64,000 bases of DNA, taken from assembly GCA_903864935.1 (NCBI GenBank), contig CAIPHT010000006.1:37129-101128 (forward strand). The letters are read 5' to 3'. The notes under the pieces were generated by a model. The model saw only the letters and a list, made by a program, of their open reading frames with translations, had not been told where the DNA came from and searched no databases. The first letter of the stretch is position 1; the number at the start of each line of letters is the position of its first letter. Of this stretch, positions 1 to 64,000 are shown in pieces. This DNA comes from Candidatus Vogelbacteria bacterium (GTDB lineage Bacteria; Patescibacteriota; Minisyncoccia; Phycocordibacterales; XYD1-FULL-46-19). The translations under genes and the position numbers were made by a program.

Positions 1-509
1 ATATCAAGACAGGGGAGCAGTCCGTAGCCGGACAAGCCACTGTCTCAATGATTAATTCGGGACTCTTCCAAATTGAGAGTTATGTCCCCGAAATTTATAT
101 TGCTAATTTAAAGGTGGGTAACCAAGCCGAAGTCACCCTTGATGCCTATGGCCCCGAGACCAAATTCTCAGCTCAAGTTATCTCCATTGATCCGGCCGAA
201 ACTCTTCGTGACGGCATCTCCACCTACAAAGTTAAATTACAGTTTTCTAAAGATGATGCGAGAATCAAACCGGGAATGACAGCCAACTTGCTCATTACCG
301 CCCTCAAGAAGCCTAATACGATATCTGTCCCAGCGGCGGCAATTATCACGCGAGGGAGCCAAAAATTTGTTGAAGTGGCCACCGGCACGGAAGGTAAAAA
401 TGTTGAGAAATTAATTACCACTGGCGAATTGGGTGCTCTCGGTCAAACCGAGATCTTAAGTGGGCTCATCACTGGCGATCAAGTTATTCTTAATCCTCAA
501 ACAAAATAA
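1..509 (+). CDS. Efflux periplasmic adaptor (membrane-fusion protein, HlyD/MacA-like), C-terminal part. The gene starts upstream of the window.
   Basis: The frame is open from position 3 with no stop before the ATG at 48. Composition is typical of the adaptor-protein beta-barrel and MP domains. It sits directly upstream of an FtsX permease and ATPase, a macAB-like arrangement. Confidence 0.55.
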   Translation, partial: IKTGEQSVAGQATVSMINSGLFQIESYVPEIYIANLKVGNQAEVTLDAYGPETKFSAQVISIDPAETLRDGISTYKVKLQFSKDDARIKPGMTANLLITALKKPNTISVPAAAIITRGSQKFVEVATGTEGKNVEKLITTGELGALGQTEILSGLITGDQVILNPQTK

Positions 510-511
510 TC

Positions 512-1768
512 ATGTTTTCGGCTCTTAATTACCGCATCGGCTTCTTCCTCGCTGTGCGTCAGATCAGACGGTCAAGCATTTGGACCAATACCCTTATTGT
601 CTCAGTGATGATTCTTACCTTTCTTAACCTGGTGGTGGTATCGGGCATTTTGGTCGGCTTAATTCAAGGCGCCGTTGACGCAGTGCGACTTCATTACACC
701 AGCGACATCATCATCTCCACTCCGACAAGCAAATCATCAATTGAGAACAGCCCCGCCGTTATCGCGGCTTTGGCGGCCGACCCTCGGATCGACAGTTACT
801 CCTCACGCTATCTAGAGGGAGCAACCGTTGAAGCTGGCTACAAAGAACAACACAAAGATAATGAGAAACCCAATATCGCCTCAGCTGGTGTCTCGGGCAT
901 TAATCCGCAAACTGAAGACCGAGTAACTGGGCTCTCGACTTACCTAGTTGAAGGATCATATCTTCTTCCCACTGATTATGACCAAGTTCTTGTTGGTGCT
1001 TATTTGTTAAAAAAATATCTCCCTATCGACAGCCCTGGTTTCTCAACCCTTGAAGGTGTCGCCCCAGGGACGAAGATACGACTCACGCTAAACGGTGTCC
1101 AACGCGAAGTCACCGTTAAGGGAATTATCAAGAGTAAAATCGATGAGATTAATATGCGTATCTTTATGACTGACTCACAACTCCGAAGTCTGGCCGGGCG
1201 AAGCACTTATAACGTCAACGAGATCGCCGTTAAATTAAAGCCTGGGGTTGATCCCAACGCCGTTCGTGATGCGCTTATCGGTCAGGGCCTCTCTCGTGTG
1301 GCCAAAGTCCAGACTTACGCCGACGCTGAACCAAAATTTATTAAAGATATGATTGCCACCTTTGCTCTCTTGGGCAACATGATTAGCTCAATTGGTTTGG
1401 TTGTCGCTTCGATCACCATCTTTATCGTTATCTTTATCAACGCCATTACTAGACGCAAGTTTATTGGGATTCTGAAGGGTATAGGCATCTCCGGTGAAGC
1501 CATTGAGATTTCTTACATCCTCCAATCTTTCTTCTACGCTATTACTGGTTCAATTATCGGCCTTATCATTGTTTATGCTGTCTTACAACCCTTAATTGCC
1601 GCGCACCCTATCAATTTTCCCTTTAGCGATGGTATCTTGGTAGCCCCCTTATCCTCGACCTTCCTCCGAATGAGTCTATTAATTGTCGCCACCATCTTCG
1701 CCGGCTATATACCAGCACGCATGATTGTACGCAAAAATACTTTAGACTCAATTTTAGGTAGAAATTAG
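512..1768 (+). CDS. ABC transporter permease, FtsX/MacB-like, with an N-terminal TM, a large periplasmic domain and a C-terminal TM bundle.
   Basis: 418 aa. N-terminal TM helix, long soluble stretch, then 3 C-terminal TM helices (FtsX topology). It is 3 nt after the adaptor stop and 4 nt before the ATPase. Confidence 0.7.
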   Translation: MFSALNYRIGFFLAVRQIRRSSIWTNTLIVSVMILTFLNLVVVSGILVGLIQGAVDAVRLHYTSDIIISTPTSKSSIENSPAVIAALAADPRIDSYSSRYLEGATVEAGYKEQHKDNEKPNIASAGVSGINPQTEDRVTGLSTYLVEGSYLLPTDYDQVLVGAYLLKKYLPIDSPGFSTLEGVAPGTKIRLTLNGVQREVTVKGIIKSKIDEINMRIFMTDSQLRSLAGRSTYNVNEIAVKLKPGVDPNAVRDALIGQGLSRVAKVQTYADAEPKFIKDMIATFALLGNMISSIGLVVASITIFIVIFINAITRRKFIGILKGIGISGEAIEISYILQSFFYAITGSIIGLIIVYAVLQPLIAAHPINFPFSDGILVAPLSSTFLRMSLLIVATIFAGYIPARMIVRKNTLDSILGRN

Positions 1769-1772
1769 CATT

Positions 1773-2441
1773 ATGATTGAAACAAAGAATTTAAAAAGAT
1801 CTTTTAAGAATGGTGAGGCCGAGACGCTCGTCCTGAAGGGAGTTGACCTGCGTGTCGAGACGGGTGAGTTTGTGGCCATTATGGGCCGTTCAGGGGCCGG
1901 TAAGAGCACCTTAATGTATCAGATCAGCCTCTTAGATGAACCGACCTCGGGCGAAATCAAAATTGACGACGTTGACACTCATCTAATGAGCCCTGAAGAA
2001 AAAACTCAATTCCGTTTACAGAAGCTCGGCTACGTCTTCCAAGATTACGCTTTAATTCCTGAATTAACTGCTCTAGAGAATGTCGTTCTGCCACTTCTTA
2101 TGAGAGGCATGGGCAAGAAAGAAGCTTACCTCTTAGCTGCCGAGTCATTAGAGAAAGTGGGGCTCAGGGATCATATCAAACAACTTCCCAGTCAACTCTC
2201 AGGTGGAGAGCAACAACGCGCGAGCATTGCTCGAGCCATCGCCCACAAACCAGACATTCTCTTTGCTGATGAACCAACTGCCAATCTTGATAATGAATCC
2301 TCTAAGACGGTTATGTCCCTATTTTTAGAACTTCACAAAGAGGGTCAGACCATTGTGATGGTCACTCACGAAGAACAATACGGCAGAATGGCCGAGAAAA
2401 TTATCCGCATCGACGACGGTCAAATAATTGGTATCGAATAA
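1773..2441 (+). CDS. ABC transporter ATP-binding protein (MacB/LolD-type).
   Basis: Walker A GRSGAGKST, ABC signature LSGGEQQR, Walker B ILFADEPT, and an H-loop VTHE. Confidence 0.85.
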   Translation: MIETKNLKRSFKNGEAETLVLKGVDLRVETGEFVAIMGRSGAGKSTLMYQISLLDEPTSGEIKIDDVDTHLMSPEEKTQFRLQKLGYVFQDYALIPELTALENVVLPLLMRGMGKKEAYLLAAESLEKVGLRDHIKQLPSQLSGGEQQRASIARAIAHKPDILFADEPTANLDNESSKTVMSLFLELHKEGQTIVMVTHEEQYGRMAEKIIRIDDGQIIGIE

Positions 2442-2476
2442 CAAAACCCCTTGCCCGAACGATGTCGAGCAAGAGG

Positions 2477-3469
2477 TCAGTAAAAGTAATCCTCCTCTTC
2501 GTCATTTCCTTCATCCTCAGGAACCGGAGGCAGACTCTCAGTTGGGACAACGACGACGGGCTTAGCCGGGAGGGGTGGATATATCTCCACAACCAGATGA
2601 CCATTTTTCTCGTGATTGACACGAAGTTGCAGGTCCTTAACACGCTTCTCAACACTACCCAGCTCTAAAGCCTTAGCTGCTCGCCGATGAGCAAGGGTTG
2701 GCAGGTGATCCCAACCGACAATCTTGGCAAGATGCTCCATGTGGGGGTATTTTGTCCCACCCGGTAAACGTAGGAGTGTCTCGACAACAACGTGCAAGGG
2801 CATCCCTGAATCAGCCAATCTGGCTAGTACCGGCTGAGCGCGTTTAAGCCGAGAGAATCTTTCGAGGGAGCGTCCATCTTGTGGGTAAGTCGACAGGCAC
2901 ATATCAATATACCAGGCCAGATCGTTCATCTGCCCCTGCAATTGCTTGTTTCGATTCAACTCGACCCAGCAAGCATCCCTGACGAACTCTTCGTCTCGGA
3001 GGTCAAAGCAGAAGCGAGCCCCACGAGGAAAATCTTGACGCACATCTTTGGTTTGGAGTTCCTGGCGAGTTCGTCGGTAATAATGTTTGTTAACAGTTAT
3101 ACCGAAGGTCCTATTCTTCCAACCAGAGACAGTTTTCTCGGCCAGCTCGTTTAGCTTAGACCAAACAAGCGGTGCGACAATCCGATACTGTGCCTCAGAA
3201 AGTCGAAAGAGTTTGTGCCGAGTATTCGGTCCAGCATTACTCCGCCGGTATGGTCGAGATCGCCAGAAGCCAATCTCACAAAGCAAGGCCTCGTTTGTCC
3301 TCCCAACTCGAGAATCTAGAGATCTTTCGCCTGGGCCAATTATTGCAATAACACTTAAGGCCCCTTTCGGATTTTCGGCTTGAGAGACAGACCCGTTACT
3401 GTAAATCTCCCACACAAAACGAGCGTGCCGTTGAACTTTAACGATGTCGTCAGCAATCTGCTTAAGCAT
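2477..3469 (-). CDS. Hypothetical protein in a GC-rich island, with an acidic C-terminal tail (EDEGNDEEEDYFY). A central segment weakly resembles wHTH plasmid replication initiators of the Rep_3 type.
   Basis: 330 aa. Perfect SD (gaaaggaggtgaa) 8 nt before the ATG. Local GC is about 52 %, against about 44 % in the flanks. The motif RHKLFRLSEAQYRIVAPLVWSKLNE resembles the Rep_3 N-terminal wHTH pattern; this was aligned by eye only. Confidence 0.45.
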   Translation of the reverse strand: MLKQIADDIVKVQRHARFVWEIYSNGSVSQAENPKGALSVIAIIGPGERSLDSRVGRTNEALLCEIGFWRSRPYRRSNAGPNTRHKLFRLSEAQYRIVAPLVWSKLNELAEKTVSGWKNRTFGITVNKHYYRRTRQELQTKDVRQDFPRGARFCFDLRDEEFVRDACWVELNRNKQLQGQMNDLAWYIDMCLSTYPQDGRSLERFSRLKRAQPVLARLADSGMPLHVVVETLLRLPGGTKYPHMEHLAKIVGWDHLPTLAHRRAAKALELGSVEKRVKDLQLRVNHEKNGHLVVEIYPPLPAKPVVVVPTESLPPVPEDEGNDEEEDYFY

Positions 3470-3590
3470 AATTCACCTCCTTTCGAGAGTGTGTTGTAGT
3501 TCACAAAGACCTAATTTTTCCTACCCCCAACTTACCATAAATTCAATTTTTCTGGCAATGGAAAAGCGCCACCCCAAGGGGCGACGCTTG

Positions 3591-4829
3591 TCAAGAGTCC
3601 AAACTCTTCTCGAGGATATCAAGAAGTTTTTGCTCTGTTGATGGAGACAAAGGAGGATTTGCTCTTATCATTACCTTTGCCTTAGTGACAGAAGAACTTT
3701 TCTTTCTCCCTGTGAAAATCAAGGTGTCTTCGAGGCCTGGCAAGACTAGTTGTTTAGGGAGAAGGCAGGGAACCCTTTTTACCCTAACCATCACACCCCA
3801 GCGATAGTACGGGCCAGACGGCGCAACGTAGTGGCAACACTTTTCTACTGGGCAGAACTGGCAAGGGTCACGATAGCCAACCGGCCAGTCTTCCAGTTTG
3901 AATTTTCGCGATGGAGGGGCTTTAGGAATGACTCTGTCCTCGCAAGAATTCTGAAAGTGATCAGCACATAGGGTGCGAGACAATACCCAAAGAGCAGGAT
4001 TTATCGCTAAATGGTCAAAGCCATTTCCAACCATAAACCATTGCGACCAACGGGCAACCAAGTCCGTTATTGTCTCACTGACTCTAAAGGCAATCTGACC
4101 TTTCCAATGATGCATTGCACCCCGTCCGCCAGGTTCATAGGGTTTAGCCAGAGAAAACTTCACAATCTTGGTTCCCTGAAGCAACCGAAGAGCGTGAAAG
4201 TCGATGGGCAATGGAGTAGCAAACACAGGAATCAAGCCAAAAGTCTGAAGCCAAATCGTAAACAACGAGAAAATCTTGCGTCTAATACCTTTCAAACCTT
4301 TAGATTTGCCGACTTCCCTGTAGTCTACTCGAGAAAAGGCTTCTTCAAAATCCTCAACACAGTTGAAGACATTAAGGACATTCCCGTCCCAGACTTCTTG
4401 AATTACTCGAGCGTTGTGTCTCCACGACCGAGCAAAGTCTCGATACTTTGGCCCCATCTTACCTACACCAATTTCTAAGCCGAGAGCCAATAGAATTTCT
4501 CCAGTTACGTCACTGAACAACTCACAAATTCTCTCCTCGGTCCACGACTCAATAATCCTTCGTGGCTCAAAGAGATCGGGATGAACAAGCGCCATTTGGT
4601 CAAGCCAACGAACAGGATCGTCCGAGACCATGCCTCCACGCATTGTTATCGACGCGAAGAACAGGAAATTCGCTCTGGCCCTTGGGTCTTTGGGCAAATT
4701 GACAAAACGGCTTTCGGGCAAGACAACATCATCAAACACCCCCTCCTTCTTTTCCCACGCTTTTTGAAGGGCGGAGAAAACTCGATAAGCACGAGTCTCG
4801 TCAACGACGATACGGTTTTTCTTTTCCAT
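3591..4829 (-). CDS. Hypothetical protein with a Cys-rich C-terminal region (six Cys, including C-x2-C-x4-CC). First gene of the GC-rich two-gene unit.
   Basis: 412 aa. Its SD (gaaaggaggtgaaaa) is identical to that of the downstream gene. High local GC. I recognise no known family. Confidence 0.45.
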   Translation of the reverse strand: MEKKNRIVVDETRAYRVFSALQKAWEKKEGVFDDVVLPESRFVNLPKDPRARANFLFFASITMRGGMVSDDPVRWLDQMALVHPDLFEPRRIIESWTEERICELFSDVTGEILLALGLEIGVGKMGPKYRDFARSWRHNARVIQEVWDGNVLNVFNCVEDFEEAFSRVDYREVGKSKGLKGIRRKIFSLFTIWLQTFGLIPVFATPLPIDFHALRLLQGTKIVKFSLAKPYEPGGRGAMHHWKGQIAFRVSETITDLVARWSQWFMVGNGFDHLAINPALWVLSRTLCADHFQNSCEDRVIPKAPPSRKFKLEDWPVGYRDPCQFCPVEKCCHYVAPSGPYYRWGVMVRVKRVPCLLPKQLVLPGLEDTLIFTGRKKSSSVTKAKVMIRANPPLSPSTEQKLLDILEKSLDS

Positions 4830-4931
4830 TTTTCACCTCCTTTCGGGTAGGTTGTTGTGGATCACTTGATCCGATTGTAGAGACCTTTCCTTCCTCAAGC
4901 TAACAGATTGCCTGTTATTGTCAAAAACTAA

Positions 4932-4971
4932 GGTAATAAACCATTCACGACCGTGAATGAATTGCTACCTT
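4932..4971 (+). repeat. 40-bp imperfect palindrome, family A copy 1 (ggtaataaaccattcacgaccgtgaatgaattgctacctt).
   Basis: Outer GGTAA..TTACC arms and inner CATTCACG-a-CCGTGAATG arms. Copies at 5557 and 30551. Confidence 0.6.
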
Positions 4972-4997
4972 GATATAAATTATCTATAATTTAAGAA

Positions 4998-5561
4998 ATG
5001 AAAAAGATTTCTAGAATAAATCACAAAGAAGTTATTTTAAGAACTATTGGCCTAGCTGGTTTACTTGCGGTCTCGGCTGTTGCCCCTGGGGTTTTGGTTC
5101 TTTATAAAAAACACAAGAAAATCCAGTATGAAAAACAGTCCAGAAATTATATAAACAGGGCAACGCAAAATCTAATCAAAGATGGTTTTGTCGAAATAAA
5201 AATTAACGAACAGGGAATAAAGTGCCTCCGTCTAACCAATCGTGGTCAAGAAGCCCTAAAGGAATACGCTTTGGCTGGGCTAGAAATCAAAAAACCTTGG
5301 CGTTGGGATCACAAATACCGGGTAATTATCTTCGATATTAAGGAATTTAAACGAGGAACGAGAGACAAACTAAGGCACTGGCTAGAACATCTTGGCTTTG
5401 TTCGCCTACAAAACAGTGTCTGGGTTTATCCCTATGATTGTCGAGAGGTCGTGATCTTACTTAAAGCTAATTTTAAAATAGGGAAAGAAGTCCTATATAT
5501 GACAGTTGATTCTATAGAAAACGATAAGTGGCTCAAGAAAGAATTTGGTCTGGCTAGGTAA
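4998..5561 (+). CDS. Short PaaX-like protein: N-terminal hydrophobic segment, a wHTH, and a Cas2/PaaX-middle-domain-like beta-alpha-beta core.
   Basis: 187 aa. The segment WRWDHKYRVIIFDIKEFKRGTRDKLRHWLEHLGFVRLQNSVWVYP matches the PaaX pattern W.GKW...L...GF.......P and the Cas2-like strand-helix-strand layout. TATAAT lies 7 nt upstream of the ATG with no SD. The gene is flanked by 40-bp palindromes at 4932-4971 and 5557-5596. Confidence 0.5.
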   Translation: MKKISRINHKEVILRTIGLAGLLAVSAVAPGVLVLYKKHKKIQYEKQSRNYINRATQNLIKDGFVEIKINEQGIKCLRLTNRGQEALKEYALAGLEIKKPWRWDHKYRVIIFDIKEFKRGTRDKLRHWLEHLGFVRLQNSVWVYPYDCREVVILLKANFKIGKEVLYMTVDSIENDKWLKKEFGLAR

Positions 5562-5596
5562 CAAACCGTTCACGGTCGTGAATGGTTTACTACCTT
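5557..5596 (+). repeat. 40-bp imperfect palindrome, family A copy 2. Overlaps the stop codon of the PaaX-like gene.
   Basis: ggtaacaaaccgttcacggtcgtgaatggtttactacctt. Confidence 0.6.
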
Positions 5597-5648
5597 TCTT
5601 TTTATTAAGAATTGTGATAATTTGCCAACAGAAAGGAGGTGATTAACA

Positions 5649-5984
5649 ATGTTTTTTAAAAGAAAAGCTGTTTCTGTACAACTTAAAGAGGGTGACGAGA
5701 TCCGGGTTCATAACAAGGGGATGTCTTGGGCCGTCTACTTTTATCGCTTTAACCGTCGCATAGGCGTTTGGGAGGAAATACGTTGTAGGAGCTCATTCCT
5801 TCGAATGGAAGTACCTCTCGGGGGGAGTAAGGAGGACCAAATCGCTGCAGCGAAAGGGGTGGTCGAGACCATCGCCGGATTCGCTGGTTATACCCTCTCC
5901 ACAGGGCCTAGCGAAAGGGTTGGGTGTGAAAGCGATGATCCTATTGTTCATGGTTGGGTAGGGGAACCAGTTTACAGGGTCTAA
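5649..5984 (+). CDS. Hypothetical small protein.
   Basis: 111 aa. Strong SD (gaaaggaggtga) 8 nt upstream. Followed by a rho-independent terminator at 5994-6030. Confidence 0.4.
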   Translation: MFFKRKAVSVQLKEGDEIRVHNKGMSWAVYFYRFNRRIGVWEEIRCRSSFLRMEVPLGGSKEDQIAAAKGVVETIAGFAGYTLSTGPSERVGCESDDPIVHGWVGEPVYRV

Positions 5985-5993
5985 GAGGATGCC

Positions 5994-6030
5994 TCCGGTG
6001 CGCGCTTGCGTGCACCGGGGGATTTTTGTG
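5994..6030 (+). terminator. Rho-independent terminator.
   Basis: CCGGTGC-gcgcttgc-GCACCGG stem followed by gggatttttgtg. Confidence 0.6.
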
Positions 6031-6043
6031 AAAAAACGAAAAA

Positions 6044-6071
6044 TTGAAATCTTCTCATTTCGTGGTAGAAT
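6044..6071 (+). promoter_or_regulatory. Candidate sigma-70 promoter of leuS.
   Basis: TTGAAA, a 16-nt spacer, then TAGAAT. The -10 element ends 6 nt before the leuS ATG at 6078, which suggests a leaderless transcript. Confidence 0.4.
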
Positions 6072-6077
6072 TTGGAA

Positions 6078-9056
6078 ATGGAAAAAAAATCTAAATACGA
6101 TCATAAAAAGATCGAGGCCAAGTGGCAAAAGAAATGGGTAAAAGATAAAACTTACGAGACCAAGGACCCTTCGACAGGCTCAGGGCGAGCGGGAAGTAAG
6201 AAGCCCAAGGCCTATGTTCTCGACATGTTCCCATACCCCTCTGGTGACGGACTTCACGTTGGGCATCCTAAGGGCTATATTGCCACTGATATTTACTCCC
6301 GTTTCAAGCGCATGAACGGTTTTAACGTCTTGCACCCGATGGGTTGGGACGCTTTTGGTTTGCCAGCCGAGAATTATGCCATTAAGAACAAGATTAATCC
6401 TGAGGTCGCCGTTAAGAAAAATGTTAAACGCTTTAGAGAACAAATAGACAAAATTGGTTTTGATTATGATTGGTCGCATGAGATTAATACCACTGACCCC
6501 AAGTACTATAAATGGACACAATGGATTTTCTTACAATTATATAAAAAGGGGCTCGCTCATGAGTCTTGGGAGCCAATTAATTGGTGCCCATCGTGCAAGA
6601 CAGGTCTCGCCAATGAAGATCTTGAGAATGGTAAATGTGAGCGCTGTGGCTCTGAAGTAGAGAAGAAGCCCATGCGTCAATGGATTCTTAAGATTACCGA
6701 TTATGCCGAACGTTTGCTCTCCGACTTAGATGCTCTTAATTGGCCCGAATCCGTCAAGGAATCTCAACGCAATTGGATTGGCAAAAGTGAAGGTTCCGAA
6801 ATTTCCTTCCCGATCAAAACAAAATATAAGTATGTCTTACTCCACGGCTGGCGCAGTAGCTCTAAGACCTGCTTCTTCCCTTGGCTTAAGAAAGAGCTCG
6901 AGGCCGAGGGTCATGAGGTTATCGCTCTTGATATGCCTCACCCACTGCTACCTGATGTCGTAGAGCAAGCGGATTATGTTTTGTCGAAGGTCAAATTCGA
7001 TGAGAACACAATTCTTTTGGGCCACTCACTTGGTTCTGTTGTCTCTTATCGCATCTTAGAAAAACTTAAGACACCAATTCATAAATTAATTTTGGTCGCC
7101 GGTTTAATTGAGCCTAAATTCCGCGACCATGACCGCTTGCTTGCCAAGTATTTAATGAGTTGGAAATTTGATTTTGAGAAAATTAAGAAAACTGTTGGCG
7201 AAATTGTCATTCTTGAAGACAATAATGACGTTATCATCCCCGATGGCGAATCGAATGTGATAAAACAGGCCCTTGGTGGTTATAATTACCGCCTAGAGGC
7301 CGAGAAAGCCCATTTCTGCGGGACGGTTGAACCTTTGGTCTTAGAGCACAGCCTCGACAAGATCAAGGTCTTCACCACTCGGGCCGACACCTTGTTTGGT
7401 GCGACTTATTTAGTCGTGGCGCCTGAACATCCGATAATTGAGAGGTTGTCTCCTCAGATTGATAATATCAAAGAAGTTAGAAAATATGTCGCCAAGGCCA
7501 GCAAGCGAACAGAAATTGAGCGAACAGCTGAAGGCAAAGACAAAACAGGAGTTAAACTTGAAGGTCTAACAGCCATTAATCCAGTTAATAACAAAGAAAT
7601 TCCCATTTGGGTCGCCGATTATGTTCTCCCTGATTACGGCACAGGAGCAATTATGGCTGTTCCGGCTCACGACGAACGCGACTATCAGTTTGCGAAGAAA
7701 TTTAATCTGCCGGTTATCCAAGTTATTGGTGAGGACTTGCCAACCAGACTAGAAAATTGGGGGCAAGCCTATGCTGGTTATGGTAAATTAATTAATTCTG
7801 GTAATTTCACCGGGATGGAGAGTACCAAGGCGAAGGGAGCAATTACCAAACTCGCTCGGGGGCAAATGGTCACCAAATACAAACTTCGTGACTGGGTCTT
7901 CTCGCGTCAACGTTATTGGGGCGAACCGATCCCAATTATTCATTGCCCTAAGTGTGGTGTTGTGCCCGTCCCCGAGAAAGAATTACCCGTCGTTCTACCT
8001 AAAGTGAAGAGCTATGAGCCAACTGGCACAGGGGAGTCACCGCTGGCCGCTATCTCTAAGTGGGTCAATGTGAAGTGTCCGATTTGTGGCGAGAAGGCCA
8101 AACGTGAGACCAATACCATGCCTCAGTGGGCCGGGTCATCTTGGTATCATCTGCGTTATATTGATCCGAAGAATAACAAGGCTCTCGTTGATAAAAAGAA
8201 AGAGAAATATTGGTCACCGGTAGACGTGTATGTTGGTGGCACCGAGCACGCCACTCGTCACTTAATCTACGCTCGCTTCTGGCACAAATTCCTCTTCGAT
8301 ATCGGAGCGGTGAGCCAAACCGAACCTTATGCTCGACTTAAAAATCAGGGGATGATCTTGGGTGCCGACAACCGCAAAATGAGTAAGCGTTGGGGTAATG
8401 TTATTAACCCCGATGATATTGTGCGCGATTTTGGCGCTGACACTCTCCGCGTTTATGAGATGTTTATGGGACCCTTCGAGCAAGGCGCGTCATGGAGTAC
8501 TGATAACTTAATGGGCGCGAGACGCTTTGTGGAGAAAGTTTGGAGATTAAGTCAACGACTTCGCACAGCTGGTTCATCAAGTAAAGCCCTTGAGGTCTTA
8601 CTCCACAAAACTATCAAGCAAGTCACTTCAGATATCGATAATTTCAACTACAACACGGCCATCTCGGCGCTCATGATATTAACGAATGAGTGGGAAAAAG
8701 TTGGGGGCGTAACTAAAGAAGATTGGCTAATTTTTCTCAAATTATTCGCACCTTTTGCTCCGCACTTAGCCGAAGAGTTGTGGTCTAATCCGCCAGCTGG
8801 CGGAGGACAAAAAGGTTCTATCCACCTCGCCAAGTGGCCAGAATTTGATGAGAAGAAGCTCGTGAGCGACACCGTCACCCTCGTCATCCAAGTTAACGGC
8901 AAAACCAGAGAATCAATTATTGTAGACAGGGACACCTCACAAGAAGAGGCCGTAAAAATGGCTCTAAATAACGATATTATTAAAAAATGGGTGGGTGAAG
9001 TCGTACCCAAGAAGATAATTTATGTACCCAATCGTTTGCTCAATCTGGTCGTCTAA
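6078..9056 (+). CDS. leuS: Leucyl-tRNA synthetase carrying an inserted YdeN/RBBP9-type serine-hydrolase (alpha/beta-hydrolase) domain, nt about 6822-7346.
   Basis: HIGH motif HVGHPKGY, Zn motif CPSCK...CERCG, CP1 hallmarks VFTTRADT and AVPAHDERD, KMSKS as KMSKRW, and a C-terminal anticodon-binding domain. Between NWIGKSEGSEISFPI and KVFTTRADT there are about 175 residues, where E. coli has about 10. These align along their length with B. subtilis YdeN (LHGW.SS..FFPWLKK.L...G..V.ALDMP.P..P; GHSLG nucleophile elbow). The ORF track starts at the TTG at 6072; the ATG at 6078 is the more likely start. Confidence 0.9.
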   Translation: MEKKSKYDHKKIEAKWQKKWVKDKTYETKDPSTGSGRAGSKKPKAYVLDMFPYPSGDGLHVGHPKGYIATDIYSRFKRMNGFNVLHPMGWDAFGLPAENYAIKNKINPEVAVKKNVKRFREQIDKIGFDYDWSHEINTTDPKYYKWTQWIFLQLYKKGLAHESWEPINWCPSCKTGLANEDLENGKCERCGSEVEKKPMRQWILKITDYAERLLSDLDALNWPESVKESQRNWIGKSEGSEISFPIKTKYKYVLLHGWRSSSKTCFFPWLKKELEAEGHEVIALDMPHPLLPDVVEQADYVLSKVKFDENTILLGHSLGSVVSYRILEKLKTPIHKLILVAGLIEPKFRDHDRLLAKYLMSWKFDFEKIKKTVGEIVILEDNNDVIIPDGESNVIKQALGGYNYRLEAEKAHFCGTVEPLVLEHSLDKIKVFTTRADTLFGATYLVVAPEHPIIERLSPQIDNIKEVRKYVAKASKRTEIERTAEGKDKTGVKLEGLTAINPVNNKEIPIWVADYVLPDYGTGAIMAVPAHDERDYQFAKKFNLPVIQVIGEDLPTRLENWGQAYAGYGKLINSGNFTGMESTKAKGAITKLARGQMVTKYKLRDWVFSRQRYWGEPIPIIHCPKCGVVPVPEKELPVVLPKVKSYEPTGTGESPLAAISKWVNVKCPICGEKAKRETNTMPQWAGSSWYHLRYIDPKNNKALVDKKKEKYWSPVDVYVGGTEHATRHLIYARFWHKFLFDIGAVSQTEPYARLKNQGMILGADNRKMSKRWGNVINPDDIVRDFGADTLRVYEMFMGPFEQGASWSTDNLMGARRFVEKVWRLSQRLRTAGSSSKALEVLLHKTIKQVTSDIDNFNYNTAISALMILTNEWEKVGGVTKEDWLIFLKLFAPFAPHLAEELWSNPPAGGGQKGSIHLAKWPEFDEKKLVSDTVTLVIQVNGKTRESIIVDRDTSQEEAVKMALNNDIIKKWVGEVVPKKIIYVPNRLLNLVV

Positions 9057-9148
9057 TCCACATCAAAGTGGGGCAAGAGCGACCTTTATTAGACCACAGG
9101 TTGACAACATTTGACTTATTGTGGGTTTAATGATACAACTATATCACT

Positions 9149-10180
9149 ATGAATATATTATATAAAGATATAACAAAGAAGCTTCTGGCTGAATTGCCAG
9201 TTCGCAGTCGTGATGTTCTCACCAAACGTTATGGTTTGGGCAAGGTCTCCAAGCGCGAGACACTTGAGGCTATTGGCGGTGAATACAAGATCACCCGCGA
9301 GCGTGTTCGTCAGATCGAAGCCTTTGCTATTAATCTTATTAAGAAATCCAAGTCTTATGCCGGCGCCGAAGCCGCTTTTACCCAACTCAAGAAATCTATG
9401 GACGAGTTTGGAGGTGTCGTTCACGAGCAAATGTTCCTCGAATCTCTCGCCAAGGACAAGACAACTCAGAACCATATTCACTTCATCTTGGTTGTCTCTG
9501 ATGCCTTTACTAAACTCAAAGAGGACGAGAACTTCCATTACCGTTGGACCACCAACCCTGATCTTGCCGTTAAAGTTCATCAATCATTACAAAATCTCTG
9601 CTCCAACTTCTCTGAGGGCGACCTCGTATCCGAACCAGAGCTCGTCAACAAGTTCTTGGTTGAACTCAAGAGTGTCAAAGACACCTCTGATGATCCTAAG
9701 GTTGACCGTTTTGCCAACAAGTGGCTCTCGCTATCCAAACTCTTAGCCAAGAATCCGCTTGGCGAATGGGGTCTCGCTGCTTCGCCTAATATCCGTATGC
9801 GCGGTATCCGCGATTACGCCTACTTGGTTCTCCGTCAGAACAAAGCGCCGATGCATTTTGCTGAGGTTGCCAAAATGATCAACAAAACTTTCCACCGTGA
9901 GGCTCATCCTGCCACCTGTCACAACGAATTGATTAAGGACAACCGTTTTGTTCTCGTTGGTCGTGGTCTCTACGCGCTCACCGAATGGGGTTACTCTAAG
10001 GGCACCGTTATTGAAGTTATCCAACGTCTGATCAAAGAGAATGGCCCCCTAACTCGTGACGAAGTCTTAGCTAAAGTGTTGAAAGAGCGCCAAGTGAAGA
10101 GCAACACTATCCTCGTTAATCTTCAGAATCCTAAATTCTTCAAGAAAAATTCTGACGGCAAGTTTGCTATTGCGAAGTAA
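9149..10180 (+). CDS. Protein with a sigma-70 region-4-like HTH domain at the N-terminus; the remainder is unknown.
   Basis: LTKRYGL...ETLEAIG...ITRERVRQIE matches the region-4 HTH consensus. 343 aa. Terminator at 10194-10236. Confidence 0.5.
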   Translation: MNILYKDITKKLLAELPVRSRDVLTKRYGLGKVSKRETLEAIGGEYKITRERVRQIEAFAINLIKKSKSYAGAEAAFTQLKKSMDEFGGVVHEQMFLESLAKDKTTQNHIHFILVVSDAFTKLKEDENFHYRWTTNPDLAVKVHQSLQNLCSNFSEGDLVSEPELVNKFLVELKSVKDTSDDPKVDRFANKWLSLSKLLAKNPLGEWGLAASPNIRMRGIRDYAYLVLRQNKAPMHFAEVAKMINKTFHREAHPATCHNELIKDNRFVLVGRGLYALTEWGYSKGTVIEVIQRLIKENGPLTRDEVLAKVLKERQVKSNTILVNLQNPKFFKKNSDGKFAIAK

Positions 10181-10193
10181 ACCCCTCCTTTCT

Positions 10194-10236
10194 CCCGCCA
10201 GACCTTAAGTGAGCCCAAGGTCTGGCGGGTTTTTTG
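10194..10236 (+). terminator. Rho-independent terminator.
   Basis: CCCGCCAGACC-loop-GGTCTGGCGGG followed by TTTTTTG. Confidence 0.65.
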
Positions 10237-10258
10237 TCATTAATGTATAATAAAGTTA

Positions 10259-11461
10259 ATGCAAGTTGTTTTTTGGGCTCTCACTTATTTTGTTTATTTT
10301 CTGCCCTTCGCTTTAGCCTATCTGACGTGGGTATTTTATCTGTACTATATCAGAGAAAAATATATCAACGACGAGCCCCGCATTCTGCTCGAGATCAAAA
10401 TTCCTAAAGAAGTAACTAAGTCGCCCAAAGCGATGGAACTTTTTTATGAAGTGATGGAGCAAGGCTACGAAGGTGAGTTGATCGACCGATACATCAAGGG
10501 GAGCATACGTGGCTGGTTTTCAATGGAGCTAGTCTCGATTGGCGGACAAATTCATTTCTATTTTAATATCCCAAAATTTTTCCAAAATGTGATTGAGGCT
10601 CGACTCTACTCTCAATATCCAGAGGTGGAGATAAGTTTAGTGGAGCAAGATTATACTAAAGAGGTCACCTTCGGCCAGCCCGGCTCACCGTGGGATGTGA
10701 AAATTTGGGAATATGTTTTGGATGAGAAAGATGAGGCTCTGCCTATCAAGACCTATATCGATTACGAGATGGACCGCGACCCTAAAGAAGAATTCAAGAT
10801 CGAACCAATGACTCCAATGTTAGAATTTTTGGCCTCAGTTAAGCCTTTTGAGCGCGTCTGGATCCAGATCATGATTATGGCCGCAAAAAAACGAGTACCA
10901 ATGTATAACGACAAAGACAAGAAAACTGAAATGGTAACTTGGAACAAGAAAGGTAAAGAATTAGTAGAAAAGTTATCCAGACGTGATACCAAAGAAAGCG
11001 ACTTAGCCAAAGCCTGGACCAAAAATGTAAGCACCGATGCCGAGCGAGATGCGCTCAAGTCTGTTCAACGCAATCTAAACAAAATACCATTTGATGTCGG
11101 GATACGCGCCGTCTACGCCTCAAGCCAAGGTTTGAAGCCGGCAACAGGGGTAGGTCTTAATTCATCTTTCAAACAATATGGCTCTAATAATCTAAATCGC
11201 TTCAAGGCTAAGATCCAAACCAGTTATGACAACCCTTGGCAAGATCCTTGGGGTTGGCGGGCCAAGCGTTTGCAACTTAGGCACTTCCAATATTATTGCA
11301 ATCGTTCTTATTTCTATCCTCCAGCAAGTAAAAAACCAATCGGACTCTCCACAGAAGAATTAGCCACCATCTACCACTTCCCAAGTAGCACCGCCAGCAC
11401 CCCAACTCTTGGCCGTATCCCATCCAAGCGTGGCGAACCACCAGAGAATTTGCCAATTTAA
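10259..11461 (+). CDS. Hypothetical protein with an N-terminal membrane anchor.
   Basis: 400 aa. Hydrophobic N-terminus (FWALTYFVYFLPFALAYLTWVFYLYY). TATAAT lies 7 nt before the ATG. Confidence 0.4.
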   Translation: MQVVFWALTYFVYFLPFALAYLTWVFYLYYIREKYINDEPRILLEIKIPKEVTKSPKAMELFYEVMEQGYEGELIDRYIKGSIRGWFSMELVSIGGQIHFYFNIPKFFQNVIEARLYSQYPEVEISLVEQDYTKEVTFGQPGSPWDVKIWEYVLDEKDEALPIKTYIDYEMDRDPKEEFKIEPMTPMLEFLASVKPFERVWIQIMIMAAKKRVPMYNDKDKKTEMVTWNKKGKELVEKLSRRDTKESDLAKAWTKNVSTDAERDALKSVQRNLNKIPFDVGIRAVYASSQGLKPATGVGLNSSFKQYGSNNLNRFKAKIQTSYDNPWQDPWGWRAKRLQLRHFQYYCNRSYFYPPASKKPIGLSTEELATIYHFPSSTASTPTLGRIPSKRGEPPENLPI

Positions 11462-11465
11462 TTTT

Positions 11466-12440
11466 ATGACTGAAGAAAGAAAACCCCTATCAGCCTGGGC
11501 AAAATTGGGCTTAACCATAATAATCACCGCGACCAGTGCCTTGGCCTTATTTGTTGTCTTGGCCGTTTTCCCGCCACGCAATTTCCCAGCCAACTCCTTC
11601 ATCCATGTTGACCGCGGTAAGACCGTCACCATGATTGGCCAAGAACTTAAAGCGAAGGGGATTATTCGCTCCGTTACCGCCTTTAAATTTTTCACCGTCC
11701 TCTTAGGTGGTGAGAAGCGAATGCAAGTCGGAACATATTTCTTCAGGCAACCAAGCTCGGTTATTAATGTCGCCCTTAAGATTACCAATCGCTTCTTAGG
11801 GATTAAGCCTTATCGAGTAACAGTGACCGAAGGTCTGTCAAATGAAAAAATTGCCAATCTCTTAGCCAAACAAATTCCCCATTTCGATAAAAAAGATTTT
11901 CTCGAGAAAACCAAGGGTTCGGAGGGTAAACTTTTTCCCGACACCTATTTCTTCTCGCCCCTCGACAATGTCGATGACATAATTTTTGAGATGAGCCAGA
12001 GCTGGCAAGAACAGACTAAAGATATTCGCGCCGAGACCCTCTTCTCGGGCAAATCTTTTGACGACATCTTAACCATGGCCTCAATTATTGAGAGAGAAAC
12101 GAGAACGGCCGAAGATCGGCGCCTCGTTAGCGGCATTCTTTGGAAGCGAATGAGTCTGGGTATGCCCCTGCAAGTTGATGCGACTTTCGAATATTACACC
12201 AAATATAATACTTATACGATAACCAAAGCCGAGATGAAGAAAGATTCGCCTTATAATACCTATACCAACAAGGGTCTACCGCCCACACCAATAGCCAACC
12301 CCGGCCTCGATTCGATCATTGCCGCCCTCCATCCAACCCAAACAGATTATCTCTATTATCTTACCGGCCGTGATGGCAAAATGTATTATGCCACCGATTT
12401 TGCTGGACATAAGAAGAATCGTCGCTTATATTTGGACTAA
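11466..12440 (+). CDS. mltG: Endolytic murein transglycosylase MltG (YceG family).
   Basis: N-terminal TM helix and a conserved C-terminal YceG motif set (NPGLDSIIAALHP...DYLYYL...G...FA.T...H..N). The start is moved from the ORF-track 11409 to the ATG at 11466 so it does not overlap the upstream gene. Confidence 0.75.
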   Translation: MTEERKPLSAWAKLGLTIIITATSALALFVVLAVFPPRNFPANSFIHVDRGKTVTMIGQELKAKGIIRSVTAFKFFTVLLGGEKRMQVGTYFFRQPSSVINVALKITNRFLGIKPYRVTVTEGLSNEKIANLLAKQIPHFDKKDFLEKTKGSEGKLFPDTYFFSPLDNVDDIIFEMSQSWQEQTKDIRAETLFSGKSFDDILTMASIIERETRTAEDRRLVSGILWKRMSLGMPLQVDATFEYYTKYNTYTITKAEMKKDSPYNTYTNKGLPPTPIANPGLDSIIAALHPTQTDYLYYLTGRDGKMYYATDFAGHKKNRRLYLD

Positions 12441-13636
12441 TGTCCACAAAAAAACAACAACGGGTATTTGTCGGTATGAGTGGCGGAGTAGACAGCTCGG
12501 TCTCGGCCGCTTTGCTTAAGCAGGCCGGTTATGAAGTAATTGGCGTTTTTATCCGTGTCTGGGAACCGGCCGGTTTTGTTTGCAACTGGAAGGAAGAGCG
12601 ACGCTGGGCGAGACGAGTAGCGGCCCACTTAGACATCCCCTTACTTACCCTCGATTTAAGCAGGGAATATAAAAAGAGAGTTGTTGATTATTTTATCTCT
12701 GAATATAAAGCTGGGCGAACACCAAATCCTGACGTGATGTGTAATAAGCATATCAAATTTGGTGTTTTCTATGATTGGGCAATGGCTCACGGTGCCGATT
12801 TTGTGGCAACGGGACACTACTCTCGCGTCGAAAAAACGCGAGAATTATCAATGATCAATTCTCAATTTTCTCAAGCCCCGGTTTCCCGAGGTGAGTCCTC
12901 AAGTGCTGTGCCCCTCGAAGCCCTTGGGCGAAGTGGGGAGCCCGAGGTCTCACCTCAAGAGGGGCTTGTTCTAGAAATTGCCAAAGACTTAAACAAGGAC
13001 CAATCATACTTCCTCTGGAATCTTAAAACCGAGCAACTCTCTAAAATCCTTTTCCCAATTGGCCAATACACCAAACCTGAAGTGCGCAAACTCGCAACAA
13101 AATTCAAACTCCCCACCGCCCTTAAAAAAGACAGTCAGGGTTTATGTTTTGTTGGCAAAATTGATTTCAAAGATTTTTTAAAACGCGAGATTAAAGAAAA
13201 AGAGGGAAATGTCTTAAATGAAAGAGGGGAAGTAATAGGCAAGCATGAAGGGGCCACCTTTTTTACCATTGGCGAAAGACATGGCTTCGAAATTAGCACC
13301 AAATCACCAAGTGAATTGCCTTATTACATCATTGCCAAAGATATTAAGAAAAATACTCTCACTGTCTCAAACAAAAATAATCAAGGGCGTGCCTTGATTA
13401 CGGAAATAAAAATAGAAAAAACAAATTGGATTTCTGATCCCCAAAAGCTACCAACTAAAAGCTACCAACTAAAAGCTAGGGTCCGCTACCGTCAACCCCT
13501 CCAAAAATGCTCACTGTTAATAGTTGATGGTCAATCGTCAATAGTCACTTTCGACCAACCCCAAATCGCCGCCCCCGGCCAATCGCTTATCTTATATCAT
13601 AAGGATATCTGCCTCGGCGGGGGAATTATTGCCTAA
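12440..13636 (+). CDS. mnmA: tRNA 2-thiouridylase MnmA, with an in-frame insertion of about 23 residues encoded by a palindromic repeat element.
   Basis: PP-loop VFVGMSGGVDSSVSA, plus DQSYFLW and a C-terminal GQSLILYHKDICLGGGII. The extra segment ...RGESSSAVPLEALGRSGEPEVSPQEG... is encoded by nt 12888-12956, which is a diverged copy of the repeat at 35667-35733. Confidence 0.85.
   Translation: MSTKKQQRVFVGMSGGVDSSVSAALLKQAGYEVIGVFIRVWEPAGFVCNWKEERRWARRVAAHLDIPLLTLDLSREYKKRVVDYFISEYKAGRTPNPDVMCNKHIKFGVFYDWAMAHGADFVATGHYSRVEKTRELSMINSQFSQAPVSRGESSSAVPLEALGRSGEPEVSPQEGLVLEIAKDLNKDQSYFLWNLKTEQLSKILFPIGQYTKPEVRKLATKFKLPTALKKDSQGLCFVGKIDFKDFLKREIKEKEGNVLNERGEVIGKHEGATFFTIGERHGFEISTKSPSELPYYIIAKDIKKNTLTVSNKNNQGRALITEIKIEKTNWISDPQKLPTKSYQLKARVRYRQPLQKCSLLIVDGQSSIVTFDQPQIAAPGQSLILYHKDICLGGGIIA
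12888..12956 (+). repeat. About 69-bp palindromic element in its full-length form, inserted in frame in mnmA. Outer arms are GAGGTGAGTCCTC / GAGGTCTCACCTC; the core CCCCTCGAAGCC..CGAAGTGGGGAG is shared with 35667-35733.
   Basis: Direct sequence comparison with the intergenic copy at 35667-35733. Confidence 0.6.
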
Positions 13637-13677
13637 ATTTGACGAAAAGAAATTAAGAGAGTTTACTTAAATCAGAC

Positions 13678-13729
13678 AGCGAGGTGTTCTCGCGCAAAAG
13701 AAAAGGGCTCAAAAAGGGAGGAAAAACCC
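13678..13729 (+). promoter_or_regulatory. Conserved leader of small-protein cassette 1: hairpin aGCGAGgtgttCTCGCg, an A-rich tract, then the SD aagggagg.
   Basis: Near-identical to 14060-14112. Confidence 0.45.
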
Positions 13730-13966
13730 ATGAGCAACGATGATAACTTTACCCCGCCGTTCATCCCGTTCGGGGAAACAAATTCGGCTGACCCAAAAGG
13801 GGAGACCGATATCCTCAGACCCGGCAGTGTATTTGGCCCTCCGGGGTCAACAATCGGCCAGCTTCAAGCTGACAGGTTCCAGCGGATTCTCGGTGGAGAT
13901 CTTTCCCGAGAAGAATTAAAGGGAACGGACATCGAGAGATTCCGGAGGGCGAAGCATGGATTGTGA
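13730..13966 (+). CDS. Small hypothetical protein (cassette 1, 78 aa).
   Basis: SD aagggagg 9 nt upstream. Leader and terminator are shared with cassette 2. GC-rich island. Confidence 0.35.
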   Translation: MSNDDNFTPPFIPFGETNSADPKGETDILRPGSVFGPPGSTIGQLQADRFQRILGGDLSREELKGTDIERFRRAKHGL

Positions 13967-13983
13967 TGCTTTGTCTTTCCCGG

Positions 13984-14023
13984 CCCCCGACACGCACCAG
14001 CGTTGTCGGGGGCAGTTTTGTTT
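13984..14023 (+). terminator. Rho-independent terminator of cassette 1.
   Basis: CCCCCGACA-cgcaccagcg-TTGTCGGGGG followed by cagTTTTGTTTG. Confidence 0.6.
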
Positions 14024-14059
14024 GACTATTTTCATTACTAAGCGTTTAATCAATTTAGA

Positions 14060-14112
14060 AGCGAGGTGTTCTCGCGAAACAAAAAAGCTCAAACAAGGGA
14101 GGAAAACAACCC
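14060..14112 (+). promoter_or_regulatory. Conserved leader of small-protein cassette 2.
   Basis: Same hairpin AGCGAGGTGTTCTCGCG, A-rich tract and SD as 13678-13729. Confidence 0.45.
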
Positions 14113-14484
14113 ATGAGCAATAGTATGAAAGTAGTTACGTTCGGAAGGAGTATCCTTTCCGGCGTCATCTTTTGCGAGATAGGAGGAACAGTTGCTTTCG
14201 CCAAAAAAGCGGGCCCCCAACCTAAGGAGGGAGAAACCTGGGAGGTAATACCTCACCGGAACGGGGATGACGGAACTTACTTCCTCCTTGAACTCCTTAA
14301 GAAAATTGAGGAGGGCCCTAAGTCCCCCTCTGTCGAAGAGATCCTTGGGACCATCAACTTCGACGGCAATGGCCCCGGTCCCGAAGGGCCACCTGAACTG
14401 CCGGAGGACTTCGACGCCGGTGGCGTTATCGAACCGAGTGACCGCCCCTGGGATGGTGGAGTTCACCGACGCTTACCAATCTGA
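14113..14484 (+). CDS. Small hypothetical protein (cassette 2, 123 aa), with a hydrophobic N-terminus and a Gly/Pro/acidic-rich C-terminus.
   Basis: SD aagggagg upstream. Preferred over the overlapping minus-strand ORF 14089-14466 because of the SD and the paralogous cassette structure. Confidence 0.35.
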   Translation: MSNSMKVVTFGRSILSGVIFCEIGGTVAFAKKAGPQPKEGETWEVIPHRNGDDGTYFLLELLKKIEEGPKSPSVEEILGTINFDGNGPGPEGPPELPEDFDAGGVIEPSDRPWDGGVHRRLPI

Positions 14485-14502
14485 ACCCGGTTTCTTTCGT
14501 TG

Positions 14503-14541
14503 CCCCCGACACGCATCAGCGTTGTCGGGGGCAGTTTTGTT
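14503..14541 (+). terminator. Rho-independent terminator of cassette 2.
   Basis: CCCCCGACA-cgcatcagcg-TTGTCGGGGG followed by cagTTTTGTTT. Paralogous to 13984-14023. Confidence 0.6.
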
Positions 14542-14650
14542 TATTCAAAAAACCCTTATTTGTCGAAGTCCAACTTCGTAAACTATACAAAACTGTTAAT
14601 AAGTGACAAATATTTTTATTTTTGGCTATTTTTTGTTACTATATTAGACA

Positions 14651-16480
14651 ATGACATCTGAAGAAATCCGGCAAAAGTTCTTAGACTTTTTCGAACAAAG
14701 GGGGCACAAGATAGTGCCTTCGGCTTCGCTTATCCCTAGTACTTACGGCGACGAGGGGACTCTCTTCACCACGGCGGGGATGCAACCCATGATTCCTTAC
14801 TTACTAGGCAAAGCCCACCCCGAAGGTGTAAGAATTGCCGACGTGCAGAAATGTCTGCGCACAATTGACATCGATGACGTGGGTGACAACAGGCATAATA
14901 CTTTTTTCGAAATGTTGGGTAATTGGTCACTTGGTGATTATTTTAAAGCTGAGTCCATCCCTTGGAGTTTCGATTTTCTCACTAACAAAGAATATGGCTT
15001 GGGTCTCGACCCGGCTAGATTTTACGTTACCGTCTTTAAAGGTCAAGAGGCCACCGCCGAAGGCGGGGCAAGCATCCCGCGCGACGAAGAATCAATCAAA
15101 ATCTGGCAAGAAGTTTTTGCTAAATATAATATTTCTAATGAAGTGGCGGGCGAAGACGGAGTTGTTAAAGAAGGAGTAAGAATAATCCCACTTGGTGTTG
15201 ATGACAACTTCTGGATTGCCGGTAATTCTGGCCCCTGCGGTGGAGATACTGAGATTTTTTATGATGTCTACCCGAACGACAAAGTCGGGCGGGCCAACCC
15301 AGAAGGTAATTTTAATGACCTCGTAGACTCCTTCAGATTAATTGAGGTGTGGAATAACGTCTTCATGGAGTACAACAAGACCACAGAGGGCAAATATGAG
15401 CCTCTAGCGGCCAAAAATGTAGACACCGGCATGGGCTTAGAACGCACAACGGCCGTCGTTAATGGCAAGGACAATATTTTTGAGACAGATCTCTTTGCCC
15501 CTATTCTCAGCGAGATTAAACAACAGGTGGCCAATTTTGATGTTAAAGCTTCACGTATTGTTGCCGACCATGTGCGTACCGCTGTCTTTATGATTGCCGA
15601 CGGGGTGACTCCATCAAACACTGACCGAGGCTATATCTTAAGACGAATTATCCGTCGCGCGGTGCGTTATGCTGACAGTATGCAGGCTGACAATGAGGTC
15701 TTAAGCAAAGTGGCCTATATTGTGATTGAAAAATATAAAAAAGTTTATCCCGAACTTGAGCAAAACCGTGAGCAAATTTTTACTGAGCTAAATAAAGAGG
15801 AAGAAAAATTTAGAAAGACACTCGAGCAAGGCCTTAAAGAATTCGAGCGAGGTCAGGACCCCTTCGATCTCTACCAAACTTTTGGCTTCCCGATTGAATT
15901 AACCGAGGAATTGGCTCAAGAAAGAGGGATAACAATAGACAGAAAGAAGTTTGATGAGCAAATGATTGAGCATCAAGCTATTTCTAAGGCTGGCTCTGAG
16001 CAGAAGTTCAAAGGCGGGCTTGCCGAGCACTCCGAGCAGACGATTAAATATCATACCGCTACCCACCTCTTACACTCCGCCTTGCGACAAGTCTTGGGGA
16101 AAGAAGTTGGACAGAAGGGGAGCAACATCACCGACGAGCGTCTGCGCTTCGACTTCGCTTGGCCAAATAAATTGACCGATGCACAAAAGATTGAGGTAGA
16201 AAAAATTGTGAACGATAGCATCTCCGCCAATTTGCCCGTCTGTCGCATTGAGCTCTCTAAAGAAGAGGCCGAGAAAACCGGCGCCCTGCACTTCTTCGGT
16301 GAGAAATATGGCGACACTGTCTCGGTTTATTATATTGGTGATGGTATCGACGATGCCGTATCTAAAGAATTCTGCGGTGGCCCTCATGTCAAGAATACCG
16401 GCGCCCTCGGCCACTTCAAAATCACTAAGGAAGAGGCCTCCTCGGCCGGAGTCAGACGCATTAAAGCCATTTTGGAATAA
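14651..16480 (+). CDS. alaS: Alanyl-tRNA synthetase, compact 609-aa form that lacks the C-terminal C-Ala domain.
   Basis: Class-II AlaRS N-terminal motifs (FLDFFEQRGH, GNWSLGDYFK), the editing-domain zinc site HTATHLLH, and CGGPHV. Confidence 0.85.
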   Translation: MTSEEIRQKFLDFFEQRGHKIVPSASLIPSTYGDEGTLFTTAGMQPMIPYLLGKAHPEGVRIADVQKCLRTIDIDDVGDNRHNTFFEMLGNWSLGDYFKAESIPWSFDFLTNKEYGLGLDPARFYVTVFKGQEATAEGGASIPRDEESIKIWQEVFAKYNISNEVAGEDGVVKEGVRIIPLGVDDNFWIAGNSGPCGGDTEIFYDVYPNDKVGRANPEGNFNDLVDSFRLIEVWNNVFMEYNKTTEGKYEPLAAKNVDTGMGLERTTAVVNGKDNIFETDLFAPILSEIKQQVANFDVKASRIVADHVRTAVFMIADGVTPSNTDRGYILRRIIRRAVRYADSMQADNEVLSKVAYIVIEKYKKVYPELEQNREQIFTELNKEEEKFRKTLEQGLKEFERGQDPFDLYQTFGFPIELTEELAQERGITIDRKKFDEQMIEHQAISKAGSEQKFKGGLAEHSEQTIKYHTATHLLHSALRQVLGKEVGQKGSNITDERLRFDFAWPNKLTDAQKIEVEKIVNDSISANLPVCRIELSKEEAEKTGALHFFGEKYGDTVSVYYIGDGIDDAVSKEFCGGPHVKNTGALGHFKITKEEASSAGVRRIKAILE

Positions 16481-16484
16481 TAAA

Positions 16485-17009
16485 ATGAAAGAATCTTGGG
16501 AAGGAGAATTTCAACATTTTATCAGAAACGAAGACGAAGCTGATTTGCTTTGGTTTACAGTAGAAATGGTAATAAAAGAAGCTGGCAAAAAAGAATTACT
16601 GGCTAACCCAAAAATATTAGATATTGGCGGAAGACAAGGAGAATTTTCTAAATTTTTAAATAGTAAAGGAATAAAAGCTGTTAGTATTGATTTACTAAAA
16701 GTCGACCATAACCAAGGAGCAGAACAGGTCCAGGCCAATATTCATAAATTACCTTTTCAAAACGAGAGTTTTAATATTATTGTTGCTAATAGCGTCTTTG
16801 ATGATTTGCTTTATAAATTTAATTATTCAACCGTAATCAAAGAGATTGCTAGGGTTTTGGAACCCAATGGTATTTTTATTATGCTAGCTAGTGCTATTAA
16901 TAGCCACAAAGTCCCAGAATTAAGCGAGTATTTTTCTAGAATTGACACTCCTTTTACAAAAAATTTGGCTTTTAGCGAAGAAGAAGCAATCCTCTGGCAG
17001 AAAAAATAA
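16485..17009 (+). CDS. Class I SAM-dependent methyltransferase.
   Basis: Motif I ILDIGGRQGEFS and post-I/II acidic residues. The start is moved to the ATG at 16485, after the alaS stop; the ORF-track start at 16248 overlaps alaS. AT-rich region. Confidence 0.55.
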   Translation: MKESWEGEFQHFIRNEDEADLLWFTVEMVIKEAGKKELLANPKILDIGGRQGEFSKFLNSKGIKAVSIDLLKVDHNQGAEQVQANIHKLPFQNESFNIIVANSVFDDLLYKFNYSTVIKEIARVLEPNGIFIMLASAINSHKVPELSEYFSRIDTPFTKNLAFSEEEAILWQKK

Positions 17010-17018
17010 ATTTTATAA

Positions 17019-17519
17019 ATGATGGAAAAAATAGAAGAACAAAAAGTTGGCCCTAAAGAGGGGAAAGAAAACGTTTTGGAAGGATTTAAGATTGGGGTTT
17101 TTGGAATAATCAGGGACGAACAAAATCGAGTTCTACTTTGTCTACGAACAGATTACGACATGTGGAATTTGCCCGGTGGCGGTTTAGAAAAAGGAGAATC
17201 ACCCTGGGACGGGACAATTCGCGAAGTCAAAGAGGAAACTGGTTTTGATGTTGAAATTGTCAGACTGGCTGGGGTTTACAGCAAACCAGATAAAAATGAA
17301 GTAATTTTTAACTTTGAGTGTCAAATTACTGGAGGAGAAGCAACGTTAAACGACGAAGCAAGAGATATCAAATGGTTTGCTTTTGATGAAATCCCTCATA
17401 ATACTTCACCCAAGCATATTGAAAGAATCAAGGACTTGCTCGAAAATAAACCTGAAACAATAATGAAAGTTCAGAGTGGCAAATCTTCAATCGAATTGAT
17501 AAAAGAAGGAAAGCTATAA
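17019..17519 (+). CDS. NUDIX hydrolase.
   Basis: Nudix box GGGLEKGESPWDGTIREVKEETGF, consistent with the Nudix-box consensus (G-x5-E-x5-7-REVKEETG; spacer is 5 here). Confidence 0.75.
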   Translation: MMEKIEEQKVGPKEGKENVLEGFKIGVFGIIRDEQNRVLLCLRTDYDMWNLPGGGLEKGESPWDGTIREVKEETGFDVEIVRLAGVYSKPDKNEVIFNFECQITGGEATLNDEARDIKWFAFDEIPHNTSPKHIERIKDLLENKPETIMKVQSGKSSIELIKEGKL

Positions 17520-17560
17520 TAAAATGCCCCCGATTGAAGAATTACAACAATAAATAATCT

Positions 17561-17926
17561 ATGGAAAATCCAACTCAAAAGCTTAACGCAGAGGGAAAAG
17601 AGACATTAAAGCAAGAATATTTAGCTGATTTTATTGATTTTCGCAACAATTATCTCGACGACTTGCCAAGAGAAATTGTGGAGCAAGATGATCCCAATTT
17701 AGAGAGATATAAGTGTCGAGGAAATTTCTGGTTTGGACTTTCAAGTCGAATCATCGATCTGATAACTGAGGGAATTATTACTAGCCCTGAAGCGATAGAA
17801 AAATACCAAGAATTTTATGCTTATCAAAAAAGCCTGAAGTGGGACGGAGAAAATTTTAGGACTCAAGCTGACATCGACTATATTAATGAAATCTTAGATT
17901 TTTTTATAAAAGAATTGAGTAGCTAA
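17561..17926 (+). CDS. Hypothetical protein.
   Basis: 121-aa ORF in an AT-rich block. No recognisable motif. Confidence 0.35.
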   Translation: MENPTQKLNAEGKETLKQEYLADFIDFRNNYLDDLPREIVEQDDPNLERYKCRGNFWFGLSSRIIDLITEGIITSPEAIEKYQEFYAYQKSLKWDGENFRTQADIDYINEILDFFIKELSS

Positions 17927-17931
17927 ATAAA

Positions 17932-18804
17932 ATGACAAATTTTGATGAATTCAAGAAGCCGTTACCAAAAGATCCCAAGGAAATAAGCGATGGGATTGAC
18001 GGACTTTTGAGGCCAGCCGAATTTTTTGAGCCCAGAGACGAGGAGGATAGAGATGAAATTGATAAAAAAATAAGAGAAATTGGTTCAAAAAAGAAAGAAC
18101 CTTTTAAATTACCGACCCTTGAGGAGGCTGTGGGGATGACACCAGAGCAGGAAGAAGCTTTCCACGAACTGAGACGAGAACAAGGCAAAGAAGAGGCCCC
18201 CAATATTTTTCCTGAGCCATTTGGTGATTTAGAAGGAGATTCTCCGGCCCAAAAGAAATTCAACCGGATAATGAGAGAAAATCGAGAACAAAACACGGCG
18301 ACGAGTAAAAAAGAAGAAACAGGGGAACCTATCGAAGATAAAAGATATTCTCAAACAATAGACCCAAAGAAAGATGTTCAAGATCTTGTCGACCCAGATT
18401 TCTTGGGTGGCAGAATGATTTCTAGTGGCATCATTATTTTTTGGCCAACAATGTCTGAAGAAAATTTTCAGTCCCTAGGCTCAAACGCCCTCTCGGCTTT
18501 TGTTCACCCAATGTCTCATTACCGACAAAATTTTGAAGAAAAGCGGGACGAGTTTTTAAACATTAACGATAAAAAAGAGGTGCTATTATATTACGGAGCC
18601 GATAATTACCAAAAGATGGTTGATTTTCAGAACGGTTACGTTAAACGAATAATGGAGCTAAGCGACCCCAACCAAATAAGAAAATATGATAAGTTGGTGG
18701 ACGAATTCAATGCTGACCGAGAAAGAATTATAAAAGAAAGGGATTATGAAGGTTTACAAAAATATATTGCCAAAGTAAAGGCACTGATTAGGGAGACGAA
18801 ATAA
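17932..18804 (+). CDS. Hypothetical protein.
   Basis: 290-aa ORF with an acidic/Lys-rich N-terminus. AT-rich block. Confidence 0.35.
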   Translation: MTNFDEFKKPLPKDPKEISDGIDGLLRPAEFFEPRDEEDRDEIDKKIREIGSKKKEPFKLPTLEEAVGMTPEQEEAFHELRREQGKEEAPNIFPEPFGDLEGDSPAQKKFNRIMRENREQNTATSKKEETGEPIEDKRYSQTIDPKKDVQDLVDPDFLGGRMISSGIIIFWPTMSEENFQSLGSNALSAFVHPMSHYRQNFEEKRDEFLNINDKKEVLLYYGADNYQKMVDFQNGYVKRIMELSDPNQIRKYDKLVDEFNADRERIIKERDYEGLQKYIAKVKALIRETK

Positions 18805-18857
18805 CTTTTGCACAGGATTTACTTAACACTTAATCTTATTCGGTGTTATAATAATAA

Positions 18858-21320
18858 GTGATGTTCGCCTCTAAGAAAAAAGTGGGGAGTAATGTTATTG
18901 GTGTTATCGATATTGGTAGCGCGCGGGTTAGCGGTGCCTTAATGACTGACTGGCCCAAGATAACAGGGGAGACAAGCGAGAGTGTCAATTGGCAAGAATT
19001 GCCCGATTGGGACAGATTCCAAGCGGGAATTGAGCAATCACTCGAGCGCGTTCTTAAGAAATTAGCCAAGGGCAAACACGCTAAACCAACGGAGTTATTT
19101 GTTTTCCTCTCGGCCCCCTTTTTTATCGGTAGCACCAAGATTGTACGTACCAAAGATAAAGCCCCTTTTGAGATTACTCCACCTTATCTCGCTGGCTTGG
19201 TAAAAAAAGATATTCTAAGCTTTGATCGTGGACAGAAGGGCGATCTCGTTCGACTCGAGAACGAGATTATGCAAATTAAGCTCAACGGCTATTCAGTTAC
19301 CGAACCGCTCGGCCAGATGGCCACCGAGATAGAACTCTCTCACTGGCAAAGCGAGAGTCACATTTCCTTAATTGAGAAATTCAAAGAGATTATTAAGGGA
19401 GAATTTCCCGAAGCACGAATAACTTTCCATTCCTTCGCCTATGCCTCTTACGCCGTTTTTAGCGAATTATTGCCCGAGAAGGATCTGATTATCATCGACA
19501 CCGGCAACGAATTGACCGATGTCATCGTTATTAAAGATGGTTATCTTGCCGAACACTTATCCTTCCCTTTGGGTAAGAATTATCTTATTCGTTCTGTCAC
19601 CAAGTCTCTCCAGACTGTGCCCGTTGACACTGAGGGTATTCTTAATCGTTACGCGAGCAGTAAGACAAACAATCAACTAAAGAATCGTCTCGAACCAGCT
19701 CTCGTTAAGCCCGCCGAAGAATGGTTGGGAAATCTTGGCGAATCTCTAACCCGCGCCCTAAAGACAACAATACTGCCCGAAGATATTTATATTTTTGGTG
19801 ACGAACCAAGCGACAAAGTCTTCGCTGATTTTATAAAAAAGGCCGATTTTTCATCCATTTCTATCGGTCACAAACCTTTTAGAGTCTATTATTCAGAGAA
19901 ACCGCTCGGTCAAGCACTTGAGCACTTGTCAGGCAAAATTTCTCCACCCGTTGGCAATAATTTCCTTTTGGCAGAGGCCCTCTTTTGTGCTATGCTGAAG
20001 GGTAGCAAATTGAATCTTTGGCCATTTAATCAATTAATAACAACTATGCATGATATAACTAAAAACAAAAAAAGTTTGCGTGATATCTTCCCCGAGAACA
20101 AAGTCGGGACGGGGACTATTAATAATTCTATGAATGAAGAGCCTAATTTCAAAACTTCGAGCTACACCCCTCAGAGACCAGTACGGTCTAGCACCGGCTT
20201 GAGCCTAAAGATCAAAATCTTTGCCGGAGTTCTCGTCTTAGCCATCATTATCGCCGGCGGTTTTGCCCTCTCATCACAATTTGCCAAGATTACCGTTAAG
20301 GTTACTCCCAAACAAGGTCGCCTGATGGTCAGCAATACCTATGAGGCCAACAAGTTGGCCGGTGAAGGGCTCAAGTTTTCTCTGGCCTCCAATATTTCGG
20401 TTGAAGATAGTGCCAACGTTCCAGCCAGCGGCGTAGTTGCCGTTAAGAACAAGACTCGAGGCAAAATTGTCATCTCTAATACAAGCAACACTAGTCAGAA
20501 CCTAATCGCTACCACCCGCTTCCAAACTCAAACTGGTTTAATCTATCGGATTGAGAAAAATATCAGCGTACCAGTCGGTCAGTCAGAGGTCACCGTTGTC
20601 GCTGATCAGCCCGGCCCAGATTACAATCTAGCCAGTGCCGATTTTACTATCCCTGGCTTTAAGGGGACGCCCAAATTCACTCAATTCTCCGCCAAGACAA
20701 AGGAGGCTCTCACCGGTGGGGCAATTGGCAATCAACCAAAAGTCTCGGACGAAGATCTTGCCAAGGCAACCGCTGGCCTCAAAGCCAAACTTCTGGCTGC
20801 CGCCGTGGCCAAACTTAAGCCCCAAATTCCCGACGGTTTTATCCTTTTTGACGGAGCAGTTATTGCCAATTTCACCCCAGAGATTAGTAGCGACCCCAGC
20901 AAGCCTGGCGAAGCGATCCTTAAGCTTAAGGCGGATGCCACCGGTATCCTCTTCAACGAGAGAGAGCTGGCAGGATTTCTAGCCAAGCAACAAGTTCCCG
21001 ATTACAAGGACGAACCGGTTGATGTCACCAATTGGTCAAGTTTCAAATTTAGCTTGATAAATAACGATAATTCTGACCTAAGCAGTGTCGACAAAGTCAG
21101 TTTCAAACTTGAGGGGACCGGCCAATTAGTCTGGGCCTTCGACCCCGCAATGCTTAAACAGAAGCTCCAATCTGCCGGAGCAAACAATTATAAGACGGTC
21201 TTCACCCAAGATTTTCCTATGATCCAAGTGGCCAACATTGTCTTCACCCCACCCTGGGTGAGGAGTATCCCAAGTGACCCCAACCGGATCTCGGTCGAGA
21301 CAAGCATTAGCAAGCCTTGA
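18858..21320 (+). CDS. Large membrane-anchored protein with an N-terminal actin-like ATPase domain (FtsA/PilM-like), one TM helix and a long extracytoplasmic C-terminal region.
   Basis: Phosphate-1-like motif IGVIDIGSARVSGAL. TM helix IFAGVLVLAIIIAGGFALS near residue 450. 820 aa. TATAAT lies 4 nt before the ATG. Confidence 0.45.
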   Translation: MMFASKKKVGSNVIGVIDIGSARVSGALMTDWPKITGETSESVNWQELPDWDRFQAGIEQSLERVLKKLAKGKHAKPTELFVFLSAPFFIGSTKIVRTKDKAPFEITPPYLAGLVKKDILSFDRGQKGDLVRLENEIMQIKLNGYSVTEPLGQMATEIELSHWQSESHISLIEKFKEIIKGEFPEARITFHSFAYASYAVFSELLPEKDLIIIDTGNELTDVIVIKDGYLAEHLSFPLGKNYLIRSVTKSLQTVPVDTEGILNRYASSKTNNQLKNRLEPALVKPAEEWLGNLGESLTRALKTTILPEDIYIFGDEPSDKVFADFIKKADFSSISIGHKPFRVYYSEKPLGQALEHLSGKISPPVGNNFLLAEALFCAMLKGSKLNLWPFNQLITTMHDITKNKKSLRDIFPENKVGTGTINNSMNEEPNFKTSSYTPQRPVRSSTGLSLKIKIFAGVLVLAIIIAGGFALSSQFAKITVKVTPKQGRLMVSNTYEANKLAGEGLKFSLASNISVEDSANVPASGVVAVKNKTRGKIVISNTSNTSQNLIATTRFQTQTGLIYRIEKNISVPVGQSEVTVVADQPGPDYNLASADFTIPGFKGTPKFTQFSAKTKEALTGGAIGNQPKVSDEDLAKATAGLKAKLLAAAVAKLKPQIPDGFILFDGAVIANFTPEISSDPSKPGEAILKLKADATGILFNERELAGFLAKQQVPDYKDEPVDVTNWSSFKFSLINNDNSDLSSVDKVSFKLEGTGQLVWAFDPAMLKQKLQSAGANNYKTVFTQDFPMIQVANIVFTPPWVRSIPSDPNRISVETSISKP

Positions 21321-21358
21321 CGATTAGCCTATTAATTTGCTAAGATAAGCAGGTCATT

Positions 21359-21580
21359 TTGAGAATGGATAAAGACGAAAAAAACCAAACGGTTTCCGGT
21401 GTTGTCACCGAGGCTTTGCCCAACACTCAATTCAAAGTGAAGATTGGCCCCGACCAAGAGGTTCTAGCCTATTTGGCCGGCCGTATGCGTCTACATCGGA
21501 TTAGAGTTCTGATTGGCGATAAGGTCGAGCTCGTGCTAGATGACTATGGTGGGAGAGGCCGAATCACCCGACGCTTTTAA
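21359..21580 (+). CDS. infA: Translation initiation factor IF-1.
   Basis: S1-like OB-fold sequence (GVVTEALPNTQFKV...LAYLAGRMRLHRIRVLIGDKVELVLDDY). The start could instead be the second ATG at 21365. Confidence 0.75.
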   Translation: MRMDKDEKNQTVSGVVTEALPNTQFKVKIGPDQEVLAYLAGRMRLHRIRVLIGDKVELVLDDYGGRGRITRRF

Positions 21581-21585
21581 ATAAA

Positions 21586-21702
21586 ATGAAAATTAAGTCG
21601 ACAATCAAAAAGAGATGTGCCCAATGCAAAATGGTTAAACGCCGAAGCCATCTTTATATTATTTGCCCTAATAAGCCTCGCCACAAGCAAAAGCAAGCCT
21701 AA
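21586..21702 (+). CDS. rpmJ: 50S ribosomal protein L36.
   Basis: Manual translation gives MKIKSTIKKRCAQCKMVKRRSHLYIICPNKPRHKQKQA (38 aa, C-x2-C...C...H zinc ribbon). It lies between infA and rpsM and is below the ORF-track size cutoff. Confidence 0.8.
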   Translation: MKIKSTIKKRCAQCKMVKRRSHLYIICPNKPRHKQKQA

Positions 21703-21705
21703 ACT

Positions 21706-22086
21706 ATGCGTATCTCTGGTATTACCATCCCCGATAATAAGCGGTTAGAATATGCCTTGACGGCCATTTATGGTATTGGCTTGGCTCGTTCCCGCAAAAT
21801 TCTAGACGCGGCCAAAGTTTCTCATGCCAAAAAAGGTCCTGAAATTTCCCCTGAAGAAGAGAATCAGATTCGTAAAGCCGTTGAAAGTTTCAAGATTGAA
21901 GGAGATCTTAAACGAGAAGTTTCTGCTAATATCAAACGTTTGAAGGATATCAAGTGCTACCGTGGGACCCGTCACTTGAAGGGTTTGCCAAGTCGAGGTC
22001 AGCGCACCAAAACCAATTCCCGTACCCGTCGAGGCAACGTCAGAAAGACTATGGCCTCCGGTAGGAGAAAAGCTGATAAGAAATAA
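21706..22086 (+). CDS. rpsM: 30S ribosomal protein S13.
   Basis: MRISGITIPDNKRLEYALTAIYGIG... is the S13 consensus. Conserved infA-rpmJ-rpsM-rpsK-rpsD-rpoA-rplQ order. Confidence 0.9.
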   Translation: MRISGITIPDNKRLEYALTAIYGIGLARSRKILDAAKVSHAKKGPEISPEEENQIRKAVESFKIEGDLKREVSANIKRLKDIKCYRGTRHLKGLPSRGQRTKTNSRTRRGNVRKTMASGRRKADKK

Positions 22087-22107
22087 AAAGTAATAAATTA
22101 TTGAGTT

Positions 22108-22533
22108 ATGGGAAAGAAAAGAATAATTAAAAAAGGAGGTCAAGATAGTGGCAAAACCGCTAGTGGCGCTCGTGTACCTAAGAAAAAATTAGATCACGGC
22201 GTTTTGAATATCGAGGCAACTTACAACAACACCAAGGTTTCTCTCGCAGACACCAAAGGCAATCTCTTTGTCTGGTCTTCGAGTGGCTCGCTCGGTTTTT
22301 CTGGTTCCAAGAAAGGCACACCTTTTGCCGCTGGCAAGGTTGGTGATTTAATTGCCGATAAGGGAATTGCCATGGGTCTTAAGGATGTAGACGTGGTTAT
22401 CAAGGGCGTTGGTGCTGGTCGCGAATCAGCCATGCGCGCCTTTGCCGCTAAAGGTATCAACATTTTATCAATTAAAGACCGCACCCCAGTGCCATTTAAT
22501 GGCCCCAAGGCGCCTAAGCCCCGCCGAGTATAA
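22108..22533 (+). CDS. rpsK: 30S ribosomal protein S11.
   Basis: S11 motifs (NIEATYNNTKVSLADTKGN...SSGSLGFSGSKKGTPFAA). Confidence 0.9.
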   Translation: MGKKRIIKKGGQDSGKTASGARVPKKKLDHGVLNIEATYNNTKVSLADTKGNLFVWSSSGSLGFSGSKKGTPFAAGKVGDLIADKGIAMGLKDVDVVIKGVGAGRESAMRAFAAKGINILSIKDRTPVPFNGPKAPKPRRV

Positions 22534-22536
22534 TAT

Positions 22537-23151
22537 ATGAAATTAGGACCAAAATTTAAAATTTGTCGTCGAGTTGGAGACCGTGTTTTCGGTAAGTGCG
22601 AAGGCACCAAGTTTACTGTCTCTGGTACCGAACGTATCCGCCGTGGTGGCAAGCACCCTAAGGGCGCTCCGTCCGAATACGCCTTACAGTTAACCGAGAA
22701 GCAGAAGGCTCGTTTTACCTATGGGATGACCGAGCGACAATTTTCTAATTACGTTAATGAAGCTAAGAAGAAGCAGGGTGGCGACCCCGGAGTTGAGCTC
22801 TACAAGCGTTTGGAGTCTCGTATCGACAATGTTATCTACCGCCTCGGTATCACCAGCTCCCGCCAAGCTTCTCGTCAGCTCGTTTCTCACGGCCACATTA
22901 CCGTTAATGGCAAGAAAATTCGTGTCCCTTCCTACTTAGTTAAGATTGGAGACAAAATTGGCATTCGTGAGGGTAGCAAGAACAAAGGTCCTTTTACTGG
23001 TCTCGCCGAGAAATTAGCTGGCAAGAGTGTCCCCGAATGGCTTAGCTTCGATCTGCAGAAGGGCGAAGTAACCATTAAGGGCGAGCCTGTCTTTGGGCAA
23101 GCTGAAGGAACTATAAACTACGGAGTCATTCTTGAGTTCTATAGTCGTTAA
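22537..23151 (+). CDS. rpsD: 30S ribosomal protein S4.
   Basis: S4 N-terminal domain and S4 RNA-binding domain (SRQLVSHGHITVNGKKIRVPSYLVKIGD). Confidence 0.9.
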   Translation: MKLGPKFKICRRVGDRVFGKCEGTKFTVSGTERIRRGGKHPKGAPSEYALQLTEKQKARFTYGMTERQFSNYVNEAKKKQGGDPGVELYKRLESRIDNVIYRLGITSSRQASRQLVSHGHITVNGKKIRVPSYLVKIGDKIGIREGSKNKGPFTGLAEKLAGKSVPEWLSFDLQKGEVTIKGEPVFGQAEGTINYGVILEFYSR

Positions 23152-23185
23152 AATATAACTTATTATTAATAGCTTTTAAAAAAAT

Positions 23186-24148
23186 ATGCCGGATTTTAAT
23201 ATAATTTTACCTTCCAAGCCTCGTATCGCCAGCGAAAAGGAATTCGTCGGTGTCTATGAGATTGAAGGGCTCTACCCAGGCTACGGCCACACTCTCGGTA
23301 ATTCGCTTCGTCGAATTATTTTGTCGTCCCTTCCCGGTTTTGCGATTACCTCCCTCAAGATTGATGGGGTTAATCATGAGTTCTCAACAATGGCTGGTGT
23401 TAAGGAGGATGTTATCAACATCATTCTTAATCTCAAGCGTGTCCGCTTCCAAGTTATTGGTGACGAGGCTCAGACCGTCAAATTACTGGTTAAGGGTGCC
23501 AAGGATGTCACCGCCAAGGATTTAATTCTCCCTGGTCAGGTTACGGTTATTAATCCTGAGCAACCAATTGCCACTATTACCGACAAGAATGTTACGCTCG
23601 AGGCTGAAGTTGTCTTAGAGAAGGGCCTTGGTTATGTCTCAAGTGATGTACTTAAGAAAGACCGCGTTGAAGTTGGCAATATTGCTCTTGATGCCGCCTT
23701 CACTCCAATCAAGAAAGTTAGTTATGAGGTAGAGAATATGCGTGTTGGCAATCGCACCGATTTCAACAAACTCATTATCCATGTTGAGACTGATGGTACT
23801 ATTACTCCCCGCGAAGCTCTTGAGCAGAGTATCAAAATTATGATCAATCAGCTCAAAGCGATTGTTGATTTCAAAGAGGAAGAGGAGGAAGAGAAAATGC
23901 CTTCACTCAAGGATATTAAGAATGAGGCCAATACCAGCGATGGCGAAGAAGATGCCTTGAAGACGAAGATTGAGGACTTGGGCCTCTCTGTTCGCACCCA
24001 AAAAGCGCTCACCAATGCCAGTGTCCGCACCATCGGTGGTCTCTCTCGCAAGAAGGAGGCTGATGTTAAAGAAATTGAGGGTCTCGGCGATAAAGGTTTA
24101 CAAGAAATCAAAAAAGTGTTAGAAGATTATGGTCTAAGCCTTAAATAA
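23186..24148 (+). CDS. rpoA: DNA-directed RNA polymerase alpha subunit.
   Basis: N-terminal domain motifs (PGYGHTLGNSLRRILLSS) and a C-terminal alphaCTD (LSVRTQKALTNASVRTIGGL). Confidence 0.9.
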   Translation: MPDFNIILPSKPRIASEKEFVGVYEIEGLYPGYGHTLGNSLRRIILSSLPGFAITSLKIDGVNHEFSTMAGVKEDVINIILNLKRVRFQVIGDEAQTVKLLVKGAKDVTAKDLILPGQVTVINPEQPIATITDKNVTLEAEVVLEKGLGYVSSDVLKKDRVEVGNIALDAAFTPIKKVSYEVENMRVGNRTDFNKLIIHVETDGTITPREALEQSIKIMINQLKAIVDFKEEEEEEKMPSLKDIKNEANTSDGEEDALKTKIEDLGLSVRTQKALTNASVRTIGGLSRKKEADVKEIEGLGDKGLQEIKKVLEDYGLSLK

Positions 24149-24153
24149 TTAAT

Positions 24154-24507
24154 ATGCAACACCAAGCCAAAGGCCGAAAATTCAGTCGAGTTAAGAAAGT
24201 CAGAGTCGCTCTCTTGCGCTCTTTGGCAAGCAATTTAATTTTGCGCGAGAAAATGACCACGACTGAACCAAAGGCTAAAGAAATCCGTCCTTACGTTGAG
24301 AAACTCGTTACGAAAGCCAAGAAAGATACTCTGGCCAACCGCCGCTTGGTGATTGAAGAGATCGGTCAAGATAAGAAGGTTCTTGCTAAATTGTTCGGTG
24401 AGTTAGGCCCCCGCTTCAACGAACGACGCGGTGGTTATACCCGCATTATGAAGCTTGGTCGTCGTATTAGTGATGGTAGCCCAATGGCGATAATTGAATT
24501 TGTATAA
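24154..24507 (+). CDS. rplQ: 50S ribosomal protein L17.
   Basis: L17 consensus (LLRSLASNLILREKMTTTEPKAKEIRPYVEKLVT...GGYTRIMKLGRR). Confidence 0.85.
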   Translation: MQHQAKGRKFSRVKKVRVALLRSLASNLILREKMTTTEPKAKEIRPYVEKLVTKAKKDTLANRRLVIEEIGQDKKVLAKLFGELGPRFNERRGGYTRIMKLGRRISDGSPMAIIEFV

Positions 24508-24511
24508 TCAT

Positions 24512-24877
24512 ATGGAAAAGCAAACTGTAAAAAAAGAATATGTCATTGATGCTACAGGGCAAGCCTTGGGACGCATTGCGAGTGAAGCCGCTAAGGTTTT
24601 GCGTGGCAAAGATACTGTTGAATTCATCAACAACATCGCTCCTAAAGTTACCGTTAAAGTTATCAATGCTAGCCATATTGATGCCAGCCAGAAGAAGCTT
24701 AGGGAAAAGATTTATACCCATTATACTGGTCATCCCGGTGGCTTGCGCAAAACCTCTCTCGCTCGTATGATTGAGAAGAAGGGTTGGGAAGAGCCCATCA
24801 AGAAGGCCGTTTATGGTATGCTCCCAGCCAATCGTTTGCGCGCGGTCATGATGAAGAATTTAATAATCACCGAATAG
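24512..24877 (+). CDS. rplM: 50S ribosomal protein L13.
   Basis: YVIDATGQALGRIASEAAKVLRGK... and YTHYTGHPGG match L13. The start is moved to the ATG at 24512, the sixth codon of the ORF-track frame. Confidence 0.85.
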   Translation: MEKQTVKKEYVIDATGQALGRIASEAAKVLRGKDTVEFINNIAPKVTVKVINASHIDASQKKLREKIYTHYTGHPGGLRKTSLARMIEKKGWEEPIKKAVYGMLPANRLRAVMMKNLIITE

Positions 24878-24901
24878 TTCAATATATTCACTATAAATAA
24901 T

Positions 24902-25315
24902 ATGGCAACTACTACCACAACCAAAGAAAGATATGTCGAGGCAATCGGCCGTCGCAAGACGGCAACCGCCAGAGTCCGTCTCACCAAGGCGAGCAAGGAC
25001 AGCGTCGTTGTTAACAACAAGACCTTAGACGCCTACTTCCCAACCATTGAGATGCGTGAGCGTGTTAAGAAGGCTCTGGCTAAGATTGGCGAACACGGTG
25101 CCTTTGCTATCTCCGCTCAGATTACTGGTGGGGGAGTAAGCGCCCATACCGATGCCATGATTATGGGTCTTGGACGTGCCATCATCAAGATCAAGCCTGA
25201 GATCAAACCTGAGATCAAGAAAGAAAAGATGTTAACCCGTGATGCCCGCGAGAAAGAACGCCGCAAGTTCGGCCTCAAGAAGGCTCGCAAGAGTCCTCAG
25301 TGGAGCAAGCGTTAG
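24902..25315 (+). CDS. rpsI: 30S ribosomal protein S9, with a Lys/Glu-rich insertion before the conserved C-terminal tail.
   Basis: GRRKTATARVRL, the conserved core, and a C-terminal ...ARKSPQWSKR. Confidence 0.85.
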   Translation: MATTTTTKERYVEAIGRRKTATARVRLTKASKDSVVVNNKTLDAYFPTIEMRERVKKALAKIGEHGAFAISAQITGGGVSAHTDAMIMGLGRAIIKIKPEIKPEIKKEKMLTRDAREKERRKFGLKKARKSPQWSKR

Positions 25316-25329
25316 TCTCAAATCCTACC

Positions 25330-25360
25330 AATCAGCCCAGTTGACAAACTGGGCTGATTT
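25330..25360 (+). terminator. Hairpin terminator after the rplM-rpsI operon.
   Basis: ATCAGCCCAGTT-gaca-AACTGGGCTGAT followed by a weak T tract. Confidence 0.45.
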
Positions 25361-25416
25361 AGTGTTCAATAGAAAAAGAAAATACACTCGTGCCAAAGGC
25401 ACAGGAAAGGAAGAAT

Positions 25417-25557
25417 ATGAGCTGCATAGATCAAGTCGGTATTGTTGTCTTTGCTGCGGGAGTGGCCTTGGTTGTCTTTTCCATGTATAGACTCATGGCA
25501 GAGGCCCTGAGTTCAACCGAAAAAGACAAGGAGCCCTTTGGGATTGAATGGTTTTGA
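25417..25557 (+). CDS. Possible 46-aa single-TM small protein. Not in the ORF track because it is under 60 aa.
   Basis: SD ggaaaggaag 6 nt upstream. Hydrophobic core IVVFAAGVALVVF. Strong terminator immediately downstream at 25574-25615. Confidence 0.25.
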   Translation: MSCIDQVGIVVFAAGVALVVFSMYRLMAEALSSTEKDKEPFGIEWF

Positions 25558-25573
25558 CCTACCGATAACTACA

Positions 25574-25615
25574 CCCGGCGCGCCCCAAGCGCGCCGGGTG
25601 GTTTCTTTTTATTTT
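25574..25615 (+). terminator. Rho-independent terminator.
   Basis: CCCGGCGCGCC-ccaa-GCGCGCCGGG followed by tggTTTCTTTTTATTTTT. Confidence 0.65.
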
Positions 25616-25619
25616 TCTT

Positions 25620-25890
25620 AATTTATGCCATAGTAAAACTACACAGCTTAAGGGCTCACTTGCCACAAGTTCTAGGACAGAAACTTAATCTTGTGCAAAG
25701 GAGGAGAAGACGGAGGGAAGACCTCTGAGATGAAAAAGGTCTTACATTGGGCAAGACGGTAGGTATGACAGATGGGAAGACTGCGGTTGTTCCCCGCACC
25801 CCTGTCACTGGCAAGCTGAATGGGCCGAGCTGGATAGGGGTGTCACAATAGTGGCATCCCGCCTTTTTATTTAAACTTATCCCCATTTTT
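25620..25890 (+). ncRNA. Candidate structured non-coding region. The strand is unknown and no family is assigned.
   Basis: About 270 nt lies between a strong terminator and the REP element, with no credible ORF. Several local hairpins, for example AAGACCT-ctgagatgaaaa-AGGTCTT. I see no convincing match to RNase P, SRP, tmRNA or 6S RNA conserved motifs. Confidence 0.2.
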
Positions 25891-25896
25891 GTATAC

Positions 25897-25919
25897 TATG
25901 CGAGATTGGATATCGCACA
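25897..25919 (+). repeat. REP hairpin (tatgcgaGATTGGATAtcgcaca).
   Basis: 7-bp stem and 9-nt loop. Identical core at 26640, 30888 and 49459, and an inverted copy at 26105. Confidence 0.7.
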
Positions 25920-25949
25920 ATAAGGGTTTTTATGATAATATAATGACCA

Positions 25950-26624
25950 ATGAGGGAGAAGCCCACGGAAGACTACATTTATCACATTTTTAATCGCGGA
26001 GTAGACAAGCGAGAAATTTTTTCTGATGACAGTGATCGTCAACGTTTTTTGGCCTGTCTTTATCATTTTAATGACACAGCTCAAGTGAGAAATATCGATC
26101 GCGTGTGCGATATCCAATCTCGCACAAATGACGACCGGGATAAATTAGTGGAGATACTAGCCTTTACCCTGATGCCTAACCACTTCCATCTCTTAGTAAA
26201 ACCTCTGATTGAAGACGGTGTTTCTGAATTTATGAAAAAAATTGGTATTGGCTACACTCATTACTTTAATATAAAAAACGAACGATCAGGAAGTCTCTTT
26301 CAAGGTAAATATAAATTTGTAAGGATAGAAGACGATGAGCAGCTAAACTATATACCTTATTACATCCACTTTAATCCAGCCGAACTCGTTGATTCGGGAT
26401 GGAAAGAAAAAAAAGTTCAGGATAGTCAAAAGGTTTTTGATTTTTTAAAATCTTATAGATGGTCAAGTCTTCGAGATTATCTCGGCCAAGACAATTTCTC
26501 TCAAATTATAGACAAAGGGGTCCTGACAGACTACCTAGGGAGCCCCGAAGAATTTGAGAAGGAAATCTCTGCTTGGCTCAAAGAAATGGGCTCAATAGAC
26601 CATACAAATCTGTGGATAGAGTAG
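25950..26624 (+). CDS. IS200/IS605-family Y1 (HUH) transposase of the RAYT type.
   Basis: YHIFNRGVDKREIF, HUH motif NHFHLLV, then GYTHYFN....SGSLFQGKY with the catalytic Tyr. 224 aa, which is typical RAYT length. Confidence 0.8.
   Translation: MREKPTEDYIYHIFNRGVDKREIFSDDSDRQRFLACLYHFNDTAQVRNIDRVCDIQSRTNDDRDKLVEILAFTLMPNHFHLLVKPLIEDGVSEFMKKIGIGYTHYFNIKNERSGSLFQGKYKFVRIEDDEQLNYIPYYIHFNPAELVDSGWKEKKVQDSQKVFDFLKSYRWSSLRDYLGQDNFSQIIDKGVLTDYLGSPEEFEKEISAWLKEMGSIDHTNLWIE
26105..26127 (+). repeat. REP hairpin copy in inverse orientation, embedded inside the RAYT coding sequence.
   Basis: tgtgcgaTATCCAATCtcgcaca, encoding DRVCDIQSRTND. Confidence 0.6.
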
Positions 26625-26639
26625 CCAAAATATCCTTAT

Positions 26640-26662
26640 TGTGCGAGATTGGATATCGCACA
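26640..26662 (+). repeat. REP hairpin (tgtgcgaGATTGGATAtcgcaca).
   Basis: Perfect 7-bp stem; see 25897. Confidence 0.7.
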
Positions 26663-26746
26663 TATTGCATAAAATGGCTATTTTGATAGAATTAAGGTCA
26701 AGATAGTTAAGAATAAGAGAAAATTAGCTAAAATAGCTTATAAATT

Positions 26747-27319
26747 ATGACTAAAAACATAGACGAAAACGAGGAGGATTTTGAGTTCGTGGAGAATACC
26801 GAAGATAGGGCGCCAGAGGCAGCCGAGATGGGCGGGAAATTGAAGAAAGTTAAAGAAGAACTCAAAGCCTGCCAGACCGAACGCTCTGAATACCTTGATG
26901 GCTGGCAACGCGCCAAGGCAGACTACCTGAATCTTAAAAAGGAGGGGGAAGCAGGGAAAAGCGAGCTGGCCAAATGGGCCAAAGAAGGAGTACTTGCAGA
27001 TCTCTTCGTTCTCGCCGACAGCTTCGAGATGGCCTTCATCAACAAAGAAGCTTGGGAGCAGGCACCAGAGAATTGGCGGAAGGGGGTGGAATATATTTAT
27101 AACCAATTGCAAAACATTTTCCGCGACCACGGAGTAGAAGAGATAGAACCCAAGGTGGGCGACAAATTCAATCATGCGGAACAGGAACCCATCGCGACAA
27201 TTGAAACTGATAACAAAGAAGAAGATGATGAAATTGTTGAAATAATTAAGAAAGGTTACCGTCTACATGGGAAGATAGCGAGACCGGCGAGTGTAAAAGT
27301 TAAGCATTATCAAAATTAA
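26747..27319 (+). CDS. grpE: Nucleotide exchange factor GrpE.
   Basis: Coiled-coil N-terminus and a conserved GrpE core (LADLFVLADSFE...HGVEEIEP.GDKFNHAEQEPIATIE..IVEIIKKGYRLHGKIARPASVKV). Directly upstream of dnaK. Confidence 0.8.
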   Translation: MTKNIDENEEDFEFVENTEDRAPEAAEMGGKLKKVKEELKACQTERSEYLDGWQRAKADYLNLKKEGEAGKSELAKWAKEGVLADLFVLADSFEMAFINKEAWEQAPENWRKGVEYIYNQLQNIFRDHGVEEIEPKVGDKFNHAEQEPIATIETDNKEEDDEIVEIIKKGYRLHGKIARPASVKVKHYQN

Positions 27320-27438
27320 TTTCCAATTATCAATTCTCAATTTTCAATCAAGTCTCCAATGTTTCAATTTTAAAATTTACTGAAAATTGAGAACTGAAAA
27401 TTGATCATTATTAGATTAAAAAACAGATAAAAATAAAC

Positions 27439-29415
27439 ATGAGCAAGATATTAGGCATAGACTTAGGTACTACAAATTCAGCAATGGCGGTCGTTGAGGG
27501 CGGTTCTCCACGAATCGTTGAGAACGTTGAAGGTATGCGCACCACCCCGTCTATCGTGGCCGTTTCTAAAGCTGGCGAGCGACTGGTGGGACAATTAGCT
27601 AAGCGCCAAGCCATCACCAACCCAAAAAACACTATCTTCGGGGTGAAGCGCTTGATGGGTCATAAATTTAACGATCCCAATATCCAAAAAGACAAAGGGC
27701 TCGTCTCCTTCACTATGGAGCAATCCACTGATGGTGGCGTGCAAGTGAAGTTGGGAGATAAGGCCATGCGTCCTGAGGAAGTCTCCGCTCAAATTCTCCA
27801 GAAATTAAAGCATGATGCCGAAGCTAAACTTGGCGAGAAGATTGAAGAAGCAGTGATTACTGTCCCGGCCTACTTCGACGACTCTCAACGTAAGGCCACC
27901 AAGGATGCTGGCGAGATTGCCGGCTTCAAGGTTCGTCGTATCATCAACGAGCCAACAGCCGCCGCGCTCGCTTATGGCCTTGATAAGAAGAAGGATGAGA
28001 AAGTGGTGGTCTACGACTTCGGCGGTGGAACCTTCGACGTCTCGGTCCTCGAAATTATCGGTGGGGAAGAAGAGCAGAGTATCTCCGTTAAGTCCACCGA
28101 TGGTGACTCCCATATGGGCGGTGAAGATATTGATCAGAAGATTATCGAATGGATTGGTGGCGAATTTAAAAAACAAAATGGTATTGATATCACCAAGGAT
28201 GAGCTCGCTCTCCAACGTTTGAAAGAAGCCGCCGAGAAAGCCAAACATGAGCTCTCGACAATGAACCAAACCGAGATTAATATCCCATTCATCACCTCTG
28301 ATGCCAATGGCCCCGTGCACCTCAACATGAGCATGACGCGCGCCACCTTGGAGGACCTCTCACGTGAGTTCGTCGACAAGTCTATCGAGATTACTAAACG
28401 CGCCATGGAGGCCTCTGGACTGGCTATGAGCGATATCAACGAGATTATTATGGTAGGAGGTCAGACCCGTATGCCAGCCATCCAAGAGGCGGTGAAGGCC
28501 CTCTTCGGCAAAGAGCCGAACCGTTCAATTAACCCAGACGAAGTGGTCGCTATCGGCGCCGCTATCCAAGGAGGGATATTTGCCGGTGATGTGAAAGATG
28601 TCTTGCTTCTTGATGTCACCCCACTTTCCCTTGGTATCGAAACCATGGGGGGAATTGCCACCAAGATTATTGAGCGCAATACCACTATCCCAACATCGCG
28701 CTCCCAAGTTTTCTCAACCGCCGCCGACAATCAACCCTCCGTTGAGATTCATATTGTCCAAGGTGAACGCGAGCTCGTTGGTGACAACAAAACTCTGGGT
28801 CGCTTTATCTTAGATGGTATCCCACCAGCCCCACGTGGCCTGCCCCAAGTCGAGGTCACCTTCGATCTTGATGCCAATGGTATTTTGTCGGTCAAAGCAA
28901 AAGAAAAGACGACAAACAAAGAACAATCAATTCGCATTGAGGCTAAAACAAGTTTGAGTAAAGAAGATATCGAAAGAATGAAAAAAGATGCTGAACTTCA
29001 TGCCGAAGAAGATAAGAAAAAGCGTGAAGTTATCGAGACTCGGAATATGGCGGACCAACTTATCTATCAAGCTGAGAAAGCAATCAAAGATGTCGGAGGC
29101 ACCTCAGGTGCCGGAGATACTGTAAGTACAAATAAGATCCCCGAAGATATTAAGAGGGGAGTTGAAGACAAAATTACTGCTCTCAAAGGTGTGAAAGATG
29201 GCGAAGATCTCACTGCGATAAAAACCGCGACCGAAGCCCTCTCCACCGAAATGCAAAAAATTGGTGAAGCGATGATGTCCTCCTCCGCTAAAGCTACGGA
29301 AGGACAAGAAGGCGCTAACCCCGCCTCGGATGCATCCTCGGCGGGCGACACCGACGACACCAACCCTTCCTCCGATTCCCCCGAAGGCAACGTCCGCGAC
29401 GCTGAGACCAAGTAG
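27439..29415 (+). CDS. dnaK: Molecular chaperone DnaK (Hsp70).
   Basis: [38 protein letters not shown], and a substrate-binding domain with a C-terminal lid. Confidence 0.95.
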
Positions 29416-29421
29416 GTTTTA

Positions 29422-29456
29422 GAAGTTGGCACTTCGCGTAGCCAAGTCCAACTTCG
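29422..29456 (+). repeat. Short-form GAAGTTGGACTTC-family palindromic element immediately after the dnaK stop.
   Basis: gaagttggCacttc-gcgtagcc-aagtccaacttcg. The arms are inverted relative to the pyrD copies. Confidence 0.5.
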
Positions 29457-29534
29457 AAAACTTTAATTTATTCAAAAGGAAAACCCACCGTGTGTCAGAC
29501 GGAGGGTTCTCCGAATTCACACGGCGGGTGGGGA

Positions 29535-30359
29535 TCAATACGCCTTAGTTTCCAGGCAGTGACGAACACCGTAGTCTGCCTCTTTCGAGTGGGTCTCCCC
29601 AAGGCTAATGGCGATCGCCAGGGCACGCTCAGGATCTTTTTTGGCTAGTCTCAACAGCATTTTCGCCAAGTTGGGGCTCTGGTGCGGACATGCGAACATG
29701 ACTGTGCCAAGAGTGTCAGCCATAAGCTCTGGCGCCAAAAACCAGAAAACCTCAGGAAGATTTAGAAAGTGTTCATTCGTCTTGGGATTACATGTCGCTG
29801 AAATACCCGCCTTGGTGAGAAGAGCAAGGGCCTCCGCTAAATTAAGGCCCTTGGCCGCATGGGCAATTCGCGTAAGCTCCACCGCCTGATTTGCCATTTC
29901 TTGGCGGGCCATCGCTTCCTTCTCTCTCTCATTCTTTCCCTTAATATACCAATAAATGGGGAGGGCCATAAAGTAGAGAACGAGCACCTCTGTGACAGAG
30001 AACAGGGCAACCCACAGCGGAGTCGGAAGGTTCGTGATCCCGAAGAAATAGATAAACGGGACAAGAACAACCCCAGTAAAGGCCAAGATCGCTTCTCCAC
30101 GAAAAATAAAATTCTTCGCGTCGGGGTCAAGCGCATTCCAAAACCCTTTCAACTCTTTCCGCACCGTTGCCCACTTCTGGCTCAACTTCTTGCCGTAAGC
30201 AAGGTTGACCATAGAAGCAAGGGCGATCAAGGCACACGGCAGCATGACCTTAAAGGGTTGGGACATCATCGCCGAGGCCAACATGGACAGGAGAAGGCAG
30301 ATGGCCAAAACCACAACTTCAAGTCTCTTCGCGTTCATGACAATGTTCCTTTTCTTCAT
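29535..30359 (-). CDS. Hypothetical multi-pass membrane protein.
   Basis: 274 aa with at least four predicted TM helices. It sits in the insertion between dnaK and dnaJ on the opposite strand. Confidence 0.4.
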   Translation of the reverse strand: MKKRNIVMNAKRLEVVVLAICLLLSMLASAMMSQPFKVMLPCALIALASMVNLAYGKKLSQKWATVRKELKGFWNALDPDAKNFIFRGEAILAFTGVVLVPFIYFFGITNLPTPLWVALFSVTEVLVLYFMALPIYWYIKGKNEREKEAMARQEMANQAVELTRIAHAAKGLNLAEALALLTKAGISATCNPKTNEHFLNLPEVFWFLAPELMADTLGTVMFACPHQSPNLAKMLLRLAKKDPERALAIAISLGETHSKEADYGVRHCLETKAY

Positions 30360-30550
30360 CCGCGGGGAATGCTCAGGGCCGATTTCTACGCAGGGTAGAC
30401 CTAAGTCACCTTCGCCTGCAACAGAGCAAGCTACGGCGAACCAAGGAGGGGGTTGCCCTAATCAGCTGATTTCAAGAGTGCCTTACTGAATTTCAGACAC
30501 TCACTTTCTGCTTCTAATTATACTCTCATTTTACTGCCCTGTCAAGCCAT

Positions 30551-30590
30551 GGTAATCATCCATTCACGACCGTGAACGATTTGTTACCTT
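30551..30590 (+). repeat. 40-bp imperfect palindrome, third copy of family A (ggtaatcatccattcacgaccgtgaacgatttgttacctt).
   Basis: Same architecture as 4932-4971 and 5557-5596. Confidence 0.6.
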
Positions 30591-30616
30591 GTTCGAAACC
30601 TTTCCCCCAACAAAAG

Positions 30617-30649
30617 AGCCCGCCATACGGAGGCGAGCTCCATTGGCGG
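30617..30649 (-). terminator. Terminator hairpin E1, a paralogue of 30946-30978.
   Basis: cccgcca..ggaggcgagctcca..ttggcgg, followed on the minus strand by CTTTTGTTGG. Confidence 0.5.
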
Positions 30650-30677
30650 ACTAGCGGTTTGGCAGTGTCCTTTCCGT

Positions 30678-30794
30678 TCAACAAAAGGCCTTAACCAGAA
30701 AGTACAGCACCATCCCTCCGACGACGAGCACCATCAACCACTGTGGCGGACCAATCGGAACAGGGTCGTCATCCCAATATCTTTTCTCACTCAT
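30678..30794 (-). CDS. Possible 38-aa single-TM micro-protein.
   Basis: SD aggaga 6 nt upstream. Hydrophobic core LMVLVVGGMVLYFLV. The terminator hairpin E1 at 30617-30649 lies downstream on the minus strand. Confidence 0.25.
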   Translation of the reverse strand: MSEKRYWDDDPVPIGPPQWLMVLVVGGMVLYFLVKAFC

Positions 30795-30887
30795 GGCGAA
30801 TCTCCTCTAAGTTGCCATCGTTCTGCTTTCTATTATACACCTTTCTATTCTCTCTGTCAAGCCCAACTCTTGTCTAAAAAACCTTAG

Positions 30888-30910
30888 TGTGCGAGATTGG
30901 ATATCGCACA
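30888..30910 (+). repeat. REP hairpin copy (gtgtgcgaGATTGGATAtcgcacac, 9-bp stem).
   Basis: Identical to the RAYT-flanking REPs. Confidence 0.7.
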
Positions 30911-30945
30911 CTTTAGTAAAATGTAGATAAAAATATAAACAAAAG

Positions 30946-30978
30946 ATCCCGCCAACAGAGACGAACTCCATTGGCGGG
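30946..30978 (-). terminator. Terminator hairpin E2.
   Basis: cccgccaacagagacgaactccattggcggg matches E1 at 28 of 32 positions. T-rich on the minus strand. Confidence 0.5.
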
Positions 30979-30995
30979 GGAATAAGCTGATTATC

Positions 30996-31211
30996 TTATC
31001 TCCTGGATCTCTCCCACTCCTCTCTGGTAAAGCCAAAAGGTATGTAGGCCGGAGCAAGAGATGAGGAAGTGCTTCTTGAGGGCCCGTGGGGTAAAATCAG
31101 ACGGGCACACCTCTCAGCGTCACCCTGTGGTTGGCGGGGTGTCTCCACCCTGATCTTGACGGATCCATCGTCTGGAACACAGCAATTATATCCACCGTTT
31201 AGGTCAGCCAT
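30996..31211 (-). CDS. Small hypothetical protein (71 aa, contains a CC pair).
   Basis: SD agggag 9 nt upstream on the minus strand. Terminator E2 downstream. Confidence 0.35.
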   Translation of the reverse strand: MADLNGGYNCCVPDDGSVKIRVETPRQPQGDAERCARLILPHGPSRSTSSSLAPAYIPFGFTREEWERSRR

Positions 31212-31327
31212 GATAAAATTCTCCCTAGGGTTAGATGTTCACACTCTGTCTGTACGATAGCATTTTTTATATTATTGTCAACCCGACCCTTGTTCATCCT
31301 TAAAAACATAGTATAATCAACATCATT

Positions 31328-32449
31328 ATGCCCAAAGATTATTACAAAACTCTAGGTGTGGAGAAGGGGGCCTCGAAGGAGGAGCTCAAGAAAGCCTTCC
31401 ATAAACTCGCCCACAAACATCATCCTGACAAACAGGGTGGCGATGAAGCGAAGTTCAAAGAAATTAACGAGGCCTATCAAATTCTCTCAGACGACAATAA
31501 GCGCGCGCAATATGACCGCTTCGGCGAAGCGGGAACTAATGGCGGATTTGGTGGAGGACAACCAGGGGGCGGGCAAGGTGGAGGCTTCGGCGGATTTGAT
31601 TTCTCGGGCTTTCAAAATGCTAATGGCGGACAAGGTTTTGAATTTGATCTCGGTGATATCTTCGGCGAAATGTTTGGTGGCGGCGGCGGACGCGGTCAGG
31701 TACGACGTGGACGCGATATCTCTGTCGATATTCAGATTAGCTTCAAAGAGGCGGTCTTTGGTGTAGAGCGCAATATTTTAATCAATAAAATTAGCGAATG
31801 TGATACTTGTCATGGCTCTGGTGCGGAGGCTGGCTCACAAATGAAAAAATGTGCCACTTGTGGCGGCAAGGGTAAGGTCAACGAAACCCGTCGTTCCATC
31901 TTCGGCACCTTCCAATCTTCCCACGAATGCCCCGACTGTCATGGCAAAGGCGAAGTCCCAGACAAGAAATGCAAGACCTGCCGTGGCGAAGGTGTCTATA
32001 ACAAGCAAACAAATATTAAAGTTGCTGTTCCCGCTGGCATGGATGCCGGCGAGATGATACGTCTCACTGGACAAGGCGAAGCGGTTGCCGGTGGACAAGC
32101 CGGAGATCTTTATGTGAAAGTTCATATCGAGAAAGATAATATTTGGAAGCGAGTGGGTAATGACCTCACAACCGAAATTAAAATTAAATTAACAGATGCG
32201 CTCTTAGGTTCTGACTACAATCTCGAAACACTCGATGGCCCATTAACGCTTAAAGTCCCGGCCGGCCTCACCTATGGCGAAATATTGCGTGTGAAGGCGA
32301 AGGGGGTACCGGCACGTTCCGCCTCCGCCAGAGGCTTCGGCGAGACAAAGCGAGGAGACCTACTTATCCGCGTCACTTTTCCAACACCAGCCAAACTCTC
32401 CAAGACGGCTCGCAAAGCTATTGAGGATCTTCAGTCTGAGGGCCTCTAG
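31328..32449 (+). CDS. dnaJ: Molecular chaperone DnaJ.
   Basis: J-domain with HPD (KKAFHKLAHKHHPDK), a G/F-rich linker, four CxxCxGxG zinc-finger repeats, and a C-terminal domain. Confidence 0.9.
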   Translation: MPKDYYKTLGVEKGASKEELKKAFHKLAHKHHPDKQGGDEAKFKEINEAYQILSDDNKRAQYDRFGEAGTNGGFGGGQPGGGQGGGFGGFDFSGFQNANGGQGFEFDLGDIFGEMFGGGGGRGQVRRGRDISVDIQISFKEAVFGVERNILINKISECDTCHGSGAEAGSQMKKCATCGGKGKVNETRRSIFGTFQSSHECPDCHGKGEVPDKKCKTCRGEGVYNKQTNIKVAVPAGMDAGEMIRLTGQGEAVAGGQAGDLYVKVHIEKDNIWKRVGNDLTTEIKIKLTDALLGSDYNLETLDGPLTLKVPAGLTYGEILRVKAKGVPARSASARGFGETKRGDLLIRVTFPTPAKLSKTARKAIEDLQSEGL

Positions 32450-32521
32450 ACATAAGCTCCCAATTATGATATAAGATGGAGAGAGGAGCTATCCTGACAA
32501 CAGGAGAAAGGAAACCCAACC

Positions 32522-32680
32522 ATGCTTCTGACTGTTGTGGAATTGTTGGCAATTGTTTTCTTGTCCCTAGGAATCTATGTTCTGCTCTGCTGGATAAGAA
32601 AGGACAGCAAGGAAAAGAGGGAACAGAAAAGGCAAGAACAGCTCCACAGAGGAGCAAGTATGCCAAAGACTTACGACTAA
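32522..32680 (+). CDS. Possible 52-aa single-TM small protein.
   Basis: SD aggagaaagg upstream. TM helix LLTVVELLAIVFLSLGIYVLLCW. Followed by terminator D2. Confidence 0.3.
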   Translation: MLLTVVELLAIVFLSLGIYVLLCWIRKDSKEKREQKRQEQLHRGASMPKTYD

Positions 32681-32693
32681 CCTTAGCCACACC

Positions 32694-32762
32694 ACCCGCC
32701 GGCGCCAAACGGAGACCCTCCGTCTGGCACACGGCGGGTTTTCTGTTTTTTCAAAATTACCC
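32694..32762 (+). terminator. Double-hairpin, probably bidirectional, terminator. Member D2 of a three-copy family.
   Basis: cccgccggcgcc...cggagaccctccg...ggcacacggcggg followed by TTTTCTGTTTTTT. Related copies at 29470-29530 and, inverted, at 49503-49552. Confidence 0.55.
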
Positions 32763-32807
32763 CGACCTATTTCCCATACTTATAATTATAACCTTATGTA
32801 CAAAATC

Positions 32808-32834
32808 AGACGGCCGTCCAAAAGTGTACATAAG
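32808..32834 (+). repeat. 27-bp direct repeat, left copy (agacggccgtccaaaagtgtacataag). Contains the perfect palindrome GACGGCCGTC.
   Basis: 26 of 27 identical to 33403-33429, in the same orientation. Confidence 0.65.
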
Positions 32835-32850
32835 GTTCTTTATAAAATAT

Positions 32851-33372
32851 TTAGATAATATCTGTTTCTTTAACTTCAAAAAATTTCAGAAAAGGCGTAA
32901 TCTTCGCTACTTTCAAAAACTCAATAAATTCTGGGGGTAACGGGGCGGGGCCAAGCCAGACACTCTGTTGCATTTTTTTGAAACCGAGGGTTACCAATTC
33001 TATCCTCAACCAGTTTCTGTCTTTACGTCTCGCTTCGGGAATGTCAAAAGCTATAATAATCTTGCGGTCTGATTTTTTCTGTTTATTTTCTACTCTGGCA
33101 TATTTTTTAGAAAACTTACTTTTACCAAATTTATTCTTACCGAAAACTGTGATTTTCCAAAGACCATCTTTATTTTCAACCAAACCCTGCTTTTTCAGGC
33201 GAGACAGGGCAACCCTAAGAGAATTATCAAAAACTTTATCCTCCTTTATTTTAGAACCCTCCCCCAGATCATCAAAGCCAGGACCAACACGCCGAAGCAT
33301 CCGTTCTCTCAAACGGCTATAATTTCCGGGACTATTCGATAAGAAAAATAACAATTCTTCACCAATACTCAT
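32851..33372 (-). CDS. Short PaaX-like protein 2 (wHTH plus Cas2-like core), a paralogue of 4998-5561.
   Basis: RKIIIAFDIPEARRKDRNWLRIELVTLGFKKMQQSVWLGPAP gives the same pattern as the first copy. The N-terminal wHTH is LRVALSRLKKQGLVENKDGLWKIT. The start is moved to the ATG at 33372, because the ORF-track start at 33426 lies inside the flanking direct repeat. Confidence 0.45.
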   Translation of the reverse strand: MSIGEELLFFLSNSPGNYSRLRERMLRRVGPGFDDLGEGSKIKEDKVFDNSLRVALSRLKKQGLVENKDGLWKITVFGKNKFGKSKFSKKYARVENKQKKSDRKIIIAFDIPEARRKDRNWLRIELVTLGFKKMQQSVWLGPAPLPPEFIEFLKVAKITPFLKFFEVKETDII

Positions 33373-33402
33373 TTTTTTATTTATCACCATATTATCATAT
33401 TT

Positions 33403-33429
33403 GGACGGCCGTCCAAAAGTGTACATAAG
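33403..33429 (+). repeat. 27-bp direct repeat, right copy (ggacggccgtccaaaagtgtacataag).
   Basis: See 32808-32834. Confidence 0.65.
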
Positions 33430-33498
33430 ATAAATTAGACAGCTCTAGGCAAAACGAAGAGAAAAGAGTAACATTAAATCGGAAAGCAACTTCAACTC

Positions 33499-33741
33499 AT
33501 GGAGGACAGTGCGATGCAACAGGAATATCGTTGCGACCGTTGGCTCCACGGTATTGGAGTCTTCCTTGTTTTTGTCAGTTTGGCCTTGTTGGCCTGGTCA
33601 ATCAATGAGGAAAGTCTTGGGATTTTTGTCTCCTTTATTTTCTTTCTAATTGTCGGTTTTGCCCTAAGCTACGAACCCGGCAAGATAGAGGAGAAACTAA
33701 GGAAATTCCGAGATTGGCGAGAAAAAACTAATCGTGAATAA
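33499..33741 (+). CDS. Small hypothetical membrane protein (80 aa, two TM helices).
   Basis: Hydrophobic helices GIGVFLVFVSLALLAW and IFVSFIFFLIVGFAL. Terminator at 33742-33776. Confidence 0.35.
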   Translation: MEDSAMQQEYRCDRWLHGIGVFLVFVSLALLAWSINEESLGIFVSFIFFLIVGFALSYEPGKIEEKLRKFRDWREKTNRE

Positions 33742-33776
33742 CCCGCCCAGCAGAGCTGGGCGGGTTTCCTCTTTTT
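33742..33776 (+). terminator. Rho-independent terminator.
   Basis: CCCGCCCAGC-agag-GCTGGGCGGG followed by TTTCCTCTTTTT. Confidence 0.65.
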
Positions 33777-33795
33777 ATGCTATCATAAGGCAAAT

Positions 33796-35130
33796 ATGGA
33801 AAGCTGGATCAAAACTAGGAACAAAATTATTGGTTGGAATTATCGAAATATTCTCAAACCAATTCTCTTCAAATTCGATCCTGAAGATATCCACGACTTA
33901 TTTATTAAAGTAGGGAATCTCCTTGGCCAAACATCCGCCACTCGATATTTAACAAGAGTTCTTTTTGATTATGAGAACCCAGTGCTTGAACAAGAAATTT
34001 TGGGCATCAAATTTAAAAATCCAGTTGGCCTCTCGGCTGGCTTCGACAAGAATGCAAGACTAACAAAAATCTTACCAGCTGTTGGCTTTGGTTTTGCTGA
34101 AGCGGGTTCAGTCACTGGCCGACCCTGCAAGGGCAATGAGGGGCGACATTTATGGCGCTTGCCTAAGTCTAAGAGTTTGATTGTTTATTATGGTTTGACG
34201 AATGATGGGGCAGAGGCCATCGCCAGGCGATTGTTAGAAGTCCAACTTCAAGTGAGCCCGAAGTTGGACTTCGAACAAGAAGCCAAGGGTCCGGAAGTTG
34301 GACTTCGGGCTCACTTGAAGTCCAACTTCCTACACAAGTCCAACTTCGTTCTGGGCATCAGTCTCGCCAAAACAAACGACCAAAAAACCATCACGACCGA
34401 AGCGGGGACTGCTGATTATATTAAAGCCTATGAAGCCTTCCTCAAGACCGACGTTGGCGACTACTTCACCATCAACATCAGTTGCCCCAACACCTTTGGT
34501 GGCGAACCTTTTGTTGAACCAGAACGTCTTGATTTGTTACTCTCCGCTTTTGCTAAAATAAGAGACGAAGAATCTGCCCGAGGACTACCCTCGGTCAAAG
34601 CGAAAGAAGTCCAACTTCAAGTGAGCCCGAAGTTGGACTTCGTGAGCGTCAACCGTCCACTTTTTATAAAACTCCCACCAGACCTAAGTGAAGAAAAACT
34701 AGACGCCATTATTGAACTGGTCAAGAAATATAAAATCAATGGCTTCGTCTCGACAAATCTCACCAAGGACCGAAACAATCCACTAATTAAAGATAAAATA
34801 AAGGATCCTTTGCCCACAGACAAAGGGGGATTGTCAGGTAAGATTGTTGAGGAGCTCGCAACCAAGCAAATTGAATATATTTATAAAAAAATAAAAGATC
34901 TCCCTCAGACCGAGAGACCTATCATCATTGGTTGCGGAGGCATCTTCACAGCCCAAGACGCCTACAACAAAATCAAAGCTGGCGCCTCACTCCTCCAACT
35001 CATCACCGGGATGATTTTCGAAGGCCCTCAAGTCATTAGCGAGATCAATCAAGGCCTGGTCACCCTGCTCCAAAAAGATGGGTATAAAAATATAAGTGAG
35101 GCGGTAGGGAAGTCTACTTGCCAACCATAA
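33796..35130 (+). CDS. pyrD: Dihydroorotate dehydrogenase (class 2-like), carrying three in-frame palindromic-element insertions that add about 100 aa.
   Basis: GFDKNA, NISCPNT, GGLSG, IIGCGGI...DA..KI.AGASLLQL.TG. It is 444 aa, against about 340-360 for typical DHODH. The extra peptides EVQLQVSPKLDF (twice) and PEVGLRAHLKSNF are encoded by the repeats at 34237-34273, 34292-34330 and 34606-34642. Confidence 0.8.
   Translation: MESWIKTRNKIIGWNYRNILKPILFKFDPEDIHDLFIKVGNLLGQTSATRYLTRVLFDYENPVLEQEILGIKFKNPVGLSAGFDKNARLTKILPAVGFGFAEAGSVTGRPCKGNEGRHLWRLPKSKSLIVYYGLTNDGAEAIARRLLEVQLQVSPKLDFEQEAKGPEVGLRAHLKSNFLHKSNFVLGISLAKTNDQKTITTEAGTADYIKAYEAFLKTDVGDYFTINISCPNTFGGEPFVEPERLDLLLSAFAKIRDEESARGLPSVKAKEVQLQVSPKLDFVSVNRPLFIKLPPDLSEEKLDAIIELVKKYKINGFVSTNLTKDRNNPLIKDKIKDPLPTDKGGLSGKIVEELATKQIEYIYKKIKDLPQTERPIIIGCGGIFTAQDAYNKIKAGASLLQLITGMIFEGPQVISEINQGLVTLLQKDGYKNISEAVGKSTCQP
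34237..34273 (+). repeat. 37-bp palindromic element, short form (GAAGTCCAACTTC-aagtgagcccg-AAGTTGGACTTC-g), in frame in pyrD.
   Basis: Perfect 13-bp inverted arms. Translated as EVQLQVSPKLDF. Confidence 0.75.
34292..34348 (+). repeat. Inverse-orientation copy of the 37-bp element plus an adjacent half-element, in frame in pyrD.
   Basis: cggaagttggacttcgggctcacttgaagtccaacttcc, then aagtccaacttcg. Translated as PEVGLRAHLKSNF..HKSNF. Confidence 0.7.
34606..34642 (+). repeat. 37-bp palindromic element, second direct copy, in frame in pyrD.
   Basis: Identical to 34237-34273. Confidence 0.75.
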
Positions 35131-35154
35131 CCTTATTTTGTTAATATTATCGTT

Positions 35155-35526
35155 ATGGAGAACTTAGATCCAAAAAACACAAAAAAGGAAACCATAGCAA
35201 TGATAGAGAGATTGCCCGATGAAACCCTCTCACAATTGGCAATAGCCGGCTTCGTACATGTTACGGGTCTGGGAACTCAAATTTTGCGAGTAGAGGATGT
35301 TATCAAGGCTAATGAAAGGGATCTTGGACGTTGGAATACGTATAACGGTAAGACCGTCTTGGTAACCGTCGATGGCCAAGTCTGGCTTGGCAAAGGCCTT
35401 CTGTCCAACGAGCTGGTTGCCGAACTCTGCCCAAATGGTCAGGGAGCGAACATCCCCTGCTCTTATGGAGAGATGATCTATGTCGACAGACTCCTTGACC
35501 GCTTTGCTCACCCCTACGGCATATAG
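35155..35526 (+). CDS. Hypothetical protein.
   Basis: 123-aa ORF. No recognisable motif. Confidence 0.35.
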   Translation: MENLDPKNTKKETIAMIERLPDETLSQLAIAGFVHVTGLGTQILRVEDVIKANERDLGRWNTYNGKTVLVTVDGQVWLGKGLLSNELVAELCPNGQGANIPCSYGEMIYVDRLLDRFAHPYGI

Positions 35527-35666
35527 CCGGCCCCCATTACTCCCGCCCGTACGGCGGCAACGAATCCCGTTGCTAGCAGTACGTGGCGGGATTTTTTGTT
35601 TAAGAAAAGGAAGTTAGAAGTCGGATCTGGCTACGCGAGATACGACTTCAGAACTTCCTAACAAAA

Positions 35667-35733
35667 GAAGTCCAACTTCAAGTGCCTGCCCCTCGAAGCC
35701 TTGGCGAAGTGGGGAGCCCGAAGTTGGACTTCG
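35667..35733 (+). repeat. Full-length (about 67 bp) palindromic element: GAAGTCCAACTTC-aagtg-cctgCCCCTCGAAGCCttggCGAAGTGGGGag-cccg-AAGTTGGACTTC-g.
   Basis: The 37-bp form in pyrD equals this element minus the inner roughly 30 bp. Intergenic, between the 35155 gene and the convergent tyrS. Confidence 0.7.
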
Positions 35734-35747
35734 CGAGTGATTAGAAT

Positions 35748-36962
35748 TTATTTAAAAATAATTTTCTTGTAGGTTTTTTTACCAGTCCGAAGAAGAACAA
35801 AATCTCGCCCATCTTTAGTTATAGAAACAAGACTATTGGAAACAGGGACATCGTCAACATAAACTCCACCACCATCCACAAGCCGACGCGCCTGCGTTTT
35901 AGACATTGCCATTTGTGCCAACATCAATAAATCCGCAATATTAATACCAACTTCATTAATTTCTACTTCCAAACTCGGTATTGCCTCCGAATCAGCTCCA
36001 GCTCCAGAGAAAAGCTCAAGCGCCGCTTGTTTGGCCTTCTCCGCCTCAGCCTCGCCATGGATAAACTTAGTCACTTCATAAGCCAAAACTTCTTTGGCCT
36101 GCTTTATCTCCGCGCCTTCTAATTTTTCTAAATTGGCGATTTCTTCGAGGGAAAGGAAGGTAAAAATCTTCAAGAATTTACCCACATCACGGTCGTCAAC
36201 ATTAATCCAGTATTGATAAAAATCGAAGGGGGAGTATTTGCTCGCCTCAAGCCAGACAGCGCCCCCCACACTCTTGCCCATCTTCTTGCCATCGCTGGTC
36301 GTGATAAGGGGAATAGTGAAAGCATAAACTTCTTGCTCACGCTTGCGACGGATCAAATCCACACCGGCCAAGATATTGCCCCACTGATCGCTCCCTCCGA
36401 TCTGCAATTTGCAAGCAAACTCATCATGAAGATGAAGATAATCGACAGCCTGTAGCAAAAGATAATTAAACTCAAAAAAAGTTAGGCCTTGTTCACTCTC
36501 TAAGCGGTCACGATAGGTCTCATTCTTAATCATCTCGTTGACCTTAAAATAGGAGCCATATTCTTGCAAGAATCCAAGATAATTAACATCACGGAACCAA
36601 TCAAGATTATTCACAAACTCCACTTCATAACCTTTTAGAAGTTTGCGCACCTGAGCCGAGAGAGAAGCGTAATTGTGGTCTAAGGTCTCAGTGCTCATCA
36701 TCTGACGCATCTCAGTGCGACCAGAGGGATCTCCCACCATACCAGTGGCACCACCGACGAGACACACGGGCTTATGGCCAGCCGCGGCCAAACGGGCCAT
36801 GGTAATGATCAAAGCCAAACTCCCTACATGCAAACTGTCGGCGGTCGGATCAAACCCAGCATAAAAGGAAATTTTCTCTTTCCCCAAGACTTCACCAAGC
36901 TTGCCCTCGTGTGACTCTTGGGCGAGTAACCCACGCGCCTTTAATTCTTCGATAATATTCAT
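35748..36962 (-). CDS. tyrS: Tyrosyl-tRNA synthetase with a C-terminal S4 domain.
   Basis: HIGH-region GFDPTADSLHVGSL, KMSKS as KMGKS, and a C-terminal S4-like RRLVDGGGVYVDD. Confidence 0.9.
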   Translation of the reverse strand: MNIIEELKARGLLAQESHEGKLGEVLGKEKISFYAGFDPTADSLHVGSLALIITMARLAAAGHKPVCLVGGATGMVGDPSGRTEMRQMMSTETLDHNYASLSAQVRKLLKGYEVEFVNNLDWFRDVNYLGFLQEYGSYFKVNEMIKNETYRDRLESEQGLTFFEFNYLLLQAVDYLHLHDEFACKLQIGGSDQWGNILAGVDLIRRKREQEVYAFTIPLITTSDGKKMGKSVGGAVWLEASKYSPFDFYQYWINVDDRDVGKFLKIFTFLSLEEIANLEKLEGAEIKQAKEVLAYEVTKFIHGEAEAEKAKQAALELFSGAGADSEAIPSLEVEINEVGINIADLLMLAQMAMSKTQARRLVDGGGVYVDDVPVSNSLVSITKDGRDFVLLRTGKKTYKKIIFK

Positions 36963-36974
36963 AGTAACTCAATT

Positions 36975-37922
36975 CTAGCGATTTTTAAGGAATTTAACAA
37001 CAACCCGAGCCGCCTGCTCTAAGTGACTTTCGGACAACTGATCGACAGTATCGCCAGCACTATGATAAATCTCGTAAAGTTTCTTGAGATCAGCGCAAGC
37101 CACGAGAATCTTCTTCCGAAATTTCTTAATATTTTTTATCGGGAAACATTCGCTAACAAATTCTTCGTCGGTACTAAGTTTAGTCTCGCCATTACCCACG
37201 CAATCAATAACTAAAATTCTCTCGGCTTCCTTGAAGAGGCGCGGATGGCGCTTTTCTAAAATTCTGAAACCTCGGCCCCAATATTGTGGTCGGTCATAAG
37301 AAATTTCTTCATTACCGCTAAAAATAAACAAGCAATTTTCTAATAACTCCTGATGGTTAATAATTACTCCCATCATAGTAGACACACCCGAGGCATTGTC
37401 GGTCGCCCCGGTCTCGAGACAATCATAATGAGCAAAAACTAAATACTGGGGATTATTCTTATTCCCAACCAAGATATTCTTAGACAAGAAGCCTGTTCGC
37501 TCGACGTCAATCGAGCCCTCAATCTCTTCGCCTGACATTAATTGAACCAAATCTTTTTTATTTATCGCCAAAGAAGGGAAGTGATAATGTTGGGCCAAGG
37601 AGAGGTCGTCGGACTTAGGATTAAAATTAATATTCGCTCCACCCTCATAATCAAGCAGAGAATTTATGACCTTCGATTTCCTAGTAATCTTACCGTCAAC
37701 AAAAGAGGTCGGACGACAATCAATTTCTTTATCATCTACCACAAGACAGGTCTTAATATTCTTAGGATATGAGGTGTGGAATTTCTCAACAATAAAAGGT
37801 ATCCCTTGTTCCTTCAGATAAGCTTCGAGAAACTTCGCCGTCTTTTGTTCGTTCTTACCCAGTCGCGGAGAAAACTTTATTAATTCCTTAACAAAGTGGA
37901 GATAGAAGTCTTTGTTTGACAT
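36975..37922 (-). CDS. M28-family zinc peptidase-like protein.
   Basis: FAHYD...DNASGV matches the M28 metal-binding motifs (H.D ... D-N-A-S-G). 315 aa. Confidence 0.55.
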   Translation of the reverse strand: MSNKDFYLHFVKELIKFSPRLGKNEQKTAKFLEAYLKEQGIPFIVEKFHTSYPKNIKTCLVVDDKEIDCRPTSFVDGKITRKSKVINSLLDYEGGANINFNPKSDDLSLAQHYHFPSLAINKKDLVQLMSGEEIEGSIDVERTGFLSKNILVGNKNNPQYLVFAHYDCLETGATDNASGVSTMMGVIINHQELLENCLFIFSGNEEISYDRPQYWGRGFRILEKRHPRLFKEAERILVIDCVGNGETKLSTDEEFVSECFPIKNIKKFRKKILVACADLKKLYEIYHSAGDTVDQLSESHLEQAARVVVKFLKNR

Positions 37923-38043
37923 AATTACATTATAAGCTATCAGCTCATGGCGTAAACTTGACAGAAGAGGTGCTCTGTGCTATCATTAAGGCAGACATTG
38001 AAATAACAAGGTTCGAAAACAACAGGGAAAAGGAGGTCCAATC

Positions 38044-38529
38044 GTGGACATTCAGAAAGTTGCCGAACGTGTGGCCGGTTACTCGACCGCGACGGCCGTG
38101 TCGGTTGTCATTGACGACCTGCTGTGGCCGGTTGTGATGTTGTGGCAAGGGTCAGTATGGGGTGGGGTCATCATGTTTTTGATCGCTCTCCTGGCCAACC
38201 TCGTAATGATCTGGGCTTACGACAAGATCAAGAAGGACCTCTTCTGTTTCGAGGACCTCCGAGCCCTGGCCGAGAACGAGCAGGCCACCAGAGGGATGCG
38301 CCTCCTGGCTTGGTTTGTCCGAGCCGGCAAGGTGCCAGCCTTTCTGGCCATCTCGTTCTACGACCCCTTCATCTCCGTGCTTTACATGCGAAGGGGGGCG
38401 GGTAAGTACCAGATGGAGAATCGTGACTGGGGCTACTTCATGCTGGCGATGTTCATCGCCTGCACAGGGTGGACCGCTTGCTGGGGAGGAGCCATCCTCA
38501 CCGGCAAAACTATTTGGGGGCTGCTCTAA
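38044..38529 (+). CDS. Hypothetical membrane protein (GC-rich).
   Basis: 161 aa, four hydrophobic helices, about 58 % GC. Terminator at 38549-38582. Confidence 0.4.
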   Translation: MDIQKVAERVAGYSTATAVSVVIDDLLWPVVMLWQGSVWGGVIMFLIALLANLVMIWAYDKIKKDLFCFEDLRALAENEQATRGMRLLAWFVRAGKVPAFLAISFYDPFISVLYMRRGAGKYQMENRDWGYFMLAMFIACTGWTACWGGAILTGKTIWGLL

Positions 38530-38548
38530 GCCTCTCCGCGTACGTCAG

Positions 38549-38582
38549 GGCCGGCTCGAGCTTCTCGAGCCGGCCCTTTTAC
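38549..38582 (+). terminator. Rho-independent terminator.
   Basis: GGGCCGGCTCGAG-cttc-TCGAGCCGGCCC followed by TTTTACT. Confidence 0.65.
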
Positions 38583-38653
38583 TACCTGCTCGAAGCCTTA
38601 AACCAATTGAATACTTTTAACCGTAAGCATATAATAAAAATAGAGAAAATATC

Positions 38654-39832
38654 ATGACCATTGAAGATCTATATACTCCGCTAGAGGAGGCAAAGAAAGA
38701 AATACGTAGACGTTGGGCCGACAAAGATTTAGAAAAAAAAGTGGCCAAATTTTTAAAAGGGAATATTCCCGATGTTTTTTTGCATGAACCACTCGCTATC
38801 TCCACGACTCACGTCGCCACGCCCAATTGGGCGCTCTTAGAATTCAGAAAGGAGGCGCAAGAGATTGGTCTTAAACCATTAATTTTTGAATACCTAGAAG
38901 ATGCCTTTATCACCACCAACTTCGACAAGGCCTCACTCGCGCGAATGGTCTTCTATCACGGGCGTGATGATCATGGCGATATGATGACGACCAGTCGCCA
39001 TGTTATCGACCTTACTGGCAAAGAGGAGAAGAAGAAGATCAAAGACATCGAGACACTCTGGGGAAGCAACTTAGTTGAGTTTCATCATGGCGTCTTCATG
39101 TCTTATTGCCCGGGCGTCGACGTGACCGACGGCTCCAGTTTCTACAAGGCGATGGGCAATTGCGCCAAAGAATATTATCCTTATATCCTCGCTCTCTATA
39201 TTAGAAACGGTGTTCTCTTCGAGAATTATATTGCCAACCGACACGAACAAAAATTCCTCGACGAAATTCTCTTTCCCGCTTTTGAAATCGTCCAAAAAGA
39301 ATTCGGCCTCAAACCTCTGATTGTAACCATCGCGCCCCAGAATGAAGCCGATAATAAATATTGGTGGTGTTATCCCGAATTTATTAAAACTCTAATTCCT
39401 AAGAACAAAGAGGAGGAGGAACGAGAGACTGTCCACAATGTCAACAAAGCCAGTGGCCTAAGTGTCGAGGAGCTCAAGGAATTAATGAGCAAGTGGCAAG
39501 TTAAACTCAAGATGGAGGATTGGAATCTCTCGCTCGAGATTGTGAAATTCTATCGCAAAAATGGTTACCATCAGAGCGGCGACTTTATTGCTGATCCGCT
39601 TAAAAAAGAAGCGATTATCCTCCTCACTCACAATCCTTGGCGCGGCGATGAAGAATATACCTTGGTGCATGAGATGCTCCACGTTCTTCTCTATGATTAT
39701 GATAAATATAGCGAAGATTTAATTTTGAAAAATTTCCAAAAATCCAGCCTCGAACACGACGCCTATATGGAGAAACTAGAGGAGACCACTCACAACCTCA
39801 CAAGGATAATTCTGGGGAGGAGTGATAGATAA
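38654..39832 (+). CDS. Hypothetical protein with a C-terminal HExxH motif. Putative zinc metalloprotease-like.
   Basis: 392 aa. HEMLH near the C-terminus. No other recognisable family motifs. Confidence 0.4.
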   Translation: MTIEDLYTPLEEAKKEIRRRWADKDLEKKVAKFLKGNIPDVFLHEPLAISTTHVATPNWALLEFRKEAQEIGLKPLIFEYLEDAFITTNFDKASLARMVFYHGRDDHGDMMTTSRHVIDLTGKEEKKKIKDIETLWGSNLVEFHHGVFMSYCPGVDVTDGSSFYKAMGNCAKEYYPYILALYIRNGVLFENYIANRHEQKFLDEILFPAFEIVQKEFGLKPLIVTIAPQNEADNKYWWCYPEFIKTLIPKNKEEEERETVHNVNKASGLSVEELKELMSKWQVKLKMEDWNLSLEIVKFYRKNGYHQSGDFIADPLKKEAIILLTHNPWRGDEEYTLVHEMLHVLLYDYDKYSEDLILKNFQKSSLEHDAYMEKLEETTHNLTRIILGRSDR

Positions 39833-39876
39833 GGGAATTTTCTTTTGTCTAAAAGTTTTTATGCTATAATATCGAC

Positions 39877-40212
39877 ATGGACAAAAAGTCTAAAATTCTA
39901 CTCTTCATTGTGGGCTTGGGAATTCTCGCTTCAATTGGTGTTTCTTTTTATAAATACGTTGTCTTGCGCGATTATCAAATTTTCGCCGAGATGCCTTGCG
40001 ACCCGGCAATCGATAATTGTTTTGTTCGCACCGCCGAAGATAATTCAACCTCCACTTACAAATTACTTAGCCGTCAGGCTTCGAATATCCCGCTTTGTGA
40101 CCCAACAAATATTAATTGCCAAGCTCTCACTTGCCAGCCAAATGAGAAAAATTGCGTTATCACTACTTGCTCAGAGAAAGATCTCCCTGAGGGTGAGGCT
40201 TGTTCGAGATAG
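39877..40212 (+). CDS. Secreted or membrane-anchored Cys-rich small protein (10 Cys).
   Basis: N-terminal signal-anchor LLFIVGLGILASIGVSF and a Cys-rich C-terminal half. TATAAT lies 7 nt upstream of the ATG. Confidence 0.4.
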   Translation: MDKKSKILLFIVGLGILASIGVSFYKYVVLRDYQIFAEMPCDPAIDNCFVRTAEDNSTSTYKLLSRQASNIPLCDPTNINCQALTCQPNEKNCVITTCSEKDLPEGEACSR

Positions 40213-40330
40213 AGAAATTAAACTTTTGACTTTCTAAAAATCAAAAGGGGGTCGGACCGAAGTCCAACCCCCTTATTTGGGATAACTTTCCTGTTTGAGA
40301 GGAATCATGAGCTGTCCTCCGAGAGCGCGG

Positions 40331-41560
40331 CTAAATGCCTCGTTGGGCGCGGTAAGCCACAAAGGCCTCTTCTCCGTATGGGTCCGGTTTGGTAACATCA
40401 CCGCAAAAGATGTGTGATCGCGCCTGACAACCACGTAGGCCGTTCCGACGGAACTCGGTGAAGACCGGATGATTTCTCCATGTCTCGACAAAGTTTTCGT
40501 CGAAGAGGGGCAACTCGTCACCTTTGTAGTAACCAGAGAAAAGCAGTGACGGGCAGGGCAGCATCCGGCCGCCAGCGTCAATGACCACTCCCGACTGAGC
40601 CGCTCGGCATTCATTGCGGGGCGCTAATCCCAGAAGCTGAGAGATAATCGCCGAATTGGAGAGACCGACATCGTAGTTACCATCGACTCTCTTGTGAAAG
40701 AGGTCGACGATTGACTCGAAGAAGGCTTCCGGAGTTGGTGTCAACTCTTGATGGGCGGGTCGGAACGGCTTAAACAGGCTGAAGTTGCAAGGGATGCCGA
40801 TTCCGCGACCGTAGTCGAGGACGGCCTGATACCGGCCGATGTTAGTAGCCATCAGGGTGAAGATGAGCTCCACCCGGATTCCGGCCTCGACCATTTTCCG
40901 AATGGCCCAGTCTGCCTTGGCGAAAACTCCGGCACCGCGATTTGCGTCGTGGTCTCCGTTCAGCCCTTCCAGGCTGACAAACATCGCCAGATTTCTCATC
41001 GCTGCCAATTCCTGGATCATCTCTTCGTTCAGCAGTGTGCCGTTGGTGACAATGTTCACGGCAAACTCATGGTGAGCGCAAAGCCGGAGAATTGAACGAA
41101 TATCAGGGTGAACGAATGGCTCACCGCCGATAACGCTAACCTCGAACACTCCGGTTTTGGCCAGGATGTTGAGCGCCTTCTCGACTTCGGCGAAGGGCAT
41201 CTGATACCCGTAGCCGTCTTGCAGACAGTGTAGGCAGTGCAGATTGCACTTTCCGGTAATCCCGAGCTCCACACCCCAAGGGAAAGGAGTCTGGATCTGC
41301 GGCGTGACGTTGAAGACCTCCGGCGACAGCTCCACTTCTACGCTGAACAGGAAAGCTTTCGTGTCGGCCTTAACCTGTTCAAGTGGCAACTGATACTCCG
41401 TGGCCAATTCTTGAACAATCTGCTCAACGCCTTGTCCTTGGTTGAGCATCTTGTCCAGGATCATTCTTCCGGTTTGGTTCACTCCAATGACCCGCCGCGA
41501 ATCAATGAAGTAAGCCCAACTTTCCCCGTTCTTTCCGGGACTGAATCTTACTTTCGTCAT
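40331..41560 (-). CDS. Radical SAM / SPASM-domain peptide maturase with an N-terminal PqqD-like RRE domain. RiPP-modifying enzyme.
   Basis: CX3CX2C cluster GITGKCNLHCLHC, and Cys-rich C-terminal SPASM-like motifs (C-x17-C, GC-x7-C-G). N-terminal PqqD/RRE-like segment ...WAYFIDSRRVIGVNQTGRMILDKMLNQGQGVEQIVQELATEYQLPLEQVKADTKAFL. The start is placed at the ATG with SD aggaga 8 nt upstream; the ORF-track start is 41608. GC is about 55 %. Confidence 0.75.
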   Translation of the reverse strand: MTKVRFSPGKNGESWAYFIDSRRVIGVNQTGRMILDKMLNQGQGVEQIVQELATEYQLPLEQVKADTKAFLFSVEVELSPEVFNVTPQIQTPFPWGVELGITGKCNLHCLHCLQDGYGYQMPFAEVEKALNILAKTGVFEVSVIGGEPFVHPDIRSILRLCAHHEFAVNIVTNGTLLNEEMIQELAAMRNLAMFVSLEGLNGDHDANRGAGVFAKADWAIRKMVEAGIRVELIFTLMATNIGRYQAVLDYGRGIGIPCNFSLFKPFRPAHQELTPTPEAFFESIVDLFHKRVDGNYDVGLSNSAIISQLLGLAPRNECRAAQSGVVIDAGGRMLPCPSLLFSGYYKGDELPLFDENFVETWRNHPVFTEFRRNGLRGCQARSHIFCGDVTKPDPYGEEAFVAYRAQRGI

Positions 41561-41638
41561 GTTGGCTTCTCCTGTTGAAATGGGCGGTCCGAGAGGAGGG
41601 GATAACACGAGTTAATCCTCCTCCCGGACCACGAATCA

Positions 41639-41815
41639 TCAGAGCTGGGACGCGGCGACCGCTACCTCCTGGGCAACGGGCGTTTGGTTCCTCGGCGTGT
41701 GCGTCGGTCCGGGGGACCCACCACAGCTTTGCAGGCAACAGCCCGCTTCCACCGGCTCGGGGTTCGCCCCCTTGCAGGTGACTTCCGGCTTCTGGTACTG
41801 CTTGTGCTTGTCCAT
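41639..41815 (-). CDS. Candidate RiPP precursor peptide, 58 aa: MDKHKQYQKPEVTCKGANPEPVEAGCCLQSCGGSPGPTHTPRNQTPVAQEVAVAASQL.
   Basis: Manually translated minus-strand ORF, absent from the ORF track. SD aaaggag 10 nt upstream. It ends 78 nt before the rSAM start. It has four Cys and is Gly/Pro/Thr rich. Confidence 0.4.
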   Translation of the reverse strand: MDKHKQYQKPEVTCKGANPEPVEAGCCLQSCGGSPGPTHTPRNQTPVAQEVAVAASQL

Positions 41816-42054
41816 AGGTATCTCACTCCTTTCAAAGGACAGTTGTGACCCAAAACAATATTGGGTACATCTATTTTTACGCTACCATAATTTTTATATC
41901 TTGTAAACAGGCCCTAGACTATAATACTATTTAGTTTTATAGTATTTACATTACCATCATTTAGAGTAGAATCACTTTAGAGTGTTCTTCGTAAATGCTA
42001 TAATTCTAAGCACTTAACCCCCCATAAACCATGGGAGAAAGGAGATAGACGGCC

Positions 42055-43734
42055 ATGTTAAAAGTCAAGAACATCAGCAAAAGCTACGGTACTAAAGTCG
42101 TTTTCTCCGACGTCTCCTTTGGTTTGGAGAAGGGTCAAAGAGCGGCTTTGGTTGGTAGCAACGGAGTGGGGAAAACAACCCTACTCAAGATTGTCGCGGG
42201 GCTAGACGAAACAGAGACGGGCCAAGTAGAAATTAGCCGGGGCACCTGCCTGGGCTATATGCCTCAAGATACCAGCCTGACTGGACCTGAGACAATTTGG
42301 CAATATCTGCAACGAGTGACCGGCATCGCTTCGCTTGAAAAAGAGCTGGGCGAACTGGAAGCGGCTGACCTAAGCGACAAAACGATGAGCGATCGTTACG
42401 CCAGTGTCCGCGAGCGTTATGACCATCTTGATGGCTACACGCTCAAGCATCGAGCCGAAGTGATGATGTCTGGTTTCAGTATGGACGATGTTGGGCTGGA
42501 TCGGCCGTTATCCGATCTGTCCAGTGGCCAAAAGAGCAAAGTTGCTCTGATTGGCATCCTGCTGGCCGGTATTGATCTACTTCTGCTTGATGAGCCGACG
42601 AATAACTTGGATTTACCGGCCCTGATCTGGCTGGAAGATTACCTGTTGAAGTCTGAAGCGGCGTGCATCATTGTCTCGCACGATCGACGTTTTCTTGACA
42701 GAGTTGCCGACCGAGTCTTTGAGTTGAATCGACAGACCCACTCGCTCAATGTGAGCAACGGGTCATACAGCGAGTACCTTGCCCGTAAGCTGAAAGATCG
42801 GGTCCAGCAGAAAGAGCAGTATCGTCAACAACAGGAAGAGATCGGGCGCTTGACCGAACAGGCGAGAGAGAAGAAAGCCTCCGCCTTGCGTGGTTCGAGT
42901 TGGCAAGGAAGTGACAGTGACAAGTACCTTCGGGGATTTAAACGAGACCGAGCCTCAAAGTCAGGGAAGGTTGCCAAAGTTCTTGAGAAGAGGATTGATC
43001 AAATGGACAAGATCGATCGACCAATCGAACGTGAGCCACTCTCCATCTCACTTGAGGCTGAGAGCAATGGTCGTCCTCTGGATATCTCGCTCGACAATGT
43101 CGTCACTGGGTACCCTGGCCAATTTGAGTTAGGACCAATAAGCTTTGCTATTGGTTATGGCAATCGCATTGGGTTCCTCGGCCTTAACGGCAGTGGCAAG
43201 TCAACGCTCCTGAAAACAATCACTGGTCAACTTCCCGCCATCTCGGGCCAAGTGTCCCTTGGCTATGGTCTCAAGATTGGCAATATGATGCAGGAGCACG
43301 AGACTCTTCCTCGCGAAGAGACTCTGCTCAACTTCATCAAAGATCAAACTGGCCAACCTGACCAAGACGTCTTCTCTACCCTCGTGAAGTTTGGTTTCGG
43401 AGAGAAAGACATTCGGGGCAAGATCTCCGAGATCAGTCCCGGTGGTCGCGCTCGTCTTCTGCTGAGCTTGTTTTCCCTGCTGTCCGTTAACGCTCTGGTC
43501 CTCGATGAGCCCACCAATCATCTTGATGCCGAAGCAGTGGACGCGTTGGAAGAAGTCTTGGCCAGCTACAAGGGAACCGTGATTCTGGTCTCTCATGATC
43601 GTGATTTCCTTGAGAAAGCCAAGATCGACTCTGCCTACCTCATTACCGACGGACAATTGACCAAGGTGGACGACTTCCACGAATATGTCACCATGGCTGA
43701 ACAGAAAGCGAGAAAATTGCTTAGAACTATTTAA
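42055..43734 (+). CDS. ABC-F family ATPase: two ABC cassettes and no TM domain.
   Basis: Two Walker A motifs (GSNGVGKTT; GLNGSGKST), two signature motifs (LSSGQKSK; ISPGGRAR), and an inter-domain linker. 559 aa. Confidence 0.8.
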   Translation: MLKVKNISKSYGTKVVFSDVSFGLEKGQRAALVGSNGVGKTTLLKIVAGLDETETGQVEISRGTCLGYMPQDTSLTGPETIWQYLQRVTGIASLEKELGELEAADLSDKTMSDRYASVRERYDHLDGYTLKHRAEVMMSGFSMDDVGLDRPLSDLSSGQKSKVALIGILLAGIDLLLLDEPTNNLDLPALIWLEDYLLKSEAACIIVSHDRRFLDRVADRVFELNRQTHSLNVSNGSYSEYLARKLKDRVQQKEQYRQQQEEIGRLTEQAREKKASALRGSSWQGSDSDKYLRGFKRDRASKSGKVAKVLEKRIDQMDKIDRPIEREPLSISLEAESNGRPLDISLDNVVTGYPGQFELGPISFAIGYGNRIGFLGLNGSGKSTLLKTITGQLPAISGQVSLGYGLKIGNMMQEHETLPREETLLNFIKDQTGQPDQDVFSTLVKFGFGEKDIRGKISEISPGGRARLLLSLFSLLSVNALVLDEPTNHLDAEAVDALEEVLASYKGTVILVSHDRDFLEKAKIDSAYLITDGQLTKVDDFHEYVTMAEQKARKLLRTI

Positions 43735-43819
43735 CATGGGGTCGACTAGATTTTTTCTAGTCGGCCCTTTTGCAATTCACTCTTTTACTCCAAACCTTTT
43801 ATTGGTATAATAATTATCA

Positions 43820-44377
43820 ATGGGTGCAAAGTTTAAAATTCAAGACACAGGTAAGTACGGTTTAGGAGTTTTTGCTGATGAAGATATTAAAAAAGGGGAG
43901 ACGATAAAAGTTTTTGATGGTGAAGTAATTGATTTTGCCGAGACCGAGGAGAGAATAAAAGAGGGGAGCGAGAACAGAACAGATACCTTTCAGGTCGGTT
44001 TAGAATTAGATATGGACCTCGATGAAGAATCTCGATCATTCAACCATAGTTGCAACCCTAATGCCGGATTCAGAGGAATAAGCGAACTTATCGCCATTAG
44101 GGATATCAAGAAGGGCGAAGAGATGACTTATGATTACTCGGCCACAGTTGGCCCAAACGTCCCCGCTTCTCTCTGGGAGATGTCTTGTGATTGCGGAGCA
44201 ACCAATTGCCGTAAGATTATTGGCAATGTCCTCACTATCCCCAAAGAACAACTTAATAAATACCGTCAAGCCGGAGCACTCCAAGACTACATACTAAAAG
44301 AACTCGATATTATAGAAAAAAATAACGGGATTTCCCCTAAATACAAACCAATCCCAGGTCACGAAGAATTATCATAA
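43820..44377 (+). CDS. SET-domain protein (putative lysine methyltransferase).
   Basis: NHSCNPN, GEEMTYDY, and post-SET C.C....C. Confidence 0.65.
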   Translation: MGAKFKIQDTGKYGLGVFADEDIKKGETIKVFDGEVIDFAETEERIKEGSENRTDTFQVGLELDMDLDEESRSFNHSCNPNAGFRGISELIAIRDIKKGEEMTYDYSATVGPNVPASLWEMSCDCGATNCRKIIGNVLTIPKEQLNKYRQAGALQDYILKELDIIEKNNGISPKYKPIPGHEELS

Positions 44378-44392
44378 TCAACAAATATTATC

Positions 44393-46162
44393 GTGAGTGA
44401 AAATCTAGTTACAAATATTGGGCATTGTCTAACTTCAGCTTCCGAAATGGTTGGGGGCAACATGAGTCTTGTTTATTATTCTCATATCCCCACCGCTATC
44501 ATTACACTACTAATGGGCTTTTTTGTTCTCCGAGCCGGCAAAAACAGTTTGTCTTCGAAAATTTTGTTTGCTTTTTGCTTAACTTTCTCGATTTATATTT
44601 TTGCCAATCTTATGTCGTGGATTGGGACAAGTAGTGTCTGGATTACTTTCTTCTGGTCACTTCTCGGCTTAACGGATATCCTCTTTTATCTTCTTGGATT
44701 ATACTTTTTCTATGTCTTCGTTGACGGCAAAGACATCAGCTTCCGTCTCAAATTGGTCTTGGTGGCTATCTTCGTCCCATTTTTAATAATGTCCCCCACA
44801 CGCTTGAATATCCCCGGTTTTGACTATATTAATTGCACAGCCCTGGACACTAATTTCTTAAACTATTTATTTTATGCCAAGATATTCATTGCCATATGGT
44901 TGGCAATTTTAGCTATTTATAAATATTTAAAAGCCAAGAGCGAAGACCGTCAGCGCATTGTCATTCTTTCTCTCGGCCTTGGTCTCTTCTTGTTCTCTTT
45001 TTTTGCAACCAGTTATCTTTCTGATATTTATCAAAGATACGACATCGAACTCTACGGTCTCTACGCCATGACGGCCTTTATGGGTATCTTGGCTTACCTG
45101 ATTGTTAAATTTAAAGCTTTTAACATCAAGCTTATCGGCTCGCAAGCTCTCGTCTATGCCTTAATTATCCTGATTGGGTCACAATTCTTCTTTATCAAAA
45201 CAACCATCAATATGTTCCTGACCGGCATAACTTTTGTTATGGCCCTCATCTTCGGCGGACTCTTAATCCGTAGTGTGCAACGTGAAGTGACCCAGCGCGA
45301 AGAAATTGAGAAATTGGCCGAGAACTTGGCCAAATCTAACGACAGCCTCTATGTCGCTAATGAGAAATTGAAGGAACTCGATCGCCAGAAGACGGAGTTC
45401 GTCTCGATTGCTTCCCATCAACTCCGAAGCCCTCTCACCGCCATCAAGGGTTATTCGTCAATGCTCTTAGAAGGTTCTTTTGGTCCCGTTGAAGACAAGG
45501 CCAAGGGAGCGATTGATGTTATCTACCAATCTAGTCAACGTCTGATGACCGTGATCGAAGACTTCTTGAACATCACCCGTATCGAACTCGGCCGAATGAA
45601 GTATGAGTTATCCGTCTTTGACCTTGGTCAGATTGCTCAGACTGTTATTAAAAATCAGGAACCCAACGTATTAAAAAGAGGGCTTAAAATTGAATTCGTT
45701 GATGGCACTAATAATCATCAAATTTCGGCTGATAGCGGTAAAGTCACTCAGGTGGTCTCTAATATTGTTGACAATAGTATCAAATACACGCCAAGTGGCT
45801 GGATCAAGGTTAGTGTAGAAAACAGGCCGATGGGCAAAAGCAAATCTAAAGAAACAGTACGCTTAACCGTCTCAGACAGTGGGGTGGGTATCAACAAAGA
45901 AACCCTGCCCAAACTCTTCGATAAGTTTGTGCGCGCTGATGATGCGGGCAAAACAAATATCTCGGGTACAGGTCTTGGTCTCTATGTTGCCAAGCAAATT
46001 GTGGAGGGCTTAGGTGGCAAAATCTGGGCCGAATCCGAAGGCAAGGGTAAGGGTGCTCAGTTTATTGTTGAATTCCCGCGTTCGACCGGCGAAGTCACCC
46101 AATCCAAAAGCAAAATTGAGTCTTACACCAAAGCGGACCTTGATAAACTGAAGAAAAAATAG
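44393..46162 (+). CDS. Sensor histidine kinase with an N-terminal multi-TM sensor domain and no adjacent response regulator.
   Basis: At least 7 TM helices. HisKA H-box SIASHQLRSPLT. HATPase_c N, G1 and G2 boxes (NIVDNSIKYT, DSGVGI, GTGLGL). Confidence 0.8.
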   Translation: MSENLVTNIGHCLTSASEMVGGNMSLVYYSHIPTAIITLLMGFFVLRAGKNSLSSKILFAFCLTFSIYIFANLMSWIGTSSVWITFFWSLLGLTDILFYLLGLYFFYVFVDGKDISFRLKLVLVAIFVPFLIMSPTRLNIPGFDYINCTALDTNFLNYLFYAKIFIAIWLAILAIYKYLKAKSEDRQRIVILSLGLGLFLFSFFATSYLSDIYQRYDIELYGLYAMTAFMGILAYLIVKFKAFNIKLIGSQALVYALIILIGSQFFFIKTTINMFLTGITFVMALIFGGLLIRSVQREVTQREEIEKLAENLAKSNDSLYVANEKLKELDRQKTEFVSIASHQLRSPLTAIKGYSSMLLEGSFGPVEDKAKGAIDVIYQSSQRLMTVIEDFLNITRIELGRMKYELSVFDLGQIAQTVIKNQEPNVLKRGLKIEFVDGTNNHQISADSGKVTQVVSNIVDNSIKYTPSGWIKVSVENRPMGKSKSKETVRLTVSDSGVGINKETLPKLFDKFVRADDAGKTNISGTGLGLYVAKQIVEGLGGKIWAESEGKGKGAQFIVEFPRSTGEVTQSKSKIESYTKADLDKLKKK

Positions 46163-46202
46163 TCAACTTCACCTCTGGCCCCTTTTCTGTTACCATTAGA
46201 CC

Positions 46203-47207
46203 ATGACAGAAAATAACAAAAAAATCTTATTATCCGGTGTTAAGCCAACGGGCCGTCCCCATATCGGCAATTATTTTGGGGCAATGAAACAATTCGTCGA
46301 TCTCCAAGATGAGTATCAAGGCTATGTCTTTATTGCCGATCTTCACTCTCTCACTACCACTCGTGACCCCAAACAACTCAAGCAAGACACCTTAGACCTC
46401 GTCATTGATTATCTCGCGATTGGCCTCGATCCTGACAAAGTTATTTTCTATAAACAATCAGAGGTTTTAGAGCATGCCAACCTCGCTTGGATCTTCAATT
46501 GTCTAACCACTATGCCTTATCTTGCTCGCGCACATGCTTACAAGGCAGCCGAGGCCAAAAATAAGGAGGCTAACCCCGCTGACAGCGGGGTGAATGTTGG
46601 CCTCTTCGATTATCCCATCCTGATGGCGGCCGACATCCTTCTCTACGACGCCGATGTTGTACCAGTCGGGGCGGATCAGAAACAGCATGTCGAAATTGCT
46701 CGTGATACTGCCGAGAAATTTAATTATCATTATGGCGAAACTTTCAAATTGCCGGAGCCTCTTATTATGGAAGGGGTTAAGACTATTGTCGGACTCGACG
46801 GCCAAAAGATGAGTAAGAGCTACAACAATACCATCCCGCTCTTTGCCGAAGAAAAAGAATTAAAGGACTTGGTGATGAGTATTAAGACCGACTCTCTTGG
46901 GGTCGAAGATCCAAAAAATCCCGAGGAGTGCAATGTCTTTGCTTTGCACAAACTCTTCACTCCCGCCGACCAGCTCGCCGAGATTAAGAAGCGTTATGTC
47001 GAAGGGGGGATTGGGTATAAAGAATCTAAAGACTTGCTCTTCGAGAGTATTAATAATTATCTCAAACCCTTACGCGAGAAGAGAAAAGAAATTGCTAAGG
47101 ACCCCGCTCGCGTTATCGACATTCTCAAAAAAGGCGCCGAGCTCGCTCGTGGCCGTGCCCAAGCCAAAATGGCTGACGTGAATACCAAAGTGGGGATTGA
47201 TTTATAA
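46203..47207 (+). CDS. trpS: Tryptophanyl-tRNA synthetase.
   Basis: HIGH-like SGVKPTGRPHIGNYFG and KMSKS. 334 aa. Confidence 0.9.
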   Translation: MTENNKKILLSGVKPTGRPHIGNYFGAMKQFVDLQDEYQGYVFIADLHSLTTTRDPKQLKQDTLDLVIDYLAIGLDPDKVIFYKQSEVLEHANLAWIFNCLTTMPYLARAHAYKAAEAKNKEANPADSGVNVGLFDYPILMAADILLYDADVVPVGADQKQHVEIARDTAEKFNYHYGETFKLPEPLIMEGVKTIVGLDGQKMSKSYNNTIPLFAEEKELKDLVMSIKTDSLGVEDPKNPEECNVFALHKLFTPADQLAEIKKRYVEGGIGYKESKDLLFESINNYLKPLREKRKEIAKDPARVIDILKKGAELARGRAQAKMADVNTKVGIDL

Positions 47208-47208
47208 A

Positions 47209-47240
47209 TTACCAATTTAGACGACCGTCAAAATTGGTAA
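47209..47240 (+). repeat. Palindrome TTACCAATTT-agACGACCGTCa-AAATTGGTAA between convergent genes. Probably a bidirectional terminator.
   Basis: 10-bp arms. The central ACGACCGTC core is shared with other repeat families in the window. Confidence 0.5.
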
Positions 47241-47307
47241 CATTTTTTGCAATTGTAAATTTTGTTACCAATTTTTGATAACGTTTTTTAGAAAAAAGAA
47301 AGCCGCC

Positions 47308-47592
47308 CTAGCTTTCGTCAGGGCGGTTGTGGTTCATGACCTCACGGATGGTGTAACATCCGCAAACAATCAGCAACATCTGGACACAACCCAGATGGCG
47401 ACCGGTTTCCCCCACTTGCTCAGGGTTCTCAACATACTCGACAATCCCGTCAAGCAGGTAATGAGCATGAGCGAGCATGTCCCAACGGGAACAGAATTTG
47501 TCATCGAGACCTAATCGGATTTTGGGGATCTCCTCGGCCTCAAACCGCTCCCGATACAGCTCGACGACAGCTAGAATTTTCTTCTTCGTCAT
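47308..47592 (-). CDS. Hypothetical protein (94 aa).
   Basis: SD aaggaga 8 nt upstream of the ATG at 47592. The ORF-track start at 47661 is probably too long. Confidence 0.35.
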   Translation of the reverse strand: MTKKKILAVVELYRERFEAEEIPKIRLGLDDKFCSRWDMLAHAHYLLDGIVEYVENPEQVGETGRHLGCVQMLLIVCGCYTIREVMNHNRPDES

Positions 47593-47694
47593 GACTTTTC
47601 TCCTTTGTTTAAGACCCAAACCTAGCCTAATTATGCACAAATAATATTCCAAGACAAACATTTGCCAAAAGATTAATTAGTGTTATCATGTAAA

Positions 47695-47865
47695 TAAGCT
47701 CTTGAGCCGATTAACAACCGGGCGAAACCTCAAGGCAAATGAGTTACAAATCAGGGTGGCACCGCGGAATTATCCGCCCCTGGGACTAGAAGTCCTTGGG
47801 GTGTTTTCTTTGTCTCGCCGAAGTCTTACCTAGACGAAGGCGGATAATTACAAAATTATTTATTA
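47695..47865 (+). promoter_or_regulatory. T-box riboswitch leader of aspS.
   Basis: Canonical T-box sequence AGGGTGGCACCGCGG at 47753-47767, followed by an intrinsic terminator (CCCCTGGGAC...GTCCTTGGGG TGTTTTCTTTG). A short stem I (CTTGAG...CTCAAG) encloses AACAAC, a candidate AAC (Asn) specifier. Confidence 0.6.
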
Positions 47866-47877
47866 ACAAACAAATTT

Positions 47878-49209
47878 ATGATAAACAGAATAAAAATTAG
47901 TGAGTTAGGTCAGCATATTGGTGAGGAGGTGAGTATCGCCGGATGGGTCGACGTGCGTCGTGACCATGGCAAATTAATCTTCATTGATTTGCGCGATGCT
48001 TCAAGCAAAGTTCAAATGGTCGTTCTTCCCGCCCATGAAGGAGCCGTCGAGACCGCTCAGAAATTAAGACCAGAGTGGGTTATTCGCGTTACTGGTGCTG
48101 TAAACAAGCGCCCTGACAAAATGATTAAAGAAGGACAAGAAAATGGCGATGTGGAAATTGAAGTTAAAGAAATCGAAATCTTAGCCGAAGCTAAAGAGTT
48201 ACCATTTGATAAAGACAGCGAATTAAACTTCGACACTTATCTTGATTATCTTCCTCTTACCCTTCGTCGAGAGAAAGCTCGAGCGATCTTCCGTGTCCAA
48301 GCGCAAATTCTCAAATCCTTCCGCGAATTCTTAACCGGTGAAGGCTTCGTCGAATTCCAAGCCCCTAAACTTATCGGTGATGACGCCGAAGGGGGAGCGA
48401 ACTCCTTCGATGTGGAGTACTTCGGCCACACTGCTCACTTGGCTCAGAGTCCTCAACTCTATAAGCAAATCATGGTGGGCATCTTCGAGCGTGTCTTTGC
48501 CGCCGGCAACGTCTATCGCGCCGAGAAGCACAGCACCACCAGACACTTAAATGAATACACTAGTCTCGATATCGAGATAGGCTTCATTACTGACCACACA
48601 GACGTGGTAAAAATGGAAATGAGATTCCTCGCCAAAATTATGGAGGACCTCAAGGCTAATTGCGCCAAAGAATTTGCCCTCTTCGATGCCGATATTCCTA
48701 ATGTCCCGCTTGAAGTCCCGATGATGAAATTGCGCGCTGCCCAGCAGGTGATTAAAGAAGAATTCGGCGAAGATTGCTCGAGCGAACCAGACCTCGAACC
48801 CCAACACGAACGTTGGCTCTGTGAGTATTCGAAAAAGAAATTTGATTCAGATTTTATTTTCATCTCACACTTCCCAATCACCAAGCGTCCATTCTACACC
48901 ATGGAGGACCAGACTGACCCCGGTTATGCCATGGGCGGGGACTTACTTTTCCGCGGTGTTGAGATTACCACTCTCGCGCAACGTATTCACGATTACGATA
49001 TGCTCGTGGCCTCAATGGAGAAGAAAGGGCTTAACCCCGAGAAATTTAGTTATTATCTCCAAGCCTTCAAATACGGCATGCCTCCTCACGGCGGACTAGG
49101 CTTAGGTCTTGAGCGCCTCACCGCCAAGCTCCTTGGTATTGAGAATGTGAAAGAAGCAACCCTCTTCCCTCGTGACCTAAACCGCATCGACAATCTTCTC
49201 TCAAAATAG
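47878..49209 (+). CDS. aspS: Aspartyl-tRNA synthetase, archaeal/type-2 form of about 440 aa, possibly non-discriminating.
   Basis: Class IIb core (QSPQLYKQ, FRAE-like, GGLGLGLERL) and a C-terminal FPRD. That tail is AspRS type-2-like rather than the AsnRS ...FPRTPR. Confidence 0.75.
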   Translation: MINRIKISELGQHIGEEVSIAGWVDVRRDHGKLIFIDLRDASSKVQMVVLPAHEGAVETAQKLRPEWVIRVTGAVNKRPDKMIKEGQENGDVEIEVKEIEILAEAKELPFDKDSELNFDTYLDYLPLTLRREKARAIFRVQAQILKSFREFLTGEGFVEFQAPKLIGDDAEGGANSFDVEYFGHTAHLAQSPQLYKQIMVGIFERVFAAGNVYRAEKHSTTRHLNEYTSLDIEIGFITDHTDVVKMEMRFLAKIMEDLKANCAKEFALFDADIPNVPLEVPMMKLRAAQQVIKEEFGEDCSSEPDLEPQHERWLCEYSKKKFDSDFIFISHFPITKRPFYTMEDQTDPGYAMGGDLLFRGVEITTLAQRIHDYDMLVASMEKKGLNPEKFSYYLQAFKYGMPPHGGLGLGLERLTAKLLGIENVKEATLFPRDLNRIDNLLSK

Positions 49210-49458
49210 AAACATAACAAAAGCCGAGAGTTTCCTCTCAGCTTTCCGAGGCGTCACTCTCGGGTTATGACACTAAATTCGATAACGATGACGTCGCATG
49301 ACGTACTCCTTCCGCGGCTAGGCCGCTAGTGATGGCCGACCCCTGACGTAGGCAAGCGGGGTAACCCTGGCGTGGACCGCTAAAACAACCAAAAGATCAA
49401 TAATTATAGTGTAGCATACCATTAATCTTTTGTCAAGCCCATCCCAAGAAAGCCTTAT

Positions 49459-49481
49459 TTTTCGATATCCAATCTCGAAAC
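49459..49481 (+). repeat. Degenerate REP hairpin (tttcgaTATCCAATCtcgaaa). Same loop as the RAYT REPs but a variant stem.
   Basis: Loop identical to the REP family. Confidence 0.45.
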
Positions 49482-49502
49482 ATTATAAAAATGTGGACAA
49501 AA

Positions 49503-49552
49503 GAAAAACCCGCCGTGTGCCCGACACGGAAGGCTTTTCCGTGGGGCACGCG
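49503..49552 (+). terminator. Double-hairpin bidirectional terminator D3, in inverted orientation relative to D2.
   Basis: cccgccgtgtgccc-gacacggaaggcttttccgtg-gggcacgcgacggg, between convergent genes. Confidence 0.5.
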
Positions 49553-49575
49553 ACGGGAGATAAGGAGAGAAAATA

Positions 49576-49845
49576 CTAGGCAGAGAACAACTTCCTCCAA
49601 AAAGAAGAGGCGAACTCCGCCAAGACAATAGCCATAAAGACAACCGCCGTATTAATGAGAGCTGCCACCACCATGGCTACGAGGGCGGTGGCCTCATTAT
49701 TAGGCATTCCCAGACTTTGCGCCGTCAGGGCCGTCAACACATAAATAATCAGACCAGACACCATCCACACGATCAAATCCCAAGGCACATAAAACATGAC
49801 TTTCTCCTTCTCAAAAGCTTGCGAGATTAACTCGTAGCCGTTCAT
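49576..49845 (-). CDS. Small hypothetical membrane protein (89 aa, 2-3 TM helices).
   Basis: Hydrophobic helices. The start is uncertain and could extend to 49974. Confidence 0.3.
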   Translation of the reverse strand: MNGYELISQAFEKEKVMFYVPWDLIVWMVSGLIIYVLTALTAQSLGMPNNEATALVAMVVAALINTAVVFMAIVLAEFASSFWRKLFSA

Positions 49846-49957
49846 TACTCTATTCTGTTTTTTATTATACACCCATTGGAGCCTCTTGTCAAGAGCAGAA
49901 AAACAGCCCAAAAATCTGAAAAATTGGGAGAATTTGGTATAATAGAAAATAAGTTTT

Positions 49958-50686
49958 ATGGATAATGACTTCAAAGTAAAAGTAGGGGAATTCGAGGGAC
50001 CTTTGGACCTCTTGTTAAACCTGATAGAGAAGAGAAAATTGCATATCTCGCAGGTGTCTCTGGCGCAAGTGGCCGATGATTATATTGGTTATCTCAAGAG
50101 CGAAGACGATGGGCAATCAATGGAGGCGATGGCGAATTTTATTATGGTGGCCTCAACACTGATGTTGATTAAGTCGCTCGCGCTCTTGCCCGGTCTCCAA
50201 CTTAACGAAGAAGAGAAAAGTGATATCTCAAATCTCGAAGACCGGCTTAAACAATTGCAGAGAGTGAGAGAATTAAGTTTGCATGTGAAAGAGAGGTTTG
50301 GGAAGGAGGTGATTTTTACGCAAACTGAGAGAGCAAAGAAGGTTACAGTCTTCGCTCCCACTAACGAGATAATCATTCCCAACTTACTAACCGCAATCAA
50401 AGAGCTCATCAAGAATCTTCCTAAAGTTGAAGTGATTCCCGAGAAAATTATTCGGAAAGTAATTAGTCTAGAAGAAGTAATTAGTGACTTGGCTAAGCGC
50501 GTGGGGCAAGCAATGAAAATGTCTTTTAAAGACTTTGTGAAGGATAAAGCCGACAAGGTGAATATTATTGTGAGTTTCTTGGGTATGCTTGAGCTCGTTA
50601 AACAAGGTGCGATTAATATTGAGCAAAAGGCCCATTTCGAGGATATTGGGATGGAGTCAACAACGGTTGGAATTCCGCGTTATTAA
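49958..50686 (+). CDS. scpA: Segregation and condensation protein A.
   Basis: N-terminal ScpA motif (FEGPLDLLLNLIEKRKLHISQVSLAQVADDYIGYL). Confidence 0.8.
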   Translation: MDNDFKVKVGEFEGPLDLLLNLIEKRKLHISQVSLAQVADDYIGYLKSEDDGQSMEAMANFIMVASTLMLIKSLALLPGLQLNEEEKSDISNLEDRLKQLQRVRELSLHVKERFGKEVIFTQTERAKKVTVFAPTNEIIIPNLLTAIKELIKNLPKVEVIPEKIIRKVISLEEVISDLAKRVGQAMKMSFKDFVKDKADKVNIIVSFLGMLELVKQGAINIEQKAHFEDIGMESTTVGIPRY

Positions 50687-50718
50687 ATTATTTAAAAATA
50701 TTATTAATTTTTGTTGAT

Positions 50719-51498
50719 ATGCAAGAAAATTTAGGCAACATAGCTCCGGCACCAGATGACAAGAAAGAGGAAAGGTTAGCCGTCGCCATTGTCCCAGTAG
50801 AAGAATTAATCCCAGACATAAAACCACAAACTAAAGCTGATAATTCATTTAGAGAACGAGAGGCAACTAATCATTTTACGGATGTTTTTAGTGACAGTCT
50901 CTTCCAATTTCAAAAAGCCTTAGGCACAAGATTAAGCTTTGAATTAACCAAGGCAGGCGATGGGGAGGGACTAAAAAATTTAGATTACGGTGAAGGTGGC
51001 TGGGGTAGGATATTTAAAGATAAAATCGTCGTAGATCTCTGTGCTGGCTGGACACCTTATGGTTACATTTTTGCAGCACTTTATGGAGCAAAGGGGTATG
51101 TTGGAGTTGATAAATATGACTCTGAAGCTTTGCTTGAGCAACTAGACGAAATAGATAAAGCGCTGAAAAAACTTAAAAATAAATCAAACGGGTATATTAA
51201 TATTTCAAAGGAACAATTAAGACCGACACCAGCAGCTATTGTAAATGAGGATGTCTTGTCTTTTCTAGAGAGGCTACCTAAAGACTCCGTAAGTTTTCTT
51301 AGTTCGGGGAACATTGGAGTTTTTACAGACTCAGACGGTAAATATGTCAGGTCGTGCAATGAGCAAATATCACGAGCATTAAACCCAAACGGAATAATTG
51401 TTGCAAATGAAAGTCTTTTTGATGGTGAGGATACTGAAAAATTAGTCAACGAAAGTGGATATTTAATAGCTCGAAAAAAGAAGAAAAACTTGTTATAA
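50719..51498 (+). CDS. Hypothetical protein with a class-I methyltransferase-like fold, inserted between scpA and scpB.
   Basis: Motif-I-like VVDLCAGWTPYG and NPNGIIV. 259 aa. AT-rich. Confidence 0.4.
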   Translation: MQENLGNIAPAPDDKKEERLAVAIVPVEELIPDIKPQTKADNSFREREATNHFTDVFSDSLFQFQKALGTRLSFELTKAGDGEGLKNLDYGEGGWGRIFKDKIVVDLCAGWTPYGYIFAALYGAKGYVGVDKYDSEALLEQLDEIDKALKKLKNKSNGYINISKEQLRPTPAAIVNEDVLSFLERLPKDSVSFLSSGNIGVFTDSDGKYVRSCNEQISRALNPNGIIVANESLFDGEDTEKLVNESGYLIARKKKKNLL

Positions 51499-51506
51499 TA
51501 AGATTA

Positions 51507-52061
51507 ATGACTCTAGAAGCAAAGATTGAGGCAGTTTTGTTCTATCGTGCCGAACCGGTCAAGAAAGCCGAGCTGGCTAAATTGCTGAATACCGACCAAG
51601 AAGCCCTCTCTGAGGCAATAAACGGCCTTAAAACAAGGCTAGAGGGCCAAGGCTTATGTTTGCTTGAATTAGGCGAGGAACTCGAATTGGGGACCGCTCC
51701 AGAGGCTTCAGAATTAATCGAGCAAATGGCTAAAGAGGAGCTCTCCAAAGAGCTCGGCAAAGCGGCTCTTGAGACCCTCACCCTTATCGCTTACCAAGGG
51801 CCAATTAGTCGTCCCGAGATTGATCAAGTACGAGGAGTGAACTCCAGTTTTATCCTACGCAATCTAATGGTCCGCGGTTTGGTCGAGAGAGTTACTGACA
51901 GCAAAGATTCGCGTCGCTTCCTCTATCAACCGACACTCGAACTCTTGCGCCACCTAGGTTTAGAAAAAATTGGGGACCTACCTGAGTATGAAATTGTTCA
52001 ACAAGAGATTAATAAATTTTTAGAGACCAACGAAGAAGAGAATGGAGGAGGAATTAACTAA
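51507..52061 (+). CDS. scpB: Segregation and condensation protein B.
   Basis: Tandem wHTH ScpB pattern (AVLFYRAEPVKKAELAKLL... and ETLTLIAYQGPISRPEIDQVRGVNSSFILRNLMVRGLVE). Confidence 0.8.
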   Translation: MTLEAKIEAVLFYRAEPVKKAELAKLLNTDQEALSEAINGLKTRLEGQGLCLLELGEELELGTAPEASELIEQMAKEELSKELGKAALETLTLIAYQGPISRPEIDQVRGVNSSFILRNLMVRGLVERVTDSKDSRRFLYQPTLELLRHLGLEKIGDLPEYEIVQQEINKFLETNEEENGGGIN

Positions 52062-52995
52062 AAAAAATCGCCATCGAGAAGTGCTCATCACCCTTCTTAT
52101 ATCCTTTTTATTTATGGGGGTTGGCTTTTTCTTAACTTACCAGACGGACCCACTTAACCTCTCAACTCAAAATGAGAAGAAGGAACGAGAGGCTGTAGCT
52201 GAGCAAGCAAGAATCAGTGGTCTCAAGCAAAACTTTTTTGGCCATCTCAAGCTCGAGGCCAAGGCTTATATCATCTATAATTCTGAAACAGGCGAAATCG
52301 TCGCGGGTCGTAATGAGAAAAAAATTTTACCTCTCGCCTCTTTAACAAAAGTAATGACTGTCCTCGCCACCAGTGAACAAATTGGCCCCAATACGAATAT
52401 AACAATTGGCAATAATATTGACGAGAATGCCACAACCCTAAGAAAAGGGGAGCGGTGGCAAATGGCTAATTTGGCCGCCTTGACCCTTGTCAGTTCCTCG
52501 AATGAGGGAGCCGAGGCTCTGGCCGAAGCAGCAGCGACAAGCAGTGCCGCCTTAGTCGAAATAATGAACCAAAAAGCAAAATCCCTTAATTTAAATTCAT
52601 TTCATTTTATCAACCCGACCGGTCTTGATGAGAACTATCTTCCGGGCGGAGTGGGCACCGCTCTTGATGTGGCCAAACTTTTCTCTTACGTTCTAAAAAA
52701 TAAGCCTGAGTTACTCTCAGCAACAAAAGAAAGTTCAGTCTCTGAGCAAGACTCTTCGGGCCTAACGCACAATGTTCTCAATACCAATACCGCTGTTAAC
52801 GAGATCCCCGGCCTCTTCGCCGGAAAGACTGGTTATACTGATCTCGCCGGAGGCAACTTGGCCGTGGCGGCAAATATCGGTCTGCATCGTCCGCTCATCT
52901 TTGTCGTTCTTGGCTCAAGCAAAGAAGGCCGTTTCTCTGATACCAAGAAATTGACTGAGGCCACTTTCAAATATTACGCCCAAATTAATAAATAA
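52042..52995 (+). CDS. Serine-type D-Ala-D-Ala carboxypeptidase (PBP5/DacA-like).
   Basis: SxxK (ASLTKVMT), SxN (SSN) and KTG (KTGYT) motifs. N-terminal TM anchor. Confidence 0.75.
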   Translation: MEEELTKKNRHREVLITLLISFLFMGVGFFLTYQTDPLNLSTQNEKKEREAVAEQARISGLKQNFFGHLKLEAKAYIIYNSETGEIVAGRNEKKILPLASLTKVMTVLATSEQIGPNTNITIGNNIDENATTLRKGERWQMANLAALTLVSSSNEGAEALAEAAATSSAALVEIMNQKAKSLNLNSFHFINPTGLDENYLPGGVGTALDVAKLFSYVLKNKPELLSATKESSVSEQDSSGLTHNVLNTNTAVNEIPGLFAGKTGYTDLAGGNLAVAANIGLHRPLIFVVLGSSKEGRFSDTKKLTEATFKYYAQINK

Positions 52996-53008
52996 TTTTT
53001 AATAAACT

Positions 53009-54073
53009 ATGTTATACCCAAGCCTTATTAAAGTTTTCCTCGCCTCGGCCGGTGCCTTCTTTATCGGGATGGCGATTACTCCGATCCTTACCAATTGGCT
53101 CTACAATAACAAAATGTGGAAGAAGAAGGCGGGCAAAATTTCGCCCGATGGTTGCGCGACCCCCATTTTTAACGAACTACACAAAGATAAGGAGGTGGGA
53201 ACTCCCCGTATGGGCGGGATTGTTATTTGGGGGAGTGTACTTCTGGTCACCATTCTTTTTTGGCTCTTAAGCCTTCTTTGGCCCGACCATAGTCGACTTA
53301 ATTTTCTCAGTCGCAATCAAACCTGGTTACCACTCTTCACCCTCCTCGTCGGAGCAATCGTCGGCTTCATTGATGATTGGCGTCAAGTTAAAGCCGAGCA
53401 AGATTGCCATAAGGCTGGCTTGCCCTTCTCTCAGCGACTCTTGGTTGTTGTTGTCCTTGGATTAATTGGCGGTTATTGGTTTTATTTCAAATTGGGAATG
53501 GTGGCCATTGCCATTCCCTTTGTCGGCAGTCTCTATCTTGGTTGGTTGATAGTCCCTCTGTTTATCTTAGTTATGATTGCCCTTTTCTCAAGCGGGGTGA
53601 TTGACGGCCTCGACGGTCTCTCCGGCGGAGTGATGGCCATTATTTTTTCGTCCTACACTATCATCGCCTTTGCCCAAGGGCAATTCGACTTAGCCGCTTT
53701 TTGTGGGGCAGTCGCCGGCGGGCTCTTGGCCTTCCTTTGGTTTAATATCCCTCCCGCTCGCTTCTATATGTCTGAGACGGGCATCTTAGGACTCACTACC
53801 GCTCTCACTGTTGTCGCTTTCCTCACCAACTCAGTCGCCACCTTACCAATTATCGCCCTGCCCCTCGTCGCCACTGTTCTCTCGGTTGTTATTCAACTCG
53901 CCTCCAAAAAATTAAGACAAGGCAAAAAGGTTTTCTTAGTCGCACCACTTCATCACCACTTCGAAGCTTTAGGTTGGCCCGCTTATAAAGTAGTTATGCG
54001 CTACTGGGTTATCGGGATTATCTTCGCCATTATTGGTCTTATTATTACACTCTTCGGAGGACCAAAATTATAA
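53009..54073 (+). CDS. mraY: Phospho-N-acetylmuramoyl-pentapeptide transferase MraY.
   Basis: 10 TM helices. DDW..., GVIDGLDGLSGG, and the PLHHHFE motif. Confidence 0.85.
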   Translation: MLYPSLIKVFLASAGAFFIGMAITPILTNWLYNNKMWKKKAGKISPDGCATPIFNELHKDKEVGTPRMGGIVIWGSVLLVTILFWLLSLLWPDHSRLNFLSRNQTWLPLFTLLVGAIVGFIDDWRQVKAEQDCHKAGLPFSQRLLVVVVLGLIGGYWFYFKLGMVAIAIPFVGSLYLGWLIVPLFILVMIALFSSGVIDGLDGLSGGVMAIIFSSYTIIAFAQGQFDLAAFCGAVAGGLLAFLWFNIPPARFYMSETGILGLTTALTVVAFLTNSVATLPIIALPLVATVLSVVIQLASKKLRQGKKVFLVAPLHHHFEALGWPAYKVVMRYWVIGIIFAIIGLIITLFGGPKL

Positions 54074-54083
54074 TTTTTTTATT

Positions 54084-54659
54084 ATGTCACCCTTTGAAGG
54101 AAGAGATAGTATCCCGCTTAGCCCAGCTGAGAGAATTAAGAACGGGCTCGAATTTCTAAAAGAAAACGAAGAAGGTTTTCAAATTAACTTGCAGAATGGC
54201 GAATTCATAATGAGTGCCGGACCAGGAAAAAGACTGCAAGAAATTCTGGGGCTAGAGGGTTATGATTTTAACACTACGGTTGCTCAATTAATCGGCGACG
54301 CCGAAGATCTTGGTTATAAAATTAAACAAGAACTAGTTGCCAAGGGGAGTATTATTTTTACTTTGACCAAAACAATTAAACCAAAAGGGGAGACAATCAT
54401 CGATAAGGGCTATAACCAAGGTTTGGAATTTTTAACAAACAATCACGACGATATTGTTATTCGTCTCGGGTTCATCCCCAAAATGGAAACGGTGGCCGCT
54501 GAAGCGTTCGAGAGATCGATCGAAGCCGGACTGGATTTCTCTGGGTCAACATTTAATTTAGTTTTATCTTCCCTCATCAAGAAATCCTCCGAACTTGGTT
54601 ATCTTGTCACCAAGACTCAAGAAGGGGGTAATGACATTATTAAGTTAACTCGTTTATAA
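54084..54659 (+). CDS. Hypothetical protein (191 aa).
   Basis: The start is placed at the ATG at 54084, after the mraY stop. Confidence 0.35.
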   Translation: MSPFEGRDSIPLSPAERIKNGLEFLKENEEGFQINLQNGEFIMSAGPGKRLQEILGLEGYDFNTTVAQLIGDAEDLGYKIKQELVAKGSIIFTLTKTIKPKGETIIDKGYNQGLEFLTNNHDDIVIRLGFIPKMETVAAEAFERSIEAGLDFSGSTFNLVLSSLIKKSSELGYLVTKTQEGGNDIIKLTRL

Positions 54660-54666
54660 TAGGGTA

Positions 54667-55764
54667 GTGAAAACAAAGAAACCAGATCGAATTTTTTTCT
54701 TCCTCACCTTGATTTTAGTCTTGGTGGGCGTCGCCATTTTTTCTTCGGCGGCCATGGGTCAAGTGGGCAAAGATAGTGCCAGCTTCACCACGATTGTGGT
54801 TAAGCAAGTGGCTATCCTCTTGGCTGGTTTGGTCTTGATGGTGATAAGTGCCAATTTACCTTACCAAAATCTTAAGAAATGGTCACCCTTTATTCTGCTT
54901 GGCGGGCTCGCCTTATCGGCCCTCGTCTTCGTCCCCGGTCTTGGCTTCATGTACAACGGCGCTACGCGTTGGATCAACGTTGGCTTTATCACTATCCAAC
55001 CAGCCGAATTCCTCAAACTCGCTTTTATTATTTTCTTGGCCGCTTGGGCCGGCGCGCGCAAAGAAAAAATTAAGAGTCTCACTGAAGGCTTCCTACCTTT
55101 CCTTATTTTCTTAGCTTTAGTCGTAGCGGTAATGTTCTTCCAAAAGGATACCGGGACTCTCATGGTCATGGTGGCCGGAGCTATCGGGATCTTTATCGCG
55201 GCAGGAGGGAGAATCTGGCACCTTCTGGCCCTAGGTTTGATTGGGGTTATTGCCTTCGGGGCCTTGGTCGTCGTGCGCCCTCACGTTCGAGACCGCGTGA
55301 CCACCTTCCTTGATCCAAGTCGTGACGAGCAAGGCTCTTCTTATCAAATTAATCAATCACTCATTGCTATCGGTTCAGGCGGTTTAATGGGACGAGGCTT
55401 CGGTCAGAGTATCCAAAAATTTAATTTCCTACCCGAGCCAATCGGTGACTCTATCTTTGCCGTAGCCAGTGAAGAGTTCGGGATTGTCGGCTCAAGTCTC
55501 CTGGTCCTTCTTTTCCTTGCCTTTGCCCTCTATGGCTATCGCTTAGCCAACAAAACGAGTGATAGTTTTGGCCGCCTCCTAACCGTTGGACTAGTCACGC
55601 TTATTGCGGCCCAAGCTTTTATTAATATCGGGGCAATGCTTGGGCTCCTCCCTCTAACCGGCGTACCCCTGCCATTTATCAGTCATGGCGGAACGGCCCT
55701 CCTCTTGGTTTTAATCGAGGTCGGTATTATACTTAGCATATCGCGCCATCATGGCGCCAAATAA
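54667..55764 (+). CDS. SEDS-family peptidoglycan glycosyltransferase (FtsW/RodA).
   Basis: 10 TM helices. Conserved SEDS motifs (GATRWI, QPAEF.K, FLPEPIGDSIFAV, HGGTALL). GTG start. Confidence 0.8.
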   Translation: MKTKKPDRIFFFLTLILVLVGVAIFSSAAMGQVGKDSASFTTIVVKQVAILLAGLVLMVISANLPYQNLKKWSPFILLGGLALSALVFVPGLGFMYNGATRWINVGFITIQPAEFLKLAFIIFLAAWAGARKEKIKSLTEGFLPFLIFLALVVAVMFFQKDTGTLMVMVAGAIGIFIAAGGRIWHLLALGLIGVIAFGALVVVRPHVRDRVTTFLDPSRDEQGSSYQINQSLIAIGSGGLMGRGFGQSIQKFNFLPEPIGDSIFAVASEEFGIVGSSLLVLLFLAFALYGYRLANKTSDSFGRLLTVGLVTLIAAQAFINIGAMLGLLPLTGVPLPFISHGGTALLLVLIEVGIILSISRHHGAK

Positions 55765-55770
55765 TTAATT

Positions 55771-56910
55771 ATGAAGATATTATTCACCGGTGGGGGGAGC
55801 GGGGGACACTTTTACCCCATTATCGCTATTGCCGAAGAGATAAGAAATTATGCCACGAGAGAACATTTGGTTCAGCCAAGTCTCTCCTTTATGTCTGACG
55901 CACCCTACAACGAGCGGGTCCTCTTCGAGAATGAAATAAAATTTATTAAAGTTCGAGCCGGCAAATTACGTCGCGACATCTCACCAATAAGCGTCATTAA
56001 GAATTTCTTTGATTTGTTCAGAACCTTGTTTGGTGTGATTGAAGCCATTTTCAAAGTTTTTAGCCTCTACCCCGATGTAGTAGTGGGCAAGGGCGGTTAT
56101 GCCAGTTTCCCTGCCTTACTCGCCGCAAGGATCTTCCGCATCCCAGTCTTTATTCATGATTCTGATTCTCACCCTGGGCTCGTCAATCGTTGGGCCGGCA
56201 AATTTGCCACTAGGGTCGCCCTGTCTTACCCTGAGGCCATAAAATTCTTCCAAGCTGATAAGGTCGCCGTGACCGGCAATCCTCTACGCCAAGAAATTAT
56301 CACACCGACTCAGAGTGGTGCTTATGAGTATCTGCGTTTAGACAAGAATCTGCCGGTCATCTTTGTCACCGGGGGATCACAAGGAGCCAGTAAAATTAAC
56401 GAGATTATTGTCGATGTTTTACCTCAATTAATTGAAAAGTATCAAATCATTCACCAAGTGGGGAAGTTGAAGTATGCCGATCTTGCCGGCCGCGCCAAGT
56501 TTGTTCTCAAGGGGAACCCCTTTGCCGATCATTACAAAATTTTTGATTATCTTGATGTCGCCGCTCTTCGCATGACCGCCGGTGTCGCCTCGCTGGTTAT
56601 CACTCGCGCTGGCTCCTCCTTATTCGAGATTGCCAATTGGGGTCTACCCTCAATCGTGATCCCTATTCCCGAAGAGATAAGTCACGACCAACGCACCAAC
56701 GCCTTCACCTATGCTCGAAGTGGGGGGGCGGTCGTCATCGAAGAAAAAAATCTCACCCCATCAATTCTCCTCTTTGAAATTGATAAAATAATGACGGACG
56801 AGAAAATGCGCGAAGACATGATTAAGGGAGCCAAGTCATTTGCCCGTCCAGATGCCGCCTTTGTTATTGCCGGCGAAATTTTAAAAATCGCTTTAAGTCA
56901 TGAAGAATAA
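55771..56910 (+). CDS. murG: Undecaprenyl-PP-MurNAc-pentapeptide UDP-GlcNAc transferase MurG.
   Basis: FTGGGSGGHFYPIIAIAEE N-terminal motif and a GT-B C-terminal domain (GGSQGA). Confidence 0.85.
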   Translation: MKILFTGGGSGGHFYPIIAIAEEIRNYATREHLVQPSLSFMSDAPYNERVLFENEIKFIKVRAGKLRRDISPISVIKNFFDLFRTLFGVIEAIFKVFSLYPDVVVGKGGYASFPALLAARIFRIPVFIHDSDSHPGLVNRWAGKFATRVALSYPEAIKFFQADKVAVTGNPLRQEIITPTQSGAYEYLRLDKNLPVIFVTGGSQGASKINEIIVDVLPQLIEKYQIIHQVGKLKYADLAGRAKFVLKGNPFADHYKIFDYLDVAALRMTAGVASLVITRAGSSLFEIANWGLPSIVIPIPEEISHDQRTNAFTYARSGGAVVIEEKNLTPSILLFEIDKIMTDEKMREDMIKGAKSFARPDAAFVIAGEILKIALSHEE

Positions 56911-58219
56911 TATCATCACCAGATTTGCTCCCAGCCCGACCGGCTTATTGCACGCGGGTAATTACCGCACAGCGGTTTTTAGCTATCTTCAAGCAAGACA
57001 AAATGGTGGCAAATTTATTTTGCGTATCGAAGATACCGACCGCGAACGCTCAAAAAAAGAATACGCCGACAATATTATTGAGAGCTTGGCTTGGCTTAAC
57101 TTAGACTATGACGAAACCTTCTATCAATCAGAACAGGCGTCTAAACATCGAGAATATTTAGAAAAACTGATTGCTGAAGGCAAGGCTTATGTTTCTCAAG
57201 AAGAGATAAAGAAAGAAGGTGATCGAGCTGAGGTCATTCGCTTCAAGAACCCCGGCAAAAAAGTTAGCTTCCGTGACTTAATCCGTGGCGAAGTGGTCAT
57301 GGATACTAGCGACTTGGGTGACTTCGTTATTGCTAAGAGTCTCGACGAGCCCGTCTTCCACCTAGCTGTCGTTGTTGATGATTATGAGATGGGTATCACT
57401 CAAGTTATTCGCGGTGAGGACCACATCTCTAATACCCCCAGACAAATTCTAATTCAAGAAGCAATTGGTGCGCCAACACCCGAGTATGCTCATTTGCCAT
57501 TAGTCCTTTCGGCTGATCGCTCTAAACTGTCAAAACGTCGTGGCGCTTTAGCAATTACAGAGTATCGCGATCGAGGCTATTTGCCTGAAGCTGTTCTCAA
57601 CTATATGGCCATGCTTGGCTGGAATCCCGGCACAGAACAAGAAATTTTTTCTAAAGAAGAACTAGTAAAAGTTTTTGATTTATCTAAAGTTCAAAAAGGG
57701 GGAGCCTTCTTTGACCAAACCAAACTTGATTGGTTCAATCGTGAATTTATAAAAAGACAAACCCAAGACAAAAAAGTAAAAGAGGTTCTTGGACGATGCC
57801 CAACCAGAGTAAAAGAATTACCTCTTTATTCTGACGACAAACTCGCTTCTATCTCCCATCTCCTAACCGAGAGGATCAATAATTATAGCGAAGTGGCCGA
57901 CATGCTTGGTCGAGGCGATTTCGATTTCTTCTTCACCACACCTCATCCTAGCCAAGAGCTCCTACGTGGCGGAACTTACTTAAGCCAAACCCTAGATATT
58001 GTTAAAAATCTTCCCGCGGATAATTTTTCTAATTCAGAGGATATTAAGAAGGCTCTCTGGGATTTTGCCACCGAGAAGGGCCGGACCGAGGTCCTCTGGC
58101 CCATGCGCGTTGCCTTAACCGGGCAAGAGAAATCTTCCGACCCCTTCACGGTGGCCGCGATTCTCGGCAAAGAAGAGACAATAAAAAGACTCACTCATGC
58201 TGAGCAAATTTTACGTTAA
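56900..58219 (+). CDS. gltX: Glutamyl-tRNA synthetase.
   Basis: RFAPSPTGLLHAGNYRTAVFSYL (HIGH region) and KLSKR (KMSKS). 439 aa. Confidence 0.9.
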   Translation: MKNNIITRFAPSPTGLLHAGNYRTAVFSYLQARQNGGKFILRIEDTDRERSKKEYADNIIESLAWLNLDYDETFYQSEQASKHREYLEKLIAEGKAYVSQEEIKKEGDRAEVIRFKNPGKKVSFRDLIRGEVVMDTSDLGDFVIAKSLDEPVFHLAVVVDDYEMGITQVIRGEDHISNTPRQILIQEAIGAPTPEYAHLPLVLSADRSKLSKRRGALAITEYRDRGYLPEAVLNYMAMLGWNPGTEQEIFSKEELVKVFDLSKVQKGGAFFDQTKLDWFNREFIKRQTQDKKVKEVLGRCPTRVKELPLYSDDKLASISHLLTERINNYSEVADMLGRGDFDFFFTTPHPSQELLRGGTYLSQTLDIVKNLPADNFSNSEDIKKALWDFATEKGRTEVLWPMRVALTGQEKSSDPFTVAAILGKEETIKRLTHAEQILR

Positions 58220-59486
58220 GTTTTTAATTTTATTTTTTACCCTAACAACTTCTTTAATAGTTGGTGGGCAGTATTTAAGCGCCGCCACAACAGAAGATCT
58301 CCAAGCGAAGATCACAACCCAACAAGCACAGATCAAGCAACTAGATATCGAGATTGCCAGTTATCAAAAACAACTCACTCAAACCGGAGCGCAAAAAGCT
58401 TCGTTGAATAAAGAACTCGCGACGCTCGAATTAACTAGGAAAAAACTCCAGGCCGATATCGCCGTTACCCAAAATAAAATTTCGATCACTAATAGTAATA
58501 TCCAAAATTTGAACCAGGGGATCAAGACCACAGCCGAGAAGATTGACGATAATCAAAAAGCTCTCGGCCTGTCTCTCCGTCTCGTTAATGAAGCTGAACA
58601 AAGCAGTCTGGTTGAAGTCATGGTAAGTGACCAAAGCACAACCGAACTCTGGGACAATCTCGCTCGCTATCAGAGTCTTGGTCAACAAGTTGATACTCTC
58701 ATCAGCACCTTAAGACAAGACAAAAAACAATTAGAGGGAACTAAGATCCAAAAAGAGGCGGAGAAAAAAACTCTGACCACTCTCCAAAGCCAATTGACCG
58801 ATCAGAAAGTAATTACCGATCAGACCAAACAAGCCAAGAATACTTTATTGGTCGAAACAAAAAACAAGGAATCAAATTATCAGACCCTCCTCGCTGACCG
58901 CTTAAAAAAGAAACAACAAGTTGAGAGCGAGATGCTCGCGGCCGAAGCGGCTCTCCATTACACCGCGACACCCGGACAATTACCTCACCCTGGCTCTGGC
59001 GTGCTCGCTTGGCCACTTGATAAAGTGGTTATTACCCAAGGTTTTGGTAATACCGATTTTGCGAAAAGTAATCAAGCGATTTATAATGGTAAAGGTCATA
59101 ATGGTATCGACTTAGGTACGCCAACCGGGACAACTCTTAAGTCGGCCGTTGATGGGGTAGTCATGGGAACAGGGGACACCGATCTCACTTGCAAGGGGGC
59201 CTCCTACGGACGTTGGATTCTAATCGGCGGAGATAATGGCCTCGCCACCCTCTTCGGCCACTTGTCAGTAATTAAGGTAACCGAGGGTCAGAGAGTAGCA
59301 ACCGGACAGATGGTGGGCTACACCGGCAGTACCGGTTATGCTACTGGTCCGCATCTCCACTTCTCAGTTGTGGCTAAAGATGCCGTCCAAGTTGGTTCAC
59401 TTAAGAGCAAGGTGGCTGGCTGTGGCACATACCGCTTGCCCTTGGCCGCCTTCAGCGCCTATCTCAACCCTTTAAATTATTTATGA
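58197..59486 (+). CDS. M23-family peptidase with an N-terminal coiled-coil (EnvC-like murein hydrolase activator).
   Basis: Signal peptide, a long coiled-coil, and an M23 domain (GIDLGTPTGT...HLHFSV). Confidence 0.75.
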   Translation: MLSKFYVKFLILFFTLTTSLIVGGQYLSAATTEDLQAKITTQQAQIKQLDIEIASYQKQLTQTGAQKASLNKELATLELTRKKLQADIAVTQNKISITNSNIQNLNQGIKTTAEKIDDNQKALGLSLRLVNEAEQSSLVEVMVSDQSTTELWDNLARYQSLGQQVDTLISTLRQDKKQLEGTKIQKEAEKKTLTTLQSQLTDQKVITDQTKQAKNTLLVETKNKESNYQTLLADRLKKKQQVESEMLAAEAALHYTATPGQLPHPGSGVLAWPLDKVVITQGFGNTDFAKSNQAIYNGKGHNGIDLGTPTGTTLKSAVDGVVMGTGDTDLTCKGASYGRWILIGGDNGLATLFGHLSVIKVTEGQRVATGQMVGYTGSTGYATGPHLHFSVVAKDAVQVGSLKSKVAGCGTYRLPLAAFSAYLNPLNYL

Positions 59487-59510
59487 TCAATAAAACTTTT
59501 TTAATAAAAT

Positions 59511-59759
59511 ATGGCAAATAACAAAGAAGCTGGTCTGGTTAAATTAATCGTCTTAATTGTCGTCGTGATCATCATCTTAAGCTATCTTGGTATCAATATT
59601 CAGAAGGTAGCTGAGTCTGATGCCGGCAAAGCCAATTTTGGCTATGTTTGGCACATTATCCAACAAATAGGGGGTTGGCTAGCTGGTTTATATCAAAAGT
59701 ATCTCGCTAATTACCTAAATCCGGCTCTCAGACGATTGCCATTTAACCTTGCAAAATAA
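59511..59759 (+). CDS. Small hypothetical membrane protein (82 aa).
   Basis: TM helices LVKLIVLIVVVIIILSYLGI and IIQQIGGWLAGLY. Confidence 0.35.
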   Translation: MANNKEAGLVKLIVLIVVVIIILSYLGINIQKVAESDAGKANFGYVWHIIQQIGGWLAGLYQKYLANYLNPALRRLPFNLAK

Positions 59760-60010
59760 GGGTTTTTTAACTAGAAGGGGAGCTAAAAAGAGGCTTTTAG
59801 GGTTGACTTTTTTAGCCTCTTATGCTATGATATAAATACCTACAGATGTCAAGAGTGACAGCGAACGCTTAATCCTTGTAGGCCGTCGAAATTAATAATA
59901 TCGGCTCCCTTAATTAGCTATTTATTATTAAAGCTGACCTCGTTTACACCAAGGCCAGAAGGTAATAGATAGTTTTAAATTGACTTATTTTACAAACCCT
60001 ACAAATAGGC

Positions 60011-60478
60011 TTGGCAAGCCTTATTATCACTGCAAGCTCCACCGGTCCCGCTCTGGCTATTAATCCGCTCGTTACGAGCAAGATAAATGGTCAAGAAGTA
60101 GCTCAGGTTGAGACTTACAGTATCGAACGTCCAACTAGTACCGCCTCAGGCGCCATCTACGACAAGATTGTCGCCTCTAGCGCCAAGTATGGCATCCACA
60201 CCGACACCGCCCTCCGTATCGCTAAGTGTGAAAGTGATTTCGCTCAATACGATAACGCTGGTGAGGTCAAGCGTGGTAAAGTGAACCCTCAAGATGTTGG
60301 AGTCTTCCAAATCAACGAGAAGTGGCACTTAGACCAAAGTCAGGCCGAGGGCCTCGACATTCATACAACCGCCGGCAATATTGAATATGCCATGCAGTTG
60401 ATGAAGAAAGAGGGTAATCGTCACTGGAATTGGAGCAAGCCATGTTGGGGCGCTGAAGGCCCCGTCAAAAAAGCCTAA
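60011..60478 (+). CDS. Lytic transglycosylase (SLT domain).
   Basis: AKCESDFAQYDNAGEVKRGKVNPQDVGVFQINEKWH contains the catalytic E-S and GxxQ motifs of family-1 SLT domains. TTG start immediately after an in-frame stop. The N-terminus looks like the end of a signal peptide, so the true start or frame upstream is uncertain. Confidence 0.5.
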   Translation: MASLIITASSTGPALAINPLVTSKINGQEVAQVETYSIERPTSTASGAIYDKIVASSAKYGIHTDTALRIAKCESDFAQYDNAGEVKRGKVNPQDVGVFQINEKWHLDQSQAEGLDIHTTAGNIEYAMQLMKKEGNRHWNWSKPCWGAEGPVKKA

Positions 60479-60485
60479 TAAAAAA

Positions 60486-60520
60486 AGAAACCCTGGGTTA
60501 AATCCTGGGGTTTCTTTTTT
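60486..60520 (+). terminator. Rho-independent terminator.
   Basis: GAAACCCTGGG-ttaaat-CCTGGGGTTTC followed by TTTTTT. Confidence 0.6.
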
Positions 60521-60593
60521 AGATTTTTATGTTATAAATATAATTAGATGAAACATGTGCCCCGTTGCTCAAACCAAGGGAGGGTTTAAACCC

Positions 60594-60773
60594 ATGAACG
60601 AGCATAACCACGTATCAGAAGACGAAATGGCTGCCCTGTGTGGCGCCACCGTCGAAGACGCAGAGGCCGAAGCCATCTGCGACAGAATCAAGGAATGCCT
60701 TGATTGTCGTCGTGCCTGGATGGCTTATGTCAGCACGCACGAATGCACAGGCACCTGCCAGTGCGCCGAATGA
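60594..60773 (+). CDS. Cys-rich 59-aa protein. Reads as either a zf-HC2-like anti-sigma zinc-finger or a RiPP-precursor-like peptide.
   Basis: SD gggaggg 8 nt before the ATG at 60594. The C-terminus ECLDCRRAWMAYVSTHECTGTCQCAE has 7 Cys and one H-x3-C-x2-C-like arrangement. GC-rich island. Confidence 0.35.
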   Translation: MNEHNHVSEDEMAALCGATVEDAEAEAICDRIKECLDCRRAWMAYVSTHECTGTCQCAE

Positions 60774-61311
60774 ACCCAACCCGCCCGTCTGTTAAGCCAC
60801 CGGCAAGCCCGTCGTCTTGATGAGACGGGCTTTGCTATTACTTTAAATTATAAATAAGCGATTTTTAAGGCGAAAAGTGAAAAAAATCGAAAAATGACCA
60901 AATTTGGCTTTTTGAGGATCTTTAAGAAAATAGCGATATTAACACTTTTTGACGGCCGTCAGGAAATGTTAATAAGGGTTCGGGGTCAGAAATTTAGCGA
61001 TAAGTTGACAGAGAAGTGAAGAAAATATTTTTGGAAAATAATTTTTAGACGGCAGGGTAGGGGGTTTTAATATCGCAAAATGCATTGTCCGACGTCAAGG
61101 CACACATCGGACAATGCCCTTCGATTTTGCAACATTAAGCCTACGGCTTATGTCGCAAAATCTATGTTGTGCGACATATACCATAGTTATCCACAGCTAG
61201 CTAAAAGCCCTCCCCCTTTACAAGATTGACAATTTGTTTCACATTTGATAATCTATCTTTCAGACAAAGTGGTGAGCAACTAGTGCTTACCCAAACAAAA
61301 AGGAGAAGTCC

Positions 61312-61527
61312 ATGCCCCACGTACCAGACCCGAACCCCATCATAGGGAAAGCTCATGAAGATGCCCTCTCCCCCGCCCTGGAGGAAGAGGGTGGGCAAGC
61401 CGCATTCAGGCCGGACCCGACACCTTTCCACCGGGCAGTCCTCAAAAGCATGCAGAGGCAGGAAAGAAACCTGCCCCCGAGCCTGAGGCGGGTAAACGGC
61501 CACATGGTGGCCAGCTACAGCGACTAG
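61312..61527 (+). CDS. Small hypothetical protein (71 aa, Pro-rich).
   Basis: Strong SD aaaggagaag 7 nt upstream. Terminator at 61553-61596. Preferred over the overlapping minus-strand ORF 61201-61671. Confidence 0.3.
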   Translation: MPHVPDPNPIIGKAHEDALSPALEEEGGQAAFRPDPTPFHRAVLKSMQRQERNLPPSLRRVNGHMVASYSD

Positions 61528-61552
61528 CCCCCGGGAGGGGCAAAAGAGATTC

Positions 61553-61596
61553 CCCCGGCGCGACTGCAACAAGCAGAGCGCCGGGGCTTTTTTATT
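61553..61596 (+). terminator. Rho-independent terminator.
   Basis: CCCCGGCGC-gactgcaacaagcaga-GCGCCGGGG followed by CTTTTTTATT. Confidence 0.65.
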
Positions 61597-61713
61597 ATTT
61601 TTTATAATTTGACTGAGTACTATTTTAATAGTATAAATAAACACAGAAAGTTCGCCGGTGCCGTGTGGCACTGACTGTCAAAAAAGTTGCAAACAGAACA
61701 GAGGAGAGAGGTC

Positions 61714-62262
61714 ATGAAGAAACTGGTTTTTGTCTTTCTTGCGCTCGTAATGTTTATTCCCCAGGCCACAGTTCAAGCCGACTCACGGCCCTTCGTGCCA
61801 TACTTATGGGCAAGGGAGATGTCTATTCCCTACTTCGCGTTCGGCGTCCCCGACAAAGAAGCCGGGAAGTTTGTGGAGGGGGTAATGTTAAATCCACCCA
61901 CCATCAGCCTGGAGAAAGGCGAGGTGGGGAGGGTCTTCTTCCTGTACAAGGACAAGTTAACGGGAGAAGAAAGTCATTGTTTCTTCCGTCTCAGCGACCT
62001 AACGGGAGACCCACGGGAGACCGAGTGGTGGCAGAAGACCATCTATCGCTTCCCGGCCGACAATCTTCGCAAGATGGTCGATGAGGCAGCGAGTGTAAAG
62101 ACTTGTCCCGAAGGAGAAAAGGTCACCGATCTTATCCTCGCCGACATGGTAGCCCGTGGCTATGCCACCAAAGACGAGATTGGCAAGGAACGCCTACCTC
62201 TAACTCGCACCCGTGAGATTATGCGCAATTACACAGGGGAAATAGAGATCGCCATCTTCTGA
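61714..62262 (+). CDS. Secreted hypothetical protein (182 aa).
   Basis: SD gaggagagagg upstream. Signal peptide MKKLVFVFLALVMFIPQATVQA. A bidirectional terminator hairpin follows at about 62283-62325. Confidence 0.45.
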   Translation: MKKLVFVFLALVMFIPQATVQADSRPFVPYLWAREMSIPYFAFGVPDKEAGKFVEGVMLNPPTISLEKGEVGRVFFLYKDKLTGEESHCFFRLSDLTGDPRETEWWQKTIYRFPADNLRKMVDEAASVKTCPEGEKVTDLILADMVARGYATKDEIGKERLPLTRTREIMRNYTGEIEIAIF

Positions 62263-62316
62263 CCAACCCCCCCCAGACAGTAAAAGCCCCGTCTCGCCTA
62301 GTGCGAGGCCGGGGCT

Positions 62317-62508
62317 TTAGTTTTGAACCATATCGGCCCCCTCGATCTGCACCGGCATTTTGTCGCCCTCAAGGCGTGATAAGCGCCCCAAGCCAAAGGC
62401 CAAGACAGCCACCAGGATAACAAGCAAGGCCACGAAGAGCTCTTTCTCATAATCTCTTAGCTTCCCCAGTTTGCCCTTGATTTTTTCCCCTATTTGATTT
62501 ATACTCAT
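62317..62508 (-). CDS. Possible small membrane protein (63 aa).
   Basis: TM helix LFVALLVILVAVLAFGL. No clear SD. Confidence 0.2.
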   Translation of the reverse strand: MSINQIGEKIKGKLGKLRDYEKELFVALLVILVAVLAFGLGRLSRLEGDKMPVQIEGADMVQN

Positions 62509-62537
62509 ATGGTTAATATTATACCAATTATAGCAAT

Positions 62538-62816
62538 ATGGCACATAGAAAAGCAGGTGGTACTGCCAAAAACTTAAGAGACTCTAATCCTAAGTACCTA
62601 GGAACCAAATTATATGACGGTGAGGCCACTCAGTCTGGTAGCATTATTATTCGTCAGCGTGGCACCAAGATTATGGCTGGTAAGAATACTGCTGTTGGTA
62701 AGGACCACACTATCTACGCCAAGACCGCCGGTACCGTTAAGTTTGGCACCAAGCGCAAGCTCGGCTTCAATGGCAAGACTAAGATTATGCGTTCAGTCTC
62801 AGTCGAGGCTAAATAG
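62538..62816 (+). CDS. rpmA: 50S ribosomal protein L27.
   Basis: [24 protein letters not shown]...IIIRQRGTK...GKDHTIYA matches the L27 consensus. Confidence 0.9.
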
Positions 62817-63252
62817 CCTCCACCAAAATAAGAATATCTTTACGAGAGTCGCCCGCTTTGAGGGCGATTTTTGTTTCCCCTACTTCCTTGATTGGTTTGT
62901 CGAGAATAATAAGATCAGCGGGCAATTCTACCCCCACAGTCTTCTTTATCGCTTCGGCAATATCTTTAGCATGGAGAGAAGCAAATAAGTGGCCAGCACC
63001 ATTGGCCTTAACCTTGATAACCAGGGGACTCTCCCCTACTCTCATCAAAAATTGATCGACGAGAGAAATTGTTTTTTTCACCTGCTCCACTTGTCCCTGC
63101 TTAAGACCCAAAACTCGCGAGAGGTTCGCTGGGCTAGCCAAAATAGCTTTATTATTGCCTAATAAGAAATTTCGCGCGAAGCCATCGTTGACCTCCTTCA
63201 CCTCATGCTTGCGTCCCACCTTAGCGACGTCTTGTAATAAGATAATCTTCAT
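62809..63252 (-). CDS. rplI: 50S ribosomal protein L9.
   Basis: [31 protein letters not shown] is the L9 N-domain. 147 aa. Confidence 0.85.
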
Positions 63253-63264
63253 TCTTCTGTTGTA

Positions 63265-64000
63265 CTACTTCTTCAGTAAAATTTCAACCGCTTTGTCCAT
63301 CTGAGGATCTTTGCCTGCCTTGGCATCATCGATAGTGAACGGGACGACGACATCTGGCTTGAGGCCATTAAGAGAGATCGAGTGATTCTTTGGTGTATAC
63401 CACTTAGCAATAGTGACTTTAATTGAGCTATCACCAAGCGGAATTAATTCCTGTACTGAGCCTTTGCCAAAGGTCTGCTCGCCCACCAACTTGGCTTTAC
63501 CATATTCAGACAAAGCACCGGCCAGAATTTCGGAGGCTGAGGCACTCCCCTTGTCGACAAGAATAACCATCTTAAGTTTGTCGCTGAAGATGTCGTAACC
63601 CTGACTGCGATAAACCTTATCGGGAACTTTACCACCATGCTTCTCTACCACCACCGGTTTACCTGAGGGCAAGAACCAGCTGGCCATATCTACGGCCGCA
63701 TCCAAGAAGCCTCCGGGATTACCTCTTAAATCAAGAATTAACTTGTCAGACTTTGTGTCAACAAATTGTTTCAAAGCATCACGGAAGAGGCCCGGCGAAA
63801 CTGCCGAGAAATTGTAGAGGCGTATAACAAAGACGCCGTTATCCATCTTCTTAGTATCAATGGTCGGGATAGTAATAACCTCGCGCTTGATAGATACATC
63901 GAACGGTTTGTCTTTGTCCGTCATCTTCGTTGAAGAAGCCAAACGCAATACGCTCAATTTAACAACCGTTCCCTCTGGCCCACGAATCAGGTTGACTGCT
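63265..64000 (-). CDS. C-terminal processing (S41 family) peptidase, partial. The N-terminus lies beyond the window end.
   Basis: LDLRGNPGG, GSASASEI and FGKG are S41 motifs. The reading frame stays open to position 64000. Confidence 0.75.
   Translation of the reverse strand, partial: AVNLIRGPEGTVVKLSVLRLASSTKMTDKDKPFDVSIKREVITIPTIDTKKMDNGVFVIRLYNFSAVSPGLFRDALKQFVDTKSDKLILDLRGNPGGFLDAAVDMASWFLPSGKPVVVEKHGGKVPDKVYRSQGYDIFSDKLKMVILVDKGSASASEILAGALSEYGKAKLVGEQTFGKGSVQELIPLGDSSIKVTIAKWYTPKNHSISLNGLKPDVVVPFTIDDAKAGKDPQMDKAVEILLKK

Follow-up and report, generated by a model that had tools for sequence, protein, structure and literature searches.

How two adjacent small genes with unrelated coding sequences come to be framed by nearly the same expression signals, and what such an arrangement might do, is the question raised by a short island in the chromosome of an uncultured Paceibacterota (CPR) bacterium. 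Lineage-specific orphan genes are numerous in the small genomes of CPR bacteria, and their origin and expression are unexplained. The island, a species-specific insert of 0.9 kb between mnmA and alaS, holds two small-gene units and was analyzed together with the 64-kb stretch of DNA around it, the whole of which is here called the window. We lean, by a small degree, towards an explanation in which the island comprises two autonomous, moron-like single-gene units, built by the re-use of one composite terminator-promoter-leader module around unrelated payloads.

A species-specific island upstream of alaS

The locus is no assembly artefact, given that five independent assemblies from different samples show it with 100% identity; in a sixth, the only difference falls at the contig end, beyond the island. 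Four relatives (L127, L128, L132, and L133) lack the island, and their alaS directly follows mnmA, with spacers of 37-138 nt. Junction mapping places the spacer of L127 on positions 14549-14650 of the window only (81% identity over 102 nt). The gene order leuS, sigma-like gene, DUF8128, yceG, mnmA, alaS is kept in all four. The slot upstream of alaS differs among relatives and is either empty or occupied by a DUF218 gene, by another orphan ORF of 64 aa, or by the island. An 87-aa gene call between mnmA and alaS of L134 proved to extend a 64-aa ORF across a TGA codon, and it is unlike either ORF of the island.

The edges of the island coincide with the terminator-promoter junction (left, TAAA/TTTGACG; middle, GTTTTGTTTGACT; right, GTTTTGTTTA/TTC; the slash marks the edge), which means that the island consists of exactly two repeat periods (Table 1). 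Its GC content, given as about 55% in the sequence-only reading of this DNA, is 52.9% for positions 13678-14541 (53.6% and 54.6% for the two ORFs) versus 45.3% for the window.

The genetic setting is cellular. The neighbors with Pfam records between position 512 and ~17.5 kb of the window encode an ABC transporter, LeuS, YceG, MnmA, AlaS, a methyltransferase, and a NUDIX protein, and three further neighbors have no Pfam match. No integrase or recombinase families are present among the Pfam-annotated genes from ~13 kb upstream to ~3.5 kb downstream of the island, a range that includes the three genes without a Pfam match and in which the leuS-mnmA interval is covered by synteny with the relatives. 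Nor does the island lie in a prophage: it is flanked by mnmA and alaS, whose order is conserved across relatives among Paceibacterota, and there are no matches to PHROGs.

Table 1. Features of the island and of related loci in the window
Feature	Position	Strand	Basis or remark
Lineage-specific insertion, 912 bp, containing both units	13637-14548	+	Flanked by the mnmA stop codon (13634-13636) and by the ancestral mnmA-alaS spacer
Unit 1	13639-14023	+	
Unit 1 promoter-like site, TTGACG, 17 nt, TTTACT	13639-13667	+	Read from the sequence
Unit 1 leader hairpin 1, GCGAG-GTGTT-CTCGC	13679-13693	+	In minimum-free-energy and centroid folds; -7.5 kcal/mol alone
Unit 1 leader hairpin 2 / ribosome-binding module, GCUCA...GGG(AGG)...CCC-A-UGAGC	13707-13735	+	Fold, -9.1 kcal/mol
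ORF1, 78 aa, Gly/Pro/acidic-rich orphan protein	13730-13966	+	Only homology match is itself
Unit 1 intrinsic terminator: stem of 13 bp interrupted by one bulged U, tetraloop, and U-tract	13974-14023	+	Fold -27.2 kcal/mol, z -4.0
Unit 2	14022-14542	+	
Unit 2 promoter-like site, TTGACT, 17 nt, TTTAAT	14022-14050	+	-35 hexamer overlaps the U-tract of terminator 1
Unit 2 leader hairpin 1, same sequence as in unit 1	14061-14075	+	Predicted fold
Unit 2 leader hairpin 2 / ribosome-binding module	14087-14118	+	Fold, -8.5 kcal/mol
ORF2, 123 aa, orphan; hydrophobic N-terminus ending AFA-KK, remainder acidic and Gly/Pro-rich	14113-14484	+	No credible homolog; hydropathy and composition
Unit 2 intrinsic terminator	14493-14542	+	Fold -28.6 kcal/mol, z -6.9
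Second locus: three tandem units (71 aa, 38 aa, 274 aa)	30360-31330	-	Shared promoters or terminators, unrelated small ORFs
Third copy of the ribosome-binding module (GCTCAAACCAAGGGAGGGTTTAAACCCATGA)	60567-60597	+	nhmmer, E 9e-7

Shared signals around unrelated coding sequences

The leaders, ORFs, and terminators described in the sequence-only reading are all present at the positions given there, and its central claim, that constant expression signals surround variable payloads, is borne out more strongly than could be seen at that stage. The two units have in common a promoter-like site (TTGACN-17-TTTAMT), an identical 17-nt hairpin, a ribosome-binding module (GCTCAAA..AAGGGAGG..CCCATGAGCAA), and a terminator; the conserved 5' blocks end at codon 3, and similarity resumes ~7-10 nt past the stop codons. 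Exactly two copies of the leader sequence AGCGAGGTGTTCTCGCG lie in the 64-kb window (at 13678 and 14060), against a chance expectation of 0.08 if up to three mismatches are allowed, and the surrounding similarity extends over 83 nt at 83% identity (13658-13737 versus 14041-14120; blastn, E 1e-15). The terminator sequence GCCCCCGACACGCAYCAGCGTTGTCGGGGGC likewise has exactly two occurrences in the window (at 13983 and 14502; 0 expected by chance), embedded in 50 nt of 92% identity (13974-14023 versus 14493-14542). Terminator 1 (13974-14023), the promoter-like site of unit 2, and the leader of unit 2 together form a contiguous composite of ~145 nt.

The promoter-like sites of both units agree in their hexamers and in the exact spacing of 17 nt, whereas the letters of the spacers differ (6 of 17 identical). 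Position 2 of their -10 hexamers, TTTACT and TTTAAT, is not the near-invariant A, for which reason the site of unit 1 was missed by a promoter scan. Canonical TTGACA-17-TATAAT sites exist elsewhere in the window, and the imperfect hexamers count against the explanation that we favor; they also make the strength of the promoters and the start of transcription uncertain.

The coding sequences between these signals are unrelated. A comparison of ORF1 with ORF2 by BLASTP gave an E value of 0.89, and Smith-Waterman scores for the direct DNA strands and nine frame pairs were no better than those of shuffled sequences; neither ORF is similar to anything else in the window. The only hint of a hidden homology, a marginal score of the reverse-complement DNA (p 0.026), was lost on multiple testing.

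These results bear on the possibility of an ordinary tandem duplication of one small gene, in which one coding region was subsequently replaced or scrambled while the ends were kept by purifying selection or gene conversion, without any special cassette function. Repeats of this kind arise most often by tandem duplication, and the units are indeed adjacent, in the same orientation, and 83-92% identical in their flanks. However, coding regions that retain no residual similarity between non-coding flanks of such identity are the reverse of the divergence that follows a duplication; moreover, the ORFs differ in length by 45 codons, and a third, unrelated ORF at a distance of 46 kb is likewise preceded by the ribosome-binding module. 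We consider an origin by gene duplication unlikely. Under the favored explanation, the shared flanks would have arisen when regulatory modules were duplicated or recombined with each other, and not through divergence of a duplicated gene.

Predicted structure of the leaders

The same two hairpins are predicted for both leaders, and in a manual alignment every substitution or indel between the leaders falls on an unpaired position. Hairpin 1 begins ~3-5 nt past the transcription start suggested by the -10 hexamers (~4-5 nt in unit 1). The Shine-Dalgarno sequence GGGAGG is located 8-10 nt ahead of the conserved AUG in both units, and the conserved "ATGAGC" forms the 3' arm of the predicted hairpin 2, which encloses both the Shine-Dalgarno sequence and the AUG. 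Only one of 16 control initiation regions is as stable as hairpin 2 of unit 1, and the three copies of the ribosome-binding module in the window (0 expected from its pattern) are more structured than 14-15 of the 16 controls. On the other side of the balance, hairpin 1 has a stem of only 5 bp, and the z-scores of the whole leaders are modest (-1.4 and -2.5), which speaks against the favored explanation. Rfam 15 contains no family that matches the window at gathering level; the best permissive matches reach 11-19 bits, compared with thresholds of 34-233. The leader hairpin may act as a regulatory RNA element, as had been proposed from the letters alone.

The 15-bp palindrome GCGAG-N5-CTCGC might also act at the DNA level, as the operator of a dimeric repressor at the transcription start, in which case the island would represent a two-gene regulon. 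It is a perfect inverted repeat located at about +3 to +20 from the predicted start, and its identity in both units, including the loop, is what would be expected of a protein-binding site; because the two copies are identical, covariation cannot separate an RNA hairpin from a DNA palindrome, which also weakens the case for the explanation that we favor. By contrast, the A-rich tract and the second hairpin are features of the RNA level, no regulator gene adjoins the island, and there are only two such sites in 64 kb. Furthermore, the stand-alone small genes at 61312 and 61714 carry, as judged by eye, hairpins of different sequence at the equivalent position of the 5' untranslated region (UTR), which favors a structural role of the RNA. 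An operator function is very improbable.

Coding capacity and conservation of the ORFs

The codon score of ORF2 (0.247) is the best of the six frames and lies inside the range of real genes, whereas that of ORF1 (0.052), also the best of six frames, is weak and falls under the 5th percentile of real gene segments, a point against the favored explanation. Both ORFs fill the space between the ribosome-binding site and the terminator. Their ATG-anchored frames are open up to 16 nt (ORF1) and 17 nt (ORF2) before the terminator stem, for which shuffling yielded p = 0.033 and p = 0.005, respectively, and a joint chance of ~2e-4.

Neither product belongs to a family in Pfam, PHROGs, PADLOC, or NCBIfam. 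A full HMMER search with ORF2 recovered only two giant repeat proteins, whose scores are sums of weak repeats and were not accepted as evidence of homology. Residues 73-121 of ORF2 weakly match the substrate-binding domain of DnaK in a PDB search (E 0.008), and residues 78-106 match residues 453-483 of the DnaK encoded in the window (pairwise BLASTP, E 0.004); the HSP70 model of Pfam is silent, and we take the likeness to be a probable chance or compositional similarity. The hydrophobic N-terminus of ORF2 carries a predicted cleavage site after AFA30. ORF1 has no match in the PDB. AlphaFold models computed from the single sequences (pLDDT 61 and 37) were too poor for a fold search.

It is conceivable that the units are genes for non-coding RNAs of ~350 and 485 nt, whose conserved 5' and 3' ends are functional and whose ORFs remain untranslated. 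The lack of homologs, the weak codon score of ORF1, the low confidence of the structural models, and the restriction of conservation to the transcript ends would fit this notion. It is opposed by the strong GGGAGG located 8-10 nt ahead of a conserved AUG in both units, by the frames that stay open exactly to the terminators, by the normal codon usage of ORF2, and by the lack of matches to Rfam families, which together render non-coding genes quite improbable. The favored explanation holds instead that both ORFs would be translated.

Further copies of the modules and a second locus

The third copy of the ribosome-binding module precedes a Cys-rich ORF of 59 aa (60594-60773), the third one unrelated to the others. 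It shares neither hairpin 1 nor the terminator with the island; the 3' arm of its hairpin is displaced by one codon, but the pairing is kept. At the second locus (30.4-31.3 kb, minus strand), a terminator is common to the first two of its three units, and a TTGACA-17-TATAAT promoter with the transcript start to the last two. The terminators (30609-30649 versus 30938-30977) align in two adjacent blocks (17 nt, 94%; 23 nt, 87%) or, in another comparison, at 88% over 41 nt; the promoter blocks (30506-30523 versus 30821-30838) are 83% identical.

Profile searches (nhmmer) with the leader, the ribosome-binding module, and the terminator covered the window and the corresponding loci of six relatives (~75 kb) and added nothing to the copy at 60567. 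A search of a genome collection for hairpin 1 together with the Shine-Dalgarno sequence gave 118 matches, none of them in Paceibacterota, and the species of the window is evidently outside that collection; most of the matches belong to a conserved actinobacterial coding stretch (in translation, ..REVFSQAP..) or arise by chance in high-GC DNA. Two contigs of 61% GC found in a metagenome scan share only the terminator stem and are unrelated. In IMG/VR, the hairpin 1, terminator, and ribosome-binding module queries produced a single chance match within coding DNA and nothing else, and the whole island has no match among the INPHARED phages and PLSDB plasmids.

The sequence-only reading had named a combination of two outcomes that would refute it, namely a lack of further copies and the identification of the two ORFs as halves of one disrupted gene. 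The first half is borne out for full copies, of which there are no more in the 64 kb, in the ~75 kb from relatives, or in the scanned collections; by contrast, nothing shows that the ORFs are halves of a single gene. The family of modules thus comprises two full copies, one partial copy, and one analogous locus, and this small size counts against the favored explanation.

A model for two self-contained expression units

In the proposed model, each unit is predicted to run from a sigma-70-like promoter through a 5' UTR of ~55 nt and a small orphan ORF to a strong intrinsic terminator; transcripts would start near 13674 and 14057 and end near 14023 and 14542. The 5' UTR would present, in this order, a small hairpin, an A-rich linker, and a second hairpin, in which the start region would contribute UGAGC as the partner of GCUCA, and the Shine-Dalgarno sequence would pair through its GGG with CCC. 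The 5'-proximal hairpin would most likely guard the mRNA from decay that depends on the 5' end, whereas the hairpin around the Shine-Dalgarno sequence and the AUG would most likely tune or gate the initiation of translation. In providing each payload with its own start and stop of transcription, the module may allow both genes to be expressed in parallel and independently of mnmA and alaS; the promoter of alaS, located immediately downstream, would be shielded by the terminators from read-through.

The locus presents two orphan genes in a re-used, apparently self-contained expression scaffold between two essential, syntenic genes, and a second locus in the same 64 kb has the same habit. If such modules were widespread and active in recombination, they could provide a route by which new small genes are gained and tested while the neighboring operons remain undisturbed, a natural supply of promoters, UTRs, and terminators for use in organisms in which genetic tools are at present missing, and a link between the modular shuffling of phages and the evolution of bacterial chromosomes. 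If they are not widespread, the island would simply be a tidy case of duplicated regulatory DNA around two orphan genes.

Comparison with known systems

The tandem arrangement of unrelated ORFs followed by similar, imperfect hairpins recalls integron cassette arrays, and the sequence-only reading had also considered tips of polymorphic toxin/immunity systems. The attC sites of integrons measure 57-141 nt, contain R''/L''/L'/R' boxes, and have a GTTRRRY core at the cassette boundary, and the cassettes are mostly promoterless. The likeness of the island is limited to the general picture of hairpin-containing 3' ends: intI and attI are absent, with no integrase or other recombinase among the Pfam-annotated neighbors; the hairpins are 31-nt terminators with a tetraloop and a U-tract rather than attC sites; the boundary lacks GTTRRRY; and each unit has its own TTGAC-17-TTTAMT. 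Orphan modules of polymorphic toxin/immunity systems have conserved coding sequence in common with a full-length toxin gene nearby; here, a large toxin gene and a coding segment common to the units are both missing, what is conserved lies outside coding sequence except for three codons, and neither PADLOC nor Pfam identified a toxin or defense family. Both analogies have therefore been abandoned, and an integron-like array or orphan toxin/immunity tips are hardly credible as explanations.

The upstream homology box (UHB) gene families of Borrelia cp32 plasmids offer another parallel. In the UHB loci, a conserved promoter and 5' flank extend into the first codons of otherwise dissimilar genes, as they do in the island, and the pattern is attributed to recombination among loci. 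The UHB loci, however, belong to prophage plasmids present in multiple copies, and their products are lipoproteins whose signal peptides are conserved; to our knowledge, a conserved terminator module is not among their described features.

The leaders of the island resemble 5'-terminal stem-loops that stabilize mRNA, such as those in the ompA, papA, and aprE leaders (according to the references listed in PMC3997798), in that a small hairpin located a few nucleotides from the predicted 5' end precedes a single-stranded, A-rich stretch and then a strong ribosome-binding site. The stem in the island has only 5 bp, and the transcription start is deduced from the promoter-like sites.

Morons come with a promoter and a terminator of their own, differ in GC content from the surrounding genes, and represent "more DNA" than is present in related genomes ("The moron comes of age", PMC3594210). 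The suggested analogy to phage morons holds for the predicted promoter and terminator of each unit, the higher GC content, and the 912 bp of additional DNA. It fails for the location, which is a bacterial chromosome between mnmA and alaS and not a phage or prophage; in addition, the two units carry the same regulatory sequences, and their products have no homologs.

Most similar are the promoter-early stem-loops (PeSLs) of T4-type phages, described as "mobile regulatory cassettes" (Arbiol et al. 2010, PMC2839356; Comeau et al. 2014, PMC4122927). A PeSL consists of a terminator stem-loop that lies just upstream of a sigma-70-like promoter or overlaps it, ends in a Shine-Dalgarno sequence and a start codon, and flanks orphan genes that vary between relatives; there are ~50 per phage genome, concentrated in hyperplastic regions (PMC2839356, PMC4122927). 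Recombination among the copies gives rise to indels, replacements, and mini-circles. The segment 13974-14120 between ORF1 and ORF2 has this anatomy: a stem-loop (-27 kcal/mol) whose U-tract overlaps TTGACT, followed after 17 nt by TTTAAT (an imperfect -10 hexamer), the leader, GGGAGG, and ATG. The conserved sequence comprises ~100 bp or more and alternates in tandem with the ORFs (module, ORF, module, ORF), and the orphan genes differ between close relatives, as the ORFs have no homologs and the island is absent from four relatives. The setting, by contrast, is a CPR chromosome with housekeeping genes on either side, not the hyperplastic region of a T4-like phage; the leader has two additional predicted hairpins, and each 3' end takes the form of a canonical, U-tract-containing intrinsic terminator.

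The composites could therefore be regarded as recombination-competent cassettes of the PeSL type, that is, as portable blocks of homology for the insertion, deletion, or exchange of payloads, possibly via small circles, with the island as a piece of an array that spans two periods. Apart from the anatomy, this would agree with the location of the island edges at the terminator-promoter junction, the variable slot upstream of alaS, and the re-use of regulatory modules at the second locus. However, only two full copies and one partial copy are known in the 64 kb and none in the ~75 kb from six relatives, compared with ~50 in a phage genome; variants of the locus with a different payload were not found; all population copies are identical; no donor was found in IMG/VR or among the phage records of INPHARED; and 50-83 nt of homology per block is little for an exchange of the RecA type. 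On this evidence, cassettes of the PeSL type are improbable as an explanation of the island, and it is a decidedly long shot that the CPR chromosome employs PeSL-like composites as portable "expression sockets", whose conserved blocks mediate the capture, stacking, and exchange of orphan, possibly newborn, small genes at permissive sites beside essential genes. If true, a mechanism that has until now been described from T4-like phages only would also operate in cellular genomes with extremely reduced gene sets. The arrangement itself is real and only modestly novel, and among the known systems it most resembles the regulatory cassettes around the orphan genes of T4-like phages.

A pair of predicted expression cassettes with unrelated coding sequences

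The sequence between positions 13600 and 14660 of the window comprises two units arranged head-to-tail on the plus strand, whose elements follow each other in identical order (see table). The window holds exactly two copies of a 17-mer in the leader and exactly two of the terminator core, compared with 0.08 and 0.00 expected by chance. Gapped similarity between the units amounts to 83% over 83 nt in the promoter-proximal part and leader and to 92% over 50 nt in the terminators. By contrast, no relatedness was found between the two encoded proteins (ORF1 and ORF2), and Smith–Waterman scores of the coding regions, compared directly as DNA and in all nine frame combinations, were no better than those of shuffles; only the reverse-complement DNA gave a marginal score (p 0.026). 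The sequence-only reading, which had described near-identical leaders and terminators around unrelated small ORFs, was therefore correct, except that its GC content for the island (about 55%) was slightly too high (computed value, 52.9%; window, 45.3%). Five independent assemblies, obtained from more than one sample, are 100% identical at this locus, and the only difference in a sixth is located outside the island, where its contig ends.

Flanks that are 83–92% identical around dissimilar coding sequences are the reverse of the pattern left by gene duplication, which disfavors the divergence of a duplicated gene. Judging from the sequence, we conclude that each unit probably represents an autonomous single-gene transcription unit and that the pair was probably built by copying one composite regulatory module.

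Features of the twin units, of the alaS upstream region, and of two further loci with small genes (window coordinates, except for L127, L128, and L134, loci of related genomes)
Feature	Unit or gene 1	Unit or gene 2	Unit or gene 3	Remarks
-35-like hexamer	TTGACG, 13639	TTGACT, 14022
-35/-10 spacer	17 nt	17 nt		sequence not conserved
-10-like hexamer	TTTACT	TTTAAT
Gap between -10-like hexamer and 17-mer	about 10 nt	about 9 nt
17-mer AGCGAGGTGTTCTCGCG	13678	14060		identical
Linker after 17-mer	A-rich	A-rich
Ribosome-binding block GCTCAAA..AAGGGAGGAAAA..CCCATGAGCAA	present	present
ORF (plus strand)	ORF1, 78 aa, 13730-13966	ORF2, 123 aa, 14113-14484
3' block TCTTTC...GCCCCCGACACGCAYCAGCGTTGTCGGGGGCAGTTTTGTTT	starts 7 nt past stop codon	starts 8 nt past stop codon
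alaS -10-like region				window 14642-14653; L127 5989-6003; L128 5985-6003; L134 4982-5003
ORFs of second locus (minus strand)	71 aa, 31211-30996	38 aa, 30794-30678	274 aa, from 30359	dnaJ on other side
Genes of third island	59 aa, Cys-rich	71 aa, Pro/acidic-rich, 61312-61527	182 aa, secreted-looking, 61714-62262

Insertion between mnmA and alaS

The AlaS encoded directly downstream of the island marks the organism as a member of Candidatus Paceibacterota (CPR). The gene order leuS, sigma-like gene, DUF8128, yceG, mnmA, and alaS is common to four relatives (AlaS 75–82% identical), in which the gap between mnmA and alaS measures only 37–138 nt. Because the spacer of L127 aligns exclusively with window positions 14549–14650 (81%), the segment 13637–14548 (912 bp) represents an insertion directly after the mnmA stop codon. 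This island extends from TTTGAC (promoter 1) to GTTTTGTTT (terminator 2) and thus comprises exactly two promoter–leader–ORF–terminator periods; where the two periods meet, the -35 hexamer of promoter 2 overlaps with the U-tract that ends terminator 1 (GTTTTGTTTGACT). Relatives carry other genes at this site, which marks it as a variable spot in a conserved block. A DUF218 gene precedes alaS in two other relatives. In L134 (AlaS 73% identical), a different orphan ORF of 64 aa separates mnmA from alaS (4725–4919). It consists to 53% of Gly, Pro, Asp, and Glu, is followed by a terminator-like hairpin, and shows no similarity that could be detected to either ORF1 or ORF2; the public gene call (87 aa) results from reading through its TGA codon.

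The pre-insertion spacer contains a small hairpin (CGAAGTCCAACTTCG) in the window (14556–14580) and in L127 (5905–5930), with a variant (CGATATCCAATCTCG) in L134 (4650–4672) and a GTGCGAGATTGGATATCGCAC hairpin in L128 (5895–5925). Similar hairpins are scattered in the window (26103, 26639, 29443, 30888, and 40259), often between a terminator and the following promoter. In these four genomes, a -10-like box (TATATT, TAATAT, TAAGAT, or TAGAAT) ends 3–8 nt ahead of the alaS start codon, which lacks a Shine–Dalgarno sequence; alaS seems to have no leader, or almost none.

Within mnmA, there is a perfect 14-nt tandem duplication (AAAAGCTACCAACT x2; 13443–13470). Within about 100 nt of it (13393–13497) lie the starts of several metagenome contigs that come independently from the same population, which points to variation between strains or to a break point of the assembly. 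A palindromic repeat based on GAAGTCCAACTTC / GAAGTTGGACTTC is located within coding regions, namely, in mnmA (12899–12948), at 35678–35724, and at 34231–34349 and 34605–34642 in the ORF 33796–35130. The copy in mnmA falls on an in-frame insert (..SQAPVSRGESSS..EPEVSPQEG..), which the window shares with the related loci L128 and L133; L127 and L132 lack it, and L134 has a different insert in its place. The arrangement recalls the palindromic elements of Rickettsia, which insert in-frame into genes.

Predicted promoters, leaders, and terminators

In both -10 hexamers, position 2 is a T where an A is nearly invariant, which is why a consensus promoter scan skipped them; perfect TTGACA-17-TATAAT sites are present elsewhere in the window. 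The conservation of the hexamers and their 17-nt spacing across a non-conserved spacer argues for promoter function. Each terminator is predicted to fold into a 13-bp G+C-rich stem with one bulged U and a tetraloop, followed by a U-tract (-27.2 and -28.6 kcal/mol; z -4.0 and -6.9 for units 1 and 2). The minus strand has no T-run after either stem, which fixes the orientation of the units. The terminators would insulate the downstream alaS, whose -10-like box in the window lies 3 nt before its ATG.

Folding of the two leaders, from the inferred start through codon 7, yields the same pair of hairpins in the minimum free energy and centroid structures, and the differences between the leaders (about three substitutions and three indels) all fall in unpaired positions. 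Hairpin 1 (GCGAG/CTCGC, -7.5 kcal/mol) starts 3–5 nt past the inferred transcription start and may act as a 5'-proximal stabilizer, by analogy with the ompA, papA, and aprE leaders (for references, see the list in PMC3997798). The main alternative is that its sequence serves as a DNA operator, with which the two identical copies are compatible.

In hairpin 2 (-8.5 to -9.1 kcal/mol), GCUCA is predicted to pair with UGAGC (UG from the start codon, followed by codon 2) and the GGG of the Shine–Dalgarno sequence with the CCC preceding the AUG. This pairing explains why 'CCCATGAGCAA' and the N-terminal Met-Ser-Asn are conserved in otherwise dissimilar proteins; the hairpin might limit or gate the access of the ribosome. 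A third ribosome-binding block precedes the unrelated 59-aa Cys-rich ORF (60567–60597; nhmmer E 9e-7), where the 3' arm GAGC is positioned one codon further downstream but the fold is kept. The block pattern has three matches in the window versus 0 expected, and all three are more structured than 14–15 of 16 control initiation regions of the window, which is only suggestive. There was no family match in Rfam.

Coding potential of ORF1 and ORF2

In both units, the AUG follows GGGAGG at a distance of 8–10 nt, the reading frame remains open until 16–17 nt before the terminator stem (shuffling; p = 0.033 for ORF1 and 0.005 for ORF2), and the annotated frame has the highest codon score of all six. 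The score of ORF2 (0.247) lies within the range of genes (0.30 ± 0.12), whereas that of ORF1 is just 0.052. Together, spacing, open frames, and codon scores favor translation of both ORFs over the alternative that the units encode non-coding RNAs.

The Gly and Pro content of both products is twice that of the proteome. The N-terminus of ORF2 has a hydrophobic stretch ending in AFA-KK that, by eye, looks like a putative signal peptide in the hydropathy profile. The check for homologs suggested in the sequence-only reading gave none among 5.8 billion clustered proteins, no accepted one for ORF2 when 1.84 billion representatives were searched exhaustively with HMMER, and no match to either ORF in Pfam, PHROG, PADLOC, or NCBIfam. 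Two giant repeat proteins retrieved with ORF2 by HMMER were not accepted, as their scores are sums of weak matches. AlphaFold models computed without an alignment were unusable for both ORFs.

Residues 78–106 of ORF2 (LGTINFDGNGPGPEGPPELPEDFDAGGVI; 14344–14430) faintly resemble the substrate-binding signature of the window's DnaK (residues 453–483). The resemblance (PDB search, E 0.008 for residues 73–121; pairwise comparison, E 0.004) is probably due to chance or composition.

Re-use of regulatory modules in the genome

The search for more copies that the sequence-only reading suggested revealed no additional complete leader or terminator in the window or in about 75 kb of six relatives, and public collections, including a genome collection without the window's species, yielded only chance or unrelated matches. 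However, the same design principle is found on the minus strand at 31330–30360, in three tandem units with a promoter and a terminator each. Units 1 and 2 have a common terminator (30938–30977 and 30609–30649; 88% over 41 nt), and units 2 and 3 a common perfect TTGACA-17-TATAAT promoter and first transcribed bases; the 38-aa product contains a transmembrane stretch and is membrane-like. A third island (60480–62320) comprises three stand-alone small genes without Pfam family, each with its own promoter. A strong terminator lies behind each of the last two genes, and a weaker terminator-like hairpin behind the 59-aa ORF; by eye, the leaders combine a hairpin in the 5' UTR with an A-rich linker, both of which differ in sequence from those of the twin units. 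Self-comparison of the window revealed several further families of short hairpin repeats. The recurrence of such loci and repeats indicates that this genome habitually re-uses short regulatory hairpin modules, the island at 13637–14548 being the clearest case.

Convergent terminators at two different loci (29479–29531 and 32692–32743; CCCGCCG..GGAG.ACCCTCCGTCTG.CACACGG.GGG) are 81% identical over 53 nt in inverted orientation and represent another re-used terminator. A third dispersed family of intergenic hairpin repeats (GGTAACAAAYCGTTCACGGTCGTGAATGG..TACC, 85–90% identical) occurs at 4923–4970, 5556–5603, and 30551–30591.

Comparison with known cassette systems

The island is a real, well-delimited, and unusually clean pair of natural "expression cassettes" in a CPR genome. 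It lacks the defining features of integrons and of polymorphic-toxin tips, so that two of the analogies drawn in the sequence-only reading are not supported. The third, with phage morons, holds in part: morons are extra DNA of deviant GC content with their own promoter and terminator (PMC3594210), which agrees with the (predicted) signals, base composition, and additional nature of the units, but the island lies outside any prophage.

The closest described system is the promoter-early stem-loop (PeSL) of T4-type phages, a composite of about 100 bp that combines a terminator stem-loop with a sigma-70-like promoter and ends in a Shine–Dalgarno sequence and start codon. PeSLs are located between orphan genes in hyperplastic regions, where they have been proposed, and partly shown, to allow flanked ORFs to be inserted, deleted, or replaced via recombination and mini-circles (PMC2839356, PMC4122927). 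The composite at 13974–14120 has the anatomy of a PeSL and is likewise flanked by orphan genes absent from relatives. However, it does not reside in a phage, the window contains two full copies of the leader and terminator, and the assemblies covering the locus show no variation within the island; that the island represents a cassette system undergoing recombination in a bacterial chromosome is quite improbable. The sequence suggests that the island functions in the manner of a moron or PeSL unit but does not belong to these phage families.

Follow-up and report, generated by a model that had tools for sequence, protein, structure and literature searches.

A Y1/HUH tyrosine-transposase-like gene of the RAYT/TIRYT class lies between two inverted copies of a hairpin module in the 64-kb window (the whole stretch of DNA that was analysed), and further copies of the hairpin are dispersed in the window and in related genomes, some of them in frame within genes. 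The locus is probably a REPtron/TIRtron-type system, that is, a vertically inherited, single-copy Y1/HUH gene placed between inverted hairpin modules that behave as small non-autonomous mobile elements. The initial annotation had already read it as a REPtron, and this reading is supported by the single-copy synteny of the gene, by the hairpins found on both sides of its orthologues, by the family statistics, and by the presence or absence of in-frame modules between related genomes. Taken singly the locus is an ordinary REPtron; the noteworthy part is the family-wide pattern.

The gene and its flanking modules

The following features were located at the locus:

25876-25896, plus strand: motif X (CTTATCCCCATTTTTGTATAC), the outer flank of the module upstream of the gene
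25897-25919, plus strand: upstream hairpin (TATGCGAGATTGGATATCGCACA), differing from the consensus at one position (TATGCGA...), 30 nt before the ATG
25920-25932, plus strand: inner flank motif Y (AATAAGGGTTTTT), conserved beside most window copies and in L006-L017
25950-26624, plus strand: Y1/HUH tyrosine-transposase-like gene, RAYT/TIRYT class, 224 aa
26104-26126, minus strand: intragenic hairpin, exact match, in frame, VCDIQSRT (codons 52-59)
26600-26621, minus strand: possible inverted motif X (CTCTATCCACAGATTTGTATGG on the minus strand), overlapping the last codons of the gene (HTNLWIE)
26627-26639, minus strand: motif Y, inverted (AAAATATCCTTAT on the plus strand)
26640-26662, plus strand: downstream hairpin, exact consensus, 15 nt past the stop codon and 84 nt before grpE

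The description of the 224-aa ORF as a Y1/HUH protein was borne out by its motifs, by Pfam and by its predicted fold. The HUH motif (H78-F79-H80, in the context PNHFHLL) is encoded at 26181-26189 and the catalytic-Tyr motif, YIHFNP, at 26361-26378, and residues H78, H80, Y138, N142 and P143 are invariant among 28 relatives. Y1_Tnp was the sole match in a Pfam search at E<=1, with 36.5 bits, above the Pfam cut-off. A sequence search of the PDB with the family profile rendered ISDra2 TnpA only, with E=0.25, so that a fold search was needed; Foldseek with the AF2 model of the protein (pLDDT 82) gave 4er8_A, the E. coli RAYT-REP complex, in first place, followed by the TnpA proteins of IS608 and ISDra2. 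The gene is present in one copy within the window, and no tnpB-like ORF was found adjoining it. Its host, a Paceibacterota bacterium, is ultra-small.

The hairpin (23-nt consensus, TGTGCGAGATTGGATATCGCACA) can best be drawn as a 10-bp stem, in which one pair is mismatched, closed by a TGG/CCA triloop. Four matches to it with <=3 mismatches are found in the window, against 0.00 expected from 100 shuffles. Folded as single-stranded DNA, the hairpin copies range from -4.9 to -10.2 kcal/mol, with z of -3 to -6.5 for the intergenic ones, the upstream copy at 25897-25919 giving -4.9 kcal/mol (z -3.0) and the downstream copy at 26640-26662 giving -7.6 kcal/mol (z -3.9). The two flanking copies had been annotated as identical and as lying 31 bp upstream and 16 bp downstream of the gene. 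Their presence on both sides stands, the spacings being corrected to 30 and 15 nt, and their identity does not, since the upstream copy has one mismatch, which is itself identical across five independent metagenome contigs. An Rfam search of the whole window at the gathering threshold, and of 25300-25960 at E<=1, produced no relevant match, and the hairpins and the rpsI-RAYT gap correspond to no curated RNA family. A GT[AG]G foot, of the kind that canonical RAYTs read, is absent at the hairpins, whose feet consist of CTTAT or TATAC directly followed by TGTGCGA, and this counts against the REPtron reading.

A longer unit, X (CTTATCCCCAnTTTTGTATAC)-hairpin-Y (AATAAGGGTTTTT), has the hairpin as its core, and it is by this unit that the two copies flanking the gene are seen to be in inverted orientation. 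The motif X at 25876-25896, which contains the DnaA-box-like TTATCCCCA (GGGGATAA on the other strand), also adjoins hairpins in L010 (twice), L012, L015, L016, L019 and L022, and is found inside UvrC in L106. The segment at 26600-26621 matches that at 25876-25896 at 16 of 21 positions with one gap, and L019, L020 and L022 show a like pairing; there is thus weaker evidence that this segment may be an inverted motif X, given that protein-level constraint could also explain its conservation. Both GGGGATAA (minus strand of 25878-25885) and GGGGACAA (L106) match the TIRtron TIR motif GGGGWSAS at 6-7 of 8 positions only. Recognition of a TTATCCACA-like flank by a DnaA-like HTH was considered and found no support, the tail of the protein being short and having no Pfam match.

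Class of the protein

Our comparisons place the 224-aa protein closest to the TIRYT or subclass 2.1 RAYT-like proteins, and not to canonical RAYTs of the E. coli type, as far as can be judged from sequence. The TIRYT/TIRtron group (Di Nocera 2013, PMC3733652) is equivalent to subclass 2.1 of TnpA(Y1) (Quentin 2018, PMC6006769) and to Bertels group 1. When the family profile was run with hmmsearch against the TIRYT and RAYT sequences of Di Nocera's Additional file 5, its best matches were TIRYTs, with 37-87 bits and nine of the twelve at 60-87, while canonical RAYTs scored 12-31 bits. The 224-aa protein itself scored 40.9 bits with the NCBIfam RAYT equivalog NF047646, below the cut-off of 80, which counts against the REPtron reading. 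Its Tyr motif is of the class-2 YxxxNP type and not the YxxxQ of IS200 transposases, according to the classification table of PMC6006769. Comparison of the family motifs with Table 1 of the same work showed that the family shares with subclass 2.1 the NH[YF]H motif, FQ replacing WQ, Y[IV]H.NP, an SS motif in the tail and a length near 238 aa. On the other hand, the long distal C-terminal HTH-like domain of TIRYTs (Bac_DnaA_C, HTH_23 or HTH_28-like) is absent here, where the tail comprises 81 aa. The label of RAYT given in the initial annotation is therefore apt as regards the class-2 Tyr motif and the match to 4er8_A, and fails as regards equivalog-level similarity to characterised RAYTs. Grouping with canonical IS200 TnpA was checked and rejected on the basis of the YxxxNP motif, 4er8 as the best structural match, the single copy of the gene and its fixed synteny.

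Synteny and hairpins across the family

The gene is found between rpsI and grpE-dnaK in a fixed order in seven species-level relatives (61-78% identity), a position that is also common to all contigs with an identical protein, and from this fixed position and the single copy it follows that the gene is not a hopping IS. The orthologues in L012, L013, L019, L020, L022 and L024, which share this gene order, have a hairpin on each side, of three sequence types, and L025, at 48% identity and in another genomic setting, carries a hairpin of its own upstream, in the same loop of the ORF, and downstream. The hairpins keep within 6-35 nt of the start codon on the upstream side and within 0-15 nt of the stop on the downstream side. 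The 78 family loci examined belong to diverse relatives; a lineage-specific hairpin whose 13-nt centre recurs on the opposite side of the gene was found in 41 of them (9/780 in the control), and 29 had such a hairpin within the ORF (8/780 in the control). These figures were obtained, for the internal hairpin, by comparing hairpin centres with controls, a procedure that took the place of a test on 10-mers common to flanks and ORF, which was invalid, its non-cognate control reaching 50/78 from AT-rich words.

The intragenic copy had been noticed at the outset as an inverse-orientation hairpin encoding VCDIQSRT, which is correct, although its coordinates, given as 26105-27, had to be changed to 26104-26126. 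In the AF2 model it corresponds to a low-confidence surface loop (pLDDT 54-66) leading from helix 27-39 to strand 67-74. Its conservation was checked in orthologues, and it proved to be nucleotide-perfect in two of them, L012 and L013 (76-78% protein identity), with 7/7 synonymous third positions unchanged against 46-55% elsewhere (p=0.005 and 0.02). In 23 of the 29 family loci with a cognate internal hairpin this is located at codons 49-71, in the loop preceding the HUH motif and mainly 20-30 codons before it, and a second internal site is found near codon 160. In L022 and L024 the internal hairpin is decayed, and L019 and L020 lack it; it is therefore dispensable.

It might be, and we suggest this only tentatively and with more doubt than confidence, that the ORF-internal hairpin is a selected cis-element of a 5'/internal/3' triad in a Patescibacteria-wide TIRYT-like family, and that changes of hairpin type and orientation at orthologous sites are due to enzyme-mediated replacement in situ. 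If this were true, the internal copy of the triad could be, for example, an autoregulatory self-recognition site or a coding-protected master copy of the hairpin, replacement in situ would convert older hairpins, in the manner of homing, to the one that is now cognate, and the subclass 2.1/TIRYT proteins would gain a concrete, testable activity. To our knowledge this large subclass has no known substrate or function.

Dispersed copies and mobility

Outside the locus, the window contains the following related elements:

14545-14610, plus strand: type 2 module (I1) upstream of alaS, with core CGAAGTCCAACTTCG and the same Y and X flanks
29422-29456, plus strand: type 2 hairpin doublet right after the dnaK stop codon
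30876-30910, plus strand: solo dispersed copy (family D5), Y-like flank AAAAAACCTTAG with the exact hairpin at 30888-30910
34236-34330, plus strand: two in-frame type 2 doublets (D15, I6) in a DHO-dehydrogenase-like gene (33796-35130)
34605-34642, plus strand: second recent in-frame insertion of a type 2 doublet in the DHO-dehydrogenase-like gene, encoding EVQLQVSPKLDF
49449-49481, minus strand: degenerate dispersed copy (I16), hairpin at 49459-49481, Y flank AAAGCCTTATT

Both recurrences of the hairpin reported in the initial annotation are real. The one at 30888-30910 is an exact match (-10.2 kcal/mol, z -6.5) and sits in the intergenic region upstream of dnaJ. The degenerate one at 49459-49481, in inverse orientation, reads TTTCGA TATCCAATC TCGAAA on the plus strand, so that its stem changes preserve pairing, and the same stem variant is found inside uvrC of another species (L017). 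Besides these two window copies, the 19-nt hairpin core was found at 13 further loci in 7 MAG species, which confirms that the hairpin is repeated elsewhere. As to whether the copies are many and mainly extragenic, dispersed copies do exist, in low number: each MAG has 5-7 exact ones, and some 30% of copies, as counted in MAGs, are within a CDS. This copy number, far below that of classical REP families, counts against the REPtron reading. In the flanks of family loci, extra cognate copies amount to 0.56 per 10 kb, against 0.067 for non-cognate cores.

RAYT, UvrC, TsaD and a ComF-like gene all contain the identical core, read between them in three frames, which implies that it is an element at the DNA level and not at the protein level. 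In UvrC the site is unoccupied in L107, whereas L008 and L017 have a short module there and L106 a full Y-hairpin-X module, and the DHO-dehydrogenase-like gene has two 51-nt in-frame insertions relative to an 85%-identical orthologue; this in-frame presence or absence between related genomes indicates that the hairpin modules are mobile. A possible target-site duplication, GTCAA on both sides of the DHO-dehydrogenase insertion, was set aside, being a single event. One hairpin copy of L006 lies between convergent genes. Copies are also found at orthologous positions, upstream of alaS and after dnaK, in species with 70-78% identical RAYT proteins, which could mean a conserved host function and not mobility.

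Type 2 hairpins also occupy sites at which relatives have other types. The site orthologous to 14545-14610 has a type 1 hairpin in L022, and a module near-identical to that of the window is inserted in frame inside uvrC of L106. Likewise, the L019 site orthologous to 29422-29456 holds a doublet with the same spacer, CGTAGCC, and type 1-like arms. Within 34236-34330 (-15.4 kcal/mol as single-stranded DNA, z -7.2), the doublet at 34236-34273, which constitutes a 17-aa insertion missing from the 85%-identical L019 orthologue, is accompanied by a second one at 34292-34330 in inverse orientation, and the doublet at 34605-34642 is missing from L019, L020, L022 and L015. The window genome has recently active type 2 doublets, yet its RAYT gene is bracketed by type 1 hairpins, so that either the enzyme accepts both types or there is a second enzyme outside the window. 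The L015 genome has a divergent paralogue with its own hairpin. As for the proposal that the RAYT would also mobilise the other hairpin families of the window, the GAAGTCCAACTTC family alone among these is demonstrably related; each of the two long-palindrome families brackets its own PaaX_M/Cas2-like gene.

Proposed activity and alternative explanations

From its association with these hairpins, the 224-aa protein may be the enzyme that acts on them. Inverted copies of a module of about 60 nt, with the 23-nt hairpin as its core, bracket the gene, and the enzyme, on the model of E. coli TnpA(REP) and IS608 TnpA, would bind the hairpin in single-stranded DNA, for instance on the lagging-strand template. 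Nicking beside the hairpin foot would take place through Tyr138, with H78 and H80 forming the metal site, and would leave a 5'-phosphotyrosyl intermediate; rejoining of strands could then copy, move or replace hairpin units. Both the chemistry and the strand preference are here presumed from the analogous enzymes. The ORF-internal copy would be an in-frame insertion into a permissive surface loop, which either selection or that same copying would keep cognate to the flanking hairpins.

It is also conceivable, though unlikely, that the HUH protein has no part in the origin and spread of the hairpins, and that these are the work of the host, through template switching at quasi-palindromes, through gene conversion or through selection as terminators or stabilisers, for example, their association with the gene being a consequence, for example, of insertion preference. 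The switching of types and flipping of loops at orthologous sites and the paired compensatory changes in the arms are as expected from template switching or gene conversion, and the low copy number of the hairpin and the existence in the window of palindrome families that are not beside an HUH gene would fit as well. However, the lineage-specific correspondence between the hairpins before, within and after the gene (41/78 and 29/78, with controls at about 1%) is hard to explain without a functional link between protein and hairpin, and a like architecture defines the REPtrons, for which the E. coli enzyme has been shown to cleave REP (PMC6006769; PMC3479197).

Less probable still is that the hairpins are host cis-regulatory sites, either operators or elements of RNA stability or termination, and the HUH protein a domesticated sequence-specific binder that regulates its own gene and its neighbours, including grpE-dnaK. 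In other bacteria, the slot upstream of grpE-dnaK is often occupied by hrcA. The conserved order of rpsI, the RAYT gene, grpE and dnaK (and dnaJ) at 61 to 100% identity, the tight distances of the hairpins to start and stop codons, and the copies at orthologous intergenic positions across species (upstream of alaS, after dnaK) would agree with a regulatory role, as would the -10-like sequences that follow many copies and one promoter-like match with its -35 in the hairpin loop. Nevertheless, promoter-like matches (8, against 5.0 +/- 2.0 in shuffles) are not above expectation, hairpin orientation is flipped at orthologous sites, and modules that include the -10-like flank lie in frame in UvrC, TsaD, ComF-like and DHO-dehydrogenase genes, where they are present or absent between relatives. 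Moreover, the L006 copy is placed between convergent genes, the hairpin triad persists in the 48%-identical L025 without grpE synteny, and the invariant catalytic His and Tyr would be unneeded by a pure binder. Two specific forms of regulation were also considered. The hairpin as an operator or as the -35 of an outward promoter was rejected, given the number of promoter-like matches, the inconsistent orientation to neighbouring genes and the whole module, with its -10-like part, in frame in uvrC of L106; a heat-shock regulator in the slot of hrcA was weakened by the unrelated context in which L025 has the triad.

An autonomous IS200/IS605-type insertion sequence, with the flanking hairpins as its left- and right-end subterminal hairpins, is very improbable: the compact hairpin-ORF-hairpin cassette, the IS200-superfamily fold and the differing genomic contexts of distant family members would be in keeping with it, but there is one copy in the window, which keeps its place in seven species-level relatives and in every contig with an identical protein, the Tyr motif is YxxxNP and not YxxxQ (PMC6006769), a tnpB partner was not found adjoining the gene, and solo hairpins exist without the gene.

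Comparison with known systems

REPtrons and TIRtrons are a known kind of system; what is new here is the lineage and the protein subclass, previously undescribed in it. As in the REPtron of E. coli RAYT/TnpA(REP) (Nunvar 2010; Ton-Hoang 2012; structure 4ER8, PMC3479197), a single-copy, vertically inherited Y1/HUH gene lies between inverted palindromic units that are also dispersed in the genome, the protein has HUH and YxxxNP motifs, and 4er8_A is its best structural match. Unlike E. coli RAYT, which reaches only 12.6 bits with the family profile, the protein misses the NCBIfam equivalog cut-off and has a WSS motif in its 81-aa C-terminal tail. In contrast to E. coli REPs, which number hundreds, the hairpins are almost perfect palindromes closed by a 3-nt loop, with no GT[AG]G foot, at 5-7 exact copies per genome (MAGs).

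The resemblance to TIRtrons extends to the inverted repeats that flank the gene, one of them apparently reaching into the 3' end of the ORF, and some TIRs have been reported to be self-complementary and moderately repeated (PMC3733652). Subclass 2.1 proteins were reported to be without nearby REP-like sequences (PMC6006769), in contrast to the family described here, about half of whose members are flanked by cognate hairpins; Patescibacteria is a phylum outside the surveys of TIRYT and subclass 2.1 (PMC3733652, PMC6006769). With hairpins flanking about half and lying inside about a third of its genes, the large patescibacterial TIRYT-like family, of some 3,000 members, thus acquires a defined candidate DNA substrate.

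Intragenic REPs have been catalogued previously (PMC3733652, Additional file 3), and in the subclass 2.4 REPtrons (Quentin 2018) a cognate REP is found inside the transposase ORF, in a peripheral loop and with the frame intact, as is the case here. In subclass 2.4, however, the internal REP is placed between HUH and Tyr and not, as here, mainly before HUH, the protein subclass is a different one, and the REPs have GTAG or a "double foot", both lacking here. Members of IS200/IS605 such as IS608 and ISDra2 are similar in fold, in hairpins near both ends of the gene and presumably in HUH/Tyr chemistry, but the present system is not multi-copy, is not mobile as a cassette, has YxxxNP in place of YxxxQ, lacks TnpB and includes solo hairpins.

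The Rickettsia palindromic elements (RPE), of about 100-150 nt, are small palindromic elements found in frame in housekeeping genes of a reduced genome. The palindromic insertions described here likewise lie in frame in housekeeping genes, to which they add short peptide segments; unlike RPE, they are units of 23-66 nt and are linked to a dedicated HUH gene. Their presence in essential genes (UvrC, TsaD, DHO-dehydrogenase-like) of genomes under strong size reduction bears on the origin of lineage-specific insertions in CPR proteins, and on genome annotation.

Protein family and class

The RAYT gene of the window, a 224-aa ORF (25950-26624, +), encodes PNHFHLL (HUH at 26181-26189) and YIHFNP (26361-26378), and its product scores 36.5 bits against Pfam Y1_Tnp (cut-off 23), bearing out the Y1/HUH assignment of the initial annotation. 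Its designation as a RAYT holds less well, since the NCBIfam RAYT equivalog model gave only 40.9 bits, below the cut-off of 80. Moreover, when a family profile was run on sequences from Di Nocera et al. (2013; Additional file 5), the TIRYTs, a related class, scored 37-87 bits (9 of 12 at 60-87) but canonical RAYTs, E. coli b228 included, 12-31 bits. Motifs and length of the family match those of subclass 2.1 (Bertels group 1) in Table 1 of Quentin et al. (2018; PMC6006769), namely NH[YF]H, FQ, Y[IV]H.NP, an SS tail and a length near 238 aa. TIRYTs have, however, a long distal C-terminal domain that is missing from the window protein, whose tail is 81 aa.

More than 3,200 relatives, nearly all unnamed or labelled 'transposase', are found in Paceibacterota, Vogelbacteria, Giovannonibacteria and other Patescibacteria, and across 28 aligned relatives H78, H80, Y138, N142, P143 and the C-terminal W171-S172-S173 are invariant. 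An AlphaFold2 model (pLDDT 82, pTM 0.83) best matched the E. coli RAYT-REP complex 4er8_A (E 1.4e-4), followed by the IS608/ISDra2 transposases; a sequence search of the PDB gave no match except ISDra2 (E 0.25). The literature searched gives no description of RAYT/REP systems in Patescibacteria.

Genomic position

Loci or contigs of other MAGs used for comparison carry L numbers. The identical protein is invariably encoded in the order S13-S11-S4-RpoA-L17-L13-S9-X-GrpE-DnaK, X being the RAYT gene, and so are relatives with 61-78% identity (L012, L013, L019, L020, L022 and L024); the L025 relative (48% identical) lies elsewhere, between prepilin peptidase and type II secretion genes. An autonomous, hopping IS200-type element was rejected because the window holds a single copy of the gene and gene order is fixed among these relatives.

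The rpsI-RAYT gap (25316-25896, 580 nt) contains a 55-aa ORF (25390-25557), GC-rich structured sequence and two plus-strand terminator-like hairpins (25572-25600, 25837-25860), with no match in Rfam. DnaA-box-like sequences occur at 25878-25886 (TTATCCCCA) and at 26611-26619 (TGTGGATAG, the final codons NLWIE* of the RAYT gene). They adjoin or fall within hairpins of several family members (the window and the flanks in L015, L017, L043 and L074), and a perfect TTATCCACA box occurs in other family loci. The tail of the protein shows no recognisable DnaA-like HTH.

Hairpins at the gene and across the family

Hairpin 23-mer TGTGCGAGATTGGATATCGCACA in the window
25897-25919, upstream of the RAYT gene, one mismatch (TATGCGA...)
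26104-26126, minus strand, exact, within the RAYT ORF
26640-26662, plus strand, exact
30888-30910, plus strand, exact
49459-49481, opposite orientation, degenerate relative

The first four of these matches compare with 0.00 expected from shuffles. Both gene-flanking hairpins of the initial annotation are present, but they are not identical, given the upstream mismatch. The internal copy does lie in the ORF and codes for VCDIQSRT, one nucleotide before the position first assigned to it (26105-27). The degenerate copy is a true relative, with both stem arms altered in a compensating manner that preserves pairing. A more accurate description of the fold is a 10-bp stem that contains one mismatch and is closed by a TGG/CCA triloop. 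The hairpin makes up the central part of a larger module, X (CTTATCCCCAnTTTTGTATAC) - hairpin - Y (AATAAGGGTTTTT). Judged by the X/Y flanks, the modules on either side of the gene are mutually inverted; loop orientation alone is uninformative because the loop flips freely among species.

Every orthologue has a hairpin on both sides of the gene, its sequence varying by lineage.

Hairpins of the gene by locus
Window, L012, L013, L022: type 1, TGTGCGA[G/T]AT-TGG/CCA-AT[A/C]TCGCACA
L019, L020: type 2, CGAAGT-TGG/CCA-ACTTCG
L024: TTGTGCGAAAT-CCG-ATTTCGCACAA
L025: ATCGAAGT-CGG/CCG-ACTTCGAT, 19 nt before the ATG, within the ORF at the same protein loop as in the window (SIEVGLRY), and 9 nt past the stop

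For the wider family, 80 further loci (36-61% identity) were fetched and 78 scored with controls. At 41 of the 78 loci, the 150 nt before the gene contained a hairpin whose 13-nt centre recurred (at most one mismatch) in the locus's own downstream 150 nt, versus 9/780 when paired with another locus. ORF-internal hairpins cognate with their own flanks occurred at 29 loci (control 8/780), in 23 of them at codons 49-71, 20-30 codons ahead of the HUH motif; a second internal site lies near codons 157-169. In the AlphaFold2 model the main site is a low-confidence surface loop (residues 47-60). In-frame REPs within tnpA(REP) genes are known, but have been reported as particular to subclass 2.4, where, unlike here, they lie between HUH and Tyr (PMC6006769). 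Hairpin sequences are highly diverse among the loci, so that each protein lineage has its own, as expected for an enzyme-substrate pair.

Conservation of the internal copy, a question raised by the initial annotation, is evident in L012 and L013 (78% and 76% protein identity), where 23 of 24 nt of the hairpin codons are as in the window versus 72-73% in the rest of the gene, and 7/7 synonymous third positions are unchanged versus 46-55% elsewhere (Fisher p = 0.005 and 0.02). It is decayed, though, in L022 and L024, with the peptide partly retained, and absent from L019 and L020. Some lineages thus preserve the internal hairpin at the DNA level, while others can dispense with it.

Another Paceibacterota genome encodes a second, divergent member of the family (L015 670-1344, -), which shares 51% identity with the window protein. 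Its gene has a distinct hairpin on its flanks, CGAAGT-TCG-ACTTCG, together with the X and Y motifs seen in the window, so that a single genome can harbour several enzyme/hairpin pairs.

Dispersal and type switching

The hairpin is repeated elsewhere, as had been anticipated, with a 19-nt core at 13 loci in 7 species-level MAGs, but with only 5-7 exact copies per MAG, some of them inside coding regions; copy numbers of classical REPs are far higher. Across family loci, extra cognate copies amount to 0.56 per 10 kb versus 0.067 for non-cognate cores. Intergenic copies occupy all settings, convergent gene pairs included. Within coding regions the core is read in three frames, in RAYT (CDIQSR), UvrC (YPYCAISNL), TsaD (LCEIGYRT) and a ComF-like protein (VVRYPISQN); the element thus exists at the level of DNA rather than protein. 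The hairpin site is hypervariable among UvrC orthologues. In the DNA it is empty in L107 and contains Y plus a type 1 hairpin in both L008 and L017; L106 has a full module there, Y - type 2 hairpin - X, nearly identical to the intergenic module at 14545-14610 of the window. The window DHO_dh gene (DHO-dehydrogenase-like, 33796-35130) contains two in-frame insertions of 17 aa (EVQLQVSPKLDF), each a type 2 doublet GAAGTCCAACTTC-N10-GAAGTTGGACTTC resembling a REPIN, and both missing from the L019 orthologue (85% identical).

Besides the hairpin-coded PY[CFL][AS][IK]SN[LF], UvrC proteins of Paceibacterota contain several hypervariable insertions in which certain peptides recur (e.g. SSEPEV, ATSSAPEVVFRT, GLSFGQPLKESP, RSRISGSLEK), which suggests further palindromic element families inserted in frame.

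Hairpin type differs among genomes at orthologous sites (upstream of alaS, past dnaK, the old DHO_dh insertion and the RAYT flanks).

Orthologous sites differing in type and loop orientation
Window 14563 and L022 1280
Window 29422-29456 and L019 13322-13360
Window 34292-34330 and L019, L020

Arm changes there are paired compensatory swaps (AG<->GA with CT<->TC), and doublet spacers are identical while loop orientation flips, implying concerted evolution or in-situ replacement. Recent insertions in the window genome are of type 2, whereas its RAYT carries type 1 hairpins; the L015 paralogue, which is paired with a hairpin of its own, makes it plausible that another enzyme is encoded beyond the window.

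Interpretation

The best explanation of the locus is a REPtron/TIRtron-type system, that is, a RAYT or related gene with inverted flanking repeats. The REPtron reading of the initial annotation is supported by the association with cognate hairpins across the family, the dispersed copies and the stable gene position. The gene is associated with the hairpins, and the modules are mobile. By analogy with E. coli TnpA(REP) and IS608, a domesticated Y1/HUH enzyme would act catalytically on cognate modules in ssDNA, and the RAYT protein may be what mobilises them. Three alternatives were judged less probable than this REPtron/TIRtron-type system: hairpins that spread without involvement of the enzyme, a regulon of the host linked to heat shock, and an autonomous IS of the IS200 type. 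The locus by itself is ordinary for a REPtron; its significance lies in a hairpin triad that extends across a family whose subclass was believed to be without REPs, and in in-frame hairpin insertions in essential genes of a reduced genome.

Other repeat families in the window

Two paralogous genes of ca. 190 aa (4998-5561, +; 32851-33426, -; mutual identity 29%) have a Pfam PaaX_M (Cas2-like) domain and weak winged-helix matches. A long palindrome family specific to each gene lies on both of its sides, D2 (...CCATTCACGACCGTGAATG...; region 4925-5604) for the first and D1 (...GACGGCCGTC...; region 32775-33429) for the second, with third copies at 30544-30598 and 60917-60976. RAYT/REP had been proposed as a possible mobiliser of other hairpin families; D1 and D2 each have their own associated gene, and mobilisation by the HUH enzyme is improbable for them. 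A tandem duplication of ca. 380-520 bp with small ORFs lies at 13678-14542, each copy ending in the same terminator-like hairpin, GCCCCCGACACGCAnCAGCGTTGTCGGGGGC (families D6 and D11). Finally, a consensus sigma-70 promoter was read by eye at 30793-30870 (-), TTGACA-N17-TATAAT followed by GGAG and ATG. Read along the minus strand, it comes shortly after the solo hairpin (30888-30910), and it points to a small unlisted minus-strand ORF.

Follow-up and report, generated by a model that had tools for sequence, protein, structure and literature searches.

RESULTS

Two palindromes frame a small PaaX-like gene

The 64-kb stretch of DNA analysed here (the window) contains two genes for small PaaX-like proteins, denoted paralogue 1 and paralogue 2, which are about 29% identical and are listed with their sites in Table 1. 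Paralogue 2 has dnaJ, pyrD and tyrS as neighbours, and paa genes are absent nearby. An automatic ORF call had started this gene at an ATG inside a flanking repeat, as the earlier note correctly remarked, giving a mechanical call of 191 aa (32851-33426). However, all 35 aligned homologues share a start at MSIGEELL, thus the true gene is the shorter one of 173 aa.

Table 1. Genes, palindromic sites and the strain-variable segment of the window
Feature	Position	Strand	Basis or description
Paralogue 1, 187 aa	4998..5561	+	same two domains as paralogue 2 plus hydrophobic N-terminal segment; Pfam PaaX_M 2.2e-17
Paralogue-1 upstream site	4931..4970	none	AGGTAATAAACCATTCACGA / CCGTGAATGAATTGCTACCT
Paralogue-1 downstream site	5556..5595	none	AGGTAACAAACCGTTCACGG / TCGTGAATGGTTTACTACCT; overlaps stop codon
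Third paralogue-1-type site	30549..30591	none	80% identical to paralogue-1 upstream site; family gene absent nearby
Segment missing from two closest relatives	32457..33442	none	986 bp; blastn and alignment against L085 and L084
Downstream site D of paralogue 2	32790..32837	none	palindrome, dyad between 32813 and 32814
Paralogue 2, mini-PaaX gene, 173 aa	32851..33372	-	ORF call, homologue alignment, Pfam PaaX_M 3.8e-14
Upstream site U of paralogue 2	33385..33432	none	palindrome, dyad between 33408 and 33409
Two overlapping orphan sites	47205..47272	none	47205-47244 and 47233-47272; dyads between 47224 and 47225 and between 47252 and 47253
Orphan site	60936..60975	none	GACGGCCGTC centre, TATTAACA outer boxes; in 0.5-kb non-coding stretch

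The window holds exactly two copies of the 26-nt repeat GACGGCCGTCCAAAAGTGTACATAAG, both on one strand, at 32809-32834 and 33404-33429. The earlier note had described them as same-orientation 27-mers identical at 26 of 27 positions and about 595 bp apart; both statements hold, the sole difference being the first base (A versus G) and the spacing being 595 bp. No match was found in dinucleotide-preserving shuffles even when 3 mismatches were allowed, so that the chance expectation is none. Around the copies a longer similarity spans 60 nt at 78% identity (32775-32834 versus 33370-33429). That note had also placed the other paralogue between repeats of a different family, and such a pair indeed frames paralogue 1 (Table 1).

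Each copy of the 26-nt repeat forms half of an imperfect palindrome of about 40-48 bp, built from TGTACA outer boxes and a GACGGCCGTC centre, and this core occurs a third time at 60951. In the U site, the gene-distal arm holds the copy at 33404-33429, and the gene-proximal arm (33385-33408), whose outer TGTACA box has been lost, includes a -10-like TATGATAAT (33391-33399, minus strand). A TTGGAC hexamer is located at the centre, and direct reading of the sequence gives a perfect 18-bp core, TTTGGACGGCCGTCCAAA. The U site appears to overlap the gene's own promoter; a simple promoter scan called no sigma-70 promoter at this site. The D site, which includes the other copy, has 24-nt arms that are 79% complementary, and begins 14 bp past the stop codon, between convergent genes. 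In paralogue 1, the proximal arm of the upstream site contains the -35 element TTGCTA (4962-4967) of the gene's TTGCTA-17-TATAAT promoter, within a divergent region shared with ORF 3591-4829, and the centre of the downstream site is inverted with respect to the upstream copy.

The encoded protein combines a winged helix with a Cas2-like domain

In paralogue 2, a winged helix at the N terminus (about residues 1-96) is followed by a PaaX_M/Cas2-like domain at the C terminus (about residues 104-167). With PaaX_M (PF20803, cut-off 24) it scored 53 bits, and paralogue 1 scored 63.4 bits. The model of the N-terminal PaaX winged helix (PF07848) gave 14.1 bits for paralogue 2 against a cut-off of 24.8, and the predicted fold of this region is a winged helix. 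No Pfam match to PaaX_C was found in the 173-aa protein, which ends after the middle domain, and the PaaX equivalog TIGR02277 gave 20.8 bits versus a cut-off of 264.55. Cas2 models PF09827 and TIGR01573 each reached 18.6 bits with paralogue 2 (cut-offs 23.8 and 24.5, respectively); paralogue 1 scored 31.1 bits with TIGR01573, over model positions 1-39 only. When the AF2 model of the paralogue-2 monomer (pLDDT 80.7, pTM 0.45) was used in Foldseek, the best match was E. coli PaaX 8a39 (131 columns), followed by Cas2 structures.

Searches of Pfam, NCBIfam, PADLOC and PHROGs returned only winged-helix and Cas2-like domains for the protein, and no recombinase or transposase motif. A defence system was considered and rejected, as PADLOC gave only weak Cas2 matches; a phage origin was likewise rejected, as IMG/VR viral contigs held no relatives and PHROG matches were weak. 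There are no array-like repeats of the CRISPR kind in the window, and no cas1-like neighbour was seen on the ORF maps of the inspected regions.

The arrangement is shared by a large family

These proteins belong to a large, uncharacterised family in Paceibacterota, which are ultra-small bacteria. The family comprises 3390 clusters at 50% identity (E <= 1e-10), and often has multiple copies per genome that differ in specificity. Among 77 distinct homologues from Paceibacterota genomes and metagenomes, an upstream site was detected in 54, a downstream site in 61 and both in 48, and 10 members had no site under the criterion used, which in a control gave a single match in 570 kb of shuffled sequence. 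For the 73 genome loci with both flanks, the corresponding counts were 50, 50 and 40. Sites were concentrated at family genes, about 100 lying at gene flanks versus 9 elsewhere within the +/-4-kb flanks.

Upstream and downstream sites of the same gene are 79% identical, compared with 48% between genes, and in 34 of 43 genes the top rank went to the cognate downstream site. Moreover, in syntenic orthologues (about 70% nucleotide identity) both sites have diverged together, as in L006/L012, L008/L009 and L010/L011/L015/L034. The site centre CGRYCG is nearly invariant, and -10-like hexamers cluster in or just past the gene-proximal arm of upstream sites. Downstream sites begin 0-60 bp past the stop codon, and at 44 of 72 loci (61%) the neighbour on that side is convergent, so that the downstream site there is not a promoter operator. 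No conserved functional partner was found, the 153 neighbouring ORFs falling into 112 clusters across loci.

Protein residues covary with bases of the sites

Residue 116 belongs to helix 1 of the Cas2-like domain and varies together with the base at DNA position -4: K occurs with G, and R with A (z = 15). The association appears in each of the four arms separately (Fisher p 4e-7 to 8e-6). Phylogeny was corrected for by sister pairs only, hence partially: among 38 independent pairs, residue 116 differs in 11 and the base in 10 of these 11, and the base differs in 2 of the 27 pairs with the same residue (Fisher p = 1.4e-6). One sister pair contradicts the K/G, R/A rule, which is obeyed by both paralogues of the window and by gene A of L037. 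In addition, covariation links residues 120 and 127 to positions -5 to -7, and residues 50, 53 and 54, in the recognition helix of the winged helix, to positions -14 to -19. The covariation at residue 116 makes it most likely that the encoded protein reads the palindromes as its cognate operators. The 173-aa protein itself is most likely a site-specific DNA-binding regulator.

Some sites lie away from family genes

The third paralogue-1-type site is located 3 bp upstream of the -35 element of a promoter matching the consensus at 12 of 12 positions (minus strand, 30545-30517), which faces ORF 29535-30359. This site is a candidate regulon target, and its position abutting a consensus promoter argues for a role as a transcription factor. 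No promoter was called next to the orphan site at 60936-60975. The two overlapping orphan sites, representing two further specificities, start at the trpS stop codon and edge a segment of ~446 bp (with a 117-aa ORF on the minus strand) that is missing from relatives; the second of them is a near match to the sites flanking the L007 homologue in another genome. Neither tblastn with both paralogues nor six-frame reading of 30360-31330 revealed a pseudogene near orphan sites, and relatives held no family genes at the corresponding loci.

The gene lies in a segment missing from close relatives

Empty sites in related strains, a point raised in the earlier note, were found: in two independent relatives whose DnaJ is 90% identical, dnaJ is followed directly by an 80-aa ORF and pyrD, without the 986-bp segment of Table 1. 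Hence the module is accessory here. Besides the gene with its U and D sites, the segment contains a 52-aa ORF (32522-32680, plus strand) and the terminator of this ORF. An imperfect direct repeat of 12-13 bp, CTCTAGNCANAA, flanks the segment, present as CTCTAGACATAAG at 32444-32456 and as CTCTAGGCAAAAC at 33443-33455, and the empty sites have a single CTCTAGGCAAAAG. The indel boundaries (32456/32457 and 33442/33443) lie about 335 bp outside one 26-nt repeat and 13 bp outside the other, and the empty sites in L083-L088 hold no copies of the 26-mer, GACGGCCGTC or TGTACATAAG. The closest protein homologues (72% and 61% identity) are found in other genomic contexts, and their MurJ/TPR neighbours are absent from the window. 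The left end of the insert resembles the promoter arm of the U site (18 of 21 positions identical, allowing a 2-nt gap), a resemblance too weak to build on.

DISCUSSION

A proposed operator-gene-operator module

We consider it probable, on the evidence of sequence comparison, that the repeats are operator copies of the protein encoded between them, within an autoregulated accessory module that is bound twice. The protein would be a truncated PaaX-like DNA-binding protein, with a winged helix and a Cas2-like domain and lacking the ligand-binding C-terminal domain. It would dimerize via the Cas2-like domain, placed on the dyad of the ~40-bp palindrome, and the two winged helices would read the outer boxes (ATGTACA here) about 11-19 bp from the dyad, while helix 1 of the Cas2-like domain, with residues 116, 120 and 127 on one helical face, would read the bases beside the CGRYCG centre. 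Bound to the upstream site over its own promoter, the protein would most likely repress its own gene, as E. coli PaaX does.

A regulator rarely needs a site past its own stop codon. We propose that the D site, which directly follows the stop codon, is also genuinely bound; it might join the upstream site in a loop of ~600 bp or, equally speculatively, act as a roadblock insulating the unit from neighbouring transcription. The whole operator-gene-operator unit may be an autonomous accessory module of Paceibacterota that arrived, or was retained, in this genome within the 986-bp segment. In the part of the literature on PaaX, Cas2 and palindromic autoregulation in Patescibacteria that we covered, no description of such an arrangement was found.

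A wider proposal, which we regard as rather doubtful, is that the proteins are more than ordinary autoregulators. The large family would consist of fast-diversifying self-bracketed modules that use the Cas2 fold as a base-specific reader, each protein binding both ends of its own gene, and a few further sites, so as to loop or insulate the gene, and the site pairs might serve as handles for gain, loss or exchange. If so, such modules would represent a novel type of chromosomal element, selfish or insulating, whose recognition code is simple (K116 to G, R116 to A), and the handles would also move adjacent small accessory genes between Paceibacterota genomes.

Comparison with PaaX and Cas2

The PaaX operator TGATTC-N27-GAATCA is about 39 bp long, and PaaX shuts off its own promoter by occluding it (PMC9493321). 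PaaX of E. coli W (8a39), which represses phenylacetate catabolism, has the same first two domains, a winged helix followed by a Cas2-like middle domain, and its long palindromic operator with widely spaced outer half-sites is of similar length (about 39 bp versus about 40 bp here). However, PaaX has about 305-316 aa and a phenylacetyl-CoA-sensing C-terminal domain, and it controls paa genes; the window protein, with 173 aa, has neither this domain nor such genes nearby. Unlike PaaX operators, the sites described here have a conserved CGRYCG centre, which we propose is read by the Cas2-like domain; a second putative operator lies past the stop codon; and several copies per genome have differing specificities.

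Cas2 dimers contact duplex DNA via basic residues just past beta1, near the position of residue 116. The C-terminal domain of mini-PaaX shares the ferredoxin-like fold of Cas2 and retains the aspartate of the beta1 'FDI' as well as the 'Q-SVW' motif, but is fused to a winged helix, and its recognition appears base-specific rather than backbone-only. We found no evidence in mini-PaaX for nuclease or integrase-accessory activity.

Alternative explanations

The earlier note had favoured a small mobile or duplicating cassette, with the repeats as possible target-site or att-like duplications. On this reading, which could also invoke attC-like recombination sites, a ~0.6-kb cassette is inserted and excised at the repeats. 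Its first half is partly borne out, since the gene and its sites form a self-contained unit of ~0.64 kb that is not fixed in the lineage: the segment is missing from close relatives, the nearest homologues are in other contexts and genomes carry several copies. Palindromes also lie at or close to an edge in two segments that vary between strains, 13 bp from the right-hand edge of the present one and exactly at the trpS stop codon (47205) in the other, arms around a conserved 6-bp centre recall recombinase core sites, and both solo and paired orphan sites occur. Nevertheless, the repeats are absent from the empty sites and lie off the insertion boundaries, the left one by about 335 bp, so they are neither target-site duplications nor att sites. 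The layout is family-wide, and gene-specific sites that covary with the encoded protein would not result from a shared trans-acting recombinase; neither the protein nor its vicinity offers a recombinase, transposase or integrase. Orphan pairs hold short leftover segments (L018), which fits internal deletion better than precise excision. Many family members keep their synteny between genomes (about 70% nucleotide identity), and many were inherited vertically, so setting the cassette against a vertically inherited regulator was too strong. Recombination at the repeats thus seems improbable to us.

Integron attC cassettes and IS200/IS605 elements are likewise short single-gene units with imperfect palindromes and strain presence/absence variation, but mini-PaaX has no integrase or TnpA and its palindromes lie off the segment boundaries. 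The attC identity was rejected for the D site, whose flanks do not match RYYYAAC...GTTRRRY.

The palindromes could instead act as RNA hairpins, the downstream one as a stabiliser or as a terminator, either intrinsic or bidirectional, and the upstream one as a leader structure, perhaps bound or cut by the Cas2-like (RNase-like) domain. The location just past stop codons, the frequency of convergent neighbours and the expected stability of long perfect stems would fit, and some Cas2 and VapD relatives are RNases (fold matches 3exc and 3ui3). Against this, mismatches in the downstream sites show no G.T excess (G.T 28 versus A.C 23), a run of four or more T follows only 18 of 54 downstream sites, and none follows the D site. 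Moreover, base conservation is independent of pairing (CA at -12/-11 and the CGRYCG centre), the upstream site lies over promoter elements and so is probably in part untranscribed, and an Rfam search gave nothing. We have little confidence in an RNA-level function.

It is very unlikely that the downstream copy is a 5' remnant, promoter and start included, of a second gene copy that once lay alongside. The similarity does exceed the palindrome (60 nt, up to the start-codon region), a faint tblastn echo of the first 19 codons is present downstream, and other genomes have paralogues in tandem pairs (L037, L041). However, the downstream copy is the more complete palindrome, and the layout is seen in most of the 77 diverse members, with matched yet lineage-specific sites that independent relics would not yield. 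The covariation holds in the downstream arms alone, and neither loss of the downstream site in most orthologues nor its neutral decay relative to upstream sites was observed.

REP-like selfish palindromes, spread by a RAYT-type Y1 transposase and beside the gene by chance, are hardly credible: a Y1_Tnp gene (25950-26621) and other palindromic repeat families do occur in the window, but that gene is flanked by another palindrome, TGTGCGAGATTGGATATCGCACA, and the sites described here are specific to each gene and almost confined to family gene flanks. The window holds a true REPtron (a RAYT gene with cognate REP palindromes) at 25885-26662, which resembles the mini-PaaX unit as a small gene bracketed by lineage-specific palindromes with few copies elsewhere. 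It differs in fold and chemistry, mini-PaaX having no HUH or Y1 motif, and the mini-PaaX sites are very rarely dispersed and are symmetric putative operators of the double-stranded-DNA type that overlap promoters.

Implications for regulation in ultra-small bacteria

To our knowledge, very few transcription factors can be recognised in Paceibacterota and other ultra-small bacteria, about whose gene regulation next to nothing is known. Because each gene of the family carries two copies of its own predicted site, binding sites may be read directly from the genome, and the gene-site pairs would form a ready-made protein-to-site dictionary with a specificity rule. The suggested reading of DNA bases by a Cas2-fold domain bears on the relation between Cas2 and PaaX, and the second putative operator, past the stop codon, could reflect looping or insulation by a roadblock where genomes are very compact. 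For annotation, the labels 'PaaX' and 'phenylacetate regulator' on genes of this family are misleading, and the automatic start codon of the 173-aa gene is wrong.

Paired palindromes frame the mini-PaaX genes

The repeats that the earlier note had placed around paralogue 2 were recovered as an exact 26-mer, GACGGCCGTCCAAAAGTGTACATAAG, present twice on one strand with a spacing of 595 bp (the noted 27-mer is mismatched at its first base), and shuffles of the window gave zero matches to the pair with up to three mismatches tolerated. The match between the copies reaches 60 nt at 78% identity, and each copy forms just one half of a larger, imperfect palindrome. The arms of the downstream palindrome are 79% complementary; the upstream one, as the sequence itself shows, is perfect over an 18-bp core, TTTGGACGGCCGTCCAAA, and its gene-proximal arm carries a -10-like TATGATAAT in place of the outer TGTACA box. 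The ATG within the repeat is indeed the start of the mechanical ORF call, as had been stated; all aligned homologues start 18 codons further in, at MSIGEELL, and the shorter gene was therefore adopted. Paralogue 1, ∼29% identical to paralogue 2, has a palindrome pair of its own, which bears out the claim of two paralogues framed by different repeat families. The block of ORFs around paralogue 1, in which the 330-, 412- and 111-aa ORFs had no Pfam or PHROG matches, may be a strain-specific island.

Features in window coordinates
Feature	Position	Strand	Remark
Paralogue 1	4998-5561	+	187 aa
Palindromes of paralogue 1	4931-4970; 5556-5595		different from those of paralogue 2
ORF block with paralogue 1	2477-5984		adjoins leuS
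Local direct repeats, 50-52 nt	13678-14542		13974/14493, 92% identity; 13678/14060, 73%
RAYT-like Y1 transposase gene	25950-26621		bracketed by TGTGCGAGATTGGATATCGCACA copies (25885-26662)
Third TGTGCGAGATTGGATATCGCACA copy	30876-30910		∼30888
ORF beside third site	29535-30359		
Third paralogue-1-type site	30549-30591		80% identical to paralogue 1 upstream site
Perfect (12/12) promoters	30517-30545; 30832-30860	-	TTGACA-17-TATAAT
Segment missing from relatives	32457-33442		986 bp: 52-aa ORF and its terminator, downstream site, gene, upstream site
Terminator-like element	32692-32743; 29479-29531 (inverted); 49490-49525		∼50 nt, GC-rich
Downstream palindrome arms	32790-32813; 32814-32837		24 nt each
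26-mer copies	32809-32834; 33404-33429		
Paralogue 2	32851-33372	-	173 aa
Mechanical ORF call	32851-33426	-	191 aa
pyrD-like ORF	33796-35130		
GAAGTCCAACTTCAAGTGAGCCCGAAGTTGGACTTC repeat	34236-34334; 34605-34642; 35666-35733; 14565		36-38 nt, palindromic
trpS product	46203-47207		334 aa
Double orphan site	47205-47272		begins at trpS stop codon
aspS leader	47696-47800		T-box-like GGGTGGCACCGCGG motif

Protein search returned 88 close relatives, all of about 165-180 aa, and those with a named source are labelled as Paceibacterota/Parcubacteria lineages (Vogelbacteria, Liptonbacteria and Jorgensenbacteria among them); when 1.84 billion representatives were searched with a profile, 3390 clusters matched (E ≤ 1e-10). 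The sampled loci came in equal numbers from GTDB genomes and metagenomes (80 each), and in nearly all homologues a ∼40-bp palindrome lies 3-90 bp 5′ of the start, with its counterpart 12-130 bp past the stop. To be counted, a site needed 14 or more complementary positions out of 20 in the arms and a centre with at most one mismatch from CGRYCG, for which the shuffled control gave 1 match in 570 kb. Both flanks were available for 73 genome loci, of which 50 had the upstream site, 50 the downstream site and 40 both, and the ±4-kb flanks of genome loci contained no more than nine sites in other places. With metagenomes included and duplicates removed (77 proteins), the counts were 54 upstream, 61 downstream, 48 both and 10 neither, and several homologues that escaped the count have odd centres, e.g. 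CCAATTGG or CTGCAGGTGCAG. The half-site consensus is ttAACAwwTTnnRCGR up to the dyad, where C/A at -12/-11 and the CGRYCG centre are near-invariant and the intervening positions differ from gene to gene. No conserved neighbour gene was found among neighbouring ORFs across the loci, and a genome can hold several copies (five loci in one Jorgensenbacteria assembly). In one locus (L012, 4516-4991) the downstream site lies 475 bp past the stop, and the interval contains two tRNA-like sequences on the other strand.

Sites covary with the encoded protein

Over 40 bp, the two sites of the same gene are 79% identical and the sites of different genes 48%, and 34 of 43 upstream sites found their best match in the cognate downstream site. 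In syntenic orthologues with ∼70% nucleotide identity over kilobases of flank (L006/L012, L008/L009, L010/L011/L015/L034, L073/L075 and L066/L069/L080), the sites differ strongly between genomes, yet upstream and downstream copies stay matched within each genome.

For 77 gene-site sets, columns of the protein alignment were compared with positions of the half-site by mutual information. The strongest pair, far above the others (z = 15), was residue 116, the K/R of FDIPExx[K/R], with DNA position -4: K116 occurs with G in 25/31 cases and R116 with A in 35/41, the association is present in all four arms separately (Fisher p 4e-7 to 8e-6), and both window paralogues and the more distant gene A of locus L037 also follow this rule. 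Among 38 independent sister pairs, the -4 base differs in 10 of the 11 in which residue 116 differs and in 2 of the 27 in which it is identical (Fisher p = 1.4e-6). Further covariation links residues 120 and 127 to positions -5 to -7, and in the model residues 116, 120 and 127 (i, i+4, i+11) lie on a single face of helix 113-128, helix 1 of the Cas2-like domain. The outer box (-14 to -19) covaries with residues 50, 53 and 54, which lie in what is predicted to be the recognition helix of the winged-helix domain.

Paralogue 2 matches Pfam PaaX_M (‘PaaX central Cas2-like domain’) with 53 bits and has weak winged-helix matches in its N-terminal half. The top PDB match of its AlphaFold2 model (pLDDT 80.7) is Escherichia coli PaaX (8a39, E = 3.8e-4, 131 columns); many Cas2 structures come next, matching the C-terminal domain. 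E. coli PaaX represses its own promoter and has the operator TGATTC-N27-GAATCA, a palindrome of ∼39 bp (PMC9493321). Based on the covariation, the PaaX-like model and this precedent, the palindromes are most likely operators read by the encoded protein. A protein dimer, whose geometry we infer, would bind each operator centred on the dyad, the Cas2-like helix reading the inner bases and the winged helices the outer boxes.

Possible roles of the two sites

The proximal arm of the paralogue 1 upstream site holds the -35 of a TTGCTA-17-TATAAT promoter. In the paralogue 2 upstream site, the proximal arm is the -10-like TATGATAAT and TTGGAC lies at the centre of the palindrome; a simple promoter scan called no promoter there. 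Across the family, -10-like hexamers are concentrated in or just past the proximal arm, and negative autoregulation is the natural reading of the upstream site.

Downstream sites often begin at the stop codon or a few bases off. The gene 3′ of the family gene is convergent in 44/72 loci, the present one included (the neighbour here is the dnaJ-side terminator), hence the downstream site is usually not a promoter operator. Signatures of an RNA-level role are lacking as well: G·T mismatches do not exceed A·C in downstream sites (28 versus 23), and a T run follows in only 18/54. Because its arms covary with the protein like the upstream arms, the downstream site is predicted to be a genuine binding site; it would loop with the upstream site or act as a roadblock or insulator, both favoured roles being speculative.

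The third paralogue-1-type site lies 3 bp 5′ of the -35 of a perfect promoter directed at the adjacent ORF, so a target outside its own gene is probable for at least one paralogue. The 968-bp stretch between this ORF and dnaJ, which contains both perfect promoters, measures only about 150-200 bp in relatives and appears to code for small membrane peptides with a strong terminator after each.

Accessory status and comparison with known systems

Relatives P0090/P0091 (loci L083-L086; DnaJ 90% identical) keep the order dnaK-dnaJ-80-aa ORF-...-pyrD-tyrS without the 986-bp segment, and pyrD directly follows dnaJ in a relative at 80% identity. The nearest protein homologues, 72% and 61% identical, flank a TPR-MurJ block, each in its own arrangement. 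Hence the unit is accessory, with recent gain or loss here, and this part of the mobile cassette proposed in the earlier note stands. The 26-mer and its core were not found in the relatives' loci, so the 27-bp repeats are cargo and not products of insertion, and the reading of them as target-site or att-like duplications was rejected. Neither a target-site duplication nor a passive relic would leave orthologous sites matched within and diverged between genomes. The two ends of the segment share a direct repeat of 12-13 bp, imperfect (CTCTAGACATAAG and CTCTAGGCAAAAC) and single copy in empty sites, which may be either a true footprint of insertion or no more than microhomology. Viral contigs yielded no relatives. 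The double orphan site marks the edge of a further ∼446-bp segment missing from relatives, and in other genomes (L018, L038) orphan sites can likewise be paired around short leftovers, a pattern that resembles the decay of former units. TrpS has the same length in one relative and 327-328 aa in most.

Compared with PaaX proper, mini-PaaX lacks the C-terminal effector domain, has no paa genes nearby and scores 20.8 bits against the PaaX equivalog model (cut-off 264.55 bits); it putatively works like the DNA-binding core of PaaX. Added are a second predicted operator past the stop codon, apparent base readout by a Cas2-fold domain, and a wide spread of specificities with several copies per genome, none of which was found described in a literature search. 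RAYT/REP systems share a gene bracketed by palindromes, but their protein and site logic differ. Identity with CRISPR Cas2 was rejected, as the window has no array and the regions inspected showed no cas1. These sequence data best support a mini-PaaX autoregulator with paired cognate operators, a reading open to a clear, cheap experimental test.

Other repeats in the window

The RAYT-like gene with its TGTGCGAGATTGGATATCGCACA copies looks like a classic REPtron; it is 70% identical to the Y1_Tnp that relatives keep between rpsI and grpE, and in relatives related copies follow dnaJ or trpS. The GAAGTCCAACTTCAAGTGAGCCCGAAGTTGGACTTC repeat makes at least two in-frame insertions in the pyrD-like ORF, adding ‘EVQLQVSPKLDF’ peptides, and has intergenic copies too; pyrD of L085 likewise contains it. 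The aspS leader, kept in L169 and L171, matches Rfam T-box at its 3′ end only (26.9 bits, below the gathering score of 93). The terminator-like elements, about 81-84% identical, follow three different genes.
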